A stretch of DNA of 42,965 nucleotides, taken from the IMG/VR virus record IMGVR_UViG_2687453530_000006, positions 1 through 42,965 of that record. One strand, written 5' to 3'. Position 1 is the first letter of the stretch, and every line of letters starts with the position of its first letter. Under the pieces are notes generated by a model. That model made no database searches, was not told where the DNA came from, and worked only from the letters and a program-made list of their open reading frames with translations. A program made the translations under genes and the position numbers. This DNA comes from a virus. Its lineage: Duplodnaviria > Heunggongvirae > Uroviricota > Caudoviricetes. Shown here piece after piece: positions 1 through 42,965 of the stretch.

Positions 1-61
1 CACTGTTTATCCATACAGTTAAAAATAATACTGTATACAAACACAGTATAGAGGGACTTTT

Positions 62-310
62 ATGCGTATTGAAATCTGCATAGCCAAAGAAAAAATGACT
101 AAAATGCCAAACGGTGCTGTGGATGCGTTAAAGGAAGAATTAACCCGACGCATCAGTAAACGTTATGACGATGTAGAGGTGATCGTAAAAGCCACCAGCA
201 ACGATGGGCTTTCTGTTACACGCACCGCAGATAAAGATTCTGCAAAAACATTTGTTCAGGAGACTCTGAAAGATACCTGGGAGTCTGCTGACGAGTGGTT
301 TGTTCACTAA
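62..310 (+). CDS. DinI-family SOS modulator (DNA damage-inducible protein I-like)
   Basis: 82-aa ORF whose length and C-terminal [11 protein letters not shown] motif match the DinI family as recalled; convergent with tfa; followed by a hairpin and T-run. Confidence 0.75.
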
Positions 311-378
311 TAAACACGTAAAATCGGTAACGGCTGGAAATCATTCAATACTCGCACTATCGAAAGTTCACCAGCCAA

Positions 379-420
379 CCGCAGCACGTCCTGCATACGT
401 CGTGTCTGCGGTTTTTCTTT
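379..420 (+). terminator. Rho-independent terminator downstream of the dinI-like gene
   Basis: Inverted repeat ccgcagcacg ... cgtg(t)ctgcgg followed by tttttcttttt on the plus strand. Confidence 0.5.
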
Positions 421-425
421 TTCGC

Positions 426-1010
426 TTACATTGTGTCTGGTTCTTCCGGCCACTCAATATCAGGTGCAGTTGATGTATCAACACGGTTCAGCAACACCCG
501 ATACTTCTTCCAGGCTTCCAGCAATGAGGTTTCTTCCTCCGTTGCGATCTCCAGATCCACAGCATCCTGAAGCGGCGCAATATGCTCACTGGCTACCTGC
601 ATCAGGCTGTTTTTTGTTTCTTCCGCCTCACGGATCCGGAACAGTTTTTCTGCTTCCGTATCCTTCACCCAGGCTGTGCCGTTCCACTTCTGAAACTCCC
701 CTTCCGGCGATAACCAGGTAACATTTTCCGGTAACGGACCGAGTTCAGAAATAAATAACTCGTCCCCTGACGCTACGTCATAAACCGTTTTACCCCGATG
801 GTCTTCAACGAGATGCCACGATGCCTCATCACTGTTGAAAACAGCCACAAAGCCAGCAGGAATATCTGGCGGTGCAATATCGGTACTGTTTGCTGGCAGA
901 CCTGTATGAGGCGGAATATATGCGTCACCTTCACCAATAAATTCATTAGTTCCGGCCAGCAGATTATAAATTTTTATGGTCCGTGGTTGTTCACTCATTC
1001 TGAATGCCAT
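426..1010 (-). CDS. tfa: Tail fiber assembly protein
   Basis: 194-aa ORF immediately downstream of stf; sequence and size typical of lambdoid Tfa proteins as recalled. Confidence 0.85.
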
Positions 1011-4000
1011 TATGCAAGCCTCACAATATAGTTAAATGCGATGTTTTTGACGGTGTTTTCCGCATTACCAGCAGCGTTAACGGTGATGGTGTGTCCATGT
1101 GAACCAATCGCAACGGAGTGCGTATGAGCACCAATACCGACAGTATGCGCGTGTGCACCTGCAGATGCTGCTGTGCCGGACAGTGAGTGGCTATGATTAC
1201 CATCTGTACTGGTATTAGCTAACCACCCCGTAGACATACCTACTGAGCCTTGTACACCCCAGGTATTTTGACCTGAGCTTGTATAACCATATTGATAAGT
1301 ATCTTTAAAAACACTGGGGTTAAATCGACGGCCATCTCTATGGCTGTGATTACCAGCTGCATTCGTGCTGCCACTTAAACTATGAGTATGCGCACCAGTG
1401 TTATTCGTGGATTTAGTGCCGTAATCAAACGATGATGTGGTTTTCGTACCCAAATCCGTACTGGATACGCTGGCGCTGTGGGTGTGCGATTTAATGCCGT
1501 CCTGTTCCTGAGACAATACGGCACGACCACTGGCGGGCTTGCCCTTAATCGTCCAGCCACGCATATCAGGGATCACGCCTGACGGATAAGCGGCTGCAAG
1601 TTTCGGGTAAGCAGATTTGTCAAAAGTCTGCCCCTGCATCAGGGCATAACCAGACGGAACGGTATCTGATGGCCACGGGATTGGTGCGCCGACTGGGTAG
1701 CTTTCTGGTGGAAGATTTTTCGAGGTATAAACTTCTGCCCAGTCTTCCTCAAAACCATAACCGTCTCTTGAAGAACGGTAGAACAGACCACCATTTCTGT
1801 AATGCGCCTTCATCTGCAGGGTCCGGCAACTTCCGACTCCGGTATAGAAGTTAACCAGAATATAGCTGTCGCCAGAGCGGGTGACATTGTAAGCGCCTGA
1901 TTCGGCATTCCAGGGAACGCCACCATCCGCATCGGCATATGTATCCGTTGCCCTTCTGGCAAAAGCAGCCACATGCGCGGCGGTTAAAGTAATATCTTTT
2001 GAACCATCAAACTCAACCCCAGAAACCAGTCTTGGCGTTTGCAGCTTTGTTGCTGTCAATGCGTTACCGTTCAGACTTGCAGACAGCTTGGTTCCAATAA
2101 CCAGTTCGCCGGTTGCGTTATCAATAGCAAACGGTCTTAATGTATTCCATCCACCATAAACATCACCTTGATTGGTAAGCAGCAGGTAAGTTTTAGCGCC
2201 ATCATTACGCCATAATGCCCCATACTCCCCACCTATCATTCGAATCTGATTACCACCACGCGCTACAATTTCGTCTGTGGCAAAAAGTTTTTTGCACGAC
2301 AAGTTATCGTTAACGATTAACGAATGAGACTCATAAAAACCACGCCCACTCTTAAAATCAAGGATAACGTCCGCCGCGATACATTCAGTCGCTGGATTTG
2401 TTGCCCCAAACTTATAGGTCGTATCATTAACAACGAGATCAGCACCAGGTGCGGATATTGACAGGCCATCTTCGATAAACGCAAAAACAGGGAAAGCAGC
2501 GCCATCAACATAGAACACAGAGCGCAAATCATCGCCCTTATTACTCATCATTATTGAGTGGATGGCTCGTTCATTGTTTTGATATTGCCAGAACATTCCA
2601 TAAGCATAACGCCCCCTGTCAGTCCAGCCACCAGGCATAACAAATCCGTTAAACTCGCAGTTATTCATCGGATCGCCTGCGGTTCGCGTTGCCGTGGTGA
2701 TAATGACCCTTGATGCCAGTTCGCTTACTGAGCCAGCAGAACGCATAACAACAACAGGGTAATATTTTCCAGATGTTGCACCTGCAGGAGCGTTAACCCG
2801 CACATAACGCATACCACGCTTATCAGCAAAGTCTGTTTTACTGACCGCGTTAATGTTGTTCAGGAAGCGTCCCTTATCGGGTATATCAGCGCCGTTCTGG
2901 TCTTTCTGCAGACGTTTCTCTGCATTGTCATAGGCTGATTTTACTGCCTTTGGCGTTGCCGCCAGCGTTTCAGACGTGCTGTTGGTCGCGCTGCTTAGCT
3001 GGATTATCCCTTTCTGTGCTGTCGTTGCATCCTGTGCGGTGTATTTCCCGTTAGCCAGGTCATACGCGGCCTTAACGGCTTTTGGCGTTGCCGCCAGTGA
3101 CTCGGAAGTGCTATTGGTCGCACTGCTGAGCTGTACTATCCCCTTTTTCGTCGTGCTCGCATCCTCAAGCGCCACGGCGGATGCAATATCCTCTGCCCGT
3201 TTTGCCGCTGTCTCAGCGCGCGTTGCCGCGGATTCCGCCGTACTTTTGCTCTGAGCTGCCGCCGTCGCACTGCCAGCTGCCTCTGTCGCCTTCGTGGATG
3301 CCGTCGTGGCGCTGCCCTTCGCTGCGGACGCTTGTCTGGTCGCCTCATCTTTTGAAGCAGACGCAGATGATGCCGATGACGCCGCCGAACTGGCGGACGA
3401 TGCGGCAGCCGTTTTTGAGGATTCTGCGCTGGTTTCCGACGCTTTCGCGTTCGTCTCGGATGTCTTCGCTGCGGAAGCAGACCTCGCTGCTGCGCTGGCC
3501 TGTACAGCGGCTTCGCCAGCCTTCGTTGTGGCTGTTGAAGCGGACGATGCAGCACTTTCTGCCGATTTTCCGGCGGCGGTGGCACTGGCTGAGGCCTGCC
3601 CGGCACTTGTTGACGCGGCACTGGCAGACGACGCAGCCGCTGTTTTTGAGCCTGCCGCAGCTGAGGCACTCTGTCCCGCTGCCGTTTCAGAAGACCTGGC
3701 GTTTGTCTCAGACGTCTTTGCCGCCTTCGCGGAATTGCCTGCCGCCGTTGCCGAGGAAGCGGCACTACTGGCGCTTGATGATGCGTTCGTTTCTGATGAT
3801 TTCGCTGCCTCTTTTGAGGCCGCCGCATCCCGGGCTGAGGTGGCTGCTTCTGACGCCTTCGTGGTCGCGGCGGATGCAGAAGTGGCTGCTGATTGTTGTG
3901 ACGCTGCCGCATTCGTTTCTGACGTTTTCGCCGCAGCGGCACTGGTAGCTGCCGCGCTTTTTGAGGACTCTGCAGCAGCAGCACTTTTCGATGCTTCACT

Positions 4001-4546
4001 GGCCTTTGTTGATGCCGTTCCTGCGCTGGAAGATGCTGACTGAGCCGACGACGCGGCCTGTCCGGCTGACGTGCTGGCTGCGCGTGCTGAGCCTGCAGCA
4101 TCAGTCGCATGGGTTGCCGCCTCACGTGCTGATGTGCCGGCATCGCTGGCTGACTTCTTCGCGGCTGCCGTGTTCTGTGCCACCGCGGACGCGTTACGCG
4201 CCACCTCTTCCACCATCAGTTCAAAACGTCGCAGTGCCTCCGGACGGGCATCATCCTCCGTCATGGCACCGAGAAAATCATTCAGCGTACCGGGTTGAGA
4301 ATCTTCATACACGGTGATGGTCCCGGCATGTGACGGCGGGAATCCCTCCACCAACAGAATAACGCTGTACTGACCGTACTCAACGTCCATGCTGTAACGC
4401 CCGGCTTCATCCGGATTTTCTGAGGCCAGCGTGTTCACCACCACAGTGGTACTGTTACGTTTTGCTTTCAGCTGGATTGTGCAGTTCTGTACCGGTTTTC
4501 CTGTGCCGTCTTTCAGTACACCTGAAATCTTTACTGCCATATTCAC
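1010..4546 (-). CDS. stf: Side tail fiber protein with long Ala/Ser-rich repeat region and His-rich C-terminal domain
   Basis: 1178-aa ORF; N-terminus [16 protein letters not shown]... resembles lambda Stf N-terminus as recalled; central low-complexity Ala/Ser/Thr repeats; C-terminal HxH repeats (GAHTHS, GNHSHS, AHAHT) typical of tail fiber tips. Confidence 0.85.
2940..3175. repeat. Tandem duplication of about 132 bp inside stf
   Basis: Near-identical DNA blocks (gcctttggcgttgccgccagcg... and gcttttggcgttgccgccagtg...) encoding repeated [23 protein letters not shown] peptide units. Confidence 0.7.
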
Positions 4547-4550
4547 CCCA

Positions 4551-4578
4551 CAAAAAAGCCCGCCTGAACCGGCGGGCT
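4551..4578 (-). terminator. Rho-independent terminator between lom and stf
   Basis: On the minus strand, stem agcccgcc / ggcgggct with a 6-nt loop followed by a T-run (plus-strand A-run 4552-4557). Confidence 0.5.
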
Positions 4579-4604
4579 GTCATAACACTGTGTTACCTGG
4601 CTAA

Positions 4605-5204
4605 TCAGAATTTATAACCGACACCCACGATGAAACCGTCAGTGCGCCAGTCACCACTGCCGGAGCCTTCATAAGCAATATCAATGGCCACGGATTCGGT
4701 CGGGTTAAACTGCACGCCAGCTCCCCACGCCAGAGACGTGTTGCTGTGGCGACCGTCATCACTTCCGGTCAGCACATCGTGCGTTTTCCCCTTGTTGTCA
4801 GTTACGCGGAGATAATCCCCGGAGAAAGTCGACACACGGCTGTAAGCCACACCCGCCATCGCATACGCGCTGAACCATTCATTCACGCGTACAGACGGCC
4901 CCGCCATCACGCTGAACCAGCGGTTACGCACGGAATCTTCATGCCAGCGGGTATCGCTGTAACGGGTAAGCTGGCGATTCTTGTCTCCTGCATAGCTGAA
5001 TGACGTCACCAGCCCCAGCGTGTCCGTAAATTCATAACGGTATTTCACGTTAATCCCGTTCAGATCATCGCTGCCGGGAACGTTCGTCGAGGCATGAAGA
5101 TACCCCGCGCTCAGCGTGGCCTGCTGCTCAGACGCCCATGCAGGCGCACCGGATACGGCCAGACAGATGGCTGCGGACAAAATGGCTGCACAAACTTTAC
5201 GCAT
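4605..5204 (-). CDS. lom: Lom-like outer membrane protein (Ail/Lom/OmpX family)
   Basis: 199-aa ORF with signal peptide ([24 protein letters not shown]) and beta-barrel-like alternating pattern ending in GYKF; position between J and stf as in lambda. Confidence 0.85.
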
Positions 5205-5225
5205 AATTACCTCTCGCTTTTCTGC

Positions 5226-5253
5226 AATAAAAAAGGCGCCATTTCTGGCGCCC
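5226..5253 (-). terminator. Rho-independent terminator between J and lom
   Basis: On the minus strand, stem ggcgcc-agaaat-ggcgcc followed by ttttttatt. Confidence 0.5.
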
Positions 5254-5271
5254 GTATATGGGTTATAAAAT

Positions 5272-8200
5272 TCAGCTGATACTGATGCCTGCGGTGGCTT
5301 TCTTCATCACCACAACCAGCAAATCGCTGATACTTGCTGTGGGATACCAGTCATTTACCAGCCATGCTGACACCGAAAACTCCAGCGTCATGTGGCCGTG
5401 ACCAGCTGGCATATCAATAACACCACTGTAAATCAGCGTATTATCCAGCGCGGTACGGTTATAAATTTCAGCACCATTTTTCTTCACTATCAGGCGGCAT
5501 GACGAATAAATATCGTTATTCTCCCGCTCATGTTTAGCGCCGCAGAATGCCACCGCCGGAATAACAATTTGCCTGTCAAAAGGCTGATCGTCATAAATCC
5601 TGACGGTAATGGTCCCTGATGGCCACCGCTCCGGTGCCCGGGAGTCCCGCGGGAAAGCCTTACCCACTGTTTTGACAATATCGCCTTCAATCTGGTTGGC
5701 TGACAGTTTCCCTTTAATCTGACAGTTCTCATTTATCGTAACGTTGTTGAGCGTCCCGGAGTTCGCATTCACACTGCCACTGATATCTGCATTTTTAGCG
5801 GTCAGCTTTCCGTCCGGTGTCAGGGAAAATGCCGGAGGATTACCGCCGCTGGTAATGGTCGGAGCCGTCAGGCGTTTCAGGAACACGTCGTTCATGAATA
5901 TCTGATCGCCCTGACCAACAAACATTGGTCTTGTGTTGCCATTAGACGGATCAATAAACGCGATACGGTTAGCGGCAACCAGGAACTGGCTCAGTTTGCC
6001 TTCCTCCGTGTCCTCCATGCTGAGGCCAATACCCGCGACATAATGTTTGCCGTCTTTGGTCTGCTCAATTTTGACGCCCCACATGGCATTCCACTTATCG
6101 TTGGCGTCCTTCCACTCTTTCGAAAACTGCTCCAGTTTGCTGGCGTTATCTTCCGTCAGCTCAAAGTTTTCCAGTAGCTCCTTGCCGAGATGCGTTTTAT
6201 TGATCAACCCTTTATAAAAATTCAGATAACCTTCCGCATCATCGCTCGCCCGACCGACGGCCTCCACAAATGCCGATTTACCAACGGTATTCACGCTGCG
6301 GATATAAAAGTAATAATCATAACCCGGCTTAATATTGCTACTGGCAGCTATCCAGTACAGCGCCGTGCCAAGATAGCGGGCTGTGGTTTCAACCTGCCTG
6401 ATATCAGCAATCCGTTTTTCCGAGAACCAGAACTCAAACTGTACCGTCGGGTCATAAACCGCAAGATGCGGCGTGGCGGTTATCTGAAAATAGCCCGGTG
6501 TCAGCTCAATCCGAGACGGCGCTGCCGGTGCGGCAATCCGGAACGATACCGATGCCGGATCGCCCTGCTGTCCCCACGCATTTACCGCCCGGACTGTCAG
6601 CCTGTAGTTCCCCAGCGCCAGTTGCGTGAAGCGGTATGTGGTTTCCGTCGTCCGGACCGTGCTGACCAGCCGCTCACTGCCGTCGTCCGCTGTTACGGTC
6701 AGACGGAGCAGGAAGCTCACGCCCTTCACCACCTTCGGTGTGTCCCATCGCGCCAGCACCTGATATTCCCCGCTGTCTGCGGTGACTTCGGCAGTCAGGT
6801 GCTGCACCGCTGGCGGCGTGACACCATTCACCGTGCCGCTCTGGTCGCCGTCAAAGTGCGCCCCGTTATCCACGATGGCTTCTTTTTCCGGTACATGCTG
6901 CACGGCAGTGATGGCATACGTGCCGTCATCGTTCTCACGGATACTCACACAGCGGAACAGGCGCTGGCGCAGCGTCGGCAGCTTCAGCCCCCATACGCTG
7001 TATCCGGCAACGCCGTCAGGAACACGGCTCACTTTTACCTTCACGCCGTCGGTGACGGACTGGACCTCCACGCTGACCGGATTGCCGCTTCCGTCAACCA
7101 GGCTTATCAGCGTGGTACCGGAGGATGGCAGCGTGATTTCACGGTCGAGCGTCAGCGTCCGGGTCTGGCTGTTCACCGCCAGCACGCGCCCGCCGGTGCG
7201 GATACCGGCATAGTCATCATCGCAGATTTCAATGACATCGCCCGGTACATGGCGAAGCCCTTCAGCACCCACGCTGAAATCCACGGTCTGCGTCTCCAGC
7301 AGTTCTGTTTTAATCAGCCACAGCCCGGCGCGGTGTGCCTGCCCCCGGCTGGTACAGCCAAAGGCATCCATCTTCGTGACGTTACGACCGTAACGGACAA
7401 TGGCCTGCGTATCCTCCACAAGCTCTGTCGCCGTCTCCCAGCCGTTATCCGGGTCAATCCAGTTCACCTCAACGGCATTATGGCGGTCTTTCAGGGCGCT
7501 GAAGCTGTAGCGGAACGGCGCGCCATCATCCGGCATCACCACATTACTGCGGTTATAGGTCCACACCTTATCCGACGGTCGGTCCTGCACGAACGTCAGC
7601 GTCTGCCCGTTCCATACCGGCATACAGCGCATCGCCGAGCAGAAATCGCTGAGCACATCCCACGCCTTACGCTGTGTGGTCAGGTATGCATTACAGGTGA
7701 TGCGCGGCTCCGTGCCGCCAAAACCATTCGGTACCAACTGGTCGCAGTACTGGCCGATGACATACAGCGTCCATTTATCCACATCTGCTGCACCAAGACG
7801 TATCCCCATGCCGTAGCGCGGATGGGTCAGCATATCCCACAGACACCATGCCATGTTGTTGCTGTATGCCGGTTTAAACGTTCCGTCCCAGATACCGCTG
7901 TATTGCCGCGTCTGCGGGTTATAATTCGACGGCACCTGCAGAATACGCCCGCGCAGATGATAATTACGGCTCACCTGCTGGCTGCCGAACTGCTCCGAGT
8001 CCACCTGCACGCCGACCAGTGCCGTGTTCGGGTAGCACTGTTTCACATCGATGATTTCTGTGTATGACGACCAGAGCGTTTTGTTCTGCAGCTGGTCTGT
8101 GGTGCTGTCCGGCGTCATCCTGCGCATCCGGATATTAAACGGGCGCGGCGGCAGGTTATCCACCACCACCGAGGCCAGATACTGCGAGGTGGTTTTGCCC

Positions 8201-8667
8201 TTAATGGTGATGTCTTTTTCCGTCACCCAGCCACCGTTACGCTGTATCTGAACCAGCAGGCGGACTTCCGACGGATTCCTGTCACCCTTTGAGGTGGTTT
8301 CCACCAGTGCCTGTACACCGAAGGTAAAGCGCAGACGGTCGATGTTTGCCGACGTAATGGTACGGGTGATCGGCGTGTCATATTTCACTTCCGTACCCAG
8401 CACCGTCTCGGAGCCGGAGGATTCAAACCCCTCCGGCGGAGTCTGCTCCTGCTCACCTGCCCGGAACACCACCGTGACGCCGGATATATTGGTATTCCCC
8501 TCACTGTCCAGCACCGGCGTACTGTTCAGCAGCACGCTTTTTAATCCATCCACCGGACCTTCAATCGGCCCTTCGCTGATGGCATCAATCACACTCAGCA
8601 GCTGCGTGGATTTCAGGTTGTCCTTCGCTTCGCGCGGGGTATGCCCCTTACTGCTGCCTTTACCCAT
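5272..8667 (-). CDS. J: Host specificity / tail tip protein J
   Basis: 1131-aa ORF with N-terminus [24 protein letters not shown] as recalled for lambda J; follows I in lambda order. Confidence 0.9.
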
Positions 8668-8727
8668 TCCTCACGCTCCATAAACGACAAAACCGCCCGG
8701 AGGCGGTTTCACATAAAACGTTTTGCA

Positions 8728-9399
8728 TCAACGACCAATCACCACAACCTGACCACCGTCCCCTTCGTCTGCCGTGCTGATCTCCTGAGAAACCACGCGT
8801 GACCCCACGCGCATTTCCCCGTACAGAACCGGCAGAACATTGCCCTGGGCAACCATGTTATCCAGTGAGGAGAAATACGTGTTCTGTTTGCCGTTATCTG
8901 TACTGGCTGCCGTGGGCGTCCTGGCTTTCGGTGCCAGCATCTGCGCCACTCCGCCCAGGATCATACTGGCACCGAGAGAAAACAGAATGCCGGTCATACC
9001 ACCGGCCCCAATGGCTGTCCCCCATGCTGCAAGGGTGGCTCCGGCGGTAAAGAATGATCCGGCAATGGCGGCTGCCCCCAGGACAATCTGGAATACGCCA
9101 CCTGACTTGGCCCCGGCGACTCTGGGAACGATATGAATCACAGCGCCGTCAGGCAGAGCCTCATGTAACTGCGCCGTTAATCCGGACGTGCTGACATCCT
9201 GCCCGGCAATACGTACCTGATACCAGCCGTCGCTCAGTTTCTGACGAAACGCCGGGAGCTGTGTGGCCAGTGCCCGGATGGCTTCAGCCCCCGTTTTCAC
9301 ACGAAGGTCGATGCGGCGACCAAATCGTTGTAAATCCCCGTAAAGGCAGATGCGCGCCATGCCCGGTGACGCCAGAGGGAGTGTGTGCGTCGCTGCCAT
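8728..9399 (-). CDS. I: Tail assembly protein I
   Basis: 223-aa ORF starting MAATHTLPLASPGMARICLYGDL; Gly/Ala-rich C-terminal half; lambda gene order. Confidence 0.85.
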   Translation of the reverse strand: MAATHTLPLASPGMARICLYGDLQRFGRRIDLRVKTGAEAIRALATQLPAFRQKLSDGWYQVRIAGQDVSTSGLTAQLHEALPDGAVIHIVPRVAGAKSGGVFQIVLGAAAIAGSFFTAGATLAAWGTAIGAGGMTGILFSLGASMILGGVAQMLAPKARTPTAASTDNGKQNTYFSSLDNMVAQGNVLPVLYGEMRVGSRVVSQEISTADEGDGGQVVVIGR

Positions 9400-10040
9400 T
9401 TGTCGGTATACCTCTCTCGTTTGCTCAGTTGTTCAGGAATATGGTGCAGCAGCTCGCCATCACCACAGTAAATGGCGGCATGATTCGGCACCGATGAACC
9501 AAAACAGCACAGCAGCACATCGCCCGGTTGTGCTGATGACAACGGCACCTGATACAGCCCTGTGGCCTCCAGATTATCCAGATAGAGATTCTGACCGTGA
9601 CGCCACCAGTCATCCTCGCGATGAAAATCCGGCATCTCAATCCCCGCCAGATGGTAAGCGTCCCGGAACAGCGTGTAACAGTCCGTCACCCCGTGTTCAA
9701 AGCGCCGCCCGGTGAGATGCGGCACACAGCGGAACTTATGAATCGTCCCCCGGCAGACCAGCCACCACGGCAAATCACTCTGCACCTGCAGCCGCCGGTC
9801 AGCCTCACTCAGCCAGGGCAGACCACCGGGGTGGCTGTGGACCAGCGCCACAATCTCACCCTGCATCTCTGCCCGCAGCCAGTCCTCCGGCGACATCCGG
9901 AAATACGCCTCCGGCTCACCTGAGATATTCACGCAGGGAAAATACCTTTCCCCTTCCGGCGTTCTCACCACGAAGCCGCACGACTCCGCTGGCGCACATC
10001 GCCGGGCGTGCGCCAGAATCGCTGATTCTGTCTCTGTCAT
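9297..10040 (-). CDS. K: Tail assembly protein K (NlpC/P60- and JAB/MPN-like domains)
   Basis: 247-aa ORF starting MTETESAILAHARRCAPAE, with HSHP and Cys/His motifs; overlaps the start of I by about 100 nt in a different frame, so the exact 3' boundary is uncertain. Confidence 0.8.
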   Translation of the reverse strand: MTETESAILAHARRCAPAESCGFVVRTPEGERYFPCVNISGEPEAYFRMSPEDWLRAEMQGEIVALVHSHPGGLPWLSEADRRLQVQSDLPWWLVCRGTIHKFRCVPHLTGRRFEHGVTDCYTLFRDAYHLAGIEMPDFHREDDWWRHGQNLYLDNLEATGLYQVPLSSAQPGDVLLCCFGSSVPNHAAIYCGDGELLHHIPEQLSKRERYTDKWQRRTHSLWRHRAWRASAFTGIYNDLVAASTFV

Positions 10041-10045
10041 GGGAT

Positions 10046-10744
10046 TTACTGCGAAAGTTTGTTAATGGAAAGGAAGCCGCCAAAGTTGCCGACATTATTG
10101 CGGAACTTACAGCCACTCAGGCATTTGCTGCATTTATCCTTCGTGATATCGGACGTCGGCTGATCATATTCATCCGCGACAGCCGGACCGTGATAACCGC
10201 ACTCATCACCGCGATAGGTCCAGGTGCAGGTATTAGCCAGCATGATGCGCCCCGGAAAAACGGCACCATCCGTTTCCGTCGGTGTGGACAACACAAAGGA
10301 GGCACTGACCGCACTCAGTTCGCTGCACTGCTCGATGCGCCAGCGGCTGATCACCTCCTGCTCCGGATCGGCGTCACTGTTTCCGTTAACGAAGTTCACC
10401 GCATCCAGAAAACGGGCGTAAACCTTACGCCGGACCACCGTTCCGCCGACCAGACTCTGCATATCTTCCGCCATCCCGGTGACCATACCGTACAGGTTAG
10501 AAACCGTCAGCGTGGGGCGCGTACTGGTGCCTTTGCCATTCAGTTCAAAACCACTCCCCTGAATGGGATACGGCTGATACTGTCGCCCCTGCCAGGTGAC
10601 CGGCTCACCTTTTTCGTTCTGCTCATTACAGAAAAAATAACGTTCTCCACCAACCTCTGTCAGGTCGATTTCCCAGAGCACCACGCTGGCCGACTGCTCC
10701 GCACGGGTGCATTCATTCAGTGTTTCCTGCCGGATATCCTGCAT
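10046..10744 (-). CDS. L: Minor tail protein L
   Basis: 232-aa ORF in the lambda L position with a C-terminal Cys cluster (CSKCLSGCKF). Confidence 0.85.
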   Translation of the reverse strand: MQDIRQETLNECTRAEQSASVVLWEIDLTEVGGERYFFCNEQNEKGEPVTWQGRQYQPYPIQGSGFELNGKGTSTRPTLTVSNLYGMVTGMAEDMQSLVGGTVVRRKVYARFLDAVNFVNGNSDADPEQEVISRWRIEQCSELSAVSASFVLSTPTETDGAVFPGRIMLANTCTWTYRGDECGYHGPAVADEYDQPTSDITKDKCSKCLSGCKFRNNVGNFGGFLSINKLSQ

Positions 10745-11073
10745 CAGTTCACCACCTGTTCAAACTCTGCGCTGAACTCAACACGCAGCATACTGACCCG
10801 CGACGACCATTTTGCGCAGGTCACCTTTATCTGCCGCCACTCATAAGGCGGCGTCCACAGAAAGGCTTTCCAGCCCCCGTGCTCTTCCAGAAACGACTCC
10901 AGTACCGTGGCCTCCCAACGGGGGACAGAAAGCGTCACGCTGTACGTTTTCAGGTTGGCATTCAGCCCGGCAGGCGCTCGCTGGGAATAGCCATCACCAA
11001 AGCGCACCTTTCTTACAGAAGGGGCCGAAGCCACATCCATACCGGGTTTCACTTTCCAGCGGAAGGTTTTCAT
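10744..11073 (-). CDS. M: Minor tail protein M
   Basis: 109-aa ORF between H and L; start and stop overlap neighbours as in lambda. Confidence 0.85.
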   Translation of the reverse strand: MKTFRWKVKPGMDVASAPSVRKVRFGDGYSQRAPAGLNANLKTYSVTLSVPRWEATVLESFLEEHGGWKAFLWTPPYEWRQIKVTCAKWSSRVSMLRVEFSAEFEQVVN

Positions 11074-13631
11074 CGTCCACCTCCGGAGAACAGGCCACCA
11101 TCACGCATCTGTGTCTGAATTTCATCACGGGCACCCTTGCGGGCCATGTCATACACCGCCTTCAGAGCAGCCGGACCTATCTGCCCGTTCGTGCCGTCGT
11201 TGTTAATCACCACATGGTTATTCTGCTCAAACGTCCCGGACGCCTGCGACCGGCTGTCAGCCAGACTGCCCGGTGTACCGACATAACCACCGGTGGCATA
11301 GCCGCGCATCAGCCGGTAGAGATTCCCCACGCCAATCCGGCTGGTTGCCTCCTTCGTGAAGACAAATTCACCACGGTGAACAATCCCTGCTGGCTCATAT
11401 TTGCCGCCGGTTCCCGTAAATCCCCCGGTTGCAAAATGGAATTTCGCCGCAGCGGCCTGAATGGCTGTACCACCTGACGCGGATGCGCCGCCACCAACAG
11501 CCCCGCCAATGGCGCTGCCGATACTCCCGACAATCCCCACCATTGCCTGCTTAAGCAGAATTTCTGTCATCATGGACAGCACGGAGCGGGTGAAGCTGCG
11601 CCAGTTCTGTTCACTGCCGGTCAGCATCGCCGCCATATTCTGTGCAATACCATCAAAGGTCTGCGTGGCTGCACTTTTAACCTGTGACATACTGTCCGTG
11701 GCGCTCTCTTCCCACTCACTCCAGCCGGACTTCAGGCCTGCCATCCAGCTCCCGCGAAGCTGGTCTTCAGCCGCCCAGGTCTTTTTCTGCTCTGACATGA
11801 CGTTATTCAGCGCCAGAGGATTATCGCCATACTGTTCCTTCAGGCGCTGTTCCGTGGCTTCCCGCGCTGCCTGCCGGTCAGTCAGCCCCCGGTTTTTCGC
11901 ATCAATGGCTGCCCGTTTTGCCCGTTGCTGCTGTGCGAATTTATCCGCCTGCTGCGCCAGCGCATTCAGGTGCTCCTGATACGTAACCTTGTCACCAAGT
12001 GCAGCCAGCTGGCGTTTGTACTCCAGCGTCTCGTCTTTATGCGCCAGCAGGGATTTCTCCTGTGCGGACAGCTGGCGACGTTGTGCCGCCTCCTCCAGTA
12101 CCGCGAACTGACTTTCTGCCTTCCACAAATCCCGGCGCTGCTGGCTGATTTTCTCATTCGCTCCGGCATGCTTCTCCAGCGTCCGGAGTTCTGCCTGAAG
12201 CGTCAGCAGGGCCGCATGAGCACTGTCTTCCTGACGATCGCCCGCAGACACCTTCACGCCGGACTGTTTCGGCTTTTTCAGCGTCGCTTCATAATCCTTT
12301 TTCGCCGCCGCCATCAGCGTGTTGTAATCTGCCTGCAGGATTTTCCCGTCCTTCAGTGCCTTGTTCAGTTCTTCCTGACGGGCGGTATATTTCTCCAGCG
12401 GCGTCTGCAGCCGTTCGTAAGCCTTCTGCGCCTCTTCGGTATATTTCAGCCGTGACGCTTCGGTATCGCTCTGCTGCTGCGCATTTTTGTCCTGTTGACG
12501 CTGTTGATCTACCCTCTTTTGGGCTGCATCCCGCTCCAAGCGTTTTTTTTCACGATCATCCCAGTAACGCGCCCGTGCTTCATCGTTAACGAAATAATCA
12601 TCCTTGCGCAGATTCCAGATGTCGTCTGCTTTCTTAAACGCAGCCTCTGCCTTAATCAGCATCTCCTGCGCGGTATCAGGACGACCAATATCCAGCACCG
12701 CATCCCACATGGATTTGAATGCACGTGCAGTCCTGTCTGCCCAGGTCTCCAGCGTGCCCATGTTCTCTTTCAGGCGGCGGGTCTGGTCATCAAACCCTTT
12801 CGTTGCGGCCTCGTTCGCCGCCTGCAATGCCCCGGCTTCATCGCCGGAACGCTGCAACTGAGCAACATACGCAATCTGCTCCGCCGTCACGTTATGGAAC
12901 TGGCGTGCCATCGCCGTCAGCCCCGACGTCGGGTCTGTGGTCAGCTTCCCGAAGGCTTCAGCGACCTTGTCCACCTCCACGCCGGATGCAGAGGAGAAAC
13001 GCGCCACACTCTGGCTGATGGACGCAATCTGAGCCTCACCGCTTACCCCCGCCTTAACCAGTGCGCTGAGTGACTCGCTGGTCTGGTTAAACGTCAGCCC
13101 TGCCGCCTGCCCGGCTCTGGACAGGACCAGCATACGATCTGCCGTCAGTCCCGCCTGATTGCCGGAAAGGACCAGCGTTTTGTTGAAATCGGACAGGGTT
13201 GAGTTGCCCTGATACCAGGCATACGCCAGCGCACCGGTCGCCACCGCCAGCGAGGTGGCCCCCACCATCGGCAGGGTGATCGCGCCGGCAAGCCCCCTGA
13301 ACATGGGGATCATCCCGCCGAAGGAGTCCTTAACCTGACCACCCTGTTGCAGCAGGATCAGCCAGGGATTCTGCCCCCCTGCAAGCTGCGTGGCCACGTC
13401 GGTGAACTGTGCAGGCAGCATACGCATGGCGGCTTTATACTGCCCGACGGAAATCCCCGCTTTCTGTGCAGCCAGTGCCTGTCGGCTCAGCGACTGTTCA
13501 ACGACTGCCGCTGTTTTTTTCGCATCACTTTCCGTACCGGAAAAATGACGCCTGACTCTGGCCATCTGCTCGTCAAATCTGGCCGCATCCAGACTTAAAT
13601 CAACGACCAGATCGCCTACCGGTTCAGCCAT
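11070..13631 (-). CDS. H: Tail tape measure protein H
   Basis: 853-aa ORF, same length as lambda H as recalled; extended coiled-coil-like region and Gly-rich C-terminus. Confidence 0.9.
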   Translation of the reverse strand: MAEPVGDLVVDLSLDAARFDEQMARVRRHFSGTESDAKKTAAVVEQSLSRQALAAQKAGISVGQYKAAMRMLPAQFTDVATQLAGGQNPWLILLQQGGQVKDSFGGMIPMFRGLAGAITLPMVGATSLAVATGALAYAWYQGNSTLSDFNKTLVLSGNQAGLTADRMLVLSRAGQAAGLTFNQTSESLSALVKAGVSGEAQIASISQSVARFSSASGVEVDKVAEAFGKLTTDPTSGLTAMARQFHNVTAEQIAYVAQLQRSGDEAGALQAANEAATKGFDDQTRRLKENMGTLETWADRTARAFKSMWDAVLDIGRPDTAQEMLIKAEAAFKKADDIWNLRKDDYFVNDEARARYWDDREKKRLERDAAQKRVDQQRQQDKNAQQQSDTEASRLKYTEEAQKAYERLQTPLEKYTARQEELNKALKDGKILQADYNTLMAAAKKDYEATLKKPKQSGVKVSAGDRQEDSAHAALLTLQAELRTLEKHAGANEKISQQRRDLWKAESQFAVLEEAAQRRQLSAQEKSLLAHKDETLEYKRQLAALGDKVTYQEHLNALAQQADKFAQQQRAKRAAIDAKNRGLTDRQAAREATEQRLKEQYGDNPLALNNVMSEQKKTWAAEDQLRGSWMAGLKSGWSEWEESATDSMSQVKSAATQTFDGIAQNMAAMLTGSEQNWRSFTRSVLSMMTEILLKQAMVGIVGSIGSAIGGAVGGGASASGGTAIQAAAAKFHFATGGFTGTGGKYEPAGIVHRGEFVFTKEATSRIGVGNLYRLMRGYATGGYVGTPGSLADSRSQASGTFEQNNHVVINNDGTNGQIGPAALKAVYDMARKGARDEIQTQMRDGGLFSGGGR

Positions 13632-14462
13632 ACCGGACTCCTCCTGCGATCCCTTCTGATACTGTCATCAGCATTACGTCATCCTCCGTCATGTCCGCCA
13701 CATCCGGGGAAACGGGGATAACTTCATTCACATCCGGGCCAAAGCGGACGCCTCCGGCAAGCCCTGCCGCTTTCTGCATCAGCACATCATCTTCAGGCTC
13801 TTCGTCAGCCTCGCGCCGGTTCAGCAGACTGAAATCCAGCGGATGCATATCCGGATCGCTGAAAAACAGGCTGAGTACGGTGTACGTCAGCCCGGAAAAG
13901 TGCATATCCAGCAGAACATCATGAAAATAATGGGTACTGTAAAAGCGGTGCCAGTCGGCATACTCCGTGGATGACATCCCGGCAAGCATGGCGCGCCAGT
14001 CGGGTCGCCCCATCTCGCGCGCCAGTTTCAGGGCAAAACTCAGCTCACCGTCGAACACTTTCCCGCAGAAACAGGCTCTGCAGGCCCGGCGTCCTCTGCC
14101 TGTTCAGGTGCATCATTCACCACAAACTCATACATACCGGACAACCGGTACACCACGTTTTCAGCATGAGAAATTGCCTCTGTGGGCCAGGTGGTAAGCA
14201 CTTCCTGCTCAATCTGTTTAACGGCTTCATTCATGGACGGCTGCGTTGTCTTCTGTGGATGGTTATGCCACAGGGACATCGCCACCACAAAAGCACCGGT
14301 TCTGATGGCGTCTTCCACAGTAAACTTCCGGTTGCTGTCTGACTCCGCCTGTTCCGCCTGCCGTTTCATCAGGGCGAGATGCTCAATACGCTGCAGGGCT
14401 GACAGTTCAGAAAGCGTGACGGTCACGCCGTTATGTTCAAATGATTCGGTTTTCAGGAACAT
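13624..14462 (-). CDS. Tail assembly chaperone GT (G-T fusion made by programmed -1 frameshift)
   Basis: G ORF (14040-14462) and the overlapping -1-frame T ORF (13624-14058) are joined at the GGGAAAG slippery heptamer (plus-strand complement ctttccc at 14058-14064). Confidence 0.8.
14040..14462 (-). CDS. G: Tail assembly chaperone G
   Basis: 140-aa ORF starting MFLKTESFEHNGVTVTLSELSALQRIEHL, upstream of H as in lambda. Confidence 0.85.
   Translation of the reverse strand: MFLKTESFEHNGVTVTLSELSALQRIEHLALMKRQAEQAESDSNRKFTVEDAIRTGAFVVAMSLWHNHPQKTTQPSMNEAVKQIEQEVLTTWPTEAISHAENVVYRLSGMYEFVVNDAPEQAEDAGPAEPVSAGKCSTVS
14058..14064 (-). other. Programmed -1 ribosomal frameshift slippery site (GGGAAAG)
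   Basis: Exact heptamer on the minus strand at the end of the G ORF where the T frame overlaps. Confidence 0.8.
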
Positions 14463-14477
14463 CGCTGATTCTCCGGA

Positions 14478-15218
14478 TTAACTGGCGGTGACGTTGATTT
14501 CTGCAACCGCAGCAAACTCACCATTACCGGATACGACCGGAATGTTGACCTTGCCTGCAGCAACACCTTTCACGGTGATGGTCATACCACTGACCGACAC
14601 GGTGGCTTTTGTTTTATCCGCAGACACCGCACGGAAGCTCTTGTCGGTTGCGCCTTCCGGCTGGAATGCCACGGTCAGCGTGGTGCTCTTCCCTTTCACC
14701 ACCGAGGTGCTGGCAGGCGTCACGGTCATGCCGGTTGCCGCTGTTACCGTGCTGCGATCTTCTGCCATCGACGGACGTCCCACGTTGGTGACTTTCACCG
14801 TGCGGGTGATCACTTCCTTCGCCGTCACCGCCTTACCGATACTGCTGACCCAGCCGCGGAACACATCGACCGTGCCGTTCGGGAAGCGGATTTTATAGGC
14901 ACGGGTATCCCCTTCATTAAACCACGCCAGCAGCGCCTGCTGCCCCTGCTCTCCGGGCATCCACGCCAGCGTGAAGCTGGTATCTCCGGCGGATTTCTGC
15001 CCCTGTCCGGTCGCGGCCCAGTCCGGATCTTCATCATCGAGATAACTGTCGTCATAGGACTCTGCGGTCAGTTCGCCGGGCGTCAGGTCTTTAACTTTTG
15101 CCAGACGCGACCAGTCAACGTCTGAAAGCGGGTTCGCATAAGGGTCACCGTTCCCCTTATAAACCCACAGAGTGGTTCCGGCCCCTTTCACCGGTGCCAG
15201 AGGATTTGGTGTTGGCAT
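14478..15218 (-). CDS. V: Major tail tube protein V with C-terminal Ig-like (Big_2) domain
   Basis: ORF 14478-15248; start placed at the internal Met ([22 protein letters not shown]) to avoid overlap with U; the upstream ATG at 15248 is the alternative. Confidence 0.85.
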
Positions 15219-15225
15219 ATCGTCC

Positions 15226-15621
15226 TCACATTTCATAGGTAATGACATAAGTCAGATCGGCTGAACTCCACAGGCCCGCATCATCGTCGCGCCGGTAGTC
15301 ATAGCCACTGGCCACCATACTGGTGATCAAATCTGACAGTGCCGGGATATCGTTCATCACCGGATAAATCCGGGACTCCATCCACGCATCCAGCTCTGAA
15401 TCCGGCACCTGAGCAGGCAGGAAAACTTCGATATGCAGCGCCGCCTGCCAGGTATCGCTGTCCAGCTCTTCGCCCGTGTATTCAGCGCCGGTGAGATAAA
15501 CGGCAACTGCCGGAAAATCCGCCTCATCAAAAACAGCGGGGCGACCATCAAAAAGCGTCGCCCCGGTGTCATGCTTCTCCAGTGCATCCAGTACGGCTGC
15601 ACGGATTTCTGTATGTTTCAT
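15226..15621 (-). CDS. U: Tail terminator protein U
   Basis: 131-aa ORF starting [16 protein letters not shown]; lambda gene order. Confidence 0.85.
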
Positions 15622-16193
15622 CGTTTTATCACAATCCTCAGTTGTTGTTTCAGCGCATAGCCCAGTTCTTTTGGCAGACGTTCTCGCCGGATACGGTTAA
15701 CGTTCTCATCAAAAGCCTGCTTCAGTGGGGCCGCCATCGGAATTTTAACCACCTGAATGGGAAGACGATTACGCTTTTTCCTTCCTTTATCGTCATTGCC
15801 CTTCGCATACCGGGCTTCTGGCAAACGTTGCATAACATGCCAGCGCCCATTATTTAATCGCTGGATGAATGCCCGCTGATAACGATGCTGACCGGCTTTA
15901 AGTATGCTGTTCGGACGATGACCAAGCATCCTGATCCCCAGCTTAATAGCAGGGAGATCACCGCGGTTAACGATAATTTTTGCGTTCGGATTTCTGACCG
16001 TAGCCCTTTTCAGTCTGGATCGCTCTTTAACAAGTTTTCTCGGCACCCGGGTTTCACGGGCGACCTGAGACGAAGACTGATTAATCGCCGTTGTGGCCAC
16101 GCGGTTAATGGCCATTGCTGACGCACCGGGCACCGCCGTTTTGCTGATACGACTGAGGTTTTCAACGGCCTGCTCAAGACCTTTTATGGACAT
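15618..16193 (-). CDS. Z: Tail completion protein Z
   Basis: 191-aa ORF starting MSIKGLEQAVENLSRISKTAVPG and ending [22 protein letters not shown]. Confidence 0.85.
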   Translation of the reverse strand: MSIKGLEQAVENLSRISKTAVPGASAMAINRVATTAINQSSSQVARETRVPRKLVKERSRLKRATVRNPNAKIIVNRGDLPAIKLGIRMLGHRPNSILKAGQHRYQRAFIQRLNNGRWHVMQRLPEARYAKGNDDKGRKKRNRLPIQVVKIPMAAPLKQAFDENVNRIRRERLPKELGYALKQQLRIVIKR

Positions 16194-16204
16194 ACATCCC
16201 CCTT

Positions 16205-16558
16205 TCAGCGGCGACGGTTAACGGCAGGCGGTACGCCCCGCCCAAGCCAGAGATGACAGCTTCCGCCATCATCCGGCGAAATCCGGTCTATCCAGAAGTT
16301 TTCCTCACCGATGCTCAGCGTGTCGCCGCGCCGCAGCTGCCGCACATCATCAGTCCGGACAAACAGGGACGGGCTGGAGCCTTCAACGCGCACGCCCTGT
16401 CCGGCATAGCTGATATTTTCAGGGTCATCAAAAACACCACGTATTACTGCGCCGGACTGCTCACCGGATGTCATGGTGGCTGACGTTCCCATGTACCCGC
16501 GTATCGTTTCATCGGCGCGGGCAATGGCAGCATCGAACAGGTTATCGAAATCAGCCAC
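16205..16558 (-). CDS. FII: Head-tail joining protein FII
   Basis: 117-aa ORF starting MADFDNLFDAAIARADETIRGYMG. Confidence 0.85.
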   Translation of the reverse strand: MADFDNLFDAAIARADETIRGYMGTSATMTSGEQSGAVIRGVFDDPENISYAGQGVRVEGSSPSLFVRTDDVRQLRRGDTLSIGEENFWIDRISPDDGGSCHLWLGRGVPPAVNRRR

Positions 16559-16569
16559 AGCGCCTCCCG

Positions 16570-16965
16570 TTATTGCATTCTGGCCAGGCCGCGCTCTGTC
16601 ATTTCAGCTGCCACACCGGCAGAGACACGGAACGCCGTTCCCGGCAGCACAAATGCCACAGCCTCATCCCGCGTGGCGTGAAGTGCATCGGTATGCAGCG
16701 TCACCAGTGCCACAACCGTGACCAGATCAGCCGTATCAGTCACGGTATCCGGCTGCGCTGATACAACCTCATTTTCATGTCCGGTCAGCGCATTTTCCGG
16801 GCTGACAGATGTGTCCTGACCGGCAGCGTCATCCGTGTCATCAAGCTCCTCTTCCAGCTCTGCCACACGGAGTGCCAGTTCTTCTTTCGTCCCCGTCAGG
16901 CTGACATCACGGTTCAGTTGCTCACCCAGCGACCGGAGACGGGCAATCAGTTCATCTTTCGTCAT
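16570..16965 (-). CDS. FI: DNA packaging protein FI
   Basis: Start placed at the internal Met (MTKDELIARLRSLGEQL), preceded by a GGAGGAG ribosome-binding site; the ORF extends upstream to 17004. Confidence 0.8.
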   Translation of the reverse strand: MTKDELIARLRSLGEQLNRDVSLTGTKEELALRVAELEEELDDTDDAAGQDTSVSPENALTGHENEVVSAQPDTVTDTADLVTVVALVTLHTDALHATRDEAVAFVLPGTAFRVSAGVAAEMTERGLARMQ

Positions 16966-17006
16966 GGACTCCTCCACAGAGAGAAAATGGCCCCGAAGGG
17001 CCACGA

Positions 17007-18032
17007 TTACGCCAGTTGTACGGACACGAACTCATCAGGGTCAGCCAGCAGCATCAGCGGTGCTGACTGAATCATGGTGAACTCACGCGCCGGATCGCCG
17101 GTGGTCACCCAGTTTTTCGGGTAACGGGCAGAGGCGTTAATGCCTTCGCGCTGTGCGTCCGCATCCTGAATGCAGCCATAGGTGCGCAGACCGCGTGCCT
17201 GAGTGTTCCCCAGTACCATCGTGTTGTCCGGCAGGAAGTTCTTTTTGACGCCGTTTTCCACGTACTGTCCGGAATACACGACGATGGCCACATCGCCATA
17301 CATCCCCTTATAGGACACCGCTTTACCCAGGTCTTTCACCGCTGTCTCCAGCTCGGAATGAGAGCCGCGACGGGTATCCAGCTTCTCCCTGACGGCCTTG
17401 AAGGAACGGAACAGCGCCCAGCCTTTCGGATCAAACACGATGATATTCACCACGCCGCTGGCGTTCAGCGCGTAGGCTTCGATATCGTCGGTCGGGTCAT
17501 ACGTGGACTTGTCACGCTTGCTCCACTCCGTGCCGCCGGACTGCGTGATGTTGTTCGCCGCACTGCGGCCCATATCCACCTCAACCGGATCGAAGGCTTC
17601 ACCGGTCATGGTGTATTTGCCCTTGAGCACGGCAGAAACGGCCTGCATCTCTTCGACCTGAGCAATGGCCAGCTCTTCGTCACGCATGTTCTGCATGATG
17701 ATGCGACGGCGGCGGTAAGCCGGGTCCGCCAGATTCTGCGGATCTTCATCCGGCAGGCGACGCAGGGTCATCTGCGGATTCACCTCATGCTTGGGTTTGA
17801 CATATCCCGGCGTAAATTCAGAGGTGGAGCCGCCACGGGAGCGGATAACCTCACCGGAAACAATCGGCGAAACGTACAGCGCCATGTTTACCAGTCCCGG
17901 AATTTGTGAGAGATAGACTTTCTCCGTAGTGAAGGGATAGCTCTCACGGAAAAAGAGACGCAGAAACAGCGGATCAAACTTAAATTTCTGCTCATTTGCC
18001 GCCAGCAGCTGGGCGGTTGTGTACATCGACAT
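17007..18032 (-). CDS. E: Major capsid protein E
   Basis: Start placed at MSMYTTAQLLAANEQKFKFD (341 aa) as in lambda E; the ORF extends upstream to 18059. Confidence 0.9.
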   Translation of the reverse strand: MSMYTTAQLLAANEQKFKFDPLFLRLFFRESYPFTTEKVYLSQIPGLVNMALYVSPIVSGEVIRSRGGSTSEFTPGYVKPKHEVNPQMTLRRLPDEDPQNLADPAYRRRRIIMQNMRDEELAIAQVEEMQAVSAVLKGKYTMTGEAFDPVEVDMGRSAANNITQSGGTEWSKRDKSTYDPTDDIEAYALNASGVVNIIVFDPKGWALFRSFKAVREKLDTRRGSHSELETAVKDLGKAVSYKGMYGDVAIVVYSGQYVENGVKKNFLPDNTMVLGNTQARGLRTYGCIQDADAQREGINASARYPKNWVTTGDPAREFTMIQSAPLMLLADPDEFVSVQLA

Positions 18033-18087
18033 AAAAAAATCCCGTAAAAAAAGCCGCACAGGCGGCCTTTAGTGATGAAGGGTCAGG

Positions 18088-18420
18088 TTAAACGATGCTG
18101 ATTGCCGTTCCGGCAAACGCGGTCCGTTTTTTCGTCTCGTCGCTGGCAGCCTCCGGCCAGAGCACATCCTCATAACGGAACGTGCCGGACTTGTAGAACG
18201 TCAGCGTGGTGCTGGTCTGGTCAGCAGCAACCGCAAGAATGCCAACGGCAGCACCGTCGGTGGTGCCATCCCACGCAACCAGCTTACGGGTGGCGGTGTC
18301 AAGCATCAGCGGGGTCATTGCAGGCGCTTTCGCACTCAATCCGCCGGGCGCGGTTGCGGTATGAGCCGGGTCACTGTTGCCCAGTGGCTGGTAATGGGTA
18401 AAGGTTTCTTTGCTCGTCAT
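18088..18420 (-). CDS. D: Head decoration protein D
   Basis: Start placed at [12 protein letters not shown] (110 aa); the ORF extends upstream to 18426. Confidence 0.9.
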
Positions 18421-18429
18421 AAACATCCC

Positions 18430-18825
18430 TTACACTGGTGTGTTCAGCAAATCGTTAACGGCATCAGATGCCGGGTTACCTGCAGCCAGCGGTGCCGGTG
18501 CCCCCTGCATCAGACGATCCAGCGCAGTGTCACTGCGCGCCTGTGCACTCTGTGGTGCAGCTGCCAGAATGCGGCGGGCCGTTTCCACGGTCATACCGGG
18601 GGTTTCTGCCAGCACGCGGGCCTGTTCTTCGCGTCCGTGAGCCTCCTCACAGTTGAGGATCCCCATAATGCGGCTGTTTTCTGCCGCAACCGCAGCGGTG
18701 ATCTGCGCGTTCACGTCCGGCTGTGCCGCGCTGGCGTTCTCGCCCTCCGTCGCTTGCACCACGCCAGTAACGTCAGCCTGCGAAGCAGTGGCTGAAACAG
18801 TTGTTGATTGAGTCTCTTTGGTCAT
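18430..18825 (-). CDS. Nu3: Scaffolding protein Nu3 (in-frame internal start within C)
   Basis: Internal Met beginning MTKETQSTTVSATASQ, 131 aa in frame with the C-terminus of C, as in lambda. Confidence 0.65.
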   Translation of the reverse strand: MTKETQSTTVSATASQADVTGVVQATEGENASAAQPDVNAQITAAVAAENSRIMGILNCEEAHGREEQARVLAETPGMTVETARRILAAAPQSAQARSDTALDRLMQGAPAPLAAGNPASDAVNDLLNTPV

Positions 18826-19729
18826 TCGCCCTCCTGAGAGACGGGATTTACGTGCATCCAGTGCATCACGCATGACGGTGATCGCATCGGTACTGTTAAC
18901 AAGTTCATCAGCCAGTCCGGCATCAATGGCCTCCTGACCGCTGTACACTGCAGCCTCGGTATCCAGCACAGCCTGCACGGACAGGCCGGTATATGCCGAC
19001 ACCTTCTGTGCAAACATCCGGCGGGTTGCATCCATCCGGGACTGCAATGTTTCCCGGACATCATCCGGTAGATGGCTGTAGGGGTTGCCATCCACCTTAT
19101 GGCTGCCGCTGTAAATCAGCGTGATTTCCACGCCCTGTTTCTCCAGCGCAGCGCCGTAATTACTGTGAGCCATCATGACGCCGATGGAGCCTGTCCGGGC
19201 GGTCTGCGTGACCAGACGCCGGGAGGAGGCACTGGCAAGCAGCTGACCTGCGCTGCAGTTCATGTCATTGGCCAGCGCCCATACCGGCTTTATGTCACGC
19301 ACACGGGCGATGATGTCAGCGCAGTCAAATGCCCCTGCCACCATCCCGCCTGGCGTATCCATATCGAGCAGAATGCCGTCCACCATCGGGTCGCTGGCAG
19401 CCTGTTGCAGACGGGCGATAATGCCGTTGTAACCGGTCATCCCCGAATACGGCTGCAGCGCCCGCGTCCGGCTGACCAGCGTGCCGGACACCGGCAGCAC
19501 GGCGATGCCGTTCATGACCTGATAACTGCGGGCCTGTCGTGGTCCGTCATCATCACCGGATAACGCCAGCGTCGCGGGTGCCTCTCCGGCAGTCAGGCTG
19601 TCGCCGGACACCGCATCCGTCAGGCGGCTGATCCCAAGCTGGCCTGCAAGTGCACAAAAGAAAACCCGCGCATAGGCGGGTTCAAGCATCAGCGGCTCAT
19701 TAAAGGCCATGCTGGCAATATGCGGGAGA

Positions 19730-19749
<20 letters not shown>
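18430..19749 (-). CDS. C: Capsid assembly protease C (S49 family)
   Basis: ORF 18430-19884; start placed at the GTG codon (19747-19749) encoding VTAELRNLPHIASMAFNEP, matching the lambda C N-terminus as recalled; overlaps the end of B. Confidence 0.85.
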
Positions 19750-23430
<3,681 letters not shown>

Positions 23431-23456
<26 letters not shown>

Positions 23457-23976
23457 TCAGCAACCCCGGTATCAGTTCATCCAGCGCGGCTGCTTTGTTC
23501 ATGGCTTTGATGATATCCCGTTTCAGGAAATCAACATGTCGGTTTTCCAGTTCCGGAAAACGCCGCTGCACCGACAGGGGGATCCCGTCGAGAATACTGG
23601 CAATTTCACCTGCGATCCGCGACAGCACGAAAGTACAGAATGCGGTTTCCACCACTTCAGCGGAGTCTCTGGCATTTTTCAGCTCCTGTGCGTCGGCCTG
23701 CGCACGCGTAAGTCGATGGCGTTCGTACTCAATAGTCCCTGGCTGGAGATCTGTCTCGCTGGCCTGCCGCAGTTCTTCAACTTCCCGGCGCAGCTTTTCG
23801 TTCTCAATTTCAGCATCCCTTTCGGCATACCATTTTATGACGGCGGCAGAATCATAAAGCACCTCATTACCCTTGCCACCGCCTCGCAGAACGGGCATTC
23901 CCTGTTCCTGCCAGTTCTGAATGGTACGGATACTCGCACCGAAAATGTCAGCCAGCTGCTTTTTGTTGACTTCCAT
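23431..23976 (-). CDS. Nu1: Terminase small subunit Nu1
   Basis: 181-aa ORF starting MEVNKKQLADIFGASIRTIQNWQEQGMPV (winged HTH); first gene after cos. Confidence 0.9.
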
Positions 23977-24200
23977 TGTTCATTCCACGGACAAAAACAG
24001 AGAAAGGAAACGACAAAGGCCAAAAAGCCCGCTTTCAGCACCTGTCGTTTCCTTTCTTTTCAGGGGGTATTTTAAATAAAAACATTAAGTTACGACGAAG
24101 AAGAACGGAAACACCTTAAACCGGAAAATTTTCATAAATAGCGAAAACCCGCGAGGTCGCCGCCCCGTAACCTGTCGGATCGCCGGAAAGGACCCGCAAA
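23977..24200 (-). other. cos region (cosB, cosN, cosQ); cosN 12-nt cohesive end at 24154-24165
   Basis: Plus-strand aggtcgccgccc at 24154-24165 is the reverse complement of lambda cosN GGGCGGCGACCT; flanking sequence resembles lambda left and right ends as recalled. Confidence 0.85.
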
Positions 24201-24364
24201 ATGATAATAATTATCATCTGCATGTCACAACGTGCATCTACGCCATCAAACCACGTCAAATAATCAATTATGACGCAGGTATCGTATTAATTGATCTGCA
24301 TCAACTTAACGTAAAAACAACTTCAGACAATACAAATCAGCGACACTGAATACAGGGCAACCTC

Positions 24365-24598
24365 ATGTCAACGAAGAACAGAACCCGCAGAACAACAACC
24401 CGCAACATCCGCTTTCCTAACCAAATGATTGAACAAATTAACATCGCTCTTGATCAAAAAGGGTCCGGGAATTTCTCAGCCTGGGTCATTGAAGCCTGCC
24501 GCCGGAGACTGTGCTCAGAAAAAAGAGTTTCTCCTGAAGCAAACAAAGAAAAGAGTGACATTACTGAATTGCTCAGAAAACAGATCAGACCAGATTGA
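24365..24598 (+). CDS. Small ribbon-helix-helix-like protein (lambda right-end ORF homolog)
   Basis: 77-aa ORF; basic N-terminus and NIRFPNQMIEQINIALDQ...WVIEACRRRL pattern typical of RHH folds; sits next to cos as in lambda. Confidence 0.6.
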   Translation: MSTKNRTRRTTTRNIRFPNQMIEQINIALDQKGSGNFSAWVIEACRRRLCSEKRVSPEANKEKSDITELLRKQIRPD

Positions 24599-24654
24599 AG
24601 CAATTTAGATAATCGTGCAGACTACACCCCTCATATCACATGGAAGGTACTACA

Positions 24655-25065
24655 ATGGCTCAGGTTGCCATTTTTAAACAAATATTCGATAAAGTGCGAA
24701 ATAATTTAAACTATCACTGGTTTTATTCTGAACTAAAACGTCACAATGTCTCACATTACATTTACTATTTAGCCACAGAGAATATTCATCTTGTTCTTGA
24801 AAACGATAATACGGTTTTAATAAAAGGACAGGGTAAGGTTGTAAATGTAAGATTTTCAAAAAATAAATGCCTTATAGAAGCCACCTTAAAAGGATTCAAA
24901 TCAGGAGAGTTATCATTTTACGAATACAGGAAAAATCTTGCTACAGCAGGGGTTTTCAGATGGATTACAAATATCCACGAAAACAAAAGGTATTACTATA
25001 CCTTTGATAATTCATTACTCTTTACTGAGAACATTCAGAACACTACACAAATATTTCCGCACTAA
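24655..25065 (+). CDS. DUF1398-family protein (lambda right-end ORF homolog)
   Basis: Start placed at [14 protein letters not shown], preceded by GGAAGG; resembles the lambda ORF adjacent to cos as recalled; the ORF extends upstream to 24640. Confidence 0.7.
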
Positions 25066-25133
25066 ATCATAACGTCCGGTTTCTTCCGTGCCAGAACCGG
25101 ACTCGCTGGCATGATGAAATATGTGTACCCTGC

Positions 25134-25631
25134 TCATTGTTGCCCCCACAAACAGACCTCACGCTCAATCTCACGACGAGTCATCAGGCCTTTCCATTGC
25201 TTACCGCCAGCGTATGCCCAGCGACGTAGCTGGTCACATGCGCCCTTGATATCGCCCTGGTTTATTTTGCGAAGAAGAGTAGATGTTCTGAAATTGCCAG
25301 CACCCACGTTGTAGACGAACGAGTAAAGAGCGCCGCGCGTTGTTTCCGGTATATCGACTTTGATGTACGGGTTAATTTGTCTGGCGACAGTGGCAAGGTC
25401 TTTATTCAAGAGTGCTTTGCATTCTGCTTTGGTATACGTTTTACCGAGCATGATGTCTTTTCCTGTATGCCCGTGACATACAGTCCATACACCAACAATA
25501 TCTTTATATGGTATGTAGCTGACACCTTCCAGACCATCGTTACCACTTGGGCCAGTGATTAACACAGATGCTATAGCAATAGCCCCGCCACCAATAGCAG
25601 CAGCAACAGCTTTTCGTAATGATGGAGGCAT
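25134..25631 (-). CDS. R: SAR endolysin (T4-type lysozyme, GH24) of the phage 21 R type
   Basis: 165-aa ORF; N-terminal weakly hydrophobic Gly/Ala-rich SAR segment ([20 protein letters not shown]) followed by a lysozyme domain; start overlaps the holin stop (TAATG). Confidence 0.85.
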
Positions 25632-25846
25632 TATCCACCTCTCGCAGCCTTGCGCTTATCTTCTTTAATCTTGAAATAAAGGTTTGTCAGGTACGTCAGC
25701 AGGCCAAAGACCAGGCTACCCAGCACACCTATTGCTGCCCACTGTGAGGGCGTGACTTTATCGAGCAGCTGTAAAAACCAGTAACCGGCACTACCTGCTG
25801 AGGTGCCATAGGCGACACCCGTTGTTAACTTATCCATGGATTTCAT
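25631..25846 (-). CDS. S: Pinholin (phage 21 S-type) with dual-start motif
   Basis: Start placed at MKSMDKL (71 aa) with a second Met three codons later; two transmembrane segments; the ORF extends upstream to 25912. Confidence 0.8.
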
Positions 25847-25913
25847 AACCCCACCTCGCAGATGCGGGTGCTGTGTAATGGAAATAAAAAGGCCACCTGA
25901 CGTGGCCACCAAA

Positions 25914-26966
25914 TTATTTCCCCACCAGCTCGTTTATCTCTTTCACTGTCTGGTTAAACCGCTCTGACTCAAGCTCAACACCTAAGGCCCGACGCCCCAG
26001 CGCCATTGCTGCTTTTATTGTGGAACCGGATCCCATAAAAAAATCAGCAACCAGATCACCAGGTCGACTACTGGCATTGATTATTTGCCTGAGCATATCC
26101 GCCGGTTTCTCACACGGATGTTTACCCGGGTAGAACTGAACGGGTTTATGCATCCAGACATCGGTATAAGGCACGGAGACTGATACGGAGAAATAGCGCC
26201 GGAGAGATTTAAACTCATCCAGCAATTCAGAATATTTGCGATTCAGTGAATCATAAGATGCCACCAGCTGGTGGTGTGGTTGTTCCAGTTGTTGTTCCTG
26301 AAACTTCTCTGCCGCTATACGGGAAAACAGTGCCTGTAACTTCCGATAGTCAGCCTCATTCGGCAACTGCCACTGACTGGCACCAAACCAGTGGGAAACC
26401 ATATTTTTCTTACCTGTGGCTTCAGCAATTTGTTTTGCCGTTATACCCAGTTCGGCACGAGCATCCCTGAAATACGATATCAGCGGTGCCATTATGTGCT
26501 GTTTGAGTTCCCTTTCTTTTGCCGCATAGCCGTCACTTTTGCCGCGATATGGCCCCTGGTAATGTTCAGCAAACAGAACGCGCTCTGTGGCAGGAAAATA
26601 TGCGCGCAGACTTTCTTTATTACACCCATTCCAACGTCCGGACGGCTTCGCCCAGATGATATGGTTAAGCACGTTGAAACGTTCACGCATCATGATCTCA
26701 ATATCAGATGCCAGGCGATGCCCACAGAACAGGTAAAGGCTTCCGGCAGGTTTTAACACCCGCCAGAACTGGGCCAGACAGTGGTCCAGCCACTTAAGGT
26801 AATCTTCGTCCCCTTTCCACTGATTGTCCCAGCCGTTGGGTTTCACCTTGAAGTACGGCGGATCGGTAACAATCAGGTCAATGGAATCATCAGGCAGGGA
26901 CTGAATAAAATGCAGGCAATCAGCGTTGATTAAATCAACACTGTTTATTTTTACAGTATTTTTCAT
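25914..26966 (-). CDS. DNA methyltransferase (beta-class N6-adenine or N4-cytosine; DPPY motif)
   Basis: 350-aa ORF with [10 protein letters not shown] (motif IV) near the N-terminus and FFMGSGST (motif I, SAM binding) near the C-terminus. Confidence 0.8.
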
Positions 26967-27116
26967 GGATCAGTAAGCGTAACTCTGGTAGGCTCACTCT
27001 GCTTTTGCGCTAAAGCAGTGGGCCGTGGTTCGCTTGTGACCAGTAGGCATGAGCGAATGGCTGGCAGGTGCTACCAACACCCACCAGCCGCCCATTTTCA
27101 CAGCAGGAAACCGCCA

Positions 27117-27320
27117 TTACTGGCAGCGTCTGAATTTATTCCCGTACCCGCCGTTATCCTTCGCCAGACCCGCCAGAACTAACTGAGTCAGTATTAACTG
27201 GCACCGGGCTTCGCTTACTCCGGTAGTTCTCGTCATCATGCGTGGCGTTACCCACTTGTCAGCAGGTAAGAAATGAAGGACTGCGGCGGCGGTTTCTGTC
27301 ATATCTTGCTGTTTTAGCAT
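27117..27320 (-). CDS. Hypothetical small protein (67 aa from the internal Met)
   Basis: ORF 27117-27404; start placed at MLKQQDMTETAAAVLHF, preceded by AAGGGA; first ORF of the late region upstream of the methyltransferase. Confidence 0.4.
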   Translation of the reverse strand: MLKQQDMTETAAAVLHFLPADKWVTPRMMTRTTGVSEARCQLILTQLVLAGLAKDNGGYGNKFRRCQ

Positions 27321-27445
27321 GTTTTTTCCCTTCTGGTTAACATGACATACCAATAACTCTTGTCTAAAAAGCCAGCAAGATAAAAAGCCAGTATTCACGA
27401 CCACCAGCGTGTTTACTGTACTGCACCAGGTTTACAGGTACAAAA

Positions 27446-27472
27446 AAACCGCTCAGCGGCGGGTTTAAGTTG
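27446..27472 (-). terminator. Possible tR'-like intrinsic terminator at the head of the late operon
   Basis: On the minus strand, short GC stem (ccgc-tga-gcgg) followed by 7 T; the stem is only about 4 bp, so this is weak. Confidence 0.3.
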
Positions 27473-27588
27473 TGTGGCGAAGTAACCACTCTTAACAGAT
27501 TACAATGTTTTTTGCGGACCGCGCTAATGATTTCCTCTTTTTTTTGTTGTATTTTTCACACGGTTGCTAAAATTATTTCGGATCGATA

Positions 27589-28530
27589 ATGAGTACAGAA
27601 AATAAGAATAAAACTAGGCGAGTGAGAGTTGGTTTTTTCACTGGTAATGGAAGCAAAAAAGATGGCACATCTGCTGCAAAACTAGCCTTTGAGCAAATGA
27701 CCACAGCAGATACTGTAACTTTTCCAATAACTTACACAACAGACACCCCAAATCGAGGGTTAAAGTTAGTTATTCTTCAAAAAGATACCACACTGCAATG
27801 TTACTTTGGTTACGTATCGTGGAGAAGGGAATGCCTACTACCGTTCATCGAGGATGCTACAGGTAGTGAGAGAACAATTCCTTTAAATGATAAAGATTCT
27901 GTAGTTGAAAGAACATATTTTATCTATTACTACGAAACGGATTTATTAGCTATGACCCTCAACCATATAGGGCCCAAAGTAAATGATCTGGCATTCATTT
28001 TGTATAACAAAACTGATTTAAAAAGCGTGACTTTTGAAGCCATTTGGAAACAAGAGAGCATGAAGGAACTGCTTGAGGACGGAAATATCCTACGTAGTTT
28101 CGATCTTATAGTTGCTGCTCCAAGAAACTTTAACAAAGCTAATTATAAGATTAAAAACCCTTTAGCTAATGAAATTATTGACATGGTTGTTGGTATGGGC
28201 GGGTCGCATCTAAGATTAAATATGCGAGGTCGGATTCGCCCGAAAAAACAAGGTTTTAACTATCTAAAAACTTCTGTCACCGATGCTATTAAGGAACTAC
28301 TTGAACTTTTTCCAAAAGGTTCTGGAGGTCTAAAAATTAAAAAAATTGATGTAACCGAGCCATCCAATAGAACGCCCAAAAGTCTACTTGACCAAGTATT
28401 GGTCAGTACAAAGACAATCATTGTCAAAAGCGGTTATCCATCCGATTCTGATATCAGAACGGCGATGATATCTGCTAAAATTGATAACGCGAACTATCTT
28501 GCACAGTATGAGCTCGCTAGCAGAGACTAA
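27589..28530 (+). CDS. Hypothetical soluble protein, candidate RexA-like sensor of a two-gene module
   Basis: 313-aa ORF in an AT-rich block, opposite in orientation to surrounding late genes; basic N-terminus; the stretch HIGPKVNDLAFILYNK resembles a lambda RexA segment as recalled (unverified). Confidence 0.45.
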   Translation: MSTENKNKTRRVRVGFFTGNGSKKDGTSAAKLAFEQMTTADTVTFPITYTTDTPNRGLKLVILQKDTTLQCYFGYVSWRRECLLPFIEDATGSERTIPLNDKDSVVERTYFIYYYETDLLAMTLNHIGPKVNDLAFILYNKTDLKSVTFEAIWKQESMKELLEDGNILRSFDLIVAAPRNFNKANYKIKNPLANEIIDMVVGMGGSHLRLNMRGRIRPKKQGFNYLKTSVTDAIKELLELFPKGSGGLKIKKIDVTEPSNRTPKSLLDQVLVSTKTIIVKSGYPSDSDIRTAMISAKIDNANYLAQYELASRD

Positions 28531-28539
28531 TAACCAAGC

Positions 28540-29001
28540 ATGGAGGACACAATGAGAGAATTAGCCACTTTTCTCTGGAAATGCGTCCTCTGGATTCTGT
28601 TGACCTATGCAGCGACAAAACTGTTTAAACCGATGAAGCATGCTGACGTACTCACAACAGCGGGGGTGCTCTCGACTATATCAGGCATCCTGTTTGGTTT
28701 TGTTCTGGCTGCAATATCTATATTTAGTAGTGCAAACAGCGATAAGGAAGGAGCAATTAATGCCCTTAAGCAAAACAACGTGTTACCAACTCTGGTAAAT
28801 CGATTACTTTCAACAGGGTTAACTCTCATCGTCGCATGTATATTTCCATTGATAGCGATGTTTCTACCAGATGATGTTATTGTTGCGGGCAAACCTATTG
28901 ATTTCCTATTCATACTGTTAGGCTTATCCTCCCTTATAATTTCGCTATATACCTTCGGAAGGTGTTGGTTAGTGTTACGAAAAATCTTCCCCCACTTGTG
29001 A
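28540..29001 (+). CDS. Small four-helix membrane protein, candidate RexB-like effector
   Basis: 153-aa ORF 10 bp downstream of the 313-aa gene; four hydrophobic segments of about 20 residues; alternative start at 28552 after GGAGGA. Confidence 0.45.
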   Translation: MEDTMRELATFLWKCVLWILLTYAATKLFKPMKHADVLTTAGVLSTISGILFGFVLAAISIFSSANSDKEGAINALKQNNVLPTLVNRLLSTGLTLIVACIFPLIAMFLPDDVIVAGKPIDFLFILLGLSSLIISLYTFGRCWLVLRKIFPHL

Positions 29002-29030
29002 CAGGTTGGCCTCATATGGGGCCAACCTGT
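29001..29030. repeat. Perfect 11-bp inverted repeat (hairpin) between convergent genes
   Basis: acaggttggcc - 8 nt - ggccaacctgt, lying between the stop of the membrane-protein gene and the stop of Q. Confidence 0.7.
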
Positions 29031-29036
29031 GCAACC

Positions 29037-29405
29037 CTAAGCGTCCATTTCAAGGTTAACATCCAACATTGAAAGGCAACCATCAATAAATCCTTCGGCT
29101 AGTTGTATTTCTATGCGTACCAATTTTTCATCCTTTCCACGCACCTTTGCAATCTTACGCTTGGATATTCTGTATAAATAATGTGCCACAAGCAGCGAGT
29201 GCTCATCTGGCTTTTTTTGCTTTAGACGAGCAAGACAACCTTCAATAATTAATGCATCACTATCTGAACAAGCCTGACGTGTTTTGCTTGTGTAGGGAAG
29301 AAGCCCCTTAAACCCAGCAGCTATAGGCGAATAGTCTACTCCAGAACTATCACTCGCCGCCCATGCTCCCCAACGCTCCAGAACCATCTGAATATCACGC
29401 ATCAA
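29037..29405 (-). CDS. Q: Late-gene antiterminator Q (QuuD/Q82-like family)
   Basis: 122-aa ORF starting MMRDIQMVLERWGAWAA, resembling E. coli prophage QuuD-type antiterminators as recalled. Confidence 0.75.
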   Translation of the reverse strand: MMRDIQMVLERWGAWAASDSSGVDYSPIAAGFKGLLPYTSKTRQACSDSDALIIEGCLARLKQKKPDEHSLLVAHYLYRISKRKIAKVRGKDEKLVRIEIQLAEGFIDGCLSMLDVNLEMDA

Positions 29406-29419
29406 CTTTCTCCACCAAA

Positions 29420-30415
29420 TCAGGCCAACACACCAATCGCCAGCGCGCGATCGATAAAACGAAATATCAGCTCCAGTTGGGAGCCATACTTCTCTTCAAA
29501 TGCCACGGTATCCGCATGCAGCTCGTCGTGATGCTTTCTGCACAAAGGCAACACAAAGAGGTCATGCACTTTTGTATCCATTCCACCCTGACCGTGACCT
29601 ATCAGGTGGTGGGGATCATCAGCAGGCTTTCCACAACATGCACACGGCTGTGTCTTAACCCAGCGCGTGTACTTTTCATTAACCCAGCGGCGGCGTTTTG
29701 GGCGTAACATAAAAGACTCCGGCGACTCCGGATCCACTTTCAGCGCCAGCACCTTTTTCGCCTTATCCTGGATGATGCTGGTGGCAGGAACCGAAGGCAC
29801 AAGGTCACTTTCCCGGGTGACAGACGGCACAACAGGCTTCGGTAATCTCAGTGCCTTACGGGCTGCACTTTCCGGTAAGGCATCTGCCAGATCATTACGA
29901 ATCAGCCACCAGCACAGTTCCGGCATTGTCACAACGTGACTATCATCAAAACCGAGATCCCGACGCACAACAGACAACACCCAGCGGGCACAGTTATCCG
30001 TTGCCATTGATTCCAGCCGTTCCGTGAACTGATCGCGAAGCTGGTTATCGCAGTGCCAGCACAGACGGATTGCGCCCGGCGCGTGTCGCATTGTGGTCAT
30101 GTTCTCGCTGTGCCAGTCGGAATGAGGCCACTGGCAGCCTTTTTCACGAAGTAACCAGCTTTCAAGACATTCCACCCCACCAGCACGACGAATCACTGCC
30201 TCATTACGGAACACGGCCAGAACGGCAGGATCATCCGCCAGCGGTTGTGATGCCGCAGGAACGGCACCACTGGCGAAAGATGAATAACGCTCCGGCTCAG
30301 GCTCCAGCAGAACACGCCCCTGCATAAACAGGGGCATCAGCTCTGAACCTGGCCTGAACAATACGATCCCCATACGCGGGGCTATTTCAGGGGTCAGTAG
30401 TGCTCTCACGGTCAC
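29420..30415 (-). CDS. DUF968-family protein (YdfU-like) with C-terminal Cys/His HNH-like motif
   Basis: 331-aa ORF; C-terminal CACCGKPADDPHHLIGHG...CRKHHDELH; adjacent to Q as ydfU is to quuQ in the Qin prophage as recalled. Confidence 0.6.
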   Translation of the reverse strand: MTVRALLTPEIAPRMGIVLFRPGSELMPLFMQGRVLLEPEPERYSSFASGAVPAASQPLADDPAVLAVFRNEAVIRRAGGVECLESWLLREKGCQWPHSDWHSENMTTMRHAPGAIRLCWHCDNQLRDQFTERLESMATDNCARWVLSVVRRDLGFDDSHVVTMPELCWWLIRNDLADALPESAARKALRLPKPVVPSVTRESDLVPSVPATSIIQDKAKKVLALKVDPESPESFMLRPKRRRWVNEKYTRWVKTQPCACCGKPADDPHHLIGHGQGGMDTKVHDLFVLPLCRKHHDELHADTVAFEEKYGSQLELIFRFIDRALAIGVLA

Positions 30416-30416
30416 C

Positions 30417-31214
30417 TCAATGAACGGTATCGAGCAGCTTTAACAGCTCAGGGAATCGGGATTCGAAGAAATGCGGCTGCGTCTCGCGCGGATTTGCGGG
30501 ACTGGTGATGTTCTTGCCGAACATGCAGCCTTTCGCCGTCAGCGACCAGAATTTTTTAATGTTGTTAATTGCGGTACGGCTGTATCGTTCGCGTTGTTCA
30601 ACGATCCCCAGCTTCACCATCTGGTGATATGCCTGATTAGCCGTAAGGCGGATACCATACTGTTTCAGCAGTGCACTCAGCGACAGCGTGGGGCGACTTG
30701 AGCCATCAGGCGCGTCAGCAGGAGCATCAATGGCATAGCGCGGTGCCAGATTCGGTAAGCCAACAGCCTCCTGAAGCTTCTGACAGGCTCCAAGCACTGA
30801 TGAGTTAGACAGGTTTAATTCCCTGCGCATAAAGTCCAGCAGGATCACGCCAGCCTGCATCTTGTCAGCAGCCTGCCCGGATATTTTTTCCGGTGTGCTG
30901 GTTACCATATCGAAAGTACGGATCACCTTCAGATGGAATGACGGGCTGATCCACATTGCATAGGCATACACCAGTTCTTTGCAGACATACGTCCCCTGGT
31001 TATTTCCGCCACGAATAACGTTAACTGGCTCTATATTGACCGAGTTGCAAATCTGCAACTCGCTTATTAAACGTTCAGTTTGCTCATTGCGGAGCCAGAA
31101 TGCAGGCTTATGCTTATCCAGAGAACCGGCAGCCCTGTGCAGATCGTTCAGGCTGTAACGCCCATAAGCATCACGACGAACTTCAATACCATCAATGACC
31201 ATCAGATTATTCAT
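30417..31214 (-). CDS. KilA-N domain protein (Roi/antirepressor-like)
   Basis: 265-aa ORF; N-terminal MNNLMVIDGIEVRRDAYGRYSLNDLHRAAG...FWLRNEQT pattern typical of KilA-N/Bro-N DNA-binding domains. Confidence 0.65.
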   Translation of the reverse strand: MNNLMVIDGIEVRRDAYGRYSLNDLHRAAGSLDKHKPAFWLRNEQTERLISELQICNSVNIEPVNVIRGGNNQGTYVCKELVYAYAMWISPSFHLKVIRTFDMVTSTPEKISGQAADKMQAGVILLDFMRRELNLSNSSVLGACQKLQEAVGLPNLAPRYAIDAPADAPDGSSRPTLSLSALLKQYGIRLTANQAYHQMVKLGIVEQRERYSRTAINNIKKFWSLTAKGCMFGKNITSPANPRETQPHFFESRFPELLKLLDTVH

Positions 31215-31233
31215 ACTTCGTTTCTCCTCTTAA

Positions 31234-31623
31234 TCAGGCGGCTGCACCCGCCGTTTTCTCGTACTTACTGATAGTGATCTCGACCTTCCCTCCCGGGATA
31301 ACCGGTCCCCACTCCACCAGCATTCTTTTCACCTGACTGTCGTCTTCCCACACACCCGCGTGGGTCAGGGCGTCAAACAGCGCCTTGTTATAGTTGTCCA
31401 GATCGCGGATCCGGTTATCCGGAGGAAACAACACGATCTCCACTGAAGCAGGTGCCGACGTTGGTTTCGGCAGACGACGTAACTGCTCAACTATTGCTGC
31501 GCACGCCGCGCTCTGGAATTTTCGCCCCGCCGCGCTTATCAGACTCTTACCAGCAAACGCCCCTTTGTTGGGGTGTCGCCAGTACGTGTTCACGCTGGGC
31601 GGGAAAGGCAAGATCAGCTTCAT
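31234..31623 (-). CDS. rusA: Holliday junction resolvase RusA
   Basis: 129-aa ORF with PPSVNTYWRH and RDLDNYNKALFDALTHAGVWEDDSQV motifs characteristic of RusA. Confidence 0.85.
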   Translation of the reverse strand: MKLILPFPPSVNTYWRHPNKGAFAGKSLISAAGRKFQSAACAAIVEQLRRLPKPTSAPASVEIVLFPPDNRIRDLDNYNKALFDALTHAGVWEDDSQVKRMLVEWGPVIPGGKVEITISKYEKTAGAAA

Positions 31624-31946
31624 ACTTTCAGGCCTCTCTCATGTAACCAGTGGGCTGCACGCAGCCTGGCGTTTTCCTCACCGGCAAGCAGTGCGCGGAT
31701 AATCCCGACCGCCTCGCTGTCGTCGTCCTTCACCGCGGTATGAAGCGTTATCCCCCGGGCCACGCCACGCTTTATCGTGATGACGCCTTTTTTCTCCAGT
31801 GCACGAAGATGCTCTACCGCTGCATTCACTGAACGGTATCCCAGCATGGTTGCCACCTCCTGATTGGTTGGCGGGAAGCCACGTTCTTTCTGATAAGAAA
31901 TCAGCATATCCAGCACCTGCTGCTGGCATTGAGTTAACGTCGTCAT
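31620..31946 (-). CDS. LexA N-terminal DNA-binding-domain-only protein
   Basis: 108-aa ORF; LTQCQQQVLDMLISYQKERGFPPTNQEVATMLGYRSVNAAVEHLRALEKKGVI closely parallels the LexA winged-HTH domain as recalled; no S24 peptidase domain. Confidence 0.75.
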   Translation of the reverse strand: MTTLTQCQQQVLDMLISYQKERGFPPTNQEVATMLGYRSVNAAVEHLRALEKKGVITIKRGVARGITLHTAVKDDDSEAVGIIRALLAGEENARLRAAHWLHERGLKV

Positions 31947-32596
31947 GCCGCCATCTCCCTGACCAGTTTTTCTGCCTGCTGGCGAACCTGCGCCAGAAAG
32001 GCCTCACCACATGCCTCAAGTTCATCGCGCCCGATGTAGCTGATTGCCGGTCCCTTCCAGGTCTTGTCGAAAACAGCAATAGCACCAGCGAAGAACGCAC
32101 CTGTCGGCACCTGCTTCTCATCCTTCGGGATAAACCAGGCAGGCAGTTCAAAACCAATACGCCCGCGAATAAAAGCAATATGATCTGCATCTTCCGGCCA
32201 CCACACTTCGCTGGTGGCAGCTTTGATCAGGAAAACATAGCGCCCGCCTTTATCACGCATGGCACTGGCATGCTTCATGATGTAACGCATGCCGGTGATG
32301 TATTGCCCCTCATGCTGACTGGCGCGGCTGTATGGGGGATTACCAAAGGCAGCACCTTTAAGCTCCGCAAGACGTTCTGACCAGTCATGCGCCAGCGCGT
32401 TGTCTTCCGCCGTGTAATACGCGGCACATTTGGCGTTATCACCGTCAGTGAACAGATCCAGAACAAACGGACCAAACAGGGTGTTAATTCCCCAGAAAAT
32501 GTTATCCGGCGTGCGCCACTGATCGCCCACTTCCTTCAGTTCATGGGCTGGTTTATTCCGCAGTTCCACCAGCGCCTGGCAATATTTATTACTCAT
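31943..32596 (-). CDS. Phage Dam-type N6-adenine DNA methyltransferase (NPPY motif)
   Basis: ORF 31943-32629; FGNPPYS motif; start placed at MSNKYCQ, where the ATG overlaps the upstream stop (TAATG); alternative start at 32629. Confidence 0.75.
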   Translation of the reverse strand: MSNKYCQALVELRNKPAHELKEVGDQWRTPDNIFWGINTLFGPFVLDLFTDGDNAKCAAYYTAEDNALAHDWSERLAELKGAAFGNPPYSRASQHEGQYITGMRYIMKHASAMRDKGGRYVFLIKAATSEVWWPEDADHIAFIRGRIGFELPAWFIPKDEKQVPTGAFFAGAIAVFDKTWKGPAISYIGRDELEACGEAFLAQVRQQAEKLVREMAA

Positions 32597-33090
32597 TAAG
32601 CCCCCACGTAATTCCCTGACAGATACCACTCTTCACCCGATGCAGCGCGCTTGCTGCTTTTCCGTAAACACTGCTCACGACGCGCCAGAAAATTGTTTCG
32701 TTCTGGCTGGGAGTGGCTTTCACGGAATGCCGCCATCCACACCGTTGCAGCACGACGGTATAAGCCCCTGGACTCCAGTTCTTCCGCCTGGCGGGTCAGG
32801 CACAAAATCACCCGCGGGTCGTTAGTGCCGACATAGAAATTGCGCACAGGTCTGGTTTCACGAACTGGTTGTGGTTCCGGCTCCTGCGCTCTCTCAGTCA
32901 GGCGTGGGAAATGTCTGCGTGTATCTCCTTCACAACGGTGAGCCACACGCCCACTCTGACGTAACTTGCTTGCTGACTGCAGAACGCGCTGCCGTGAGTA
33001 ACCTGCAAAAGCATCCGCAATGTCTCCGGAAGTACACCCCGGATGGGCTTCAATGAATTTCTGAACTTCATTCAAAAGACTCATGATCAC
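32596..33090 (-). CDS. Hypothetical protein (possibly PerC-like regulator)
   Basis: 164-aa ORF translationally coupled between the replication gene and Dam; contains a YRRAATVWM motif; family assignment uncertain. Confidence 0.4.
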   Translation of the reverse strand: MIMSLLNEVQKFIEAHPGCTSGDIADAFAGYSRQRVLQSASKLRQSGRVAHRCEGDTRRHFPRLTERAQEPEPQPVRETRPVRNFYVGTNDPRVILCLTRQAEELESRGLYRRAATVWMAAFRESHSQPERNNFLARREQCLRKSSKRAASGEEWYLSGNYVGA

Positions 33091-33905
33091 CCCCTGAATC
33101 CTGCCGGGATCTGGCTGTAGTCCACGTTGTCGTAACTGGCTTTGAAGTACGGGTCCTCGCGTCTGGCTGCAGATACCGCAGGAACTTCCCAGGATTCTTC
33201 GAAATGACGATCCGGACCAAAGAACGTGACAGCCTGTTTCACAAATTGTGTGCCGCTGTTACCCATCGCAGATACCCAGCCCGCGTAGCGTTTCACACCT
33301 TCCAGCATGGTTTCGGGGTTTACCCCCTCATTCAAACGGGCTTTCCAGGCTTTGAAGGCTGCAGATTTTGAATTGCCACCAGCACGTTTGGGATATGCCA
33401 GCCATGCCTGCTCAAACTCCGGAGAGTATTCCGGTCGGTTTGAACGAACTCGCACGGACTCATCAACTGATGCACCAACAGCTATTGGTTCATTGACTGG
33501 TTCTTTGACTGGTTCAAAAGAGTGACTGGTTCTGGGTGAATCTCCTGCACTACCCCCTGGTGCAACTCCTGCACTACCTGGTGAATTTGCTGCACCAGAT
33601 AGTGAATTATTTGCACTACCCCCTAGTGAATCTCCTGCACCATCCAGATGAAGGAGATAGATATTACTTGAGTTACCTTTTTCACCTTTCCGGGTGACTT
33701 TTTTTACCAGCCCGGACTCACAAAGGGCCGCAATATGATTCATCACAGAACGTTTGCTAATCTCGCACTGGTCAGCAATATGCTGGTAGCTGGGCCAGCA
33801 CTCACCCTGATCGCTGGCATTATCAGCCAGCTTGATCAGAACCAGTTTTCGCAATGGATTACCCACTCGAATTTTCATCGCTTTAACCATCAGCTCCATA
33901 CTCAT
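33087..33905 (-). CDS. Replication initiator (O-like; N-terminal winged HTH) containing the putative origin
   Basis: 272-aa ORF; N-terminal HTH (LVLIKLADNASDQGECWPSYQHIADQCEISKRSVMNHIAAL); Gly/Ser/Ala linker encoded by direct DNA repeats; first large gene after the cII-like block. Confidence 0.7.
   Translation of the reverse strand: MSMELMVKAMKIRVGNPLRKLVLIKLADNASDQGECWPSYQHIADQCEISKRSVMNHIAALCESGLVKKVTRKGEKGNSSNIYLLHLDGAGDSLGGSANNSLSGAANSPGSAGVAPGGSAGDSPRTSHSFEPVKEPVNEPIAVGASVDESVRVRSNRPEYSPEFEQAWLAYPKRAGGNSKSAAFKAWKARLNEGVNPETMLEGVKRYAGWVSAMGNSGTQFVKQAVTFFGPDRHFEESWEVPAVSAARREDPYFKASYDNVDYSQIPAGFRG
33490..33650. repeat. Iteron array (putative origin) inside the replication initiator gene
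   Basis: Three copies of TGACTGGTTC (33493-33532) followed by about five 22-24-bp direct repeats of the form CTGCAC(T/C)ACC...GGTGAA (33536-33650). Confidence 0.65.
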
Positions 33906-34138
33906 GCTGCACCTCCGAGATGCTTCATGTTTTTTCCGGAGCGAAAGGCTATAAGCGGCATACTGACGCGGTAATTACGGCCCAGCGGTTCACAAATCAC
34001 CTTCTGGCATTCACGGTCAACCAGGCTAACACGTAGAACATGCCCTGCAGGTGTGGTGTACCACTGCCCAACTGTAGGAATTGATGTTTTTTTACGCTGA
34101 AATAAACGGTAAATGTTGAGGATCAACGGATTAAGCAT
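33902..34138 (-). CDS. Hypothetical protein
   Basis: 78-aa ORF with start and stop overlapping neighbouring genes (operon-like coupling). Confidence 0.4.
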   Translation of the reverse strand: MLNPLILNIYRLFQRKKTSIPTVGQWYTTPAGHVLRVSLVDRECQKVICEPLGRNYRVSMPLIAFRSGKNMKHLGGAA

Positions 34139-34967
34139 GACGATGCCCTCCGCTGATATTCAGGAGACGGTGAATATGAAAATTAGCCTTATCCGCCAGA
34201 CGAATACGTTCAGCCTGCAAGTTAAGAAGGGTTTCTACCAAAACCTGATGCGCCTGCGGATCCGAAAGAGTTACCTTGCGCAGAGCACGTAGTGCAGTTG
34301 TTACATAACTGAGTTTATGTAAGTCTTCATCATTCAGACGAGTGAGGGCTGGGACAGTAGCCATGATGGCAGCCTCCGATAACAGTGAATTACCTTCACC
34401 ACCGGAAACGCCAATTTCGCTGGTGGTGAACTGAACGGGGTTGGCGTAACCGGCGTTATCGGAAACCGGCGCACCTTTCGGTGCCCCCGTCCAGCCCACC
34501 ATAATTTGGGTGTGCACAGACGCAGACGATAAAAAAGACGCTGGCGCGTCATATATCGCCGATAACATTTCCAGGACGCCAATCCCGGCACCCGCTTTAT
34601 AAGGTGCCTGAACAGTGTAACGTCCCGGAATGGCAGAATCAATGTGCTGGTGGTCCTTCACACTCAACAAAATCACGCCTGAATTTCCACAAAGGACTAA
34701 AGCACTCATGCGGGTAGTCTTTGCGAAGATAGATAACGCGCTGTGTTTCTGGCTCCCAACGAATAACATGAACATAAAGTCCTCTTCCGTCACGAAACCA
34801 GCGGTTAAGTTCCTGCACAACTCGCCCCCCACAGTCAGGTAAAGTTCTCTGTGGTTACTTACAGCCAGGTGATTTGGTAATCTGCATTCATGCCGTAACA
34901 ACAGGTGTTCAGCGACGCTGACCACCAGCTGTTGCGACAAACGGTTATTTGCCGTTAAACTGTTCAT
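34131..34967 (-). CDS. Hypothetical protein (early right operon)
   Basis: 278-aa ORF between the cII-like gene and the replication gene; no recognisable motif. Confidence 0.45.
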   Translation of the reverse strand: MNSLTANNRLSQQLVVSVAEHLLLRHECRLPNHLAVSNHRELYLTVGGELCRNLTAGFVTEEDFMFMLFVGSQKHSALSIFAKTTRMSALVLCGNSGVILLSVKDHQHIDSAIPGRYTVQAPYKAGAGIGVLEMLSAIYDAPASFLSSASVHTQIMVGWTGAPKGAPVSDNAGYANPVQFTTSEIGVSGGEGNSLLSEAAIMATVPALTRLNDEDLHKLSYVTTALRALRKVTLSDPQAHQVLVETLLNLQAERIRLADKANFHIHRLLNISGGHRHA

Positions 34968-35527
34968 GCGTTAGTTTCTCCACAGACACAAAACGCCACG
35001 ACGCCCGGAGCTGCACACTCGCGGGCGTCACTCTTTTCTGGAGCGCAAAAGATTTTGTAGACCAGTGCTGCATGCTCCTGGAGCTTCGAAATTGACAGAT
35101 ACAACTCATCATTAATTGCTGTCTGCTCGTGTGGCTCCACTACCCCATCTTCGATTGCCGAACGAATCTGCTTTGAGTAACTCCCGATCTGTTCGATGAC
35201 TTCCAGCAGGCGCTGGTTTATATCGGCGTTCTCTACTTCCTCAATTTCAGGAAGCGATACAAACACCCCACCAGCAGACTGTGCGACAGCATCCGCAATG
35301 TAGTGAGTGCCAGCCGCGCGCTGTAAAACCATTGCCCATCCCAGCGGGAAAATCTGATCGCCATCTGCACGAAGGCGGTTGAATAAAGCGTTCTCTGTTA
35401 CATCCAGCCACTCAGCAGCTTCAGCGTAACCCCCCGGCAACGCCGCGATAGTTTTCCTGACAGCTTTCACGTACCACTCAGGCTGTTTTTCTACTTTCCA
35501 GTGATGCTTACCCACGGTTAGCCTCAT
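34964..35527 (-). CDS. CII-like regulatory protein (Phage_CP76-like)
   Basis: 187-aa ORF immediately downstream of the cro-like gene; family recalled by size and position only. Confidence 0.5.
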   Translation of the reverse strand: MRLTVGKHHWKVEKQPEWYVKAVRKTIAALPGGYAEAAEWLDVTENALFNRLRADGDQIFPLGWAMVLQRAAGTHYIADAVAQSAGGVFVSLPEIEEVENADINQRLLEVIEQIGSYSKQIRSAIEDGVVEPHEQTAINDELYLSISKLQEHAALVYKIFCAPEKSDARECAAPGVVAFCVCGETNA

Positions 35528-35558
35528 CGTTCTGTGGTTAAAAATTGAAGGTGTTCTG

Positions 35559-35759
35559 TTAATCTTTCGGATAGATATCCGGTCTTAAGTCAGATTTCGT
35601 AATTGCACCTGACGTGCATTGCTCAAGTTTTTTAGCCAGCACAAAACTGGCTTTTTTATAACCATTGAAAACCAGCCGTAAGTAGCCTGGTGTTGAGCCA
35701 ACTTTTCCGGCCAACTCGCCCTGCTGTTCTTTGGTTAAAGAGTCCCAATACGCTTTCAT
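35559..35759 (-). CDS. cro: Cro-like HTH repressor
   Basis: Start placed at MKAYWDSLTKEQQGELAGKVGSTPGYLRLVFNG (66 aa), preceded by GGAGG; divergent from cI; the ORF extends upstream to 36062. Confidence 0.7.
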   Translation of the reverse strand: MKAYWDSLTKEQQGELAGKVGSTPGYLRLVFNGYKKASFVLAKKLEQCTSGAITKSDLRPDIYPKD

Positions 35760-35849
35760 ACAATATGTACCTCCGATATACATATTACATGATTGAGATG
35801 AACCTTCAAGATACTTGTACCCTATCGGTACAAAGGTTTTAATTTCGTT
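35760..35849. promoter_or_regulatory. cro-cI intergenic operator/promoter region (OR / PR / PRM)
   Basis: Palindrome TTGTACC-N5-GGTACAA at 35815-35833 and a further ATGTACC half-site at 35765-35771 between the divergent cro and cI starts. Confidence 0.6.
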
Positions 35850-36524
35850 ATGAAAACAGTCCATGACATCCGGCGGTCTAACGCCAGAAAACTGAGAGAT
35901 GGTGTTGGCGGGAATTCTTCCTTTGCCACCATGATTGATCGCGAGCCAACCCAGACCAGCAGGTTTATGGGAGATGGTGCTACTAAAAATATCGGTGACA
36001 GCATGGCACGGCACATCGAAAAATGTTTCGACCTGCCTGTCGGATGGCTTGATCAAGAACACCAGACAACAAACATCACAAAAAAACCTGATGTTTCAAT
36101 TACTAACAAACAAATAACGTTAGTCCCTGTCATATCATGGGTACAGGCCGGAGCATGGAAAGAAGTTGGCTATTCTGAGGTTGATTTGAGCACAGCAGAA
36201 ACTTATCCCTGCCCTGTACCCTGTGGCGAAATGACTTATATCTTGCGGGTGATTGGTGATTCAATGATTGATGAGTACCGCCCGGGAGACATGATTTTTG
36301 TAGATCCTGAAGTCCCTGCCTGCCACGGTGACGACGTTATTGCATTGATGCACGATACAGGTGAAACCACCTTCAAAAGGTTGATAGAAGATGGGACACA
36401 GCGTTATCTCAAAGCGTTAAACCCAAACTGGCCTGAGCCTTACATTAAGATCAACGGTAATTGCTCTATAATTGGTACAGTGATTTTCTCAGGAAAACCA
36501 AGAAGATACAAAATCAAAGCCTAA
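35850..36524 (+). CDS. cI: CI-type prophage repressor (N-terminal HTH, C-terminal S24 LexA-like peptidase)
   Basis: 224-aa ORF; C-terminal domain has the Ser (VIGDSM) and Lys (TFKRL) catalytic dyad of autocleaving repressors. Confidence 0.85.
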   Translation: MKTVHDIRRSNARKLRDGVGGNSSFATMIDREPTQTSRFMGDGATKNIGDSMARHIEKCFDLPVGWLDQEHQTTNITKKPDVSITNKQITLVPVISWVQAGAWKEVGYSEVDLSTAETYPCPVPCGEMTYILRVIGDSMIDEYRPGDMIFVDPEVPACHGDDVIALMHDTGETTFKRLIEDGTQRYLKALNPNWPEPYIKINGNCSIIGTVIFSGKPRRYKIKA

Positions 36525-36536
36525 TCAATGTTTATG

Positions 36537-36560
36537 AACCTGCTTCGGCAGGTTTTTTTA
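36537..36560 (+). terminator. Rho-independent terminator of cI
   Basis: aacctgc-ttcg-gcaggtt stem-loop followed by ttttttt, 13 bp after the cI stop. Confidence 0.75.
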
Positions 36561-36562
36561 TA

Positions 36563-36597
36563 CTTGACAATGTACCTTTGAGATACATAATGTACCC
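36563..36597 (+). promoter_or_regulatory. Candidate sigma70 promoter with flanking ATGTACC operator half-sites (pL/OL-like)
   Basis: TTGACA at 36563-36568, spacer of about 17 nt, then a cATAAT-like -10; ATGTACC occurs twice (36568-36575 and 36589-36596). Confidence 0.45.
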
Positions 36598-36866
36598 AAG
36601 CGAAACAACGAACAGGCAGGACGCCCACGAAGTAGCCGCCTGGGGCATATGAAGTCCAGGATGATTCGTTAGCAACAAAAAAGCGCCCTACAGGACGCTT
36701 AGCTCTTTAAAAATCAGTAACCCTCACTTTGGGCCTGGACCAGGTGGCCTGGGACGAGGAGGAATATGAAAAGGCTCTATTGGTCGACTCATTATCCAAT
36801 CCTATTATGTCTCATTTCTTCGGTTTCGGTGGTTTCGGCTTCGGAGGTACATGTCCGTGAACTGGA

Positions 36867-37361
36867 TTATGCTTGTTGGTCATCATTAATATCCGTTAGT
36901 TCATTCTCTAGAGGTAGATCTCCCGCACACCAAGCTATAAATTTTTCTTTGGTTGTTAAATCGTACTTAGTTGGAACACCAGCAAAAATGCAGGCCCGAA
37001 TGAAAGCCGCTCGTTCAAGTGATTTCCATGGATTACTATCAGTATCTTGGATTTTTAAATACCTAGCTTGCAACTGATCTTCAGGAAGGGTATCAGACTC
37101 AATCAGCAGTCTTTTGTAATGCCTCGCTTGCTCTTTAGACATTCCAGCCTCCTGGCCAAACTGATAGACCAACTGAAGAACCGAAAGTACGGCAACAAAC
37201 AAACCGAAAATAAATAAATTACTGTACGGGGCGAAAACTGAAAAACCGAGAACGATTAACATCAACGTTATTAATTTATCAATACGAGTTAACAACGTGT
37301 AATTCATCTTCTCCAATACATAAGAGTAGTGAACATAAAATTTATAATCGTCTCTGGTCAT
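36867..37361 (-). CDS. Two-helix membrane protein (moron; candidate superinfection-exclusion or abortive-infection protein)
   Basis: 164-aa AT-rich ORF convergent with cI; two hydrophobic helices (LITLMLIVLGFSVF, LFIFGLFVAVLSVLQLV) followed by a charged cytoplasmic domain. Confidence 0.5.
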   Translation of the reverse strand: MTRDDYKFYVHYSYVLEKMNYTLLTRIDKLITLMLIVLGFSVFAPYSNLFIFGLFVAVLSVLQLVYQFGQEAGMSKEQARHYKRLLIESDTLPEDQLQARYLKIQDTDSNPWKSLERAAFIRACIFAGVPTKYDLTTKEKFIAWCAGDLPLENELTDINDDQQA

Positions 37362-37748
37362 ATTAGTCTCAGTTTTCCTTGGGTGGTTTTGGAGGAACTG
37401 GAGGCTTTTGTCTTAACGGCACATGCCTCTCCTCATACTTATCTACACATAGATCCATATAAATCCTTATCGTTGTTGGGGAGGGTTACATAATAACCAA
37501 ATCCTTGTTGTTGGGGAATAACCAGGTCCACCTCGCCTGATGTGGCTAAAAGCAGGCACATAACAGCTAAGTATTTTCAACCAGAGAGAATACTTAGCGT
37601 TGTGGTGAATGCGCAGGCTGATGCGCGAAAGACATTGCAGCTATTGCGGAAAAGAGCTGTTCGGCGGGGCAATTAAACGCCCGTGAGAGTCTGAAATAAC
37701 CGCAAGCCGGAGATCAGCACCGGTCACCACAACAGCCACTGCTTTGGC

Positions 37749-37795
37749 GGTACCAGTTTGTACACTTGCTTCCGGCTGGTACCGCTCTTTTTACA
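37749..37795 (+). promoter_or_regulatory. Hairpin with T-run and boxA-like motif upstream of the pL-type operon
   Basis: ggtaccag ... ctggtacc stem followed by gctcttttta (resembles both an intrinsic terminator and the boxA consensus CGCTCTT(T)A); contains GGTACC/TGTACA operator-like elements. Confidence 0.4.
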
Positions 37796-37929
37796 AAACA
37801 GAGAAGAGCATCACCGGACGACGGGCTCATAACCCAATCCATCCGGGCGGCTACCACCGCAGGTGTTCTTCTCTGTTTTGTGGAGAAACCAACCGACCTT
37901 GCAGGGTCGATATGATGAGGAGCAGCAAA

Positions 37930-38292
37930 ATGGCTAGCGAACGCAGTACCAACGTGCAGGAATTTATCGGGGAGCTGGACGGCGGCGTATTTGAAACCAA
38001 AATCGGCGCAGTTCTCAGTGAAGTCGCTTCCGGTGTGATGAACACGAAAACCAAAGGTAAGGTCTCACTCAACCTGGAAATCGAACCATTTGATGAGAAC
38101 CGTGTGAAAATCAAACACAAACTCTCATATGTTCGCCCGACTAACCGCGGGAAAATTTCCGAAGAAGACACCACCGAAACGCCGATGTATGTCAATCGCG
38201 GTGGTCGCCTGACTATTCTGCAGGAAGACCAGGGACAATTACTGACTCTTGCCGGTGAACCTGACGGAAAACTCCGCGCAGCAGGTCATTAA
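37930..38292 (+). CDS. YfdP-like hypothetical protein
   Basis: 120 aa from the Met at 37930, preceded by GAGGAG; the ORF extends upstream to 37744; first gene of the leftward early operon. Confidence 0.55.
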   Translation: MASERSTNVQEFIGELDGGVFETKIGAVLSEVASGVMNTKTKGKVSLNLEIEPFDENRVKIKHKLSYVRPTNRGKISEEDTTETPMYVNRGGRLTILQEDQGQLLTLAGEPDGKLRAAGH

Positions 38293-38357
38293 TATCGTTC
38301 TTAATTAACTGATTATTTATCTCATCACTGAATATCTTAATATAGTGAGGACTTATT

Positions 38358-39182
38358 ATGTCTCAGAACTTAGACTCAACCGCAATTAATCAAATCCATG
38401 CCCTTATTTCTGCTCAGGGTGTTAATGAAATTATCAGTAAGATTGGTGCCGATGCTGTGGCATTGCCTGAGAATTTCCGCATTCATGATCTGGAAAAATT
38501 TAATTTAAATCGTTTCCGTTTCCGTGGTGCACTTTCCACTGCCAGCATCGATGACTTTACCCGTTATTCTAAAGATCTTGCAGATGAAGGCACCCGCTGC
38601 TTTATCGATGCCGATAATATGCGAGCCGTCAGTGTGCTTAACCTGGGTACTATTGATGAACCAGGTCACGCAGATAACACCGCCACTCTCAAACTGAAAA
38701 AGACAGCACCGTTCTCTGCTCTGTTGTCTGTTAATGGCGAGCGTAACTCCCAGAAGTCACTGGCAGAATGGATTGAAGACTGGGCAGACTACCTTGTGGG
38801 CTTTGATGCTAATGGTGACGCCATTCAGGCAACCAAAGCGGCTGCGGCGATCCGTAAAATCACAATTGAAGCGAACCAGACCGCTGATTTTGAAGACAAT
38901 GACTTCAGCGGCAAACGCTCCCTGATGGAGTCTGTCGAAGCGAAGACCAAAGACATTATGCCAGTGGCATTTGAATTTAAATGCGTTCCGTTTGAAGGTC
39001 TGAAAGAACGTCCGTTTAAATTACGCCTCAGCATTATCACTGGCGATCGTCCTGTACTGGTTCTGCGCATTATTCAGCTGGAGGCGGTGCAGGAAGAAAT
39101 GGCTAACGAATTTCGTGATCTGCTTGTTGAGAAATTCAAGGACAGCAAAGTAGAAACCTTTATTGGTACTTTCACCGCCTGA
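38358..39182 (+). CDS. DUF2303-family protein (YfdQ-like)
   Basis: 274-aa ORF; size and position match yfdQ of the E. coli CPS-53 prophage as recalled. Confidence 0.6.
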
Positions 39183-39309
39183 TTTCATTACTGCAAATGC
39201 CCCTGCGGGGGCATTTATGGAAACGTAATTTACTCAATAATCGCCGGATGGTGAGGGATTCTTTTTACCAGAATTCAGCGCGGTGCAGCGCATATACGTG
39301 GAGAACAAA

Positions 39310-39846
39310 ATGTCATTTATCAAAACTTTTTCTGGGAAGCATTTTTATTATGACAGGATAAATAAAGACGACATCGATATTAACGATATCGCGGTTTCCC
39401 TTTCAAATATCTGTCGCTTTGCCGGTCATCTTTCGCACTTCTACAGCGTCGCCCAACATGCGGTTCTTTGCAGCCAGCTGGTGCCGCAGGAATTTGCTTT
39501 TGAAGCGTTAATGCATGATGCAACAGAAGCGTATTGCCAGGACATTCCCGCACCACTGAAACGCCTTCTTCCTGACTATAAACGGATGGAAGAAAAAATA
39601 GACGCCGTAATCCGTGAGAAATACGGGTTACCACCGGTTATGAGTACGCCCGTGAAATATGCCGATCTCATCATGCTGGCAACCGAACGCCGCGATCTCG
39701 GGCTTGATGATGGCTCTTTCTGGCCTGTACTGGAAGGTATCCCGGCAACAGAGATGTTCAACGTGATTCCACTGGCTCCAGGCCATGCCTACGGGATGTT
39801 TATGGAACGCTTTAACGAATTATCGGAGTTACGCAAATGCGCATGA
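39310..39846 (+). CDS. HD-domain phosphohydrolase (YfdR-like 5'-deoxynucleotidase)
   Basis: 178 aa from MSFIKTFSGKHFYYD; the H...HD pattern (AQHAVLCSQ...EALMHDATEAY) is typical of HD hydrolases; the ORF extends upstream to 39283. Confidence 0.65.
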   Translation: MSFIKTFSGKHFYYDRINKDDIDINDIAVSLSNICRFAGHLSHFYSVAQHAVLCSQLVPQEFAFEALMHDATEAYCQDIPAPLKRLLPDYKRMEEKIDAVIREKYGLPPVMSTPVKYADLIMLATERRDLGLDDGSFWPVLEGIPATEMFNVIPLAPGHAYGMFMERFNELSELRKCA

Positions 39847-40199
39847 ATGTTTTCGAAATGGAAGGATTTCTTCGCGGGAAATGTGTACCGCGAGATCTGA
39901 AAGTGAATGAAACGGATGCTGAATACCTGGTGCGTAAATTTGATGCGCTTGAAGCTAAATGTGCAGCACTGGAAAACAAAGTAATACCAGTGTCAGCTGA
40001 ACTGCCGCCAGCGAATGAAAGTGTTCTGTTATTTGATGCTAATGGAGAAGGCTGGCTGATTGGCTGGCGTTCTCTCTGGTATACATGGGGGCAAAAAGAA
40101 ACCGGAGAATGGCAGTGGACATTTCAGGTCGGGGACCTTGAAAACGTCAACATCACTCACTGGGCAGTAATGCCAAAAGCACCGGAGGCTGGAGCATAA
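39837..40199 (+). CDS. DUF551-family protein (YfdS-like)
   Basis: 120-aa ORF with a Trp-rich C-terminal region (WLIGWRSLWYTWGQ...THWAVMP). Confidence 0.55.
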   Translation: MRMNVFEMEGFLRGKCVPRDLKVNETDAEYLVRKFDALEAKCAALENKVIPVSAELPPANESVLLFDANGEGWLIGWRSLWYTWGQKETGEWQWTFQVGDLENVNITHWAVMPKAPEAGA

Positions 40200-41008
40200 T
40201 GACCACATTTACCGATAAAGAACTGATTAAAGAAATCAAAGAACGAATCAGCAGCATGGACGTGCGAGACAATGTTGAGCGCCGTGCTTATGAAATTGCT
40301 CTGGCATCGCTGGAAGAGGATCCGGTGGCATGGCTGCATTCAGACAATGGCTTAGGTATTCCGGCAATAACCAGGAGTAAAAACATTGCTGACAGTTGGT
40401 TATCAAAGGGCTGGTATGTTCAGCCGCTATATATAGCCAAGCCAGTGCCGGTGGTGCCAGATGCTCGTCCGTCTTTAAATAATGGCATAGTCGGTTTTGA
40501 TGAAGGCTGGAACGCCTGCCGCGCTGCCATGCTCTATGGTGCCGTACCTGCAAGCCAGGCTTACAAGTTGCCACAAACGCAGTTTAAACAGGTTGCTGAC
40601 CTCTACGAAATGCAATTTGATGACGGTCGCACTTGTGCCTTTCACACTGATGCGCAAAAGGCTGTGCAATGGCTTCAGGCGTGCGACGGAAACAGGGTTC
40701 AGGAATACGTTAAGCTGGAACGATTGCAGAACGCACTGTCTGGCAACTCTCCGGTAACTCCGGATGGTTGGGTTATGGTGCCGAAGAGACTAACAGCCGA
40801 GAACGGCGCTAAGGGGGCGCTATCCGGTGAATTTTCAGAAACTACGTTTATAAGCTGCCTGGAATGCTTTGGCGATGATGATTGCGATACCTGTGACGGG
40901 AGCGGACGTATTGAAATTAAAGTGCCAGTCACGTGGTCGACCATAAAATCTATCTGGGATAAAGGTATCGAGTATTTTGCAGCAAAACCATCACAAGAGG
41001 TGAAGTGA
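40199..41008 (+). CDS. Hypothetical protein with C-terminal CxxCxGxG zinc-finger-like motif
   Basis: 269-aa ORF; C-terminus CLECFGDDDCDTCDGSGRIE resembles DnaJ-type zinc-finger repeats. Confidence 0.45.
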   Translation: MTTFTDKELIKEIKERISSMDVRDNVERRAYEIALASLEEDPVAWLHSDNGLGIPAITRSKNIADSWLSKGWYVQPLYIAKPVPVVPDARPSLNNGIVGFDEGWNACRAAMLYGAVPASQAYKLPQTQFKQVADLYEMQFDDGRTCAFHTDAQKAVQWLQACDGNRVQEYVKLERLQNALSGNSPVTPDGWVMVPKRLTAENGAKGALSGEFSETTFISCLECFGDDDCDTCDGSGRIEIKVPVTWSTIKSIWDKGIEYFAAKPSQEVK

Positions 41009-41580
41009 TGAACAACTTAATGATCGACCTTGAGACGATGGGGAAAAATAAGGATGCACCGATCGTTTCCATTGGCGCGGTGTTCTTCACTCCAGAAACC
41101 GGAGACATCGGACAAGAATTCTATACGGTTGTTAGCCTGGAAAGTGCTATGGGGCAAGGAGCTACACCTGACGGCGATACCATCCTGTGGTGGTTGAAAC
41201 AAAGCCCTGAAGCACGAGCTGCAATCTGTATTGATGATACTTTGTCGATCAGCGATGCTCTCTCAGAACTAAATCATTTCATTAACCGGCACGCAGACAA
41301 TACGAAATATTTAAAAGTCTGGGGTAACGGAGCCACCTTCGACAACGTAATTTTACGTGGAGCTTATGAGCGAGCAGGACAAATCTGCCCGTGGGCATAC
41401 TGGAATGACCACGATGTACGCACGATCGTTACGCTTGGGCGTTCCATCGGATTCGACCCCAAAATGGACATGCCTTTCGATGGCGAACGGCACAACGCCC
41501 TGGCTGATGCCCGTCATCAGGCAAAATATGTTTCCGCTATCTGGCAGAAATTAATTCCTGCCACCAGCACAGAATTATGA
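41005..41580 (+). CDS. DEDD-family 3'-5' exonuclease
   Basis: 191-aa ORF; MIDLETMG (Exo I motif), WGNGATFD and HNALADARH (DEDDh motif III) patterns. Confidence 0.7.
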   Translation: MMNNLMIDLETMGKNKDAPIVSIGAVFFTPETGDIGQEFYTVVSLESAMGQGATPDGDTILWWLKQSPEARAAICIDDTLSISDALSELNHFINRHADNTKYLKVWGNGATFDNVILRGAYERAGQICPWAYWNDHDVRTIVTLGRSIGFDPKMDMPFDGERHNALADARHQAKYVSAIWQKLIPATSTEL

Positions 41581-41616
41581 TTTTCCCGGGTGCAGCCGGT
41601 TTTGATGGAGAAAATT

Positions 41617-41889
41617 ATGAACACCTTGTTTTTACTGATGGCTGAATTCAATACCCCTAACATTGAACTCTCAGCAGTTAGCCAAAAGTACTTTGGCATG
41701 AGTCCAGCCACGGCAGAAGCAAAAGCAAACGCTTGTAAGTTGCCCGTTCCAACATATCGCATCGGCACATCACAAAAAGCAAAACGTTGCATCAATATTC
41801 AGGATCTTGCGGAATACATAGACAAAAGACGAGAAGAAGGGCGTGCTGAGTGGGAAAGGGTCAGAACCCATAAACAAAGGCTCATTTAA
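41617..41889 (+). CDS. Excisionase-like DNA-binding protein
   Basis: 90 aa from the Met at 41617, preceded by GGAG; last gene of the early-left operon where xis normally lies; the ORF extends upstream to 41590. Confidence 0.5.
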   Translation: MNTLFLLMAEFNTPNIELSAVSQKYFGMSPATAEAKANACKLPVPTYRIGTSQKAKRCINIQDLAEYIDKRREEGRAEWERVRTHKQRLI

Positions 41890-41922
41890 ATAGAATATGA
41901 ATAAACCCATCCAAAGATGGGT

Positions 41923-42384
41923 TTATTCATAATGTTGAAGAGCAGCGAGTATCAGTTTTTTATGCCGTTTAACCATAGTTTTAGATATCTCAACTGCACA
42001 TCGAACTTGTCTCATACAATGATCTGTAATGCGACCTTTTAGCACGTCACCATATTGGATGGCTATTTTCTCTTTAATAATTTCAAGATCGAAAGCAGCA
42101 TGAGCCTCAATGCAATTAACAAATGAGTCCCATTTAAGAAAATCATGGTCCTCTCTATTAATTTCGACCTGACAAGCCATAAGATCATTGTTTCTCTTAA
42201 TAAATTCATTTATATCTGAATTTATTAGAAGAACTAAAAGAGGTTCACAGCAAACAACCACCATATATTTTACTTTAGGTGGGGTCGTAAAATCACAATG
42301 AAGATACAATACATCACCGGGTGATATACCTCTTTCACGACTAAAATTAGCCTTAAAATCAGGAGGGAAACAATCACCCAGCAT
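41923..42384 (-). CDS. Hypothetical protein, candidate toxin partner of the Panacea-domain protein
   Basis: 153 aa from the ATG at 42384, which lies 5 nt after the stop of the upstream Panacea-domain ORF; AT-rich; no recognisable motif. Confidence 0.4.
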   Translation of the reverse strand: MLGDCFPPDFKANFSRERGISPGDVLYLHCDFTTPPKVKYMVVVCCEPLLVLLINSDINEFIKRNNDLMACQVEINREDHDFLKWDSFVNCIEAHAAFDLEIIKEKIAIQYGDVLKGRITDHCMRQVRCAVEISKTMVKRHKKLILAALQHYE

Positions 42385-42389
42385 AAGTA

Positions 42390-42965
42390 TCAATATCCGT
42401 TCTTCAGATAATCCAGTATTAATTTGCTATTTTTTAGCTGTGCAACTATCGATTCCAAAGACATCTCACCATTGTGATCTGCCTGTTCCCATGCCGCGTC
42501 ATGGCTCATGGTTCTGATAGCTTCAAAGGACATGTTTCCAAGCATCGCGATAGACTTATCAATACACTCTAAATCTGAGTCACTAAAAAAGTCTTCATCA
42601 GCTTCACGGCTCGGCACAATCGTCATACCTGATACAGAAAATGCTTTTCGCACAGAATCGACATCACAACCATTAGGAATGTAACGTCCATCTCCACGAG
42701 CAATTTTTATAATATCGTATGTGTTGCTTGCTACAGGCCCATCCTTCATAGCGTTATAGTGATCGCCCGTTATGAGGCGTCCAAAACTTTCAAGGTGAAA
42801 CCTGTCAGCATAATAAAGAATTTTTCCGACATGATAGATATCTGGGATCGGTGCTTTAGAGGCGACGTACAGAATGGCCTCTAAAGCCTTTTCTGAATCA
42901 AACCTTACATTTAGCATCAATACACCCTTCATCCAAACAACATCGTCAAGCTCTGGCAAATGCAA
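42390..42965 (-). CDS. Panacea-domain (DUF4065) protein, putative antitoxin; 5' end at or beyond the window edge
   Basis: 191-aa ORF reaching the window boundary; KALEAILYVASKAP...VGKILYYADRFHLESFGRLITGDHYNAMKDGPVASNTYDII fits the Panacea domain pattern as recalled. Confidence 0.55.
   Translation of the reverse strand: MHLPELDDVVWMKGVLMLNVRFDSEKALEAILYVASKAPIPDIYHVGKILYYADRFHLESFGRLITGDHYNAMKDGPVASNTYDIIKIARGDGRYIPNGCDVDSVRKAFSVSGMTIVPSREADEDFFSDSDLECIDKSIAMLGNMSFEAIRTMSHDAAWEQADHNGEMSLESIVAQLKNSKLILDYLKNGY

Follow-up and report, generated by a model that had tools for sequence, protein, structure and literature searches.

Loss of the Rz/Rz1 spanin genes by a short-repeat deletion in an otherwise intact-looking lambdoid prophage of Escherichia coli

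Introduction

The lysis cassette of phage 21 and DLP12 combines a PF04971 holin that starts with MKSM, an RrrD-type SAR endolysin with the residues E35, D44 and T50, and an embedded Rz/Rz1 two-component spanin. The genes are joined by the stop/start overlaps TAATG and ATGA. The stretch of DNA analysed here (the window, 42,965 bases) is a lambdoid (lambda-like) E. coli prophage with the same holin and endolysin features, gene order and overlaps. A major difference can be observed downstream of the endolysin: in the window, 12 nt of Rz are left and Rz1 is gone.

The consequence of spanin loss is known from lambda. When Rz or Rz1 is knocked out, the cells end as spheres enclosed by the outer membrane, which are lysed by shaking, while millimolar divalent cations prevent lysis (PMC6139136). 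The laboratory lambda Rz/Rz1 nulls (Rz-am, Rz1-am and deletion alleles) resemble the window in that the holin and endolysin are intact and no functional spanin is present. They were, however, engineered in the canonical S105/R context, whereas the window carries a natural 887-bp deletion in a pinholin/SAR-endolysin context, and its phenotype is predicted.

Some phages are naturally spanin-less. phiKT, which encodes the disruptin gp28, and the Acinetobacter phage Petty share with the window the absence of a lipoprotein ORF and of an o- or u-spanin. In these phages spanin absence is a lineage trait, accompanied at least in phiKT by a substitute (bioRxiv 10.1101/515445). In the window, in contrast, the loss is recent: all sampled relatives of the lineage have kept the spanin, and no substitute gene was found. 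In the Shewanella prophage LambdaSo, a seemingly missing spanin is nested between the holin and endolysin genes. Finally, two decaying lambdoid E. coli prophages (L044 in PCP06171 and L026 in GCA_030177775.1) have kept essD and rrrD and lost the DNA downstream through illegitimate deletions with breakpoints of few-bp homology. The window differs from these in that its structural genes are full-length.

Results

Layout of the prophage

The window is reverse-complemented with respect to the lambda map, and the right end of lambda (48502) aligns at window position 24166. The terminase genes were assigned from their ORFs and the Pfam matches of identical genes in relatives. The following features, in window order, frame the lysis region:

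426-8667, minus strand: tail-fibre assembly, side tail fibre, Lom and J
upstream of Nu1 in window order: tail and head genes up to portal and gpW, then the terminase large subunit
21531-23456, minus strand: terL, terminase large subunit
23431-23976, minus strand: Nu1, terminase small subunit
24154-24165, minus strand: cosN cohesive-end sequence GGGCGGCGACCT, identical to lambda
24365-24598, plus strand: YlcI/YnfO-family (DUF3950) gene (PF13132, E 4.9e-21; annotation of the relative L001)
24640-25065, plus strand: DUF1398 gene, lambdap78/YbcV-like (PF07166, E 3.3e-43; phrog_413), convergent with the lysis genes
25914-26966, minus strand: N6/N4 DNA methyltransferase
29037-29405, minus strand: Q
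35850-36524, plus strand: S24 repressor, preceded in window order by nin-type and replication genes
after the S24 repressor in window order: leftward early operon

The structural genes from Nu1 to tail-fibre assembly are all full-length, and the replication and lysogeny genes appear so as well. The spanin deletion is the sole lesion that was detected, and apart from it the prophage looks intact as far as its genes can be read. A PADLOC run on the low-GC gene pair at 27589-29001 gave no match.

Pinholin and SAR endolysin

The cassette contains two complete lysis genes:

25631-25846, minus strand: phage-21-type pinholin, 71 aa (Pfam PF04971, 'Bacteriophage P21 holin S', Phage_holin_2_1; PHROG holin families)
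25134-25631, minus strand: SAR endolysin of the R21/RrrD type (GH24), 165 aa, intact (PF00959, E 1.9e-45)

A first-pass annotation, made from the sequence alone, had described a phage 21-type holin with a dual-start MKSMDKL and an endolysin with an N-terminal SAR segment, and both descriptions are borne out. The pinholin matches PF04971 over profile positions 1-63 of 64 (E 2e-35; 121 bits, with a cut-off of 26). The dual start (Met1/Met4 of MKSMDKL) is read directly at 25846-25826 on the minus strand, preceded by GAGGTGGGG. Judging by its family, the protein would form small heptameric pinholes that depolarise the membrane and do not pass the endolysin. The pinholin stop TAA overlaps the ATG of the endolysin by 1 nt (TAATG).

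The endolysin is identical to RrrD (PDB 4zpu) at 164 of 165 residues, and the next top match is the phage 21 lysozyme (3hde), over the full length. The catalytic triad E35, D44 and T50 is present in the translation. Residues 1-30, which make up the Gly/Ala-rich, weakly hydrophobic SAR segment, are identical to those of RrrD/R21, and comparison with RrrD revealed no added cationic tail. The exact protein occurs in 184 blocks of the public collection.

Relatives carry an additional 887 bp with Rz and Rz1

To the left and right of the gap, the window is collinear with its closest relatives: an E. coli chromosome (L001), phage Kati (L002) and the draft assemblies L024, L027 and L029. The window is 100.000% identical to L029 over 16021-25130 and 99.5% over 25126-34066; for L001, the identities of the two flanks are 98.9% and 97.9%. 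On either flank, L001, L002, L024 and L029 are 97.9-100% identical to the window, without a break as far as 25130, and an additional 887 bp is all that sets them apart from it. Rz with its embedded Rz1 directly follows the endolysin in all these collinear relatives. Their Rz (155 aa; PF03245, phrog_13) has an ATG that overlaps the endolysin stop as ATGA, and the embedded Rz1 (68 aa; phrog_3198) has the lipobox LIMVVGC. All genes over 16021-35631 are common to the Rz-bearing relatives, so that nothing new in this part of the window could compensate for the loss.

The region between DUF1398 and the endolysin contains the following elements:

25015-25137, minus strand: 40-aa junk fusion ORF left by the deletion, running antisense into the 3' end of DUF1398
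25074-25102: hairpin GTCCGGTT / AACCGGAC, just downstream of DUF1398
25114-25130, plus strand: first six codons (MKYVYP) of a hypothetical ORF of 53/54 aa located after DUF1398 in relatives (hyp54 of L001/Kati)
25126-25130: single remaining TACCC (5-bp direct repeat), the deletion junction
25126-25137, minus strand: Rz remnant, consisting of the ATG in the endolysin stop (ATGA) and codons 2-4 (MSRV); these first 12 nt equal those of Rz in L001 and lambda

The relatives contain two TACCC copies 882 bp apart and the window contains one, which gives a loss of 887 bp (882 plus one TACCC). At the junction, the relatives read GTGTACCC / GGTAACC...CGCGGT / TACCCTGCTCAT and the window reads GTGTACCCTGCTCAT. 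The corresponding alignment is:

relatives: ...ATATGTGTACCC / GGTAACCCCGG...(882 bp)...AATCGCGGT / TACCCTGCTCATTG...
window: ...ATATGTGTACCCTGCTCATTG...

The remaining TACCC lies 4-8 bp beyond the endolysin stop, inside Rz codons 4-5, and the endolysin is spared by a margin of 4 bp. In the relatives, the segment missing from the window holds Rz, the embedded Rz1, a 50-aa ORF and most of the 53/54-aa ORF on the opposite strand. A 7-bp inverted repeat, GGTAACC/GGTTACC, is found at its two ends.

The 40-aa fusion ORF has no TMD, no lipobox and no Pfam or PHROG match, and none of the four junction-fusion ORFs is on record in an exact look-up among about 15 billion proteins. The hairpin at 25074-25102 was rejected as a part of the junction: the relatives have it too, lambda has kept part of it, and it folds with an unexceptional energy (z = -0.68). 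An insertion in the relatives was also rejected, as their extra DNA is Rz/Rz1 with no mobile element and truncated gene starts flank the junction in the window. Together with the gene remnants and the short TACCC repeat, the fact that the missing DNA is not mobile shows a deletion in the window lineage. We read this comparison as an illegitimate, microhomology-type deletion of 887 bp between the TACCC repeats that removed Rz/Rz1. It is recent and private to the lineage of an otherwise intact-looking prophage. Slipped mispairing or illegitimate recombination is the probable mechanism, and the inverted repeat could bring the two TACCC copies together.

The slot between Rz and DUF1398 is the place of bor, a gene on the opposite strand for a 97-aa serum-resistance lipoprotein. 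The first-pass annotation had reported the lack of bor together with that of the spanin. While bor is indeed absent from the window, it was not part of the deletion: the closest Rz-bearing relatives L001, L002, L024 and L029 lack it too, which places its absence before the deletion, and the 50- and 54-aa ORFs fill the slot in them. More distant relatives have bor, KilA-N, T5orf172, a cold-shock protein (CSD) with GnsAB, or pRha between spanin and DUF1398. This slot is a variable moron site.

The window contains no recognisable spanin

With the endolysin stop codon at 25134-25136 and the DUF1398 stop ending at 25065, 68 intergenic bases are left (25066-25133), too few to hold a spanin. As had been noted at first pass, there is no spanin beside the endolysin, and we found none elsewhere in the window. 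An i-spanin is a type II protein of the inner membrane with an N-terminal TMD and a periplasmic coiled coil; its partner, the o-spanin, is an outer-membrane lipoprotein whose gene is embedded in, overlaps or neighbours that of the i-spanin. Rz and Rz1, each in the version of a close relative and that of lambda, and lambda Bor were compared with the window by tblastn, with an overall best E of 0.07. The best E was 0.63 for the i-spanin (two Rz proteins), 0.07 over 11 residues for the o-spanin (Rz1) and 2.9 for Bor (PF06291), for which no lipobox ORF was seen either.

We also scanned all six frames for lipoboxes, from every ATG, GTG and TTG, in ORFs of at least 20-25 aa and in a strict and a relaxed version. 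The logic is that used by Kongari et al. for calling a phage free of o- and u-spanins (PMC6139136); a non-canonical outer-membrane disruptor that lacks a lipobox would escape the scans used. As positive controls, Rz1 was recovered in L001, and Rz1 and Bor in lambda. The scan of the window returned nothing credible, only short ORFs antisense to or out of frame within large structural genes. One of the ORFs returned, at 18668-18811 on the plus strand, was rejected as a chance ORF inside the head protease/scaffold gene (gpC-equivalent, Peptidase_S49). No credible lipobox ORF for a unimolecular spanin of the T1 gp11 type (N-terminal lipobox and C-terminal TMD) was found in any frame. The first-pass annotation had pointed to embedded or overlapping lipoprotein ORFs and unimolecular spanins as candidates, and to a spanin gene elsewhere in the prophage as the observation that would overturn its reading; no credible candidate of the former kinds is present in the window, and neither tblastn nor the lipobox scan found the latter.

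A spanin nested between or inside S and R was rejected. In contrast to the arrangement in LambdaSo, S and R of the window overlap by one base, and a nested lipoprotein is excluded by the all-frame lipobox scan. The ORFs nested in R have neither lipobox nor TMD and are present in the Rz-bearing relatives too.

Small ORFs were considered in addition. Those in late orientation near the cassette include neither an ORF that begins with a TMD nor a strongly cationic one, and the small ORFs of the window include no candidate for a disruptin of the phiKT gp28 type (about 56 aa, cationic and amphipathic). The 40-aa fusion is the only unassigned ORF in late orientation from the endolysin to cos, and it is acidic-rich. 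Other small cationic ORFs are antisense, or common to the Rz-bearing relatives over 16021-35631.

The deletion allele is rare

A 201-bp query centred on the junction was spanned by none of 5,426 complete E. coli genomes, 2,933 of which match one half only, and by none of 50,697 phage records. A 26-mer across the junction is absent from the GTDB species representatives, IMG/VR and the JGI metagenomes. A spanin follows the endolysin in all ten places that encode an identical DUF1398, and in nine of ten places each for an identical endolysin and an identical terL. The exceptions are L026, which has the same deletion, and L034, which has a Tn3 insertion.

The second carrier (L006/L026) is contig SSIT01000005.1 of assembly GCA_030177775.1, found through the exact endolysin look-up only and seen in two samples. 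It is 99.992% identical to the window over 23430-35631 (12.2 kb) and has the same junction. The deletion is thus genuine and inherited from a common ancestor, though rare. In GCA_030177775.1, a 3-4 bp microhomology after Nu1 leads not into terL but into a leftward early operon in inverted orientation, followed by an integrase and fimbrial genes of the host. That copy has therefore undergone a second rearrangement.

An independent deletion is found in E. coli PCP06171 (L044). Its breakpoint, just past the endolysin stop, is no more than about 10 bp away from that of the window, and the deletion runs into the capsid gene. This near-coincidence may reflect chance, a local hotspot or the retention of S and R under selection.

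Discussion

The 887-bp deletion at TACCC took Rz/Rz1, and we consider it quite probable that, as a result, the outer membrane is not disrupted and lysis is conditionally defective. The first-pass annotation had offered conditionally defective lysis as one of two outcomes, and it is the best inference, since no spanin is present beside the endolysin or elsewhere in the window. By analogy with the established phenotype of lambda Rz/Rz1 nulls, the lysis defect is probably of the same kind. After Q-dependent late transcription, the pinholin would trigger and depolarise the inner membrane, and the SAR endolysin would leave the membrane and degrade the murein. Without Rz/Rz1, the outer membrane would stay whole and the cells would round into fragile spheres. 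Phage would be released only by shear, at low divalent cations or with a spanin supplied in trans from another prophage; millimolar divalent cations (Mg2+) or still conditions would block release.

The other outcome put forward at first pass was that outer-membrane disruption is handled elsewhere; the only place left for this is the rest of the host genome. The prophage would then have no spanin of its own and lyse normally in its native host, using Rz/Rz1 from a co-resident lambdoid prophage, for instance one that is co-induced or has a late operon under the same Q antiterminator. Spanin subunits can work in trans, and lambda Rz/Rz1 nulls are routinely complemented from plasmids. Such complementation is described for lambda (PMC6139136). 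The cassette region is matched in 5,139 of the 5,426 complete E. coli genomes, at a median of 2 places per matching genome and a maximum of 14, and in many strains a related endolysin is followed by a spanin from one of several families. Because several lambdoid cassettes are common in one genome, we keep trans-complementation as the main rival, while judging it unlikely for this prophage. A second cassette would lie outside the window, which covers the prophage only, and the late genes of another prophage need their own induction or a matching Q/qut.

Replacement of Rz/Rz1 by an unrecognised, non-spanin disruptor of the outer membrane within the window is highly improbable. In about 13-15% of phages that infect Gram-negative hosts, no spanin can be identified, and phiKT employs a cationic peptide of 56 aa in its place (PMC6139136; bioRxiv 10.1101/515445). 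Several genes near the cassette have no assigned function, and a disruptin-like cationic peptide, a membrane-active tail of the endolysin or the DUF1398, DUF3950 or DUF6731-type genes could be proposed for the role. However, these candidate genes are near-identical in relatives that keep Rz/Rz1, and none is a replacement gained when the spanin was lost. A single ORF is new, the 40-aa junk fusion, which lacks a TMD and a family match, and the near-identity of the endolysin with RrrD leaves no added cationic tail. By our own reading, the 91 spanin-less phages of Kongari et al. include no recognisable lambdoid coliphage (PMC6139136).

The first-pass annotation had placed a mosaic junction next to the endolysin; on this reading, different lambdoid phages would have exchanged DNA, so that a 21-type lysis module came to adjoin a spanin-free right arm of the lambda type. 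Relatives do differ greatly in what lies between spanin and DUF1398, which makes this interval a real hot zone of mosaicism, and on the DUF1398 side the identity with lambda is no more than about 83%. The annotation had the match to lambda end after tcataacgtccggtttcttccgtg (25090), but homology runs about 38 bp further, to 25128; the exact run stopped at 25090 owing to point substitutions only. We rule out the exchange, as near as a sequence comparison allows, since the same relatives match both flanks and differ from the window by the TACCC-bounded 887 bp. Moreover, the breakpoint lies inside Rz codons 4-5 with a 5-bp microhomology and not at a gene boundary, and remnants of the two truncated genes are still present.

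An assembly or sequencing artefact, with the deletion absent from the organism, would account for a junction missing from almost every public collection searched, but it is hardly credible given the identical junction in the independent assembly GCA_030177775.1 and a 5-bp repeat too short to collapse an assembly.

Thus, the loss of the spanin is an ordinary prophage lesion and not a new lysis system. Cassettes of the phage 21/DLP12 type have been studied in depth and the effect of Rz/Rz1 loss is textbook knowledge, so the insight into mechanism is small. A broader meaning would follow if spanin loss with an intact pinholin and SAR endolysin were recurrent and either selected or site-prone, or if the spanin-less phage were fully infectious in nature with the help of trans spanins or shear; we regard this as improbable. 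A site-prone loss would imply a local hotspot around GGTTACCC/GGTAACC. A selected one would imply that hosts retain S-R for purposes other than explosive lysis, such as making spheroplasts or releasing vesicles or cargo. As the structural, replication and lysogeny genes appear full-length, the phage may still propagate, which would argue that the defect is tolerable.

For annotation, the locus indicates that a lambdoid cassette without a spanin is most simply read as a lesion and not as an alternative lysis strategy. A small microhomology deletion, followed by a larger rearrangement in the sister genome GCA_030177775.1, represents an early step of prophage decay. As a natural spanin-null in an otherwise intact pinholin/SAR-endolysin prophage, the allele could be used to gauge the need for spanins outside shaken flasks.

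Spanin deletion and rearrangement in a sister prophage

Besides the window, the only prophage in which we found the spanin deletion is that at L026 (GCA_030177775.1, SSIT01000005.1). This copy contains a second illegitimate junction at 12199-12202, formed at a TAAC microhomology directly past the stop codon of Nu1, which in window coordinates joins 23430 to 37830. Nu1 is present without an adjoining terL. After it come an inverted pL-type operon (YfdP, DUF2303 and onwards to the integrase), which shares 97.2% identity with window 37830-40316, and then host fimbrial genes.

Spanin loss in other relatives

An independent deletion is located near the end of the endolysin gene in E. coli PCP06171 (L044, NZ_CM129872.1), at 2494-2510, equivalent to window 25125-25137. 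It fuses Rz, at approximately codon 4-7, straight to a point midway along the major capsid gene. The breakpoints of L044 and the window are ~10 bp apart at most, and the pinholin and endolysin genes essD and rrrD are again intact beside the deletion, as in the window. The L044 prophage is clearly defective: IS3 lies upstream of essD, and both the capsid and the tail-fibre genes are truncated. The near-coincidence of the two breakpoints could reflect chance, a hotspot or selection.

L021 (GCA_951423045.1) is another defective prophage in which the spanin has decayed. Its Rz is broken into pieces of 44 and 92 aa (11487-11924), and the portal gene is truncated by an insert bearing an integrase.

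Across the relatives L014-L043, the region that separates the spanin gene from DUF1398 constitutes a hypervariable cargo slot. The spanins that precede it belong to at least two families (PF03245 Rz; PF10721 DUF2514 with RzoQ). The slot is occupied by bor, KilA-N/ORF11CD3, T5orf172, a cold-shock protein with YmcF and a GnsAB toxin, pRha, or a pair of tiny ORFs.

Additional features of the prophage

Two terminator-like hairpins are found in the window, both in the orientation of the late operon:
25891-25907 (-), hairpin and T-run (GGCCACGTCAGGTGGCC TTTTTATTT) past the stop of the methyltransferase gene and before the pinholin start
27448-27460 (-), hairpin and T-run upstream of a 95-aa ORF (27117-27404)
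The latter may be the equivalent of tR' downstream of pR'.

Further genes are present at the window ends:
62-310 (+), DinI-family gene (PF06183, E 1.2e-19)
41923-42965 (-), antitoxin-like gene with a SocA/Panacea domain (PF13274), incomplete at the window end, then a 156-aa ORF without a family match
The DinI-family gene is positioned at the prophage end, past the tail-fibre assembly gene. The SocA/Panacea gene and the 156-aa ORF run opposite to the early-left operon, adjoining a PrtN-like gene (41590-41889, +), and may form a toxin-antitoxin or abortive-infection pair.

A low-GC gene pair lies between Q and the methyltransferase gene:
27589-29001 (+), two genes of 39-43% GC that run against the late operon
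The pair encodes a protein of 313 aa (phrog_7651) and a multi-pass membrane protein of 153 aa (phrog_8552). A gene of the same length as the former occupies the same position in the relative L018, where it is labelled PF20505 DUF6731. PADLOC returned no match for the pair. The location and composition of the pair point to a moron, which may be a module for defence or exclusion.

Follow-up and report, generated by a model that had tools for sequence, protein, structure and literature searches.

A conserved structured leader RNA and a small winged-helix gene precede an M.EcoGII-family adenine methyltransferase gene in an E. coli lambdoid prophage

On DNA, M.EcoGII modifies adenine whatever the surrounding sequence; it also accepts RNA, again with no sequence preference, and DNA:RNA hybrids as substrates (PMC5778455, PMC11551740). 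Two reconstructed ancestors, Anc291 and SUPREM, were shown to methylate DNA and displayed no discernible motif on RNA (PMC11551740). In the AlphaFold2 model of the family, the TRD is a four-helix bundle with a helix-turn-helix, connected to the core by a long charged linker (PMC11551740). M.EcoGI and M.EcoGII are not expressed in the lysogen and are harmful once expressed (PMC5778455, discussion; PMC12707154). M.EcoMV, which is 99% identical to M.EcoGI, gave no RT-PCR transcript in EC958 (PMC4659465), and the lysogen methylome of O111 STEC showed no trace of the homologues present there (PMC6602927). In Mu com-mom, and with the com-like genes found ahead of Hin1523 and Hia5, a small protein binds the leader and the toxic late enzyme is then translated (PMC6483171, PMC3299994). 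The textbook late layout consists of the Q gene, a promoter, a pause element, a terminator and the late genes (bioRxiv 10.1101/651190).

The window analysed here, that is the whole stretch of 42,965 nucleotides, is a lambdoid prophage of E. coli whose late genes occupy the - strand. Followed downstream on that strand, a DUF968 gene, Q, the methyltransferase module, the genes of a P21-type holin and a lysozyme, and those of Nu1-like and lambda-A-like terminases succeed one another (Table 1). The original prediction gave positions 25914-27320 (1407 nt) for the methyltransferase. This interval is too wide, as it holds the methyltransferase gene, a 150-nt spacer and a separate 67-aa gene, the latter being annotated on its own in RefSeq and in phages SfV (orf47), cdtI (orf55) and Ayreon. 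The same prophage carries a second methyltransferase, of the Dam type, in its early region.

Table 1. Features of the methyltransferase region, in the order in which they follow one another on the late-gene strand
Feature	Coordinates	Strand	Evidence or remark
Antiterminator Q gene	29037..29405	-	122 aa; PF06530 Phage_antitermQ, E=7.7e-52
Opposite-strand RexA/RexB-like pair	27589..29001	opposite to late genes	between Q and the putative late-promoter cassette
Terminator-bearing non-coding cassette, ~100 bp	27442..27543	-	hairpin 27460-27448 and U-run
Winged-helix protein gene (predicted), 67 aa	27117..27320	-	RefSeq WP_000917724.1; phrog_331
Non-coding structured spacer, 150 nt	26967..27116	-	fold energy, covariation
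Structured RNA leader core	26972..27094	-	full covariance-model match 26961..27121
Methyltransferase gene, 350 aa, intact	25914..26966	-	PF01555 match; ATG start
Intrinsic terminator	25881..25907	-	between methyltransferase stop and holin start
P21-type holin, dual start M-K-S-M	25631..25846	-	PF04971, E=3.6e-35; RefSeq essD

First, the identity of the methyltransferase was investigated. Its sequence matched Pfam PF01555 N6_N4_Mtase over residues 29-341 with 145.9 bits (E=2.2e-42), the curated cut-off being 26.7 bits. A single DPPY (motif IV) is found at aa 35-38 and FMGSG (motif I) at aa 310-314. The motif order is therefore motif IV, TRD, motif I, that of the beta class, and about 170 residues separate the two halves of the core. 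Both the Pfam match and the motif positions agree, far beyond chance, with the predicted 350-aa beta-class enzyme having DPPY ahead of FxGxG. No disruption was seen: the ORF is full length and all catalytic motifs are present. Relatives with solved structures are the beta-class enzymes RsrI (1eg2), MboIIA (1g60), CcrM (6pbd) and DpnA (5hek). With these, and with 8urk/9c3u, the protein has the Rossmann catalytic core and its motifs in common, a likeness confined to the core halves (aa 9-115 and 280-347); for the central domain, no solved relative was detectable by sequence.

A BLASTP comparison with M.EcoGII gave 81% identity over the full length, the M.EcoGII sequence used being a machine-read copy from Table S1 of PMC11551740 with a few reading errors. 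In a clean comparison, the enzyme of phage 1720a-02, described as very similar to M.EcoGII (PMC5778455), was likewise 81% identical. Identity to M.EcoGII amounted to 281 of 350 residues overall and, by region, to 119 of 134 residues in the N-terminal core, 60 of 78 in the TRD (aa 160-237) and 68 of 91 in the C-terminal core. The reconstructed ancestors Anc291 and SUPREM were identical at 310/350 (89%) and 246/350 (70%) positions, respectively. The top PADLOC model was MTase_II (PDLC03265, 3e-152). M.EcoGII, M.EcoGI and M.EcoMV are likewise beta-class orphan enzymes of 349-350 aa from lambdoid prophages and align collinearly with the present protein from end to end, about 80% of the residues being identical. 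M.EcoGIX was considered as a further relative and rejected, being plasmid-borne and single-strand specific. On this sequence kinship, the gene is an intact member of the M.EcoGII family, its product a predicted beta-class DNA adenine-N6 methyltransferase, and its TRD would share the architecture modelled for the family. Late-only expression and an anti-restriction role have been proposed in the literature for M.EcoGI and M.EcoGII, and the same kinship supports extending both proposals to the present enzyme.

Since the M.EcoGII family is sequence-non-specific, a discrete target motif appears unlikely here and an experiment designed to define one would probably find none. Some sequence preference is nevertheless conceivable, given that about 70 of the 350 aligned residues differ from M.EcoGII, 18 of these in the 78-residue TRD. 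One may thus ask whether the gene rather encodes a site-specific orphan methyltransferase with a defined motif, protecting against one particular restriction system. The TRD is only 77% identical to that of M.EcoGII, the members of PF01555 are mostly site-specific and RefSeq sometimes names the protein 'site-specific DNA-methyltransferase'; that name is, however, a generic family label. Moreover, M.EcoGII has no DNA preference and the two ancestors that bracket the present enzyme, Anc291 and SUPREM, show no motif on RNA (PMC5778455, PMC11551740). The search for a partner endonuclease points the same way, as none was found in any relative examined. We consider such a site-specific enzyme quite unlikely.

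The original prediction also described the enzyme as an orphan, and this holds. The neighbours are the winged-helix gene, the holin and lysozyme genes and the RexAB-like pair, with no adjacent restriction endonuclease, and no restriction-enzyme model of PADLOC, Pfam, PHROGs or NCBIfam matched any of them. Across relatives, the only constant partners of the methyltransferase gene are the small ORF and the spacer.

We then examined the placement of the gene in the late operon. The Q gene carries the RefSeq name 'antiterminator Q family protein' and matched the solved phage 21 Q protein weakly (E=0.002). The layout fits that of a Q-dependent late operon: Q lies upstream, the genes for the holin, the lysozyme, the Nu1-like small terminase and the large terminase lie downstream, and the - strand carries them all. 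As had been predicted, the methyltransferase gene lies on the late-gene strand and the next gene downstream encodes the holin, with ATG codons read at 25846 and 25837, followed by that of a phage lysozyme. Its predicted place directly upstream of the holin gene holds, but a strong intrinsic terminator occupies the 67-nt gap. This terminator is made of the hairpin GGCCAC-GUCAG-GUGGCC (25907-25891) followed by UUUUUAUUU. Its fold reaches -21.8 kcal/mol (z=-3.77; 0/200 shuffles as good), and it is annotated in SfV, Ayreon and N15. The stretch between the methyltransferase and holin genes is taken up by tRNA genes and stx2 in other phages.

Upstream of the module, the cassette has a nearly invariant core, TGTTAAGAGTGGTTACTTCGCCACACAACTTAAACCCGCCG, to which the hairpin is adjacent. 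Its terminator was found by our scan and is annotated in SfV and Ayreon. In phage 1720a-02, the cassette directly follows the stop codon of a related Q gene and precedes the small ORF, the methyltransferase gene and stx2. In mEp332 and in the JNE070796 prophage, it follows opposite-strand cargo (nmpC and a TIR protein, respectively) and stands just before the holin gene. In N15, a promoter and a terminator are annotated at the corresponding site ahead of the methyltransferase, the layout being promoter, terminator, leader, methyltransferase, terminator, holin. By position, the cassette would thus be the late promoter, pause and tR' unit. A scan with the sigma-70 consensus gave fewer promoter-like sites than shuffles and no good promoter in the cassette, and no convincing -35/-10 pair or pause element was recognized there. 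Because the scan gave no help, the operon placement was argued by synteny, and the cassette is a putative late promoter unit whose -35 and -10 hexamers could not be assigned with confidence. The synteny makes the winged-helix and methyltransferase genes the first two after the cassette, in agreement with the predicted position early in the late operon.

A late promoter immediately 3' of Q was also considered and rejected, as the 35 bp up to a convergent 153-aa gene contain only an 11-bp inverted repeat. In the comparison with the JNE070796 prophage, whose Q region is 82% identical and which carries other cargo, homology stops inside Q and resumes only at 27558-27444. From this comparison of sequences, we conclude that the cargo pair was probably inserted between Q and the putative late promoter unit in the present prophage. 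This RexA/RexB-like pair, on the opposite strand, is absent from most relatives. No sequence-level link to RexA/RexB was found, PADLOC gave no match for the pair, and the literature search returned no paper on DUF6731.

The distribution of the gene was also studied. Of the 5426 complete E. coli genomes searched by Megablast, 1264 carry it, and in 621 of these the identity is ≥99%. The orthologue, WP_000799656.1, is identical or near-identical in mEp460, cdtI and Ayreon. Phages vB_EcoS-569R4, cdtI (orf56), Ayreon, mEp460, SfV (orf48) and many Stx2c phages carry the gene and, together with 1720a-02 and N15 (gene 52), have it at the same site, with the Q cassette on one side and holin, stx or tRNA genes on the other. 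The small upstream ORF, the 150-nt spacer and the flanking terminators accompany it in every case, whereas Q types and the cargo between Q and the cassette differ from those of the present prophage. N15 also differs in that its winged-helix gene precedes the promoter and terminator instead of following them. More distant members comprise a Morganella phage enzyme (62-64% identity) and N15 gene 52 (55-58%).

The fact that lysogen methylomes show no methylation from such genes (PMC6602927, PMC4659465) could indicate a decaying or silent passenger gene without current function. We regard this as very improbable. Silence in lysogens is what is expected of a late gene. Moreover, the ORF is full length with all its catalytic motifs, the best 80 matching IMG/VR contigs are 98-100% identical to it, and proteins down to 55-60% identity keep the same length, leader and position.

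Another possibility is that the enzyme mainly serves the phage's own biology, either through marks on DNA that serve packaging or replication, such as those set by P1 Dmt at pac, or through effects on the transcription or RNA of host or phage late in infection. Packaging roles do exist for phage methyltransferases (PMC12707154), M.EcoGII acts on RNA and hybrids (PMC5778455, PMC11551740), and the gene is both extremely widespread (the 1264 genomes above) and located upstream of stx2 in some Stx phages. However, the gene is missing from many lambdoid phages whose late and packaging modules are the same: mEp332 and the JNE070796 prophage pass from the cassette straight to the holin. The methyltransferase is therefore accessory and not needed for packaging. 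In addition, DNA modified by the non-specific methyltransferases of Mu-like prophages withstood many restriction enzymes (PMC3299994). Overall, a main role in the phage's own biology seems unlikely to us.

The best explanation of the data, which we hold to be likely, is an M.EcoGII-type enzyme that is expressed late under Q control and confers broad m6A protection, its gene being insulated and throttled. From this explanation we infer the following course of events. In the lysogen, the short transcript of the late promoter would stop at the 27460-27448 terminator and would not reach the methyltransferase gene. Upon induction, Q-modified RNA polymerase would pass this first terminator and transcribe the winged-helix gene, the leader and the methyltransferase gene; it would then pass the 25907-25891 terminator into the holin, endolysin and packaging genes. 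The position of the gene between two terminators would insulate it because its product is harmful to a growing cell. The enzyme would methylate adenines of replicating phage DNA with little or no sequence preference, so that packaged genomes would already be resistant, on entering the next host, to the numerous restriction enzymes of types I, II and III whose action m6A blocks. Hypermethylation of virion DNA in such phages was not described in any paper found by our literature search. Global m6A would also sensitise DNA to m6A-dependent restriction (Mrr, DpnI-like enzymes), and the net benefit would therefore depend on the host.

In a second step, we studied the spacer that separates the 67-aa gene from the methyltransferase gene. 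It is better conserved than the methyltransferase gene itself, and in 8 of 9 relatives its length does not deviate from 150 nt, including those whose coding sequence shows no more than 74-80% identity. A micro-ORF beginning MGGWWVLVAP... (32 codons here) was considered and rejected: the spacer is non-coding, as 1-nt indels occur and an early TAG, at codon 8, interrupts this frame in most relatives. Folding of the 150 nt gave -62.5 kcal/mol (z=-3.07). Using an 18-mer from the spacer, copies were retrieved in Citrobacter, Enterobacter, Kosakonia, Kluyvera, Buttiauxella, Providencia, Morganella and other genera, and nearly all of them end in TGATCYATG, the methyltransferase start.

In a MAFFT alignment of 49 copies, 84.7% of cells pair, as compared to 32-48% with the partners slid, and compensatory changes are observed in helices 3 and 5. 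The core has an architecture in which P1 encloses P2 and P3, with hairpins P4 and P5 following. A covariance model built from this alignment matched over its full length in 44 of the 45 diverse viral loci searched, that of N15 among them, the matches ending at the methyltransferase start or within about 20 nt of it. Only one match was found in the whole window. When 63 distinct sequences were aligned under the guidance of the model, both sides were found to change in 30 of the 39 pairs. Such cells numbered 322, as compared to 116 ± 10 after shuffling and no more than 84 with slid partners; because this alignment leans towards the structure of the model, the MAFFT result with its slid controls provides the safer figures. 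P1 (UGGGC/GCCCA) never varies, and the 10-12 bp P2 is rebuilt with an entirely different sequence in several lineages. The abundant G-U pairs fit an RNA transcribed from the methyltransferase strand. Conservation with extensive covariation is seen across E. coli lambdoid phages, prophages of Morganella and Providencia, and N15-like phages. A search of Rfam 15 over 25500-29500, with gathering and E-value thresholds, gave no match. Overall, the data show that the spacer is a conserved multi-helix RNA, and probably a real cis-regulatory element.

The leader core stops 5 nt short of the ATG codon of the methyltransferase gene, which follows the last hairpin by 5-6 nt and has no Shine-Dalgarno (SD) sequence. 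Indeed, anti-SD pairing at this start reaches only -2.4 kcal/mol, the weakest value among the neighbouring genes (-5 to -8 kcal/mol for the others). A leader that ends at such a start suggests post-transcriptional throttling of a toxic enzyme; with the SD-less start just 3' of a conserved RNA fold, translation would probably be limited or gated.

The 67-aa protein encoded just upstream of the leader was then considered. An AlphaFold2 model (pLDDT 87.8) displays three helices and a beta wing, and a Foldseek search with this model returned generic winged-helix domains with TM up to 0.84. The protein is thus predicted to be a stand-alone winged-helix protein. Its homologues are short and share two invariant segments, the start MLKQQDMTE and the helix RCQLILTQL; some of them go by the name of TrmB-family regulators at NCBI, and PADLOC gave no match for the protein. 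A Z-DNA-binding Zalpha domain also came up at TM 0.84. Zalpha domains contact their ligand through Asn and Tyr in helix 3 and a Pro-Pro-x-Trp in the wing. This assignment was rejected because these residues were not seen and because TrmB, IclR and SelB score similarly. N15 gp51 is a distant homologue. Among 80 divergent loci, 55 (the one with N15 gp51 included) have a homologue on the same strand, at most 600 nt upstream of the methyltransferase gene. The winged-helix protein may be a regulator of the methyltransferase module, or a partner of it that binds RNA or DNA.

Taken together, the winged-helix gene, the 123-nt leader and the SD-less start may form a post-transcriptional gate on a toxic, promiscuous methyltransferase, a reading that we find quite possible and put forward tentatively. 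By analogy, such a gate could work through remodelling of the leader by the small protein, in the manner of Com on mom, through ligand sensing, or as an RNA-processing element. With Mu com-mom and Hin1523 or Hia5, the module has in common a small gene upstream, an mRNA structure at the start of the enzyme gene, a proposed broad anti-restriction role, and an adenine-modifying enzyme that would be broad in action, toxic and made only late. The proteins are however unrelated, a zinc finger in Com as compared to a winged helix here and Mom or an alpha-class methyltransferase as compared to a beta-class one, and the RNA fold differs. The resemblance lies in a possible way of working and is not family membership, and binding of the leader by the winged-helix protein is purely hypothetical.

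The methyltransferase finding is already known, the family having been characterized biochemically and being in use as a tool, and the enzyme itself adds nothing new. The leader RNA with its linked winged-helix gene is the only part for which we found no description, and the literature search likewise returned no account of a gate of this kind. The anatomy of the locus, with two terminators, a putative Q-controlled promoter and a structured, poorly translatable start, would account for the safe carriage of a lethal, non-specific enzyme. The module stands between Q and stx2 in some Stx2 phages, and any control that it exerts on the late transcript would thus act upstream of toxin expression. 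The leader and the winged-helix gene could serve as a model of post-transcriptional control of toxic phage genes, and the pair would also be relevant to anyone expressing M.EcoGII-type enzymes.

The methyltransferase of the M.EcoGII family is preceded by a conserved structured RNA. Strong covariation was found in this leader, which ranges over Enterobacterales and N15-like phages and for which Rfam contains no family. Its 3′ end coincides with the methyltransferase start codon, without a Shine-Dalgarno sequence, and a conserved UGAUCY motif is observed immediately 5′ to this codon.

Features of the prophage, with positions in the window
Feature	Position	Strand	Evidence or setting
Conserved structured RNA leader	26961..27121 (core 26972..27094)	-	5′ of M.EcoGII-family methyltransferase genes
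Orphan Dam-type 'phage N-6-adenine-methyltransferase'	31943..32629	-	TIGR01712, E=1.7e-76
C4 antisense RNA	34419..34506	-	Rfam gathering-score match, 82.8 bits
isrK Hfq-binding sRNA	34531..34607	-	Rfam gathering-score match, 63.7 bits
Family IS009	469..667	-	Rfam match, 224 bits; close to tail-fibre end
Low-GC (0.39) ORFs, 77 aa and 141 aa	24365..25065	+ (opposite strand)	Between lysis and terminase genes
Perfect 11-bp inverted repeat, ACAGGTTGGCC ... GGCCAACCTGT	29001..29030		-21.5 kcal/mol

Rfam matches were obtained elsewhere in the window, with those to C4 antisense RNA and isrK adjoining one another in the early region.

The 35-bp gap between the convergent genes for the antiterminator Q and a 153-aa protein, the latter belonging to the opposite-strand cargo, is taken up by the inverted repeat. 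A U-run is absent from both sides of this repeat. The repeat is probably either a bidirectional terminator or a junction left by cargo insertion. The two opposite-strand ORFs further along the late region mark a second moron slot of the prophage; they may resemble the ylcI/ybcV region of DLP12.

Besides the late M.EcoGII-family gene, the prophage carries the Dam-type gene within its early (nin) region. The phage therefore has two adenine methyltransferases, one per phase.

In the Stx2 phages 1720a-02 and Stx2_14040 (Stx2a), Q is followed by the module of small winged-helix ORF, leader and methyltransferase, and then by tRNA and stx2AB genes. The Stx2_14040 enzyme is close to M.EcoGII, at 93% to a machine-read copy of the published sequence with a few reading errors. 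Because the module lies between Q and stx2AB, the M.EcoGII-like methyltransferase would, in both phages, share its late-promoter transcript with the Shiga toxin genes.

Follow-up and report, generated by a model that had tools for sequence, protein, structure and literature searches.

A candidate RexAB-type gene pair in a low-GC prophage cassette between Q and a putative late promoter

RexAB of phage lambda is the oldest known abortive-infection system, and to our knowledge its trigger and mechanism are still unsettled after 70 years. RexA and RexB are encoded in the lambda immunity region, where they are expressed from PRM/PLIT, and the phenotype of the system is T4 rII exclusion. Comparable two-gene prophage defences, each pairing a soluble RexA-like protein with a four-TM membrane protein, are known from the actinobacteriophages Sbash (gp30/gp31), CarolAnn (gp44/gp43), and Butters (gp30/gp31); in these systems a central cytoplasmic loop is functionally important (Sbash gp31 R70, D73). 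Five Rex-like systems have been described to date, and the membrane protein is the effector in four of them, while in mycobacteriophage Butters the roles of the soluble and membrane proteins (gp30/gp31) are reversed (PMC12894663). An analogous pair from P. putida prophage P1, RexABpp (PP_5643/PP_5644), has been experimentally validated, and HHpred links PP_5643 to RexA at 98% (Rosendahl et al., Sci Rep 2026; PMC12894663). Here we compare these systems with a pair of genes, A and B, from a tailed-phage prophage of E. coli (IMG/VR record IMGVR_UViG_2687453530_000006, 42,965 nucleotides, hereafter the window). The pair comes from a different host and prophage than RexABpp.

Gene A (27589–28530, plus strand) encodes a soluble protein of 313 aa and is followed, 21 bp from stop codon to start codon, by the co-oriented gene B (28552–29001, plus strand), which encodes a predicted four-TM-helix inner-membrane protein of 149 aa. 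The initial annotation had described two linked plus-strand genes lying between Q and the lysis genes and facing opposite to their neighbors, and the reading frames and minus-strand flanks bear this out: to the left, the minus strand carries a 95-aa ORF and the genes of a DNA methyltransferase, a holin, and a lysozyme, and to the right is the Q antiterminator (29037–29405, minus strand; PF06530, E 7.7e-52), convergent with B and 35 bp away. The length given there for A was correct, but the 153 aa given for B correspond to the mechanical ORF (28540–29001). ATG 28552 is the likely start because a Shine–Dalgarno sequence, GGAGGA (28542–28547, plus strand), can be read 4 nt upstream of it, because nearly all B homologs are 145 to 149 aa long and start at the equivalent ATG, and because RefSeq annotates B at 149 aa. 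Dozens of homologs exist for each of A and B, the most distant at ~45% identity, and many alignment columns are invariant, which rules out that they are chance ORFs.

The block is AT-rich, as initially described. Its GC content (27529–29043) is 0.391, below that of the left flank (0.488), the right flank (0.527), and the window overall (0.519), and it is the lowest-GC 1.5-kb block in the window; 5 of 829 sliding windows are equally low, and every sliding window with GC below 0.39 overlaps the cassette. Along with its opposite strand and its use of other insertion slots in other prophages, this composition is a hallmark of a moron. We read these two genes as most likely forming a prophage accessory cassette of the RexAB type that is self-contained and moves horizontally.

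By sequence, A and B are not members of the curated RexA and RexB families. The RexA HMMs did not match A (Pfam PF15969 at E up to 1, PADLOC PDLC02339 at E up to 10), and the RexA HMM matched none of 42 members of the A family at E up to 10; as positive controls, lambda RexA matched the RexA HMMs at 1.4e-96 and 1.3e-108. Similarly, the RexB HMMs (Pfam PF15968 and PADLOC PDLC02340, the latter at E up to 10) did not match B, while lambda RexB matched them at 8e-92 and 9e-61. The initial annotation had judged overall similarity to Rex too weak to call by eye; between the lambda proteins and the window pair there is no significant similarity at the pairwise or HMM level. Searches of Pfam, PADLOC, and NCBIfam with A and B assigned no family, and a PDB sequence-profile search returned nothing.

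We found that A nevertheless belongs to Pfam DUF6731 by transitive homology. PF20505, the DUF6731 model, gave no direct match to A at E up to 10, but 23 of 42 close homologs of A match it (best E 1e-11), and the A-family profile retrieves three proteins (P0181, P0173, and P0179) at 9e-16 to 2e-21 that themselves match PF20505 at 45 to 61 bits against a 27-bit cutoff. The bona fide DUF6731 proteins retrieved in this way are from Thiococcus, Shewanella, Pseudoalteromonas, and Vibrio. Since A itself escapes the model even at E 10, we place it on a divergent, enterobacterial branch of the family. Over their full lengths, A also belongs to PHROG 7651 and B to PHROG 8552 (E 1.7e-44 for B). The earlier suggestion of an undescribed family therefore holds only in part: the families exist, but DUF6731 and both PHROGs are without functional annotation. 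We saw no DUF4747 signal in the A family, the assignment reported for the soluble partners of the actinobacteriophage systems, which are larger than A (337–372 aa).

A was also compared with RexA by deep profiles and by fold. The initial annotation pointed to a RexA-like stretch in A, and residues 114 to 141 (YYETDLLAMTLNHIGPKVNDLAFILYNK) do give the top local alignment to RexA (residues 95–122, FVEGDTIGFARTVFGPTTSDLTDFLIGK) in BLASTP and in two hhalign runs; taken alone, this alignment is not significant (E 0.49; probability 0.5% and 8.7%). With shallow A profiles the hhalign probability to RexA ranges over 0.5 to 8.7%, while a deep A-family profile of 174 sequences aligned to RexA at 55% (E 1.2e-4) across 219 collinear columns starting at RexA residue 1. 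The RexA side of this comparison was a shallow alignment of 7 sequences, as two scans of viral contigs gave no additional RexA diversity and the neighbors of three RexB homologs included one intact RexA homolog; the 55% for A, obtained with these shallower local profiles, is to be read in that light beside the 98% reported for PP_5643 by HHpred.

The initial annotation had proposed structural and defence-HMM comparisons. A has the two-domain architecture of RexA, in which a split globular beta-sheet domain carries an inserted alpha/beta dimerization domain. The PADLOC defence HMMs gave no match. The order of secondary-structure elements in A follows that of RexA (a beta-rich block at the N terminus, an alpha/beta block inserted at ~156–256, a returning strand, and a C-terminal helix), and structural alignment to RexA (PDB 8TWQ) gives 14% identity. 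A is ~35 residues longer than RexA and has a low-confidence insertion at 82–106. The fold is also common to RdgC, a recombination modulator, and to kinetochore proteins. Similarity of A to RdgC (PDB 2OWL; a recombination-associated DNA-binding ring dimer) is much weaker than to RexA, however, and RdgC is a chromosomal housekeeping gene that has no membrane partner and encodes an extra tip domain. We propose A as the candidate cytoplasmic sensor and DNA-binding component of the pair.

The initial description of B as a four-helix membrane protein was confirmed by an AlphaFold2 model (pLDDT 81.6) with four long helices (2–28, 34–64, 81–108, and 120–149) and a short loop helix (72–78). The model and hydropathy together show a RexB-like architecture: ~145 aa, four TM helices, and a conserved central loop (65–80) that joins TM2 to TM3. 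TM2 is nearly invariant, L76 and K77 in the central loop are invariant, and distant B partners carry K..[KR].[HY]G[HY], the equivalent in RexB being K73..Y77-G78-Y79. B and RexB are alike in size, in their four TM helices, and in a conserved basic central loop. In hhalign, B 19–86 aligns in register with RexB 18–84, and the probability increases from 4.5% for shallow profiles to 34.7% (E 4e-4) for a deeper one. For one distant partner (L118), the best family is Pfam RexB, matched over its full length at E 0.0035, although its 18.3 bits fall short of the 27-bit cutoff; as a bridging sequence it links weakly to both sides. We regard these results as no more than suggestive of homology between B and RexB, and we propose B as the candidate effector. 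In BFVD fold searches, B had no match at E ≤ 0.001; its second-best match is an uncharacterized 165-aa Sbash protein (A0A0A7RXT6, E 0.025). The top matches of A and B both come from the uncultured phage ctylc9, and lambda RexA and RexB are absent from the match lists of both proteins.

The two genes travel together. Among 80 viral-contig loci in IMG/VR, 79 have the pair, with B 1 to 30 bp after A and overlapping it in one (L099); the pair is also present in phage cdtI and in Pectobacterium and Yersinia prophages. Linkage extends to distant DUF6731 genes, which are followed by B homologs in Aeromonas (98.7%), a marine contig (99.2%), Thiococcus (95%), a further metagenomic contig (86.6%), and a Vibrio phage of the non-tailed Vinavirales (99.4%). 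The present allele alone occurs in ~1.3% of complete E. coli genomes; the family ranges over Enterobacterales, Aeromonas, Vibrio, Shewanella, Pseudoalteromonas, and Thiococcus, and DUF6731 with a four-helix partner is ~10 times commoner in viral contigs than canonical RexAB. Our literature search found no publication on the A–B pair or DUF6731, none linking DUF6731 to Rex, and no expression or phenotype data for the cassette or any DUF6731 member.

The genomic positions of the pair vary. In 74 of the 80 viral-contig loci, the Q type of the window lies convergent, 20 to 45 bp after B, and the Pectobacterium and Yersinia prophages have the same convergent Q with different lysis cassettes. Elsewhere the pair is found with no Q nearby, among tail genes (L102), with SopE and tail-fiber genes (L100), and after an integrase (L116, L118, and L121). 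In Aeromonas hydrophila (L115), cro is followed divergently by cI (HTH_3 + S24) and then by A and B, matching the cI–rexA–rexB order of the lambda immunity region. Unlike lambda RexA/RexB, the window pair sits after Q and ahead of the late genes and has a presumed promoter of its own; it lies ~7 kb from ymfK, a LexA-family, CI-type repressor gene, and the lambda position, 3' of cI and co-transcribed with it, was not found in the window. To this extent the placement is unusual, as the initial annotation remarked, but the immunity region is not the universal location of accepted Rex-like systems, as Sbash, Butters, and Rubeelu also differ. The slot itself accepts other genes: PhiR40_1 and SfIV have unrelated morons between Q and PR', and a lone 148-aa ORF in the PhiR40_1 slot, considered as a possible B homolog, has no homology to B.

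DNA upstream of A further delimits the cassette. Conservation between the window and phage cdtI (94%) ends at ~27528, the flank 27300–27528 being common to both, and the cassette-specific segment 27529–27588 (plus strand) forms the left end of an exchange unit of ~1.5 kb. This segment presumably contains the A–B promoter. A scan found no consensus plus-strand promoter upstream of A; the best sigma-70-like candidate by eye, which falls below the scan threshold, is TTGTTG (27544–27549) and TAAAAT (27568–27573) with an 18-nt spacer. The AT-rich DNA of the cassette may be silenced in the lysogen. At the other end, a strong GC-rich RNA hairpin (28996–29034) separates the stop codon of B from that of Q, with a core stem of 13 bp (29001–29013 paired with 29018–29030), no U-tract, and fold energies of -27.3 kcal/mol (z -6.05) on the plus strand and -21.4 kcal/mol (z -3.7) on the minus strand; it could possibly serve as a barrier or 3'-end stabilizer for the convergent transcripts. 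An Rfam scan of 26900–29500 detected no RNA family.

Immediately outside the cassette, the segment 27466–27528 (minus strand) has –35/–10-like hexamers, TTAGCG (27527–27522) and TGTAAT (27504–27499), separated by 17 nt. It is common to phages with the same Q type whatever fills the slot (cdtI and PhiR40_1) and is not in mEp460, a phage with a different Q; a 23-nt motif within it (27476–27498) is exact in 37 loci that include both cassette alleles. We infer that this segment is the late promoter PR' with the Q-loading region, lying beyond the cassette and back to back with the cassette promoter region. A minus-strand terminator-like hairpin (27460–27448) considered as tR' was set aside for its weak fold (-7.1 kcal/mol, z -1.2). 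The initial annotation had expected late transcription from the Q side to run antisense through A and B, which is probably wrong: with the late promoter apparently on the far side, Q-dependent transcription should not cross the cassette, and probably only read-through from the early Q-encoding transcript could enter it.

Together, the RexA fold of A, its deep-profile alignment to RexA, and the membrane architecture of B, combined with an A–B linkage that is nearly invariant even among distant taxa, with moron contexts in prophages, and with the cI–A–B order in Aeromonas, support the RexAB-like reading of the initial annotation and a place for the pair as a fresh member alongside the known Rex-like systems, on computational evidence. 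A structural and evolutionary relationship between the pair and RexAB-type systems is in our view likely, and the full functional claim, that A and B form a RexAB-type abortive-infection defence, is in our judgment probable by analogy. A mechanism can be modeled on lambda RexAB, Sbash gp30/gp31, CarolAnn gp44/gp43, and P. putida RexABpp. A and B would be expressed in the lysogen from their own promoter, and A, probably a DNA-binding dimer, would sense a cue from an infecting phage, which may be a phage protein or an intermediate of replication or recombination. A would then activate B, and B would depolarize or permeabilize the inner membrane; the resulting drop in ATP and stop in growth would abort the infection and protect the prophage-carrying population. 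The reversal of roles in Butters means that the direction of this mechanism cannot be assumed for A and B.

A Butters-like arrangement, in which soluble A is the toxic or anti-phage effector and B sequesters it until infection, fits the architecture as well and has its one precedent among the five Rex-like systems, and the many invariant basic and acidic residues of A would suit it. We think it rather improbable, as B is as conserved as A, in its TM2 and its loop, which suits an active effector, and as the other four systems use the membrane protein in that capacity. It is also unlikely, though slightly less so, that the pair chiefly regulates the development of its own prophage instead of excluding other phages. 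Such regulation could operate through convergent transcription into Q or through binding of A to DNA near the late promoter, and the frequent convergence with Q described above and the back-to-back arrangement of the cassette promoter region with the candidate PR' would both fit. Lambda offers parallels, in that RexA is documented as tilting the CI/Cro switch in favor of lysis, and RexB shields lambda O from ClpXP. However, the pair also occurs away from any Q, in the tail-gene, integrase, and cI contexts and in the non-tailed phage, and unrelated morons occupy the same slot in other phages, so that the linkage to Q looks like mosaic co-inheritance. Switch and exclusion roles are, moreover, compatible in lambda and not mutually exclusive.

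We give a slim chance to the possibility that the cassette is a lysogenic-conversion or host-fitness moron with no role in defence, acting for example in membrane stress or against cell death, with the fold of A reflecting generic DNA binding. The occurrence of this fold in RdgC and kinetochore proteins, the existence of orphan RexA and RexB genes, and the lack of matches between defence HMMs and A or B are consistent with it. Finally, B is small, has several TM helices, and lies ~1.6 kb from the holin and endolysin, properties expected of a holin, antiholin, or lysis regulator with A as its cytoplasmic partner. This lysis-accessory role is scarcely credible, and we reject it: the cassette is encoded on the other strand and is probably not part of the late operon, B has no similarity to any holin family in Pfam or PHROG, and in other elements the pair is far from the lysis genes, while the lysis cassettes downstream vary freely.

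A bolder version of the RexAB-type reading, which we regard as doubtful, is that DUF6731 with its four-helix partner constitutes the main, previously unrecognized branch of the Rex superfamily. The pair would move among slots (in the immunity region, between Q and the late promoter, in tail-region moron sites, and near integrases) and between viral realms, from tailed phages to PM2-like Vinavirales. In enterobacterial lambdoid phages, its fixed convergent arrangement with Q would serve a function: antisense read-through from the early Q transcript would silence the cassette just as its own prophage turns lytic, conferring self-immunity, and transcription from the cassette into Q would help to hold Q off in the lysogen.

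Current HMM sets for defence finding overlook the A–B pair, and in QuuD-type lambdoid phages the stretch separating Q from the late promoter emerges as a variable slot for morons and defences. A divergent Rex-type pair in E. coli itself could be studied directly with T4 rII genetics, lambda tools, and the BASEL phage panel. Residues that are invariant in both families, among them the GP..DL block of A and the basic loop at the center of B, could reveal features of sensing and effector activation. If true, the link between DUF6731 with its membrane partner and the RexA/RexB architecture would provide a function for a widespread family.

The cassette comprises gene A (27589-28530, plus strand), an ORF of 313 aa, followed by gene B. 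Its right neighbor, convergent with B, is the Q antiterminator gene (29037-29405, minus strand; PF06530, E 7.7e-52). Its left neighbors, all on the minus strand, are a 95-aa ORF and genes for an N6/N4 DNA methyltransferase, a holin, and a lysozyme. The surrounding prophage is lambdoid and identical to the prophage of E. coli ACN002 across the 1.8 kb tested. The GC content of 27529-29043 is 0.391, compared to 0.519 for the whole window, making this its lowest 1.5-kb stretch. The initial annotation had described the 313-aa A, the placement convergent with Q, the neighbors, and the low-GC block, and ORF, family, and GC checks confirmed every one of these elements. A small plus-strand ORF does directly follow A, as had been noted, but the 153-aa length (mechanical ORF, 28540-29001) did not hold: the true start is almost certainly the ATG at 28552, four codons further in, giving 149 aa, because GGAGGA at 28542-28547 precedes this ATG, homologs, with few exceptions, are 145-149 aa long and start at its equivalent, and the RefSeq annotation uses the same start.

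Two other regions of the prophage are of note. At its end (41923-42959, minus strand), a SocA/Panacea-domain antitoxin-like protein (42390-42959; PF13274, E 4.9e-20) adjoins a 153-aa protein without a family (41923-42384), probably forming a PanA-type toxin–antitoxin pair and thus a candidate for another defense or addiction module. A second low-GC, opposite-strand island, between the lysis and terminase genes (24365-25065, plus strand), encodes YnfO and a DUF1398 protein (E 3e-43).

No model in Pfam, NCBIfam, or PADLOC was matched by A or B. We consider this a true negative as regards the RexA and RexB sequence families, because Pfam and PADLOC both include models for them, which the lambda proteins match at 1e-61 to 1e-108. 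The defense-system models of PADLOC, which the initial annotation had proposed as a check, thus recognized lambda RexA and RexB and neither A nor B. Both proteins are full-length members of families lacking a functional annotation, A of PHROG 7651 (E 5e-146) and B of PHROG 8552 (E 1.7e-44). PF20505 (DUF6731) was matched by 23 of 42 A family members, among the more distant relatives, and not by the window's own A. An exhaustive profile search of 1.84 billion proteins gave 171 representatives of the A family, and a literature search found DUF6731 and the A and B accessions mentioned in no paper of the library covered.

Pairwise comparison of A with lambda RexA by BLASTP and hhalign was non-significant. 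The stretch that had been singled out as RexA-like is exactly the top local match in both programs (A 114-141 with RexA 95-122, sharing D..........GP...DL....L..K), although it too falls short of significance. A 174-sequence profile built from the A-family representatives gave a collinear hhalign match of 219 columns to a small alignment of the RexA family, beginning at RexA residue 1 (E 1.2e-4, probability 55%). In the A model, a beta-rich N-terminal block leads into an inserted alpha/beta block (~156-256), followed by a returning strand and a C-terminal helix, an order of secondary-structure elements that fits the split globular domain and inserted dimerization domain of RexA. Structural neighbors of the model further include Iml3, Chl4, CENP-N, RdgC, Cas2, and the 3oh8 epimerase, which are also RexA's own structural neighbors (Adams et al. 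(2024), PMC11077077). This likeness of fold was not memorized, because the RexA structure 8TWQ was released in 2024, later than the AF2 training data. We conclude that A is probably a remote RexA homolog at the fold and superfamily level, outside the RexA sequence family.

In its AF2 model (pLDDT 81.6), B forms four long helices, with a further short one in the central loop, and so equals RexB (144 aa, four TM) in size and layout. Fold searches with B gave no significant match. Profile–profile comparison with a 22-sequence RexB alignment placed B 18-86 in register with RexB 17-84, the probability rising from 4.5% with shallow profiles to 34.7% (E 4e-4) when distant partners were added. Those partners carry a central-loop motif (e.g., IAKLKKHGYY, LKNMRRTGHF) resembling the invariant K73...Y77-G78-Y79 of RexB. 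For the partner at contig locus L118, Pfam RexB was the top family of all 24,736, full-length and in register at a sub-threshold E of 0.0035; this bridge between B and RexB is weak on both sides. Homology of B to RexB is therefore suggestive and not established. The membrane partner in the published P. putida system likewise has no detectable RexB homology (PMC12894663).

Among 80 viral-contig loci encoding an A relative (43-100% identity), a B homolog lies immediately downstream in 79, the exception being a truncated A, and a convergent homolog of the window's Q follows 20-45 bp past B in 74 of the 80. The same slot is occupied by a diverged allele in the inducible phage cdtI (45% and 50% identity), and likewise in Pectobacterium and Yersinia prophages whose lysis cassettes are otherwise different. 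The pair does not depend on Q as a neighbor: some relatives (43% identity) lie among tail genes or beside SopE and tail-fiber genes. A B-like partner is kept beside distant DUF6731 genes in Aeromonas (98.7%), a marine contig (99.2%), Thiococcus (95%), a further metagenomic contig (86.6%), and a Vinavirales (PM2-like) Vibrio phage (99.4%), and such pairs usually adjoin an integrase or repressor. The order in Aeromonas hydrophila, cro followed by divergent cI (HTH_3 and peptidase S24), A, and B, is the cI-rexA-rexB arrangement of lambda. One and the same uncultured phage supplies the top viral fold match of A (E 3e-12) and that of B. The A family occupies at least 93 loci in this viral collection, compared to only 10-11 for canonical RexA, and 73 of 5,426 complete E. 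coli genomes contain the exact cassette in full.

Among 50,697 records, only four distinct isolated phages or elements carry an A homolog. In two of them, Escherichia phages vB_EcoS-733R5 (ON470608.1 30277-31179) and vB_EcoS-716R3 (ON470622.1 15473-16375), the homolog (45% identity) is labeled 'portal (connector) protein', almost certainly a mis-annotation. Vibrio phage 10N.286.54.F4_PE001, a temperate, non-tailed, PM2-like phage of 14.6 kb, has A and B directly past its integrase (1389-2896), so the module spans more than one viral realm. An IS2 element splits the match in E. coli strain NDM2 (NZ_CP083886.1 3654276-3657411) in two, and at least one genome therefore has an interrupted cassette region. 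Canonical RexB can be retained where RexA is not intact (contig loci L011 3001-3444 and L012 2142-3447): a Sodalis contig has RexB without an adjacent called RexA gene, and Xenorhabdus budapestensis has only a 150-aa RexA fragment upstream of intact RexB.

Sequence to the left of the cassette was compared among four phages. It is common with the window only to ~27465 in mEp460 (different Q type), but as far as ~27498 in PhiR40_1 (same Q type, unrelated moron) and ~27528 in cdtI (same Q, diverged cassette). The segment common only to phages with the window's Q type (27466-27528, minus strand) may be the late promoter (PR') and Q-loading site, because such a region must co-vary with Q. Within it, a 23-nt motif (27476-27498) recurs without mismatch in 37 loci, among them both cassette alleles and PhiR40_1, and −35/−10-like hexamers (~27499-27527) are present in all three phages. 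PR' would thus occupy ~27499-27527 (minus strand), with the cassette on one side and the late genes on the other. On this layout the cassette would be flanked by Q and PR', the promoter region of the cassette (27529-27588) would adjoin PR' back to back, and late transcripts modified by Q would head away from the cassette. The earlier proposal, that late transcription from the Q side passes antisense through the cassette, is contradicted in the form in which it was put. Read-through of the Q-encoding early transcript could still enter, past a very stable 13-bp GC hairpin (28996-29034; −27.3 kcal/mol, z −6.05) exactly between the B and Q stop codons that lacks a U-tract on either strand. A consensus promoter scan found no plus-strand promoter for the cassette; inspection by eye gave TTGTTG-18-TAAAAT (27544-27573) as the best candidate.

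Downstream of Q, the gap serves as a moron slot with variable content (window 27405-29043; contig loci L010 2792-3238, L120 591-2510, and L009 2745-3161), holding an unrelated 148-aa ORF with a lipoprotein-like N-terminus (LSATIISGC) in PhiR40_1, two other plus-strand ORFs and a transposase in SfIV, and a different ORF in mEp460. The first genes after the presumed late promoter, ahead of the holin (25914-27404, minus strand), are the 95-aa ORF (PHROG 331, faint winged-helix MarR/TrmB-like signals) and the methyltransferase (PF01555, E 2e-42), an orphan methylase that may act, late-expressed, in anti-restriction.

Several functions can be weighed for the pair. An accessory role in lysis is effectively excluded, being opposed by the strand, the context, and the portability of the pair. 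Three other rivals to a RexAB-like function are left: the pair could act in the developmental switch of its own prophage, the roles of A and B could be reversed as in Butters, or the pair could be a moron with a non-defense function. The RexAB-like interpretation put forward in the initial annotation is supported computationally: there is good support for placing A in a RexA-fold superfamily and the pair in the operational class of RexAB-type systems, while membership of A and B in the RexA and RexB families is refuted by the sequence models. The cassette is thus a predicted further RexAB-type pair, not categorically new, and is readily testable.

Follow-up and report, generated by a model that had tools for sequence, protein, structure and literature searches.

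Genomic setting of the LexA-like gene

The window analyzed here, the whole 42,965-nucleotide stretch of the virus record IMGVR_UViG_2687453530_000006 (Caudoviricetes), is a lambdoid prophage. From the immunity region onward, its minus strand carries in succession a cro-like gene, cII, ash, an O-like replication gene, perC, dam, a gene encoding a LexA-like protein, rusA, a KilA-N gene, a DUF968 gene and the antiterminator gene Q, after which come the lysis and structural genes. The features needed for the following discussion are listed below (AF2, AlphaFold2; the SOS-box scores are those of the weight matrix introduced further on).

1-20: strong SOS box CACTGTTTATCCATACAGTT before dinI, weight-matrix score 21.2
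29-48: strong SOS box TACTGTATACAAACACAGTA before dinI, weight-matrix score 23.6
62-310, plus strand: DinI-family gene, a moron (PF06183, E 1.2e-19)
25914-26966, minus strand: N6_N4 DNA methylase gene
26939-26958, minus strand: strong SOS box TACTGTAAAAATAAACAGTG over codons 4-9 of the N6_N4 DNA methylase gene, weight-matrix score 23.0
29037-29405, minus strand: antiterminator Q gene, end of the early operon (PF06530, E 7.7e-52)
29420-30415, minus strand: DUF968/HNH gene
30417-31214, minus strand: KilA-N gene
31234-31623, minus strand: RusA Holliday-junction resolvase gene, downstream of the LexA-like gene (PF05866, E 7.3e-15)
31620-31946, minus strand: LexA-like gene, LexA DNA-binding domain only, ATG start, 108 aa (PF01726, PHROG 362)
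31638-31724, minus strand: two-helix tail, codons 75-103 of the LexA-like gene (AF2 model, conservation, pN/pS 0.116)
31743-31946, minus strand: winged helix-turn-helix, codons 1-68 of the LexA-like gene (AF2 model, Foldseek to 3JSO, pN/pS 0.012)
31943-32629, minus strand: phage Dam methyltransferase gene, upstream of the LexA-like gene (PF05869, E 1.1e-45)
32596-33090, minus strand: perC
33087-33905, minus strand: O-like replication gene
34131-34967, minus strand: ash
34964-35527, minus strand: cII
35850-36524, plus strand: CI-type prophage repressor with an S24 self-cleavage domain (PF00717, E 1.5e-26)

A 108-aa open reading frame had been proposed at 31620-31946 in an earlier, sequence-only reading of this DNA and these coordinates proved exact, the gene lying on the minus strand and starting with ATG, with a GGAG motif about 8 nt 5' of the start codon. 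The dam stop codon overlaps this ATG (ATGA at 31943-31946) and the stop codon of the LexA-like gene in turn overlaps the rusA ATG (ATGA at 31620-31623); the gene is translationally coupled to both neighbors. Since it shares the early operon with Q, which stands at the operon end, it can be considered a nin-region (delayed-early) gene. No promoter-like site was found on the minus strand between the immunity region and the LexA-like gene, and an internal promoter driving lysogenic expression was rejected for this reason.

The actual SOS sensor of the prophage is the S24-type CI repressor. The S24 domain carried by this protein implies that induction is expected to proceed via CI self-cleavage, the LexA-like protein coming only afterwards. 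Production after induction is the most likely course of events, because the LexA-like gene resides in the nin region, overlaps dam and rusA and lies downstream of the S24-type CI. At the opposite end of the prophage, the DinI homolog that had also been predicted at 62-310 was confirmed, with two strong SOS boxes ahead of it; this SOS-boxed moron has a circumstantial link to the LexA-like protein.

The gene order is shared by homologues that are 40-50% identical. In Klebsiella and Enterobacter prophages and at further loci, replication or methylase genes are followed by the LexA_DNA_bind gene, RusA, a KilA-N or Rha/ANT gene that is sometimes absent, DUF968 and Q. Among the diverged homologues examined, only that of Edwardsiella phage EPP-1 departs from the pairing of the LexA-like gene with rusA, the latter being found upstream of the former and separated from it.

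Domain organization and fold of the LexA-like protein

The 108-aa protein matches the Pfam profile PF01726 (LexA_DNA_bind) with an E-value of 2.9e-19 and 69 bits, for a cutoff of 23.7, and covers positions 1-65 of the 65 in this profile. Its match to phrog_362 (E 1.6e-59) spans positions 1-106 of 106. Alignment by BLASTP with residues 1-86 of E. coli LexA yields 39 identities over 90 positions (43%, E 1e-21) and is ungapped over residues 1-70. The sequence matches recovered from the PDB with phmmer are LexA chains only, with 1LEA and 3JSO at E-values of about 1e-15.

An AlphaFold2 model computed from an input of 16 family members (mean pLDDT 82) displays the winged helix-turn-helix (wHTH) topology, with helices at residues 6-22, 28-35 and 40-52 and strands at 56-58 and 66-68. 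The β-hairpin wing corresponds to residues 56-68 and the recognition helix reads SVNAAVEHLRAL. Foldseek superimposes residues 1-68 of the model on the LexA-DNA complex 3JSO with an rmsd of 1.0 Å and 50% identity. The chain stops at residue 108 and no match to Peptidase_S24 was obtained with Pfam; the earlier description of the protein as a LexA N-terminal wHTH devoid of the S24 domain is thus borne out by the PF01726 match, the superposition on 3JSO and the lack of a peptidase hit.

The lexA equivalog profile TIGR00498 aligns with the protein over model positions 1-91 of 203 only, at 70.5 bits, under the cutoff of 110.95. The protein is a member of PF01726 and PHROG 362 and falls outside LexA proper, as it is devoid of S24, scores below the TIGR00498 cutoff, carries an Ala-Gly pair that its family does not conserve and has no autoregulatory box in the window.

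Following a linker of low confidence (residues 71-75), the model places two helices at residues 75-87 and 93-103. The pattern of this tail, EAVxxIRALLAxxxxARxRAxxWLxxRG, as well as its length, is kept in the 40-50% identical homologues, and A97 and L101 are invariant among the homologues examined. Residues 69-108 alone returned nothing significant from Pfam and the PDB. Standing in place of the catalytic and dimerization domain of LexA, the tail constitutes a candidate oligomerization or partner-binding element.

The BLASTP alignment also brings A88-G89-E90 in register with A84-G85-E86, the LexA cleavage site. Homologues present ANE, VGE, ERE, TRK, DDQ and others at position 88-90, and AF2 models the segment as a helix plus turn; on both grounds a retained cleavage site, acting in trans-cleavage or as a decoy substrate, was rejected. 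The similarity to LexA extends through the linker into the AGE motif, which suggests that the gene derived from an enterobacterial lexA cut off just past the cleavage site.

Predicted DNA recognition and dimerization

In a passage of PMC13416735 citing Knegtel 1995, residues Ser39, Asn41, Ala42, Glu44 and Glu45 of E. coli LexA are reported to be involved in DNA binding, and a passage of PMC5999292 mentions the base contact of Asn41. According to the BLASTP alignment, the LexA-like protein keeps four of these five residues (S39, N41, A42 and E45), the remaining one being changed from E44 to V, and also keeps R64-G65-I66 of the LexA wing. Across the family, S39 is invariant, N41 nearly so and E45 is kept in most members; E45 or A42 is lost in homologues P0086, P0172 and P0191. 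With most LexA contact residues retained, the most economical expectation would be that the protein recognizes a CTGT-type half-site. The E44 to V change, together with the loss of E45 or A42 in some homologues, indicates that the specificity may have drifted.

LexA dimerizes and interacts with RecA* through interfaces located in its C-terminal domain (CTD), and its N-terminal domains (NTDs) form an extensive mutual interface on operator DNA (PMC3159453). This NTD-NTD interface makes it plausible that a protein reduced to the NTD is able to bind a palindromic box, with a half-site spacing that could differ from N8. Heterodimerization of the phage protein with host LexA, as proposed in the sequence-only reading, is poorly supported, since the dimerization and RecA* interfaces belong to the very domain that it lacks.

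SOS boxes in the window and in related lineages

The window contains five perfect CTGT-N8-ACAG sites, against 0.58 ± 0.76 in shuffles, and no enrichment was observed for any other CTGT/ACAG spacing from 0 to 20. Scored with an approximate weight matrix based on 20 SOS boxes of E. coli, three of the five perfect sites are as strong as genuine operators. The boxes at 1-48, before dinI, might serve as operators to host LexA as well as to a phage-encoded mimic. The box at 26939-26958 is the third candidate operator of the window; it is present at the same methylase gene in L001 and upstream of a homologous methylase in L093. The perfect sites at 11564 and 34849 score less than 12, lie inside coding sequence and were treated as chance occurrences. 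None of the strong boxes of the window is near the LexA-like gene, and the weight matrix detected no SOS box scoring at least 12 between position 31946 and the immunity region.

Several related lineages present a strong intergenic SOS box upstream of the unit in which the LexA-like gene is transcribed: this applies to Edwardsiella phage EPP-1 (L004), L006/L007, L093, the Klebsiella genomes L095/L096 and the Enterobacter genome L097. The LexA-like gene is preceded there by a small or medium ORF, and the box, 25-620 bp upstream of this ORF, represents the sole strong box, or one of two, in 7-12 kb; in L006 and L093, it comes right after a terminator-like hairpin and a -35/-10-like pair. The sequences of these boxes differ from one relative to the other, which argues that the site has been maintained and not merely inherited. 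In the boxed lineages, the LexA-like gene, along with rusA, DUF968 and Q, is predicted to belong to the SOS regulon. Such an arrangement resembles the autoregulation of lexA and would be expected if the product feeds back on an SOS operator; control by host LexA alone would also explain it. At L093, the recognition helix of the homologue P0191 has diverged, yet a perfect SOS box is present upstream, and this case favors the host-LexA reading at that locus.

Selection, distribution and annotation

Selection was evaluated on 82 copies of the gene, namely that of the window, that of L001 and those of 80 IMG/VR loci. These copies fall into 54 nucleotide alleles and encode only 11 protein variants; over the 54 alleles, pN/pS amounts to 0.05 for the whole gene, 0.012 for the wHTH and 0.116 for the tail. 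The LexA-like gene is under strong purifying selection and is not a pseudogene. Its homologues measure 104-111 aa across genera.

The gene is encountered in 2232 of 5426 complete E. coli genomes (about 41%), in up to four copies per genome, as well as in phages SfV, SfII, SfIV, cdtI, mEp460 and Ayreon and in many Stx2a/Stx2c phages. Scanning of IMG/VR retrieved 99-100% identical copies only. When genome contigs were scanned with diverged members, three true relatives were recovered, two in Klebsiella and one in Enterobacter, and nearly all other matches look like the host lexA of Vibrionaceae and Alteromonadales.

RefSeq names the protein 'LexA family protein' or 'LexA family transcriptional regulator', and PHROG 362 is labeled 'transcriptional repressor' under transcription regulation. 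In a pangenome of Stx phages, a pham containing pfam01726 only was reported in 15 phages, grouped with 'repressor lexA' and left unanalyzed (PMC8136144). Full-text literature searches returned no functional study of the LexA-like/PHROG 362 family, and no binding data on its members were found in literature searches. The family is already widely annotated. Participation in a defense system was rejected: PADLOC reports only CARF3, a weak and irrelevant match (E 3.6e-4).

Comparison with known systems

With host LexA (1LEA, 1JHH, 3JSO; TIGR00498), the phage protein shares the N-terminal wHTH, at 43% identity over 90 residues and about 50% within the wHTH itself, the recognition residues S39, N41, A42 and E45 and the wing residues R64-G65; its target is probably an operator of the CTGT type as well, judging from these residues. 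The two proteins differ in that the S24 peptidase, dimerization and RecA*-docking domain of LexA is replaced by a 30-residue two-helix tail, and in that the Ala-Gly at 88-89 is not conserved in the phage family. Moreover, the phage gene is part of an early lytic operon and, in the window, lacks an SOS box of its own.

The N-terminal cleavage fragment of LexA (residues 1-84) is, like the phage protein, a DNA-binding domain without CTD. Cleavage lowers the affinity of LexA for DNA and exposes residues that target the fragment to ClpXP and Lon (PMC3159453). In contrast, a helical hairpin has been added to the phage protein, whose last residues are ...ERGLKV, and the protein may be stable and a better DNA binder than the fragment.

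The only characterized analogue found in literature searches is gp6 of GIL01, a tectivirus of Bacillus thuringiensis, a truncated LexA homologue which activates the late promoter P3 (PMC6182141). Both proteins are encoded among the early genes of temperate phages and comprise essentially LexA's DNA-binding domain without the cleavage domain. Expression from a LexA-repressed promoter is another trait that gp6 shares with the LexA-like gene, in the sister lineages of the latter. Gp6 has 66 aa and no helical tail; its specificity has changed, with K38 and the palindrome GaCACAC GTGTGaC, and it operates as a transcription activator (PMC6182141). The LexA-like protein carries R at residue 38 and keeps the LexA contact residues, and the window does not contain the gp6 palindrome. 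BLASTP produced no alignment between the two proteins at E-values up to 100, which points to independent captures from different host LexAs.

A further parallel is offered by λ NinH, which is encoded in the nin region and mimics Fis, a nucleoid protein of the host (PMC7166090). Here too, a small nin-region protein encoded by a gene next to that of a Holliday-junction resolvase copies the DNA-binding part of a global host protein. NinH prefers a host-like sequence (PMC7166090), a preference that we only infer for the LexA-like protein. The fold and the host protein taken as model are different in each case, a Fis HTH for the former and a LexA wHTH for the latter, and NinH has been studied biochemically, whereas the LexA-like family is known from sequence.

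Possible functions of the LexA-like protein

We favor, at a probability of roughly 0.4, a RecA-insensitive LexA mimic that would occupy CTGT-type SOS operators during lytic growth. It would be produced as a delayed-early product of the nin region once the prophage is induced or a cell is infected, and would recognize CTGT-containing SOS-type operators, which it may bind as a dimer via its tail and/or via NTD-NTD contacts in the manner of LexA. Because such a mimic cannot be cleaved, it would restore a LexA-type repression after the destruction of host LexA, or during an infection that triggers the SOS response. Its putative targets would include the host SOS regulon, the prophage's own SOS-boxed morons (dinI and the N6_N4 methylase) and those antirepressors or toxins of competing elements that are under LexA control. 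The mimic would act in lytic growth rather than on the induction decision of its own prophage.

That the protein might be a non-cleavable occupant of SOS boxes had already been put forward in the sequence-only reading. This part of the proposal remains a reasonable hypothesis in view of the four of five contact residues kept and of the SOS boxes found in relatives; the window's own copy, which has no SOS box upstream, counts against it. Taken together with the two ideas for which support is poor, heterodimerization and the tuning of induction discussed below, the earlier interpretation is partly supported.

A phage-specific transcription factor, activating or repressing from one or more operators of the phage itself and not from host SOS boxes, is unlikely but comes with a model. 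GIL01 gp6 demonstrates that a phage protein limited to the LexA NTD can bind a distinct palindrome and activate P3 (PMC6182141), and in relatives of the window the co-transcription of the LexA-like gene with Q from an SOS-controlled promoter parallels the expression of gp6 from the LexA-repressed P1. The PHROG 362 label refers to transcription regulation, and residue 44 of the recognition helix varies, as do residues 42 and 45 in some homologues. However, the LexA recognition residues are mostly kept, no conserved non-SOS palindrome was found and that of gp6 is missing from the window, where a single match with three mismatches was obtained against 3.6 expected. In addition, no similarity to gp6 is detectable, and late transcription is already served in these phages by the Q antiterminator.

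Still less probable, in our estimate, is a DNA-architectural role or an accessory role in recombination or replication within the nin region, exerted with RusA and/or the DUF968 HNH nuclease and comparable to that of NinH. The gene stands immediately 5' of rusA, usually with a stop/start overlap, and DUF968 and Q follow. This synteny is shared by E. coli, Klebsiella and Enterobacter prophages, by L005, L006 and L088-L093 and by homologues that are 40-50% identical, and NinH/Fis sets the precedent of a nin-region mimic of a host DNA-binding protein (PMC7166090). The order of genes in the lambdoid nin region is, however, conserved for modular reasons and synteny is no evidence of interaction; in EPP-1, moreover, rusA is located upstream and apart from the LexA-like gene. 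The strict conservation of the base-contacting residues (pN/pS 0.012) suggests a sequence-specific rather than a structural mode of binding. The near-invariant adjacency to rusA, for its part, could point to a recombination role instead of SOS-operator occupancy.

It is improbable that the protein acts in the lysogen, on SOS boxes or as a heterodimer with LexA, and sets with DinI the induction threshold of its own prophage. The sequence-only reading had assigned it such a tuning role, and the presence of dinI in the same prophage is in line with it, as are the terminator-plus-SOS-box promoters that L006, L093, L095-L097 and the short Edwardsiella homologue (L004) possess ahead of the gene. With a promoter of this kind, the sister lineages could express the gene from a repressed prophage upon DNA damage. 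In the window, however, the gene is buried in the rightward early operon and translationally coupled, and the interval from the immunity region to its start shows neither a promoter-like site nor an SOS box. The prophage repressor at 35850-36524 is an S24-type CI, so that induction is expected to be driven by CI self-cleavage, and the dimer interface of LexA lies in the absent CTD (PMC3159453).

A functionless, decaying remnant of a captured lexA can be practically dismissed: the similarity to LexA that runs through the linker into AGE at 88-90 does suggest a truncation of lexA, but the selection analysis (pN/pS 0.05 over 54 alleles) effectively refutes decay, and the gene has kept a length of 104-111 aa across genera and a tail conserved at 40-50% identity and is carried by 41% of complete E. 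coli genomes.

Biological significance

The broadest form of the LexA-mimic reading is at present doubtful. In it, an uncleavable LexA mimic, encoded by prophages of about 41% of complete E. coli genomes, would return the SOS regulon to silence in lytic growth once RecA* has destroyed host LexA. If this is true, host SOS functions would be silenced and, above all, so would the LexA-controlled antirepressors, colicins or toxins of co-resident mobile elements, and the protein would represent a phage-encoded SOS shut-off and a factor of competition between prophages. The sister lineages in which an SOS box precedes the unit containing Q would then form a self-limiting pulse circuit.

Should the protein bind SOS operators, a very common prophage gene would remodel, at the time of phage induction, how E. 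coli, Shigella and STEC strains respond to DNA damage, with possible consequences for mutagenesis, for the cross-induction of Shiga-toxin phages and for competition among co-resident prophages. It would also provide a natural and stable LexA-NTD repressor, maybe of use as a tool. Should it bind an operator of its own instead, the family would offer a second, independently evolved example of the conversion by a phage of a captured LexA head into a private regulator.

Putative LexA operators upstream of the late-gene antiterminator

In the sister lineages, the LexA-like gene belongs to an order in which a terminator-like hairpin is followed by a promoter, a strong SOS box (scored with an approximate weight matrix built from 20 E. 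coli boxes), a small ORF of ~75-125 aa, the LexA-like gene, RusA, DUF968 and the late-gene antiterminator Q. This arrangement was located as follows:

L006, 5500-6408
L093, 5470-6357
L095 (Klebsiella), about 4381
L096 (Klebsiella), about 4380
L097 (Enterobacter), about 4560
L004 (Edwardsiella phage EPP-1), 2731

Since the SOS-boxed promoter precedes a unit ending in Q, the antiterminator would be controlled directly by host LexA in these lineages, independently of CI.

Putative LexA operators at other prophage genes

Strong or near-perfect SOS boxes, together with one promoter-like site, also lie in or near other genes of the window and of two related prophages:

1-48: tandem strong SOS boxes directly upstream of the DinI-family gene
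62-310: DinI-family gene at the window edge, beyond the tail-fibre genes
25914..26966, minus strand: N6_N4 DNA methylase gene between Q and the lysis genes
31206-31233, minus strand: promoter-like site TTAAGA-16-AATAAT in the 20 bp that separate rusA from the KilA-N gene
L001, 25182-25201: near-perfect SOS box within an XRE/CI-like gene (24973..25665)
L005, 836-855: near-perfect SOS box within an S24 repressor gene (369..1064)

Judged by its layout, the DinI-family gene is a typical LexA-controlled prophage moron. At the methylase gene, a strong box, TACTGTAAAAATAAACAGTG, covers codons 4-9 (26939-26958); this box recurs at the same gene of L001 and in 15 of the 80 IMG/VR loci carrying the LexA-like gene, and in L093 it precedes the homologous methylase by 24 nt. 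This position and recurrence suggest either a LexA-controlled moron or a mis-called start codon. In two near-identical IMG/VR loci the corresponding site behind rusA, at +764 relative to the start of the LexA-like gene, holds a strong box, CACTGTTCATAAATACAGTA, which suggests LexA control of the downstream antirepressor-like gene in some relatives. Both intragenic boxes of L001 and L005 are situated ~210 nt into the CI-type repressor coding sequence, and in 18/80 IMG/VR loci similar boxes, located upstream of the LexA-like gene at a distance of 2.9-4.5 kb, probably represent the same site; the window's own cI contains no such box.

Other genes in the window

Three further genes were recorded:

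27589..28530, plus strand: ORF of 313 aa
28540..29001, plus strand: ORF of 153 aa
32596..33090, minus strand: homologue of PerC-family (Pch-like) transcriptional activators, flanked by the replication gene and dam

The two ORFs form an insertion that separates Q from the late genes and run antisense to the late transcript; they gave no match in Pfam or PADLOC and could be moron or defence cargo; L001 has a single hypothetical gene of 447 nt in the equivalent place. The L001 equivalent of the PerC-family gene is frameshifted.

Short LexA-like proteins at large

The representative search returned many short proteins of 69-150 aa with LexA_DNA_bind only, as well as a set of 140-350 aa with two tandem LexA-type wHTH domains; P0133, P0148, P0151, P0152 and others are among these two groups. 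Proteins limited to the LexA N-terminal domain are thus a broad and largely unstudied class.

Follow-up and report, generated by a model that had tools for sequence, protein, structure and literature searches.

A two-gene membrane-protein cassette antisense to pL at the sieB position of a lambdoid immunity region, a candidate phage-exclusion module

The window, by which we mean the whole 42,965-nt stretch of phage DNA that was analysed, contains a lambda-type immunity region. On its minus strand lies a 66-aa cro-like repressor gene (35559..35759) that matches phrog_35 (transcriptional repressor) at 3e-15 and, weakly, HTH_3 and YdaS; its counterpart in phage SfV is annotated as cro. Motif search located two exact 17-bp TGTACC-N6-RTACA sites in the adjoining operator region OR (35766..35832, no strand specified), one at 35766-35782 and the other, a perfect palindrome, at 35816-35832, and SfV carries an annotated putative operator region at the equivalent position. 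The cI repressor follows on the plus strand (35850..36524) and encodes a 224-aa protein of the LexA/S24 type (Peptidase_S24, 1.5e-26; phrog_4, 1.9e-49). A preliminary description of this DNA had proposed that a strong intrinsic terminator ends cI. Hairpin search and folding bear this out: an 8-bp GC-rich stem with a UUCG loop is followed by U7 (36536..36562, plus strand), and the hairpin itself (36536-36555) has a computed stability of -11.6 kcal/mol (z = -4.5; 0/200 shuffles fold equally well). The same terminator is annotated in SfV and in phage Ayreon.

The consensus-like promoter that had been placed immediately behind this terminator is present on the plus strand. It consists of a -35 element TTGACA (36564-36569), a 16 bp spacer and a -10 element CATAAT (36586-36591), an 11/12 match to the sigma-70 consensus and the best such site between 34.5 and 39 kb, and the Ayreon record annotates a promoter at the corresponding position. 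ATGTACC half-sites flanking the promoter had been likened to those of the cro-cI region, and these motifs are part of the 17-bp operator TGTACC-N6-RTACA. A third exact copy (OL1, 36571-36587) lies within the promoter spacer and a one-mismatch copy (OL2, 36591-36607) at the transcription start, which is expected near 36598, both overlapping the promoter (36564..36607 with its operators). Searching the window on both strands with at most one mismatch gave eight operator matches where 0.73 were expected; they fall at six places, namely the four operator sites, two of which match on both strands, and two others. The likeness to the cro-cI region holds for the operators, exact copies of which are otherwise confined to that region; ATGTACC by itself is not significant across the window (7 found vs 3.6 expected).

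Pairwise comparison with a prophage that encodes a different repressor revealed common sequence only from 36604 onward, which places the boundary of the exchangeable immunity module at the transcription start of this promoter (36604). The leader block that follows (36604..36715, plus strand) is common to phages with other repressors and other cargos. It opens with CAGGACGC, a motif also found in the pL leaders of lambda and P22, and it contains the boxA-like element GCTCTTTAAAAAT (36703-36715). With respect to a lambda-style nutL, the boxA-like element is present without a convincing boxB hairpin downstream, and no N-like gene is evident. No further promoter-like site was found by the scan of 34.5-39 kb before the next plus-strand gene, which is the first early-left gene as had been described: a yfdP-like gene of 120 aa (37930..38292; phrog_204, 2.7e-49; named yfdP in RefSeq). 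The cro-cI-type operators, the module boundary, the leader motif and the position as the sole promoter-like site before yfdP agree with the earlier identification of this promoter as the pL equivalent, and we refer to it as pL. Transcription from pL must run ~1.3 kb rightward before it reaches yfdP. About 140 nt before that gene, folding of the leader gave a terminator-like hairpin with a 13-bp stem followed by CUCUUUUU (37746..37793, plus strand; -21 kcal/mol, z = -3.5, 0/200 shuffles as stable). An Rfam scan of 35000-39000 at E up to 1 returned no match.

Between pL and yfdP, on the opposite strand, lies the AT-rich gene for a 164-aa membrane protein that had been noted before (36867..37361, minus strand; phrog_6315; GC 38.0% vs 51.9% for the window). 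Hydropathy delineates two adjacent hydrophobic segments at approximately residues 30-45 and 48-68, separated by a PYSN turn. The predicted topology is a transmembrane hairpin with both ends cytoplasmic, in line with the two-helix architecture proposed earlier. The protein would thus comprise an N-terminal helix (1-29), the transmembrane hairpin (30-68) and a helical C-terminal domain made up of the last ~95 residues, with the four-residue turn as its periplasmic part and ~125 residues on the cytoplasmic side. We found 72 homologues, 38 of which were aligned (53-90% identity, 38 invariant columns), and the start codon is conserved in 38/38. Judged by these homologues and the conserved start, the ORF at 36867-37361 is a real gene. 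Met19, examined as an Esc-like internal start, is invariant in the 38 close homologues and lacks a well-spaced ribosome-binding site. In related E. coli prophages RefSeq lists the same gene as a hypothetical protein (WP_000196298.1, WP_001513551.1). A profile search with the close alignment matched three species-representative genomes, and a library clustered at 50% identity yielded 226 clusters of relatives, of which the 150 listed span 45-189 aa, mostly 130-190; all relatives among those listed are stand-alone proteins.

Scans of the 164-aa protein, its 38 close and 118 distant homologues against Pfam, NCBIfam and PADLOC gave no significant family; PADLOC-DB v2 contained no defence-protein model for the protein itself at E up to 1, a profile search of PDB sequences returned only designed or coiled-coil noise, and literature searches found no paper characterizing the family (phrog_6315). 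A sub-threshold match to TIGR04402 recurs in 28/38 members (12-17 bits vs a cut-off of 70). The protein is weakly SLATT-like: UniRef gives two family members the name SLATT, there are sub-threshold matches to SLATT_5, SLATT_4 and DUF4231 (the best to SLATT_5 being E = 0.034 in Pfam, for 1/38 members, and 5e-4 in NCBIfam, for 2/38), and of the top 26 Foldseek hits to the BFVD library of viral structures, seven bear SLATT names. These echoes could point to a genuine SLATT effector under the control of a nucleotide second messenger from a partner enzyme, as in CBASS-like or reverse-transcriptase systems. However, no SLATT model is significant (the sole match with a listed score reached 12.7 bits against a cut-off of 60), none of the 118 diverse members matches at E up to 0.01, and every Foldseek E-value is at least 0.08, the fold searches as a whole being uninformative or below significance. 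Moreover, more than 20 loci contain no SMODS, SLOG, TIR or reverse-transcriptase partner; the micro-ORF described below is the one gene that regularly adjoins the family there, and the relatives listed all stand alone. We therefore regard a second-messenger-gated SLATT effector as highly improbable.

The gene had been described as a moron, and it does not stand by itself: it is the second cistron of an operon with its own minus-strand terminator (36700-36681). The first cistron is a proline-rich micro-ORF of 29 aa, MDLCVDKYEERHVPLRQKPPVPPKPPKEN (37369..37458, minus strand), which contains a PPxPPK motif, is conserved and is unannotated in RefSeq. It has a ribosome-binding site AAGGA at 37464-37468, and its TGA stop lies 7 nt before the ATG of the 164-aa gene, overlapping the ribosome-binding site of that gene, so that the two cistrons appear to be arranged for translational coupling. 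The micro-ORF precedes 20/20 copies of the membrane-protein cargo in viral contigs and also adjoins distant homologues. Substitutions within it fall mostly in third codon positions (254 vs 75 and 65), a pattern of the coding type. The operon ends at an intrinsic terminator found by hairpin search, AGCGUCCU-GUAG-AGGGCGCU followed by U6 (36675..36700, minus strand), and an exact 23-mer of this terminator is common to 50 fetched loci with different cargos. By pairwise BLAST mapping, the exchangeable cassette extends over 36716..37463 (minus strand), a segment not shared with SfIV, Kati or PhiR49_1. Two CCCCAACAAC-AAGGA repeats were considered as CsrA sites; this idea was dropped since, by alignment to the P22 sieB RNA start, the first of them coincides with the -35 region and is not part of the mRNA.

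The lack of any functional annotation for the membrane protein could also mean that the ORF is a non-functional or decaying remnant in an incidental arrangement. The conservation data effectively refute this: besides the homologues, invariant columns and conserved start codon given above, there is the coding-type pattern of the micro-ORF, and synteny and orientation are conserved across phage families. We give a remnant next to no credence.

Approximately 100 bp upstream of the gene pair are homologous to the sieB promoter region of lambda and P22. An alignment of this platform across seven sequences (the window, P22, lambda and four other phages) has 49 invariant columns, and the P22 record annotates both the sieB promoter and its RNA start. 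A promoter scan at standard thresholds found none upstream of the minus-strand operon, and the predicted sieB-type promoter (37482..37518, minus strand) was placed solely through this homology, by alignment to the annotated P22 promoter and RNA start. It would comprise a weak -35-like element TTCCCC (37513-37518, 3/6), a -10 element TATTAT (37490-37495) and a transcription start near 37482. The earlier proposal that the minus-strand gene is transcribed antisense to pL gains support from this homology, which provides the gene with a predicted promoter of its own.

On the plus strand, alignment to P22 sas identifies a homologous template for a sas-like antisense RNA (37454..37574). The RNA, of ~120 nt, would be able to pair with sequences of the cargo operon comprising its promoter, 5' UTR and start codon, and it would also be complementary to a conserved block at 37528-37559. 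RNAalifold gives only invariant stems with almost no covariation, and the stability of the RNA does not exceed that of shuffled controls (z = -0.56). Processing of sas from the transcript of pL was reportedly found by Ranade and Poteete in 1993. The sequence of P22 sas (PMC13397905) maps exactly onto the segment homologous to the platform, at 2637-2763 on the minus strand of locus L031; in P22 the RNA controls translation of sieB (PMC12197685), a role also described elsewhere (bioRxiv 10.1101/787010). Silencing of the minus-strand genes when pL fires, which had been attributed to convergent transcription, thus has a direct precedent, since the homologous P22 segment is the sas template. We suggest that silencing probably proceeds via the sas-like antisense RNA as well as by transcriptional collision.

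The cassette is not a one-off moron but one of many interchangeable cargos of a known slot. Viral contigs with the platform number at least 120 and encode repressors of at least 10 types; the platform is followed by at least eight unrelated cargo families, and the slot carries alternative cargos between conserved flanks. Among 120 platform-bearing contigs, all 99 in which a repressor could be found have the cargo convergent with it and none is arranged otherwise; position and orientation are conserved in 17 loci representing six homologue groups. Six alternative cargos gave no PADLOC match at E up to 0.01, and literature searches found no paper describing the sieB slot as a cargo hotspot. Distant homologues of the 164-aa protein, each with a micro-ORF, are also encoded on the antisense strand of lytic operons. 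One such position is between Q and the holin gene; the early operons of Fels-2 (NC_010463, 30343-30801) and Yersinia phage vB_YenM_42.18 provide others. A Salmonella subfamily (26-30% identity) without the micro-ORF adjoins the virulence gene sopE2 outside a recognizable immunity region, and the membrane protein may for that reason have a role unrelated to phage.

This last observation is of interest for the possibility that the pair has no anti-phage role and is instead a toxin-antitoxin-like addiction or stabilization module, or a lysogenic-conversion membrane factor acting on host physiology. The small upstream peptide, tightly coupled to the membrane protein, and the failure to match any known defence model also speak for it; the other cargos of the slot, being equally uncharacterized, do not help to decide. 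Against it, the module always lies antisense within lytic operons in lambda-like and P2/186-like phages, and it occupies the sieB platform. Both features point to a function that would be needed only in the lysogen and would be harmful during the phage's own lytic growth, the hallmark of exclusion genes, and we consider an addiction or conversion module unlikely. Classical superinfection exclusion, in which the pair would block DNA entry at the inner membrane without killing the infected cell (as for P22 SieA, T4 Imm and HK97 gp15), agrees with a predicted inner-membrane protein encoded in the immunity region of a prophage. Injection blocks are usually imposed by small membrane proteins, and SieA is itself an inner-membrane protein (PMC10883804). 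However, the predicted periplasmic exposure of the present protein is confined to the PYSN turn, and slot as well as regulatory platform belong to the type of sieB, whose action falls in the middle of the lytic cycle. Homologues occur, moreover, in both lambda-like and P2/186-like phages, whose virions are unrelated, and a lock fitted to a single injection machine is hard to reconcile with this. An entry block accordingly has a low probability in our estimation.

We think it rather probable that this locus corresponds to the sieB exclusion locus of lambda and P22 but has a different cargo, a prophage-expressed exclusion or abortive-infection module silenced when pL fires. Most likely the regulatory design is thus a known one, and the two-gene cassette within it a new module for phage exclusion. 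A superinfection-exclusion or abortive-infection role, as had been proposed from the layout, fits the slot because sieB occupies it in lambda and P22, and we infer such a role on that basis. By homology to P22, cI would hold pL off in the lysogen, and the weak constitutive sieB-type promoter, starting near 37482, would drive expression of both cargo proteins. Firing of pL, whether the prophage is induced or an incoming phage brings in the same platform, would send antisense transcription across the cargo operon and yield the sas-like RNA (37454-37574). This RNA would pair with the first cistron at its start codon and ribosome-binding site and in the shared 5' UTR. Since the second cistron seems arranged for translational coupling to the first, the whole module would be shut off or re-balanced, and the phage would thereby spare its own lytic growth. 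From its architecture and location, the membrane protein is the presumed abortive-infection effector, which would damage the membrane or halt macromolecular synthesis once a foreign phage infects the cell, with the micropeptide serving as its co-factor, restraint or translational gate.

More tentatively, and with less than even probability, lambdoid prophages may have in the P_sieB/sas platform a general socket into which abortive-infection cargo can be plugged. Whatever gene is recombined in between the conserved platform and the terminator would then be expressed in the lysogen and would be switched off automatically, via the shared 5' UTR and the sas-like RNA, when the pL of its own or a kin phage fires. 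The micropeptide and the two-helix membrane protein may constitute a new, widespread abortive-infection pair, which lambda-like phages (in pL and late operons) and 186/P2-like phages (in early operons) may each have placed in a lytic operon in antisense orientation. In this pair the proline-rich micro-ORF would serve as antidote or translational gate. P22 gene 17 overcomes an exclusion function of Fels-2, and for this function the Fels-2 copy would be a candidate. If true, phrog_6315 and an unannotated micropeptide gain a concrete, testable role in phage exclusion, and the sieB/sas arrangement, known for 30 years, extends beyond P22 and lambda as a conserved socket that accommodates at least eight unrelated candidate exclusion genes in no fewer than 120 viral contigs and 10 immunity types. 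New defence genes could then readily be drawn from the socket, and each would come with its own mechanism of self-immunity. Repeated antisense placement in the lytic operons of unrelated temperate phages would further suggest a general design rule by which a dangerous gene is kept active only in the lysogen. Since Fels-2 resides in Salmonella LT2, a model strain, its homologue is immediately accessible to experiment.

The closest known system is the SieB-Esc-sas locus of P22 and lambda. It occupies the same slot, being flanked by pL and the early-left genes and transcribed against pL, towards the repressor gene, and its promoter, 5' UTR and sas region are homologous to those described here. 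SieB, an abortive-infection function that acts midway through the lytic cycle (PMC10883804), has by hydropathy the same layout of two N-terminal hydrophobic helices and a cytoplasmic domain of ~100 residues, a similarity of architecture that is not evidence of homology; ~15 residues separate its helices, compared with the four-residue turn of the cargo protein. PF14163 (SieB), which detects lambda SieB at 1e-29 and P22 SieB at 4e-29, matched neither the 164-aa protein nor its 38 close homologues even at E up to 10, and it is absent from the 10 families matched by the 118 diverse relatives at E up to 0.01. Alignment of the 118-sequence profile to P22 and lambda SieB with hhalign gave probabilities of 0.3% and 0.4% respectively. 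On these comparisons the 164-aa protein is not a SieB homologue. The P22 locus further differs in using an internal esc start where the cassette has a separate upstream proline-rich micro-ORF, which may fill an Esc-like antidote role, and no N/24 gene lies between pL and the cassette here.

Lambda RexA/RexB (PMC6379469, where Sie2009 is also mentioned) is likewise a prophage-expressed abortive-infection system with a membrane component, encoded in the immunity region next to cI. However, rexAB is co-transcribed with cI, on the same strand and upstream of pL rather than antisense to it, and its products have no sequence relationship to the cassette proteins. RexB is a multi-pass protein. SLATT-domain proteins, which are SMODS- and SLOG-associating and also partner reverse transcriptases (DRT10, for example), are predicted to act as suicide effectors that disrupt the membrane. 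Their helical hairpin of two transmembrane segments flanked by cytoplasmic helices may have a counterpart in the present protein, and there are weak echoes of sequence and fold, but they work with a signalling or reverse-transcriptase partner, whereas the family described here is stand-alone and paired with a micropeptide. [quoted passage not shown] They have no sequence relationship to the cassette, and neither is known to be under antisense control. Finally, the hotspots reported in 2022 (PMC9122126) resemble the present one in having conserved flanks and many unrelated cargos swapped between related temperate elements. They differ in that no cargo of the present slot that was scanned matched a PADLOC defence model, that the present hotspot resides in lambdoid phages at the sieB position, and that its upstream flank is a regulatory device, comprising a promoter and an antisense-RNA template.

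The sequence in the window is that of a lambdoid (pro)phage (SfV / SfIV / CPS-53 type). Among complete E. coli genomes, 44 of 5,426 contain at least 80% of the segment 36400-38000. Its immunity region consists of cro (35559-35759, minus strand), operators and cI (35850-36524, plus strand), beyond which lie yfdP, yfdQ and yfdR, plus-strand genes described as leftward early genes. The preliminary description had reported a strong intrinsic terminator after cI and a consensus-like promoter straight behind it. Both are present, as are the other elements of that description. The plus-strand terminator occupies 36536-36555 and is followed by U7 (z = -4.5 against shuffled sequences); directly after it comes a plus-strand promoter matching at 11 of 12 positions, whose TTGACA begins at 36564 and whose CATAAT, after 16 bp of spacer, ends at 36591. 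The ATGTACC motifs noted at both places are half-sites of a 17-bp operator, TGTACC-N6-RTACA. In a motif scan of the 43-kb window, exact copies were confined to the cro-cI interval (35766-35782 and 35816-35832) and the promoter spacer (36571-36587); the transcription start lies within a further site with one mismatch (36591-36607). When up to one mismatch was allowed on both strands, 8 matches were found compared with 0.73 expected. A prophage with a different repressor resembles the window only from 36604 onward, which places the boundary of the immunity module at the transcription start, as in lambda-type phages. The transcript leader opens with the CAGGACGC motif common to the pL leaders of lambda and P22, and the promoter scan found no further promoter-like site on the plus strand ahead of yfdP. 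On these grounds we accept the promoter at 36564-36591 as pL, the identity that the preliminary description had considered.

Facing pL on the minus strand is the AT-rich gene (36867-37361; 38% GC, compared with 52% for the window) of a 164-aa protein with two hydrophobic helices. It is a real gene: 72 homologues were found in Enterobacterales, and in the 38 that were aligned (53-90% identity) the start codon is conserved and 38 columns are invariant. When 1.84 billion representative proteins were searched exhaustively with a profile, only 226 related clusters emerged; all relatives among the matches listed stand alone, and most are 130-190 aa long. The topology prediction called for in the preliminary description places the helices at residues ~30-45 and ~48-68, separated by a PYSN turn; because basic residues flank both, the N- and C-termini are probably cytoplasmic. 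The AlphaFold2 model (pLDDT 77) is a long helical hairpin with four short C-terminal helices. All 38 close homologues keep Met19 (codon at 37305-37307), which directly precedes the first transmembrane helix and is reminiscent of the internal start, esc, in P22 sieB; no well-spaced ribosome-binding site lies upstream of its codon. An Enterobacter cloacae homologue (P0002, 186 aa) has GAA in place of the TAA at 36867-36869 and 22 extra residues, and the 3' untranslated stretch before the minus-strand terminator may be a recently truncated gene tail.

The protein shares its architecture with SieB of lambda and P22 but not homology: the Pfam SieB model, which scores the lambda and P22 proteins at ~1e-29, gave no match, and the hhalign probability was 0.3%. 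Membership of the SLATT family was also considered. Two homologues carry that name in UniRef, as do 7 of the best 26 Foldseek hits in the BFVD viral-structure library, all with E >= 0.08, and SLATT models gave scattered, sub-threshold matches to the family. These models gave no matches against 118 diverse family members, and no signalling partner gene adjoins the family at the loci examined. We describe the protein as SLATT-like in shape only, not as an established member of the family.

The membrane-protein gene stood alone in the preliminary description, which missed a 29-codon micro-ORF directly upstream (37369-37458, minus strand; product MDLCVDKYEERHVPLRQKPPVPPKPPKEN). The micro-ORF has a good ribosome-binding site, and its TGA stop lies 7 nt ahead of the ATG of the 164-aa gene, overlapping the ribosome-binding site of the latter (GACTGAGAC in the window, GACTGAGGT in most other loci). 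It is absent from RefSeq annotation. Micro-ORF and junction were found at every homologous locus examined, including 20 of 20 viral contigs with this cargo, save for a chromosomal Salmonella subfamily. The peptides share the motif [YF]xE[KR]H[MVL]P..Q[RK]PP.PPK and have an acidic tail behind it. In the conserved core, by far the most differences are at third codon positions (254, compared with 75 and 65 at the other two; 190 synonymous and 114 non-synonymous codon changes), so the peptide sequence is under selection.

The ~100 bp upstream of the micro-ORF are conserved in every backbone, whichever gene comes next. This platform aligns with the region upstream of lambda and P22 sieB (49 invariant columns in seven sequences), including the block GTGCCTG(T)CTTTTA.CCACATCAGGC..GGTGG and two direct repeats (CCCCAACAAC in the window, CCCCTACAG in lambda and P22). 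The alignment thus identifies the cargo slot as the sieB slot, and the sieB gene of lambda and P22 is likewise antisense to the pL operon. Within the aligned segment, a sieB promoter and RNA start are annotated in the P22 record; transferred to the window, they predict a minus-strand promoter that would start transcription near 37482, from a -10 TATTAT (37495-37490) and a weak -35 (37518-37513). According to Ranade and Poteete in 1993, the antisense RNA sas is reportedly processed from the pL transcript. P22 sas maps to the complementary strand of exactly the platform segment; its two ends fall just inside the sieB start codon and slightly past the conserved block, with the 5' UTR and promoter in between. 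It is a 127-nt sequence defined by RNA-seq (PMC13397905) and decides which sieB product is translated (PMC12197685; bioRxiv 10.1101/787010). Since it maps onto the homologous segment, the window has a predicted sas-like template on the pL strand at ~37454-37574.

Comparison among phages indicates that the cargo of this slot is exchangeable. BLAST mapping delimits a window-specific minus-strand cassette (36716-37463), whose flanks are common to SfIV, Kati and PhiR49_1 with other minus-strand genes between them. A 21-nt platform piece was found in at least 120 viral contigs. Among the matches listed, 108 contigs were analysable and carried a 144-aa soluble protein of the SfIV_36 type (38), a 171-aa coiled-coil and zinc-ribbon protein (31), the micro-ORF and membrane-protein pair (20), a 78-aa protein (8), a 176-aa protein whose N-terminus resembles a signal peptide and which matches LprI below threshold (6), or one of several singletons. 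No cargo in these 108 contigs matched a Pfam or PADLOC model significantly. The socket is occupied by at least seven uncharacterised families besides the pair (e.g. in L033, L039, L034 and L062), all of them candidate exclusion genes. The minus-strand terminator at 36700-36681 makes up the downstream flank; its exact 23-mer is common to 50 fetched loci with differing cargos. Of the 120 contigs listed, 99 carry a homologue of one of 10 different repressor types on the opposite strand, 680-2359 bp past the platform; the remaining 21 are without flanking sequence or a recognisable repressor, and none of the 120 has another arrangement. A tandem pair of cassettes is suggested in an Enterobacter prophage (L008), where a second copy of the conserved CCTGTCTTTTCACCACATCAGGCTCGGTGG block (4872-4960, plus strand) and, after it, a zinc-ribbon ORF (MDEVKFSCPECSG...) lie downstream of the membrane-protein gene.

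The pL leader has further features, all on the plus strand. A boxA-like GCTCTTTAAAAAT (36703-36715; lambda nutL boxA, CGCTCTTAAAAATTAA) ends the conserved leader block directly past the hairpin at 36681-36700, with no convincing boxB hairpin downstream. Some 140 nt before yfdP is a strong terminator-like hairpin (37746-37793; 13-bp stem, -21 kcal/mol, z = -3.5) with CUCUUUUU behind it, so pL transcripts may need antitermination; the interval from pL to yfdP has no evident N-like gene. Just upstream of yfdP, a perfect 15-bp inverted repeat (ACAAAACAGAGAAGA ... TCTTCTCTGTTTTGT, 37793-37880) encloses ~57 nt. The leader stretch 37575-37929 is conserved among SfV-like phages and in some records is annotated as a yfdP N-terminal extension or a frameshifted gene. 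It may be a structured regulatory RNA; Rfam gave no match.

Homologues at 30-36% identity occur in three further contexts, each with the micro-ORF and the same stop/ribosome-binding-site junction: between the Q antiterminator and holin genes, on the strand opposite both; in a yfdP-type early-left region; and within the early lytic operon of the 186/P2-like phages Fels-2 (L159; NC_010463 30343-30801, plus strand) and Yersinia vB_YenM_42.18 (L160). In the last two the pair (34-35% identity) is unannotated, opposite-strand ORFs being called instead. In these prophage loci the pair lies antisense to a lytic operon, and we consider this independent recurrence the strongest argument for expression in the lysogen and silencing in the lytic cycle. 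Given that the P22 record describes gene 17 as 'allows growth on phage Fels2 lysogen', the Fels-2 pair is a candidate for the exclusion function that gene 17 overcomes. The Salmonella subfamily of the membrane protein (L025-L029; 26-30% identity) adjoins sopE2 and a fimbrial operon. It lacks the micro-ORF, a recognisable immunity region and a prophage context, and is very common, with 1,564 member sequences in one cluster.

By homology, the pair would be expressed from the sieB-type promoter in the lysogen; when pL fires, antisense RNA would silence the first cistron, and the second, being coupled, would follow. Architecture and slot suggest that the membrane protein would be an abortive-infection effector and the peptide its gate or antidote. 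We regard this overall reading, a lysogen-expressed, pL-silenced exclusion pair, as moderately probable; confidence is much higher for the regulatory anatomy than for the function. When related phages infect, SieB itself halts macromolecular synthesis midway through the infection (PMC10883804). Literature searches returned no paper describing the cargo family, the micropeptide or the sieB/sas platform as a socket. The regulatory design of sieB/sas has reportedly been known since 1993; the cargo family, its micropeptide partner and the platform as a widespread socket for many unrelated cargos appear to be new.

Follow-up and report, generated by a model that had tools for sequence, protein, structure and literature searches.

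Gene Organization of the panAT Locus

The stretch of DNA analyzed here, referred to as the window, comprises all 42,965 nucleotides of IMG/VR record IMGVR_UViG_2687453530_000006, a virus assigned to the Caudoviricetes, and its end is occupied by two minus-strand genes, panA and panT, which face a convergent gene of the PrtN/excisionase (xis) type across a hairpin terminator (Table 1). The upstream gene, panA, encodes a standalone Panacea-domain protein, and the downstream gene, panT (ORF B), encodes a putative toxin; an initial annotation, prepared from the sequence without database searches, had proposed the two ORFs as a candidate PanA/PanT toxin-antitoxin or defense pair. The spacing given in that annotation is confirmed: the TGA stop codon of panA occupies 42392..42390, the ATG start codon of panT occupies 42384..42382, and this short gap suggests that translation of the two genes is coupled. 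The stop codon of panT, at 41923..41925, lies within the hairpin, which was located by a terminator scan (8342..8307 in the numbering of locus L001, corresponding to window positions 41931..41896); the hairpin is common to panAT and to the xis-side operon and can end both transcripts. The pair was likewise correctly described as AT-rich and as opposite in strand to the xis operon: the GC content is 36–40% across positions 41750–42750 versus 45–51% in the preceding 3 kb of the early-gene region, and panAT runs convergently with the xis-type gene. Outside the window, a promoter-like site (TTGACC-18 nt-TAAGAT) is located 13–42 nt upstream of the panA start annotated in RefSeq; it agrees with the consensus at 9 of 12 positions, which is no commoner than in shuffled sequence, and a search for operator-like repeats upstream of panA found none.

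Table 1. Features of the panAT locus (window numbering).
Feature	Position	Strand	Description
PrtN/excisionase (xis)-type gene	41617..41889		Convergent with panAT
Hairpin terminator	41896..41931	n/a	16-pair stem, 4-nt loop; terminator scan; overlaps the panT stop codon
panT (ORF B)	41923..42384	Minus	153-aa putative toxin; MazF/PemK-like β-barrel core; PanT cluster T5
panA–panT spacer	42385..42389	Minus	5 nt, read from the sequence
panA	42390..42917	Minus	175-aa standalone Panacea-domain (DUF4065) putative antitoxin; Pfam match and homologue starts (start most likely)

Structure of the Panacea-Domain Protein PanA

The ORF containing panA (ORF A) spans 42390..42965 on the minus strand and yields 191 aa when read from the window edge. 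The assignment of this ORF to the Panacea domain (DUF4065), originally made from its residue pattern, is upheld by a profile search: SocA_Panacea (Pfam PF13274) matched with an E-value of 5e-20, and its 72.9 bits are well above the gathering score (25.7). The match covers profile positions 3–112 of 113. The failure to match Panacea profiles, which the initial annotation had named as a refuting outcome, is thus not observed. A second profile, phrog_1281 of PHROGs, matched with an E-value of 1.5e-20. The RefSeq form of the protein (WP_001535325.1, “Panacea domain-containing protein”) comprises 193 aa and starts 6 nt past the window end, and several databases refer to the protein as “SocA family.”

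The position of the N-terminus requires correction. The initial annotation had sought it beyond position 42965; PanA homologues, comprising the 14 upstream genes of the related loci described below and 84 database homologues, instead share the conserved start MLxxRFDSEKA(L/I)EAILY, are most commonly 175 aa long, and vary in the residues that precede the Met of this motif. In the window, this Met corresponds to the ATG at 42917, which is preceded by an AAGGG Shine-Dalgarno sequence at 42929..42925 with a spacing of 7 nt. Given the start of the homologues at this Met and the Shine-Dalgarno sequence in front of it, the start codon of panA is most likely the ATG at 42917; the gene would then encode 175 aa and be complete within the window. 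An N-terminus lying outside the window is rejected on the evidence of the homologue starts.

The AlphaFold model of PanA, built with 40 homologues (pLDDT 95, pTM 0.91), is compact and contains neither a disordered tail nor an extra domain. A Foldseek search with this model retrieved no PDB structure sharing the fold at E-values up to 1e-3.

Sequence, Family, and Fold of PanT

The statement that the 153-aa ORF has no recognizable motif is correct where profile libraries are concerned, but the fold is recognizable. ORF B has no match in Pfam (E-values up to 1) or NCBIfam, and PADLOC and PHROGs return noise only, the closest score in PADLOC-DB v2 being that of PDC-M02B (E-value 0.016, 12 bits). 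Relatives are nonetheless numerous. A word-index search retrieved 41 related clusters from Enterobacterales and Idiomarina, all of 148–157 aa, and an exhaustive profile search expanded the family to 1,246 representatives at 50% identity with E-values up to 1e-3 (621 with E-values up to 1e-10), nearly all of which are approximately 150 aa long. A Pfam scan of 94 diverse family members again gave noise only, without a match to PemK_toxin (PF02452), and sequence searches of the PDB with two profiles of the family yielded no MazF match.

The AlphaFold model of ORF B (pLDDT 90.6, pTM 0.83) has the SH3-like barrel fold of MazF, Kid, and CcdB, with two additions relative to MazF: a helix at the N-terminus and a helical extension at the C-terminus. 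Because this large family of putative toxins goes undetected by Pfam and NCBIfam despite its MazF fold, its members are called “hypothetical” everywhere.

Briefly, K39 and S87 are invariant among the 94 diverse members, and at least 90% of the broad family shares G23, F32, K37, N55, S56, Q72, F82, L83, and C91. Comparisons of the family by hhalign with B. subtilis MazF and with a four-sequence MazF alignment were not significant. The global hhalign register, likewise from a non-significant alignment, matches K39 with R29 of E. coli MazF and N55/S56 with T52/T53, and S87 falls within the “DS” motif. Lys39 and Asn55-Ser56 may accordingly occupy the positions of the catalytic Arg and Thr of MazF, and Ser87 that of a substrate-contacting Ser, although this mapping of the PanT active site is weak because the alignment lacks statistical significance.

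Relationship to the Published PanAT Class and to Other Toxin-Antitoxin Systems

PanA and PanT were defined, and 88 toxin clusters were given, by Kurata et al. (2022, PNAS; PMC8832971). In the part of Dataset S1 of that study that was compared here, the Photorhabdus heterorhabditis protein WP_054475897.1 is listed in PanT cluster T5 as the partner of a PanA, with an antitoxin-then-toxin order and a 3-nt spacing, and HHpred of T5 gives approximately 99.5% for EndoA/MazF/PemK and approximately 98% for CcdB. This protein (P0192) belongs to the same 90% cluster as P0033, with which ORF B shares 53% identity (E-value 9e-51). On the basis of this sequence relationship, ORF B falls in PanT cluster T5, termed “MazF-like.” Neither WP_000900143 nor the PanA accession WP_001535325 was found in the compared part of Dataset S1 (PMC8832971). 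The panAT pair thus adds an E. coli prophage representative to T5, a class of PanAT that had been predicted in print and only partly validated, and the originally proposed PanA/PanT pairing is supported by membership of ORF B in this cluster and by the presence of an upstream Panacea gene in all 19 other loci examined.

The partial validation of T5 comes from the sole T5 pair tested, that of Chryseobacterium bovis (“MazF”), the toxin of which is toxic in E. coli (PMC8832971); neutralization was not shown because the corresponding PanA is itself toxic in E. coli (PMC8832971). A word-index search with the broad ORF B alignment reached no named Bacteroidetes members, and the tie between ORF B and the C. 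bovis protein rests on the T5 label for this reason. Two MazF-like PanTs of other clusters, T6 (P. moraviensis) and T25 (B. ruminantium), are validated toxins neutralized by PanA, and their complexes were pulled down (PMC8832971). Direct complexes were seen for every PanAT pair tested in that study, and eight predicted PanTs were non-toxic (PMC8832971). Furthermore, a standalone Panacea domain neutralizes toxins directly (Ernits et al., 2023; PMC10440598).

The pair described here resembles the T5 systems in that a standalone Panacea protein is encoded a few nucleotides upstream of a partner of approximately 150 aa with a MazF fold, and differs from the listed P. heterorhabditis pair in residing in a lambdoid prophage of E. 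coli. With the T6 and T25 pairs it has in common a Panacea antitoxin and a toxin for which the EndoA/PemK/MazF fold is predicted, although the sequence clusters are others. The NCBI Conserved Domain Database recognizes T25 as PemK; ORF B and 94 of its relatives, by contrast, match no Pfam family. Compared with MazEF and Kid-Kis (PemIK), ORF B lacks a MazF sequence-profile match and carries the additional helical elements at both termini, and, as far as the weak alignment can be followed, PanT would have Lys instead of the Arg and Asn-Ser instead of the Thr of MazEF. The antitoxins also differ, as PanA is a globular Panacea domain whereas those of MazEF and Kid-Kis have the AbrB/MazE fold and a C-terminal tail that is disordered. 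The antitoxin of the Caulobacter type VI system SocAB is likewise a Panacea/DUF4065 protein; however, PanT has a MazF fold and is not SocB-like, and membership in SocAB is ruled out by the score of PanA on the NCBIfam SocA equivalog NF047745 (17.4 bits versus a cut-off of 190).

In itself, panAT is of little importance, and the finding is real and fairly ordinary. Its practical value is that it is a native E. coli T5 pair, which would allow toxicity and neutralization to be assayed in the natural host, an assay in which the heterologous C. bovis pair failed.

Distribution, Pairing, and Decay

Genomes were scanned at one genome per species with the narrower ORF B family alignment, as the broad alignment has no conserved stretch, and 14 loci with ORF B relatives were obtained: ten in Photorhabdus and the remainder in Proteus, Atlantibacter, Serratia, and Idiomarina. 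In each of the 14, the ORF B relative is immediately preceded by a PanA homologue of the same orientation (phmmer E-values of 2e-33 to 5e-76), the two being separated by spacers of 1–42 nt, mostly 3–5 nt. The arrangement extends to distant relatives: in five of five metagenomic or genomic loci with 25–39% identity, a SocA_Panacea gene precedes the ORF B relative by 6–12 nt, and the contexts of these loci are unrelated, with a type I restriction-modification system, a classical PemK pair, and an IS1595 element at one locus each. ORF B relatives are hence obligately paired with a Panacea gene across taxa (19 of the 19 other loci examined). Pairwise identities of PanA and PanT correlate with r = 0.92 over 11 loci, the comparisons not being phylogenetically independent, and both genes are therefore inherited as a unit. 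In Photorhabdus, panAT has a fixed place in the chromosome, with a multicopper oxidase gene on one side and hpt on the other, next to other toxin-antitoxin-like genes. This site is not part of a prophage, and the module is therefore autonomous and not phage-specific.

Within E. coli, 45 of 5,426 complete genomes carry panAT, in every case on the chromosome; the identity is at least 99% in 44 of the 45, and no copy was found on plasmids. A match longer by 1 nt is present in five carriers (approximately 11%), and the insertion was verified in one of them, AST240, where an additional T at approximately 42066 frameshifts ORF B after residue 106 while PanA is intact and the prophage end is retained. 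The frameshift allele (P0196) occurs on 82 contigs. The same asymmetry is present among the 14 homologous loci, four of which, all in Photorhabdus (L013, L016, L017, and L018), have a truncated or frameshifted panT beside an intact panA. The converse, a broken panA beside an intact panT, was never observed at the loci examined. This asymmetric decay of panT points, indirectly, to ORF B as the costly partner of the pair; together with the MazF fold and the toxicity of the C. bovis T5 protein, it lends the toxin label indirect support.

Position in a dusA-Integrated Prophage

In the E. coli chromosome NZ_CP026935.2, a truncated 5′ fragment of dusA is located approximately 140 nt past the annotated PanA start, and this is followed by a DUF2713-family pseudogene, zur, yjbJ, dinF, and lexA. 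The pseudogene presumably sits at the position of yjbM on the K-12 map. The opposite prophage end contains full-length dusA, a tyrosine integrase gene, and a DinI-like gene. The two dusA 5′ regions form an imperfect duplication with a crossover near position 9523 of L001, approximately 147 nt past the window end, and panAT is thereby placed at the extreme end of the prophage, approximately 150–200 nt from attR. The same integration geometry is known for dusA-specific integrases (PMC4482086). In the related phage mEp460, whose map is circular, xis is followed in turn by two small minus-strand genes, attP, int, dinI, and the tail fiber.

The panAT pair fills a variable cargo slot between xis and attP of a dusA-integrated lambdoid E. 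coli prophage. The suggestion that the pair takes the place where an integrase would be expected is not supported: with an integrase gene and full-length dusA at the other prophage end, replacement of the integrase by panAT is ruled out, and the integrase is remote from panAT because integration separates them, owing to the att/int geometry.

Proposed Mechanism and Biological Role

Taken together with the published PanAT systems, panA-panT is probably a type II PanAT toxin-antitoxin operon carried as prophage cargo, in which a MazF-fold putative endoribonuclease is neutralized directly by a Panacea protein. A promoter in the approximately 200 nt between panA and the prophage end, just outside the window, would drive both genes on the minus strand; their translation would be coupled across the short gap, and the transcript would end at the hairpin common to the xis operon. 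PanT, as a barrel of the MazF/PemK type, would most likely be an endoribonuclease that brings about translation arrest, and PanA, which contains no extra neutralizing or DNA-binding domain, would most likely neutralize it through direct binding by its globular domain. Release or activation of PanT, e.g., upon phage infection or prophage loss, would then stop growth. Infection-triggered growth arrest, prophage stabilization, or both are open candidates for the role of panAT.

Abortive-infection or superinfection defense, in which the Panacea domain would sense an infection cue and free or activate the MazF-fold effector, is compatible with the toxin-antitoxin mechanism and is a reasonable possibility, held with clearly less than even confidence. 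The accessory position of panAT at the end of the prophage, its orientation opposite to that of the lytic early operon, and its own terminator are as expected of such a role, as are the other toxin-antitoxin-type pairs that sister phages hold in the same slot and the type I restriction-modification system that adjoins one distant homologue; a sensor role for Panacea has, moreover, been hypothesized by Ernits et al. (2023; PMC10440598). By contrast, neither protein significantly matches any model of PADLOC-DB v2, PanA having no match at all, the PanAT literature searched provided no report of a PanAT pair protecting against phage, and the chromosomal site of the Photorhabdus pair, which adjoins other toxin-antitoxin loci, is not in a prophage.

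Rather more doubtful is a function as a prophage addiction module, whereby stable PanT and labile PanA would kill or arrest cured cells and thus stabilize the element at dusA. Type II toxin-antitoxin systems on mobile elements classically serve this purpose, and both the placement of the pair at the very end of the element, next to attR, and its conservation in 44 of 45 carrier genomes are consistent with it. Nevertheless, the prediction for PanA is a compact, well-folded protein without the disordered, protease-prone tail that lability would call for, the same module also occurs at fixed chromosomal sites outside prophages, and panT is frameshifted in approximately 11% of E. coli carriers in which the prophage end is still present.

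Two further possibilities concern the mechanism itself. The barrel fold is that of CcdB as well as of MazF, and PanT may have a MazF/CcdB-like fold without RNase activity, in which case it could act on gyrase as a CcdB-like poison or have some other target, or the pair could be non-toxic and have another phage function; this is unlikely. It is highly improbable that PanA acts, as in a type VI system, as an adaptor delivering PanT to degradation by ClpXP beyond mere binding: SocA is the founding Panacea-domain protein and its name is attached to PanA in several databases, but PanA scores far below the SocA equivalog cut-off, its partner is MazF-folded and matches no curated Pfam or NCBIfam toxin-family model, and direct complexes were formed by every PanAT pair tested by Kurata et al. 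(PMC8832971). The toxin-antitoxin operon with direct neutralization remains the preferred reading of the mechanism.

Exchange of Modules in the xis-attP Slot

The comparison of slots among related phages provides a natural example of Panacea partner swapping within one phage lineage and is the most interesting by-product of the analysis. The xis gene of this phage group is found in 740 E. coli genomes, and the panAT pair described here is found in 45. Phages phiSTEC1575-Stx2k, 1720a-02, and PhiR47_1 carry in this slot a 157-aa Panacea protein (Pfam E-value 6e-18) followed, after 22 nt, by a 182-aa protein with C-terminal hydrophobic segments, and the annotation of PV340566 names this pair PanA and PanT. 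In the validated T3 pair of E. coli STEC O31, the antitoxin gene comes first, the spacing is 22 nt, and the toxin is a membrane protein (PMC8832971); the sister-phage pair fits this description, being matched by description and not by accession. Its PanA is approximately 33% identical to the PanA described here over 40 residues, and the toxins are unrelated.

A third module, in the slot of Lys8385Vzw and SKA5, consists of a 190-aa Panacea protein (Pfam E-value 2e-19), a 139-aa ORF that it overlaps by 4 nt, and a 57-aa ORF. The 139-aa protein is probably a distant relative of the ORF B family, as weakly indicated by hhalign (probability 66%, E-value 5e-5). The slot also holds modules of other composition: a 177-aa and a 57-aa protein of no assigned function in mEp460, and a 179-aa protein without a Pfam match together with a YafO toxin (Pfam E-value 2e-21) in PhiR40_1. 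The xis-attP slot of dusA-integrating lambdoid coliphages may tentatively be regarded as a dedicated exchange point for whole Panacea-based modules. If the modules are infection-triggered effectors, the slot would offer a naturally isogenic set of modules with which to identify what Panacea senses, and the same set would, if this holds true, reveal how a globular Panacea domain neutralizes a MazF-fold toxin without a MazE-like tail.

At least three PanA lineages, which share only 20–32% pairwise identity, occupy this single position in phages that are nearly identical elsewhere. Counted irrespective of the slot, the membrane-type pair is present in 79 and the Lys8385-type module in 208 complete E. 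coli genomes, and the three PanA modules together occur in approximately 330 of the 5,426.

Start codon of PanA and frameshifted alleles of panT

The Panacea-domain antitoxin PanA is 193 aa long in RefSeq (WP_001535325.1), whereas its homologues in many genera begin 18 codons inside that start and have a modal length of 175 aa; the RefSeq start was therefore probably placed too far upstream. Of the 45 E. coli genomes carrying the pair, five, O166:H15 strains among them, have a 1-nt insertion that shifts the frame of panT, the gene for the putative MazF-fold toxin, after residue 106; PanA is intact in these genomes. The insertion was directly confirmed in only one genome; the allele is placed in NZ_AP043633.1, and the E. 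coli matches H67-H70 were assigned to it by match length. In four Photorhabdus species, panT is truncated or split. The Photorhabdus module occupies a fixed chromosomal position, with a multicopper oxidase gene on one side and hpt on the other, and its neighbors are HigA-like and classical MazEF/PemK-like pairs, such that the site looks like a small toxin-antitoxin island.

Other occupants of the cargo slot

In sister phages, the variable interval between xis and attP (the cargo slot) carries other genes. The 139-aa partner of a third Panacea lineage, in Lys8385Vzw, weakly resembles the family of the panT product (hhalign probability 66%), and the similarity extends to an INS-like and a DHxF(I/L)KHxSY motif; on this basis, two of the PanT types in the slot may be very distant homologues. 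A 57-aa ORF adjoining xis is 95% identical between mEp460 and Lys8385Vzw, two phages with different neighboring cargo genes, and is absent from the window. In PhiR40_1, the slot is occupied by a YafO-family toxin, and the preceding gene encodes a 179-aa protein with a hydrophobic, signal peptide-like N-terminus, which is annotated as "YafM antitoxin," has no Pfam match, and is an unusual partner for YafO.

Structured RNAs elsewhere in the window

Matches to C4 antisense RNA and the Hfq-binding RNA isrK lie side by side, within or beside a 278-aa ORF (34131..34967, minus strand), and this arrangement suggests that the lambdoid prophage carries an immunity element of the P1/P7 c4-antirepressor type. 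The IS009 RNA match falls within a 194-aa ORF (426..1010) adjoining the tail-fiber gene.

Coordinates of the features described
Feature	Location	Strand	Basis or remark
RefSeq N-terminal extension of PanA	window 42918-42965 + 6 nt beyond window end		RefSeq call WP_001535325.1
1-nt insertion in panT	window ~42066		L024 (NZ_AP043633.1); H67-H70 by match length
Photorhabdus PanAT module	loci L005-L018, around positions 3400-5900		chromosomal
139-aa Panacea partner	L022 (Lys8385Vzw) 3070-3489	-	third Panacea lineage
57-aa ORF adjoining xis	L004 (mEp460) 3857-4030; L022 (Lys8385Vzw) 2857-3030	-	
YafO-family toxin and preceding gene	L023 (phage PhiR40_1) 2827-3817	-	cargo slot
C4 antisense RNA	window 34419-34506	-	Rfam, 82.8 bits, gathering level
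isrK Hfq-binding RNA	window 34531-34607	-	Rfam, 63.7 bits, gathering level
IS009 RNA	window 469-667	-	Rfam full-length match, 224 bits
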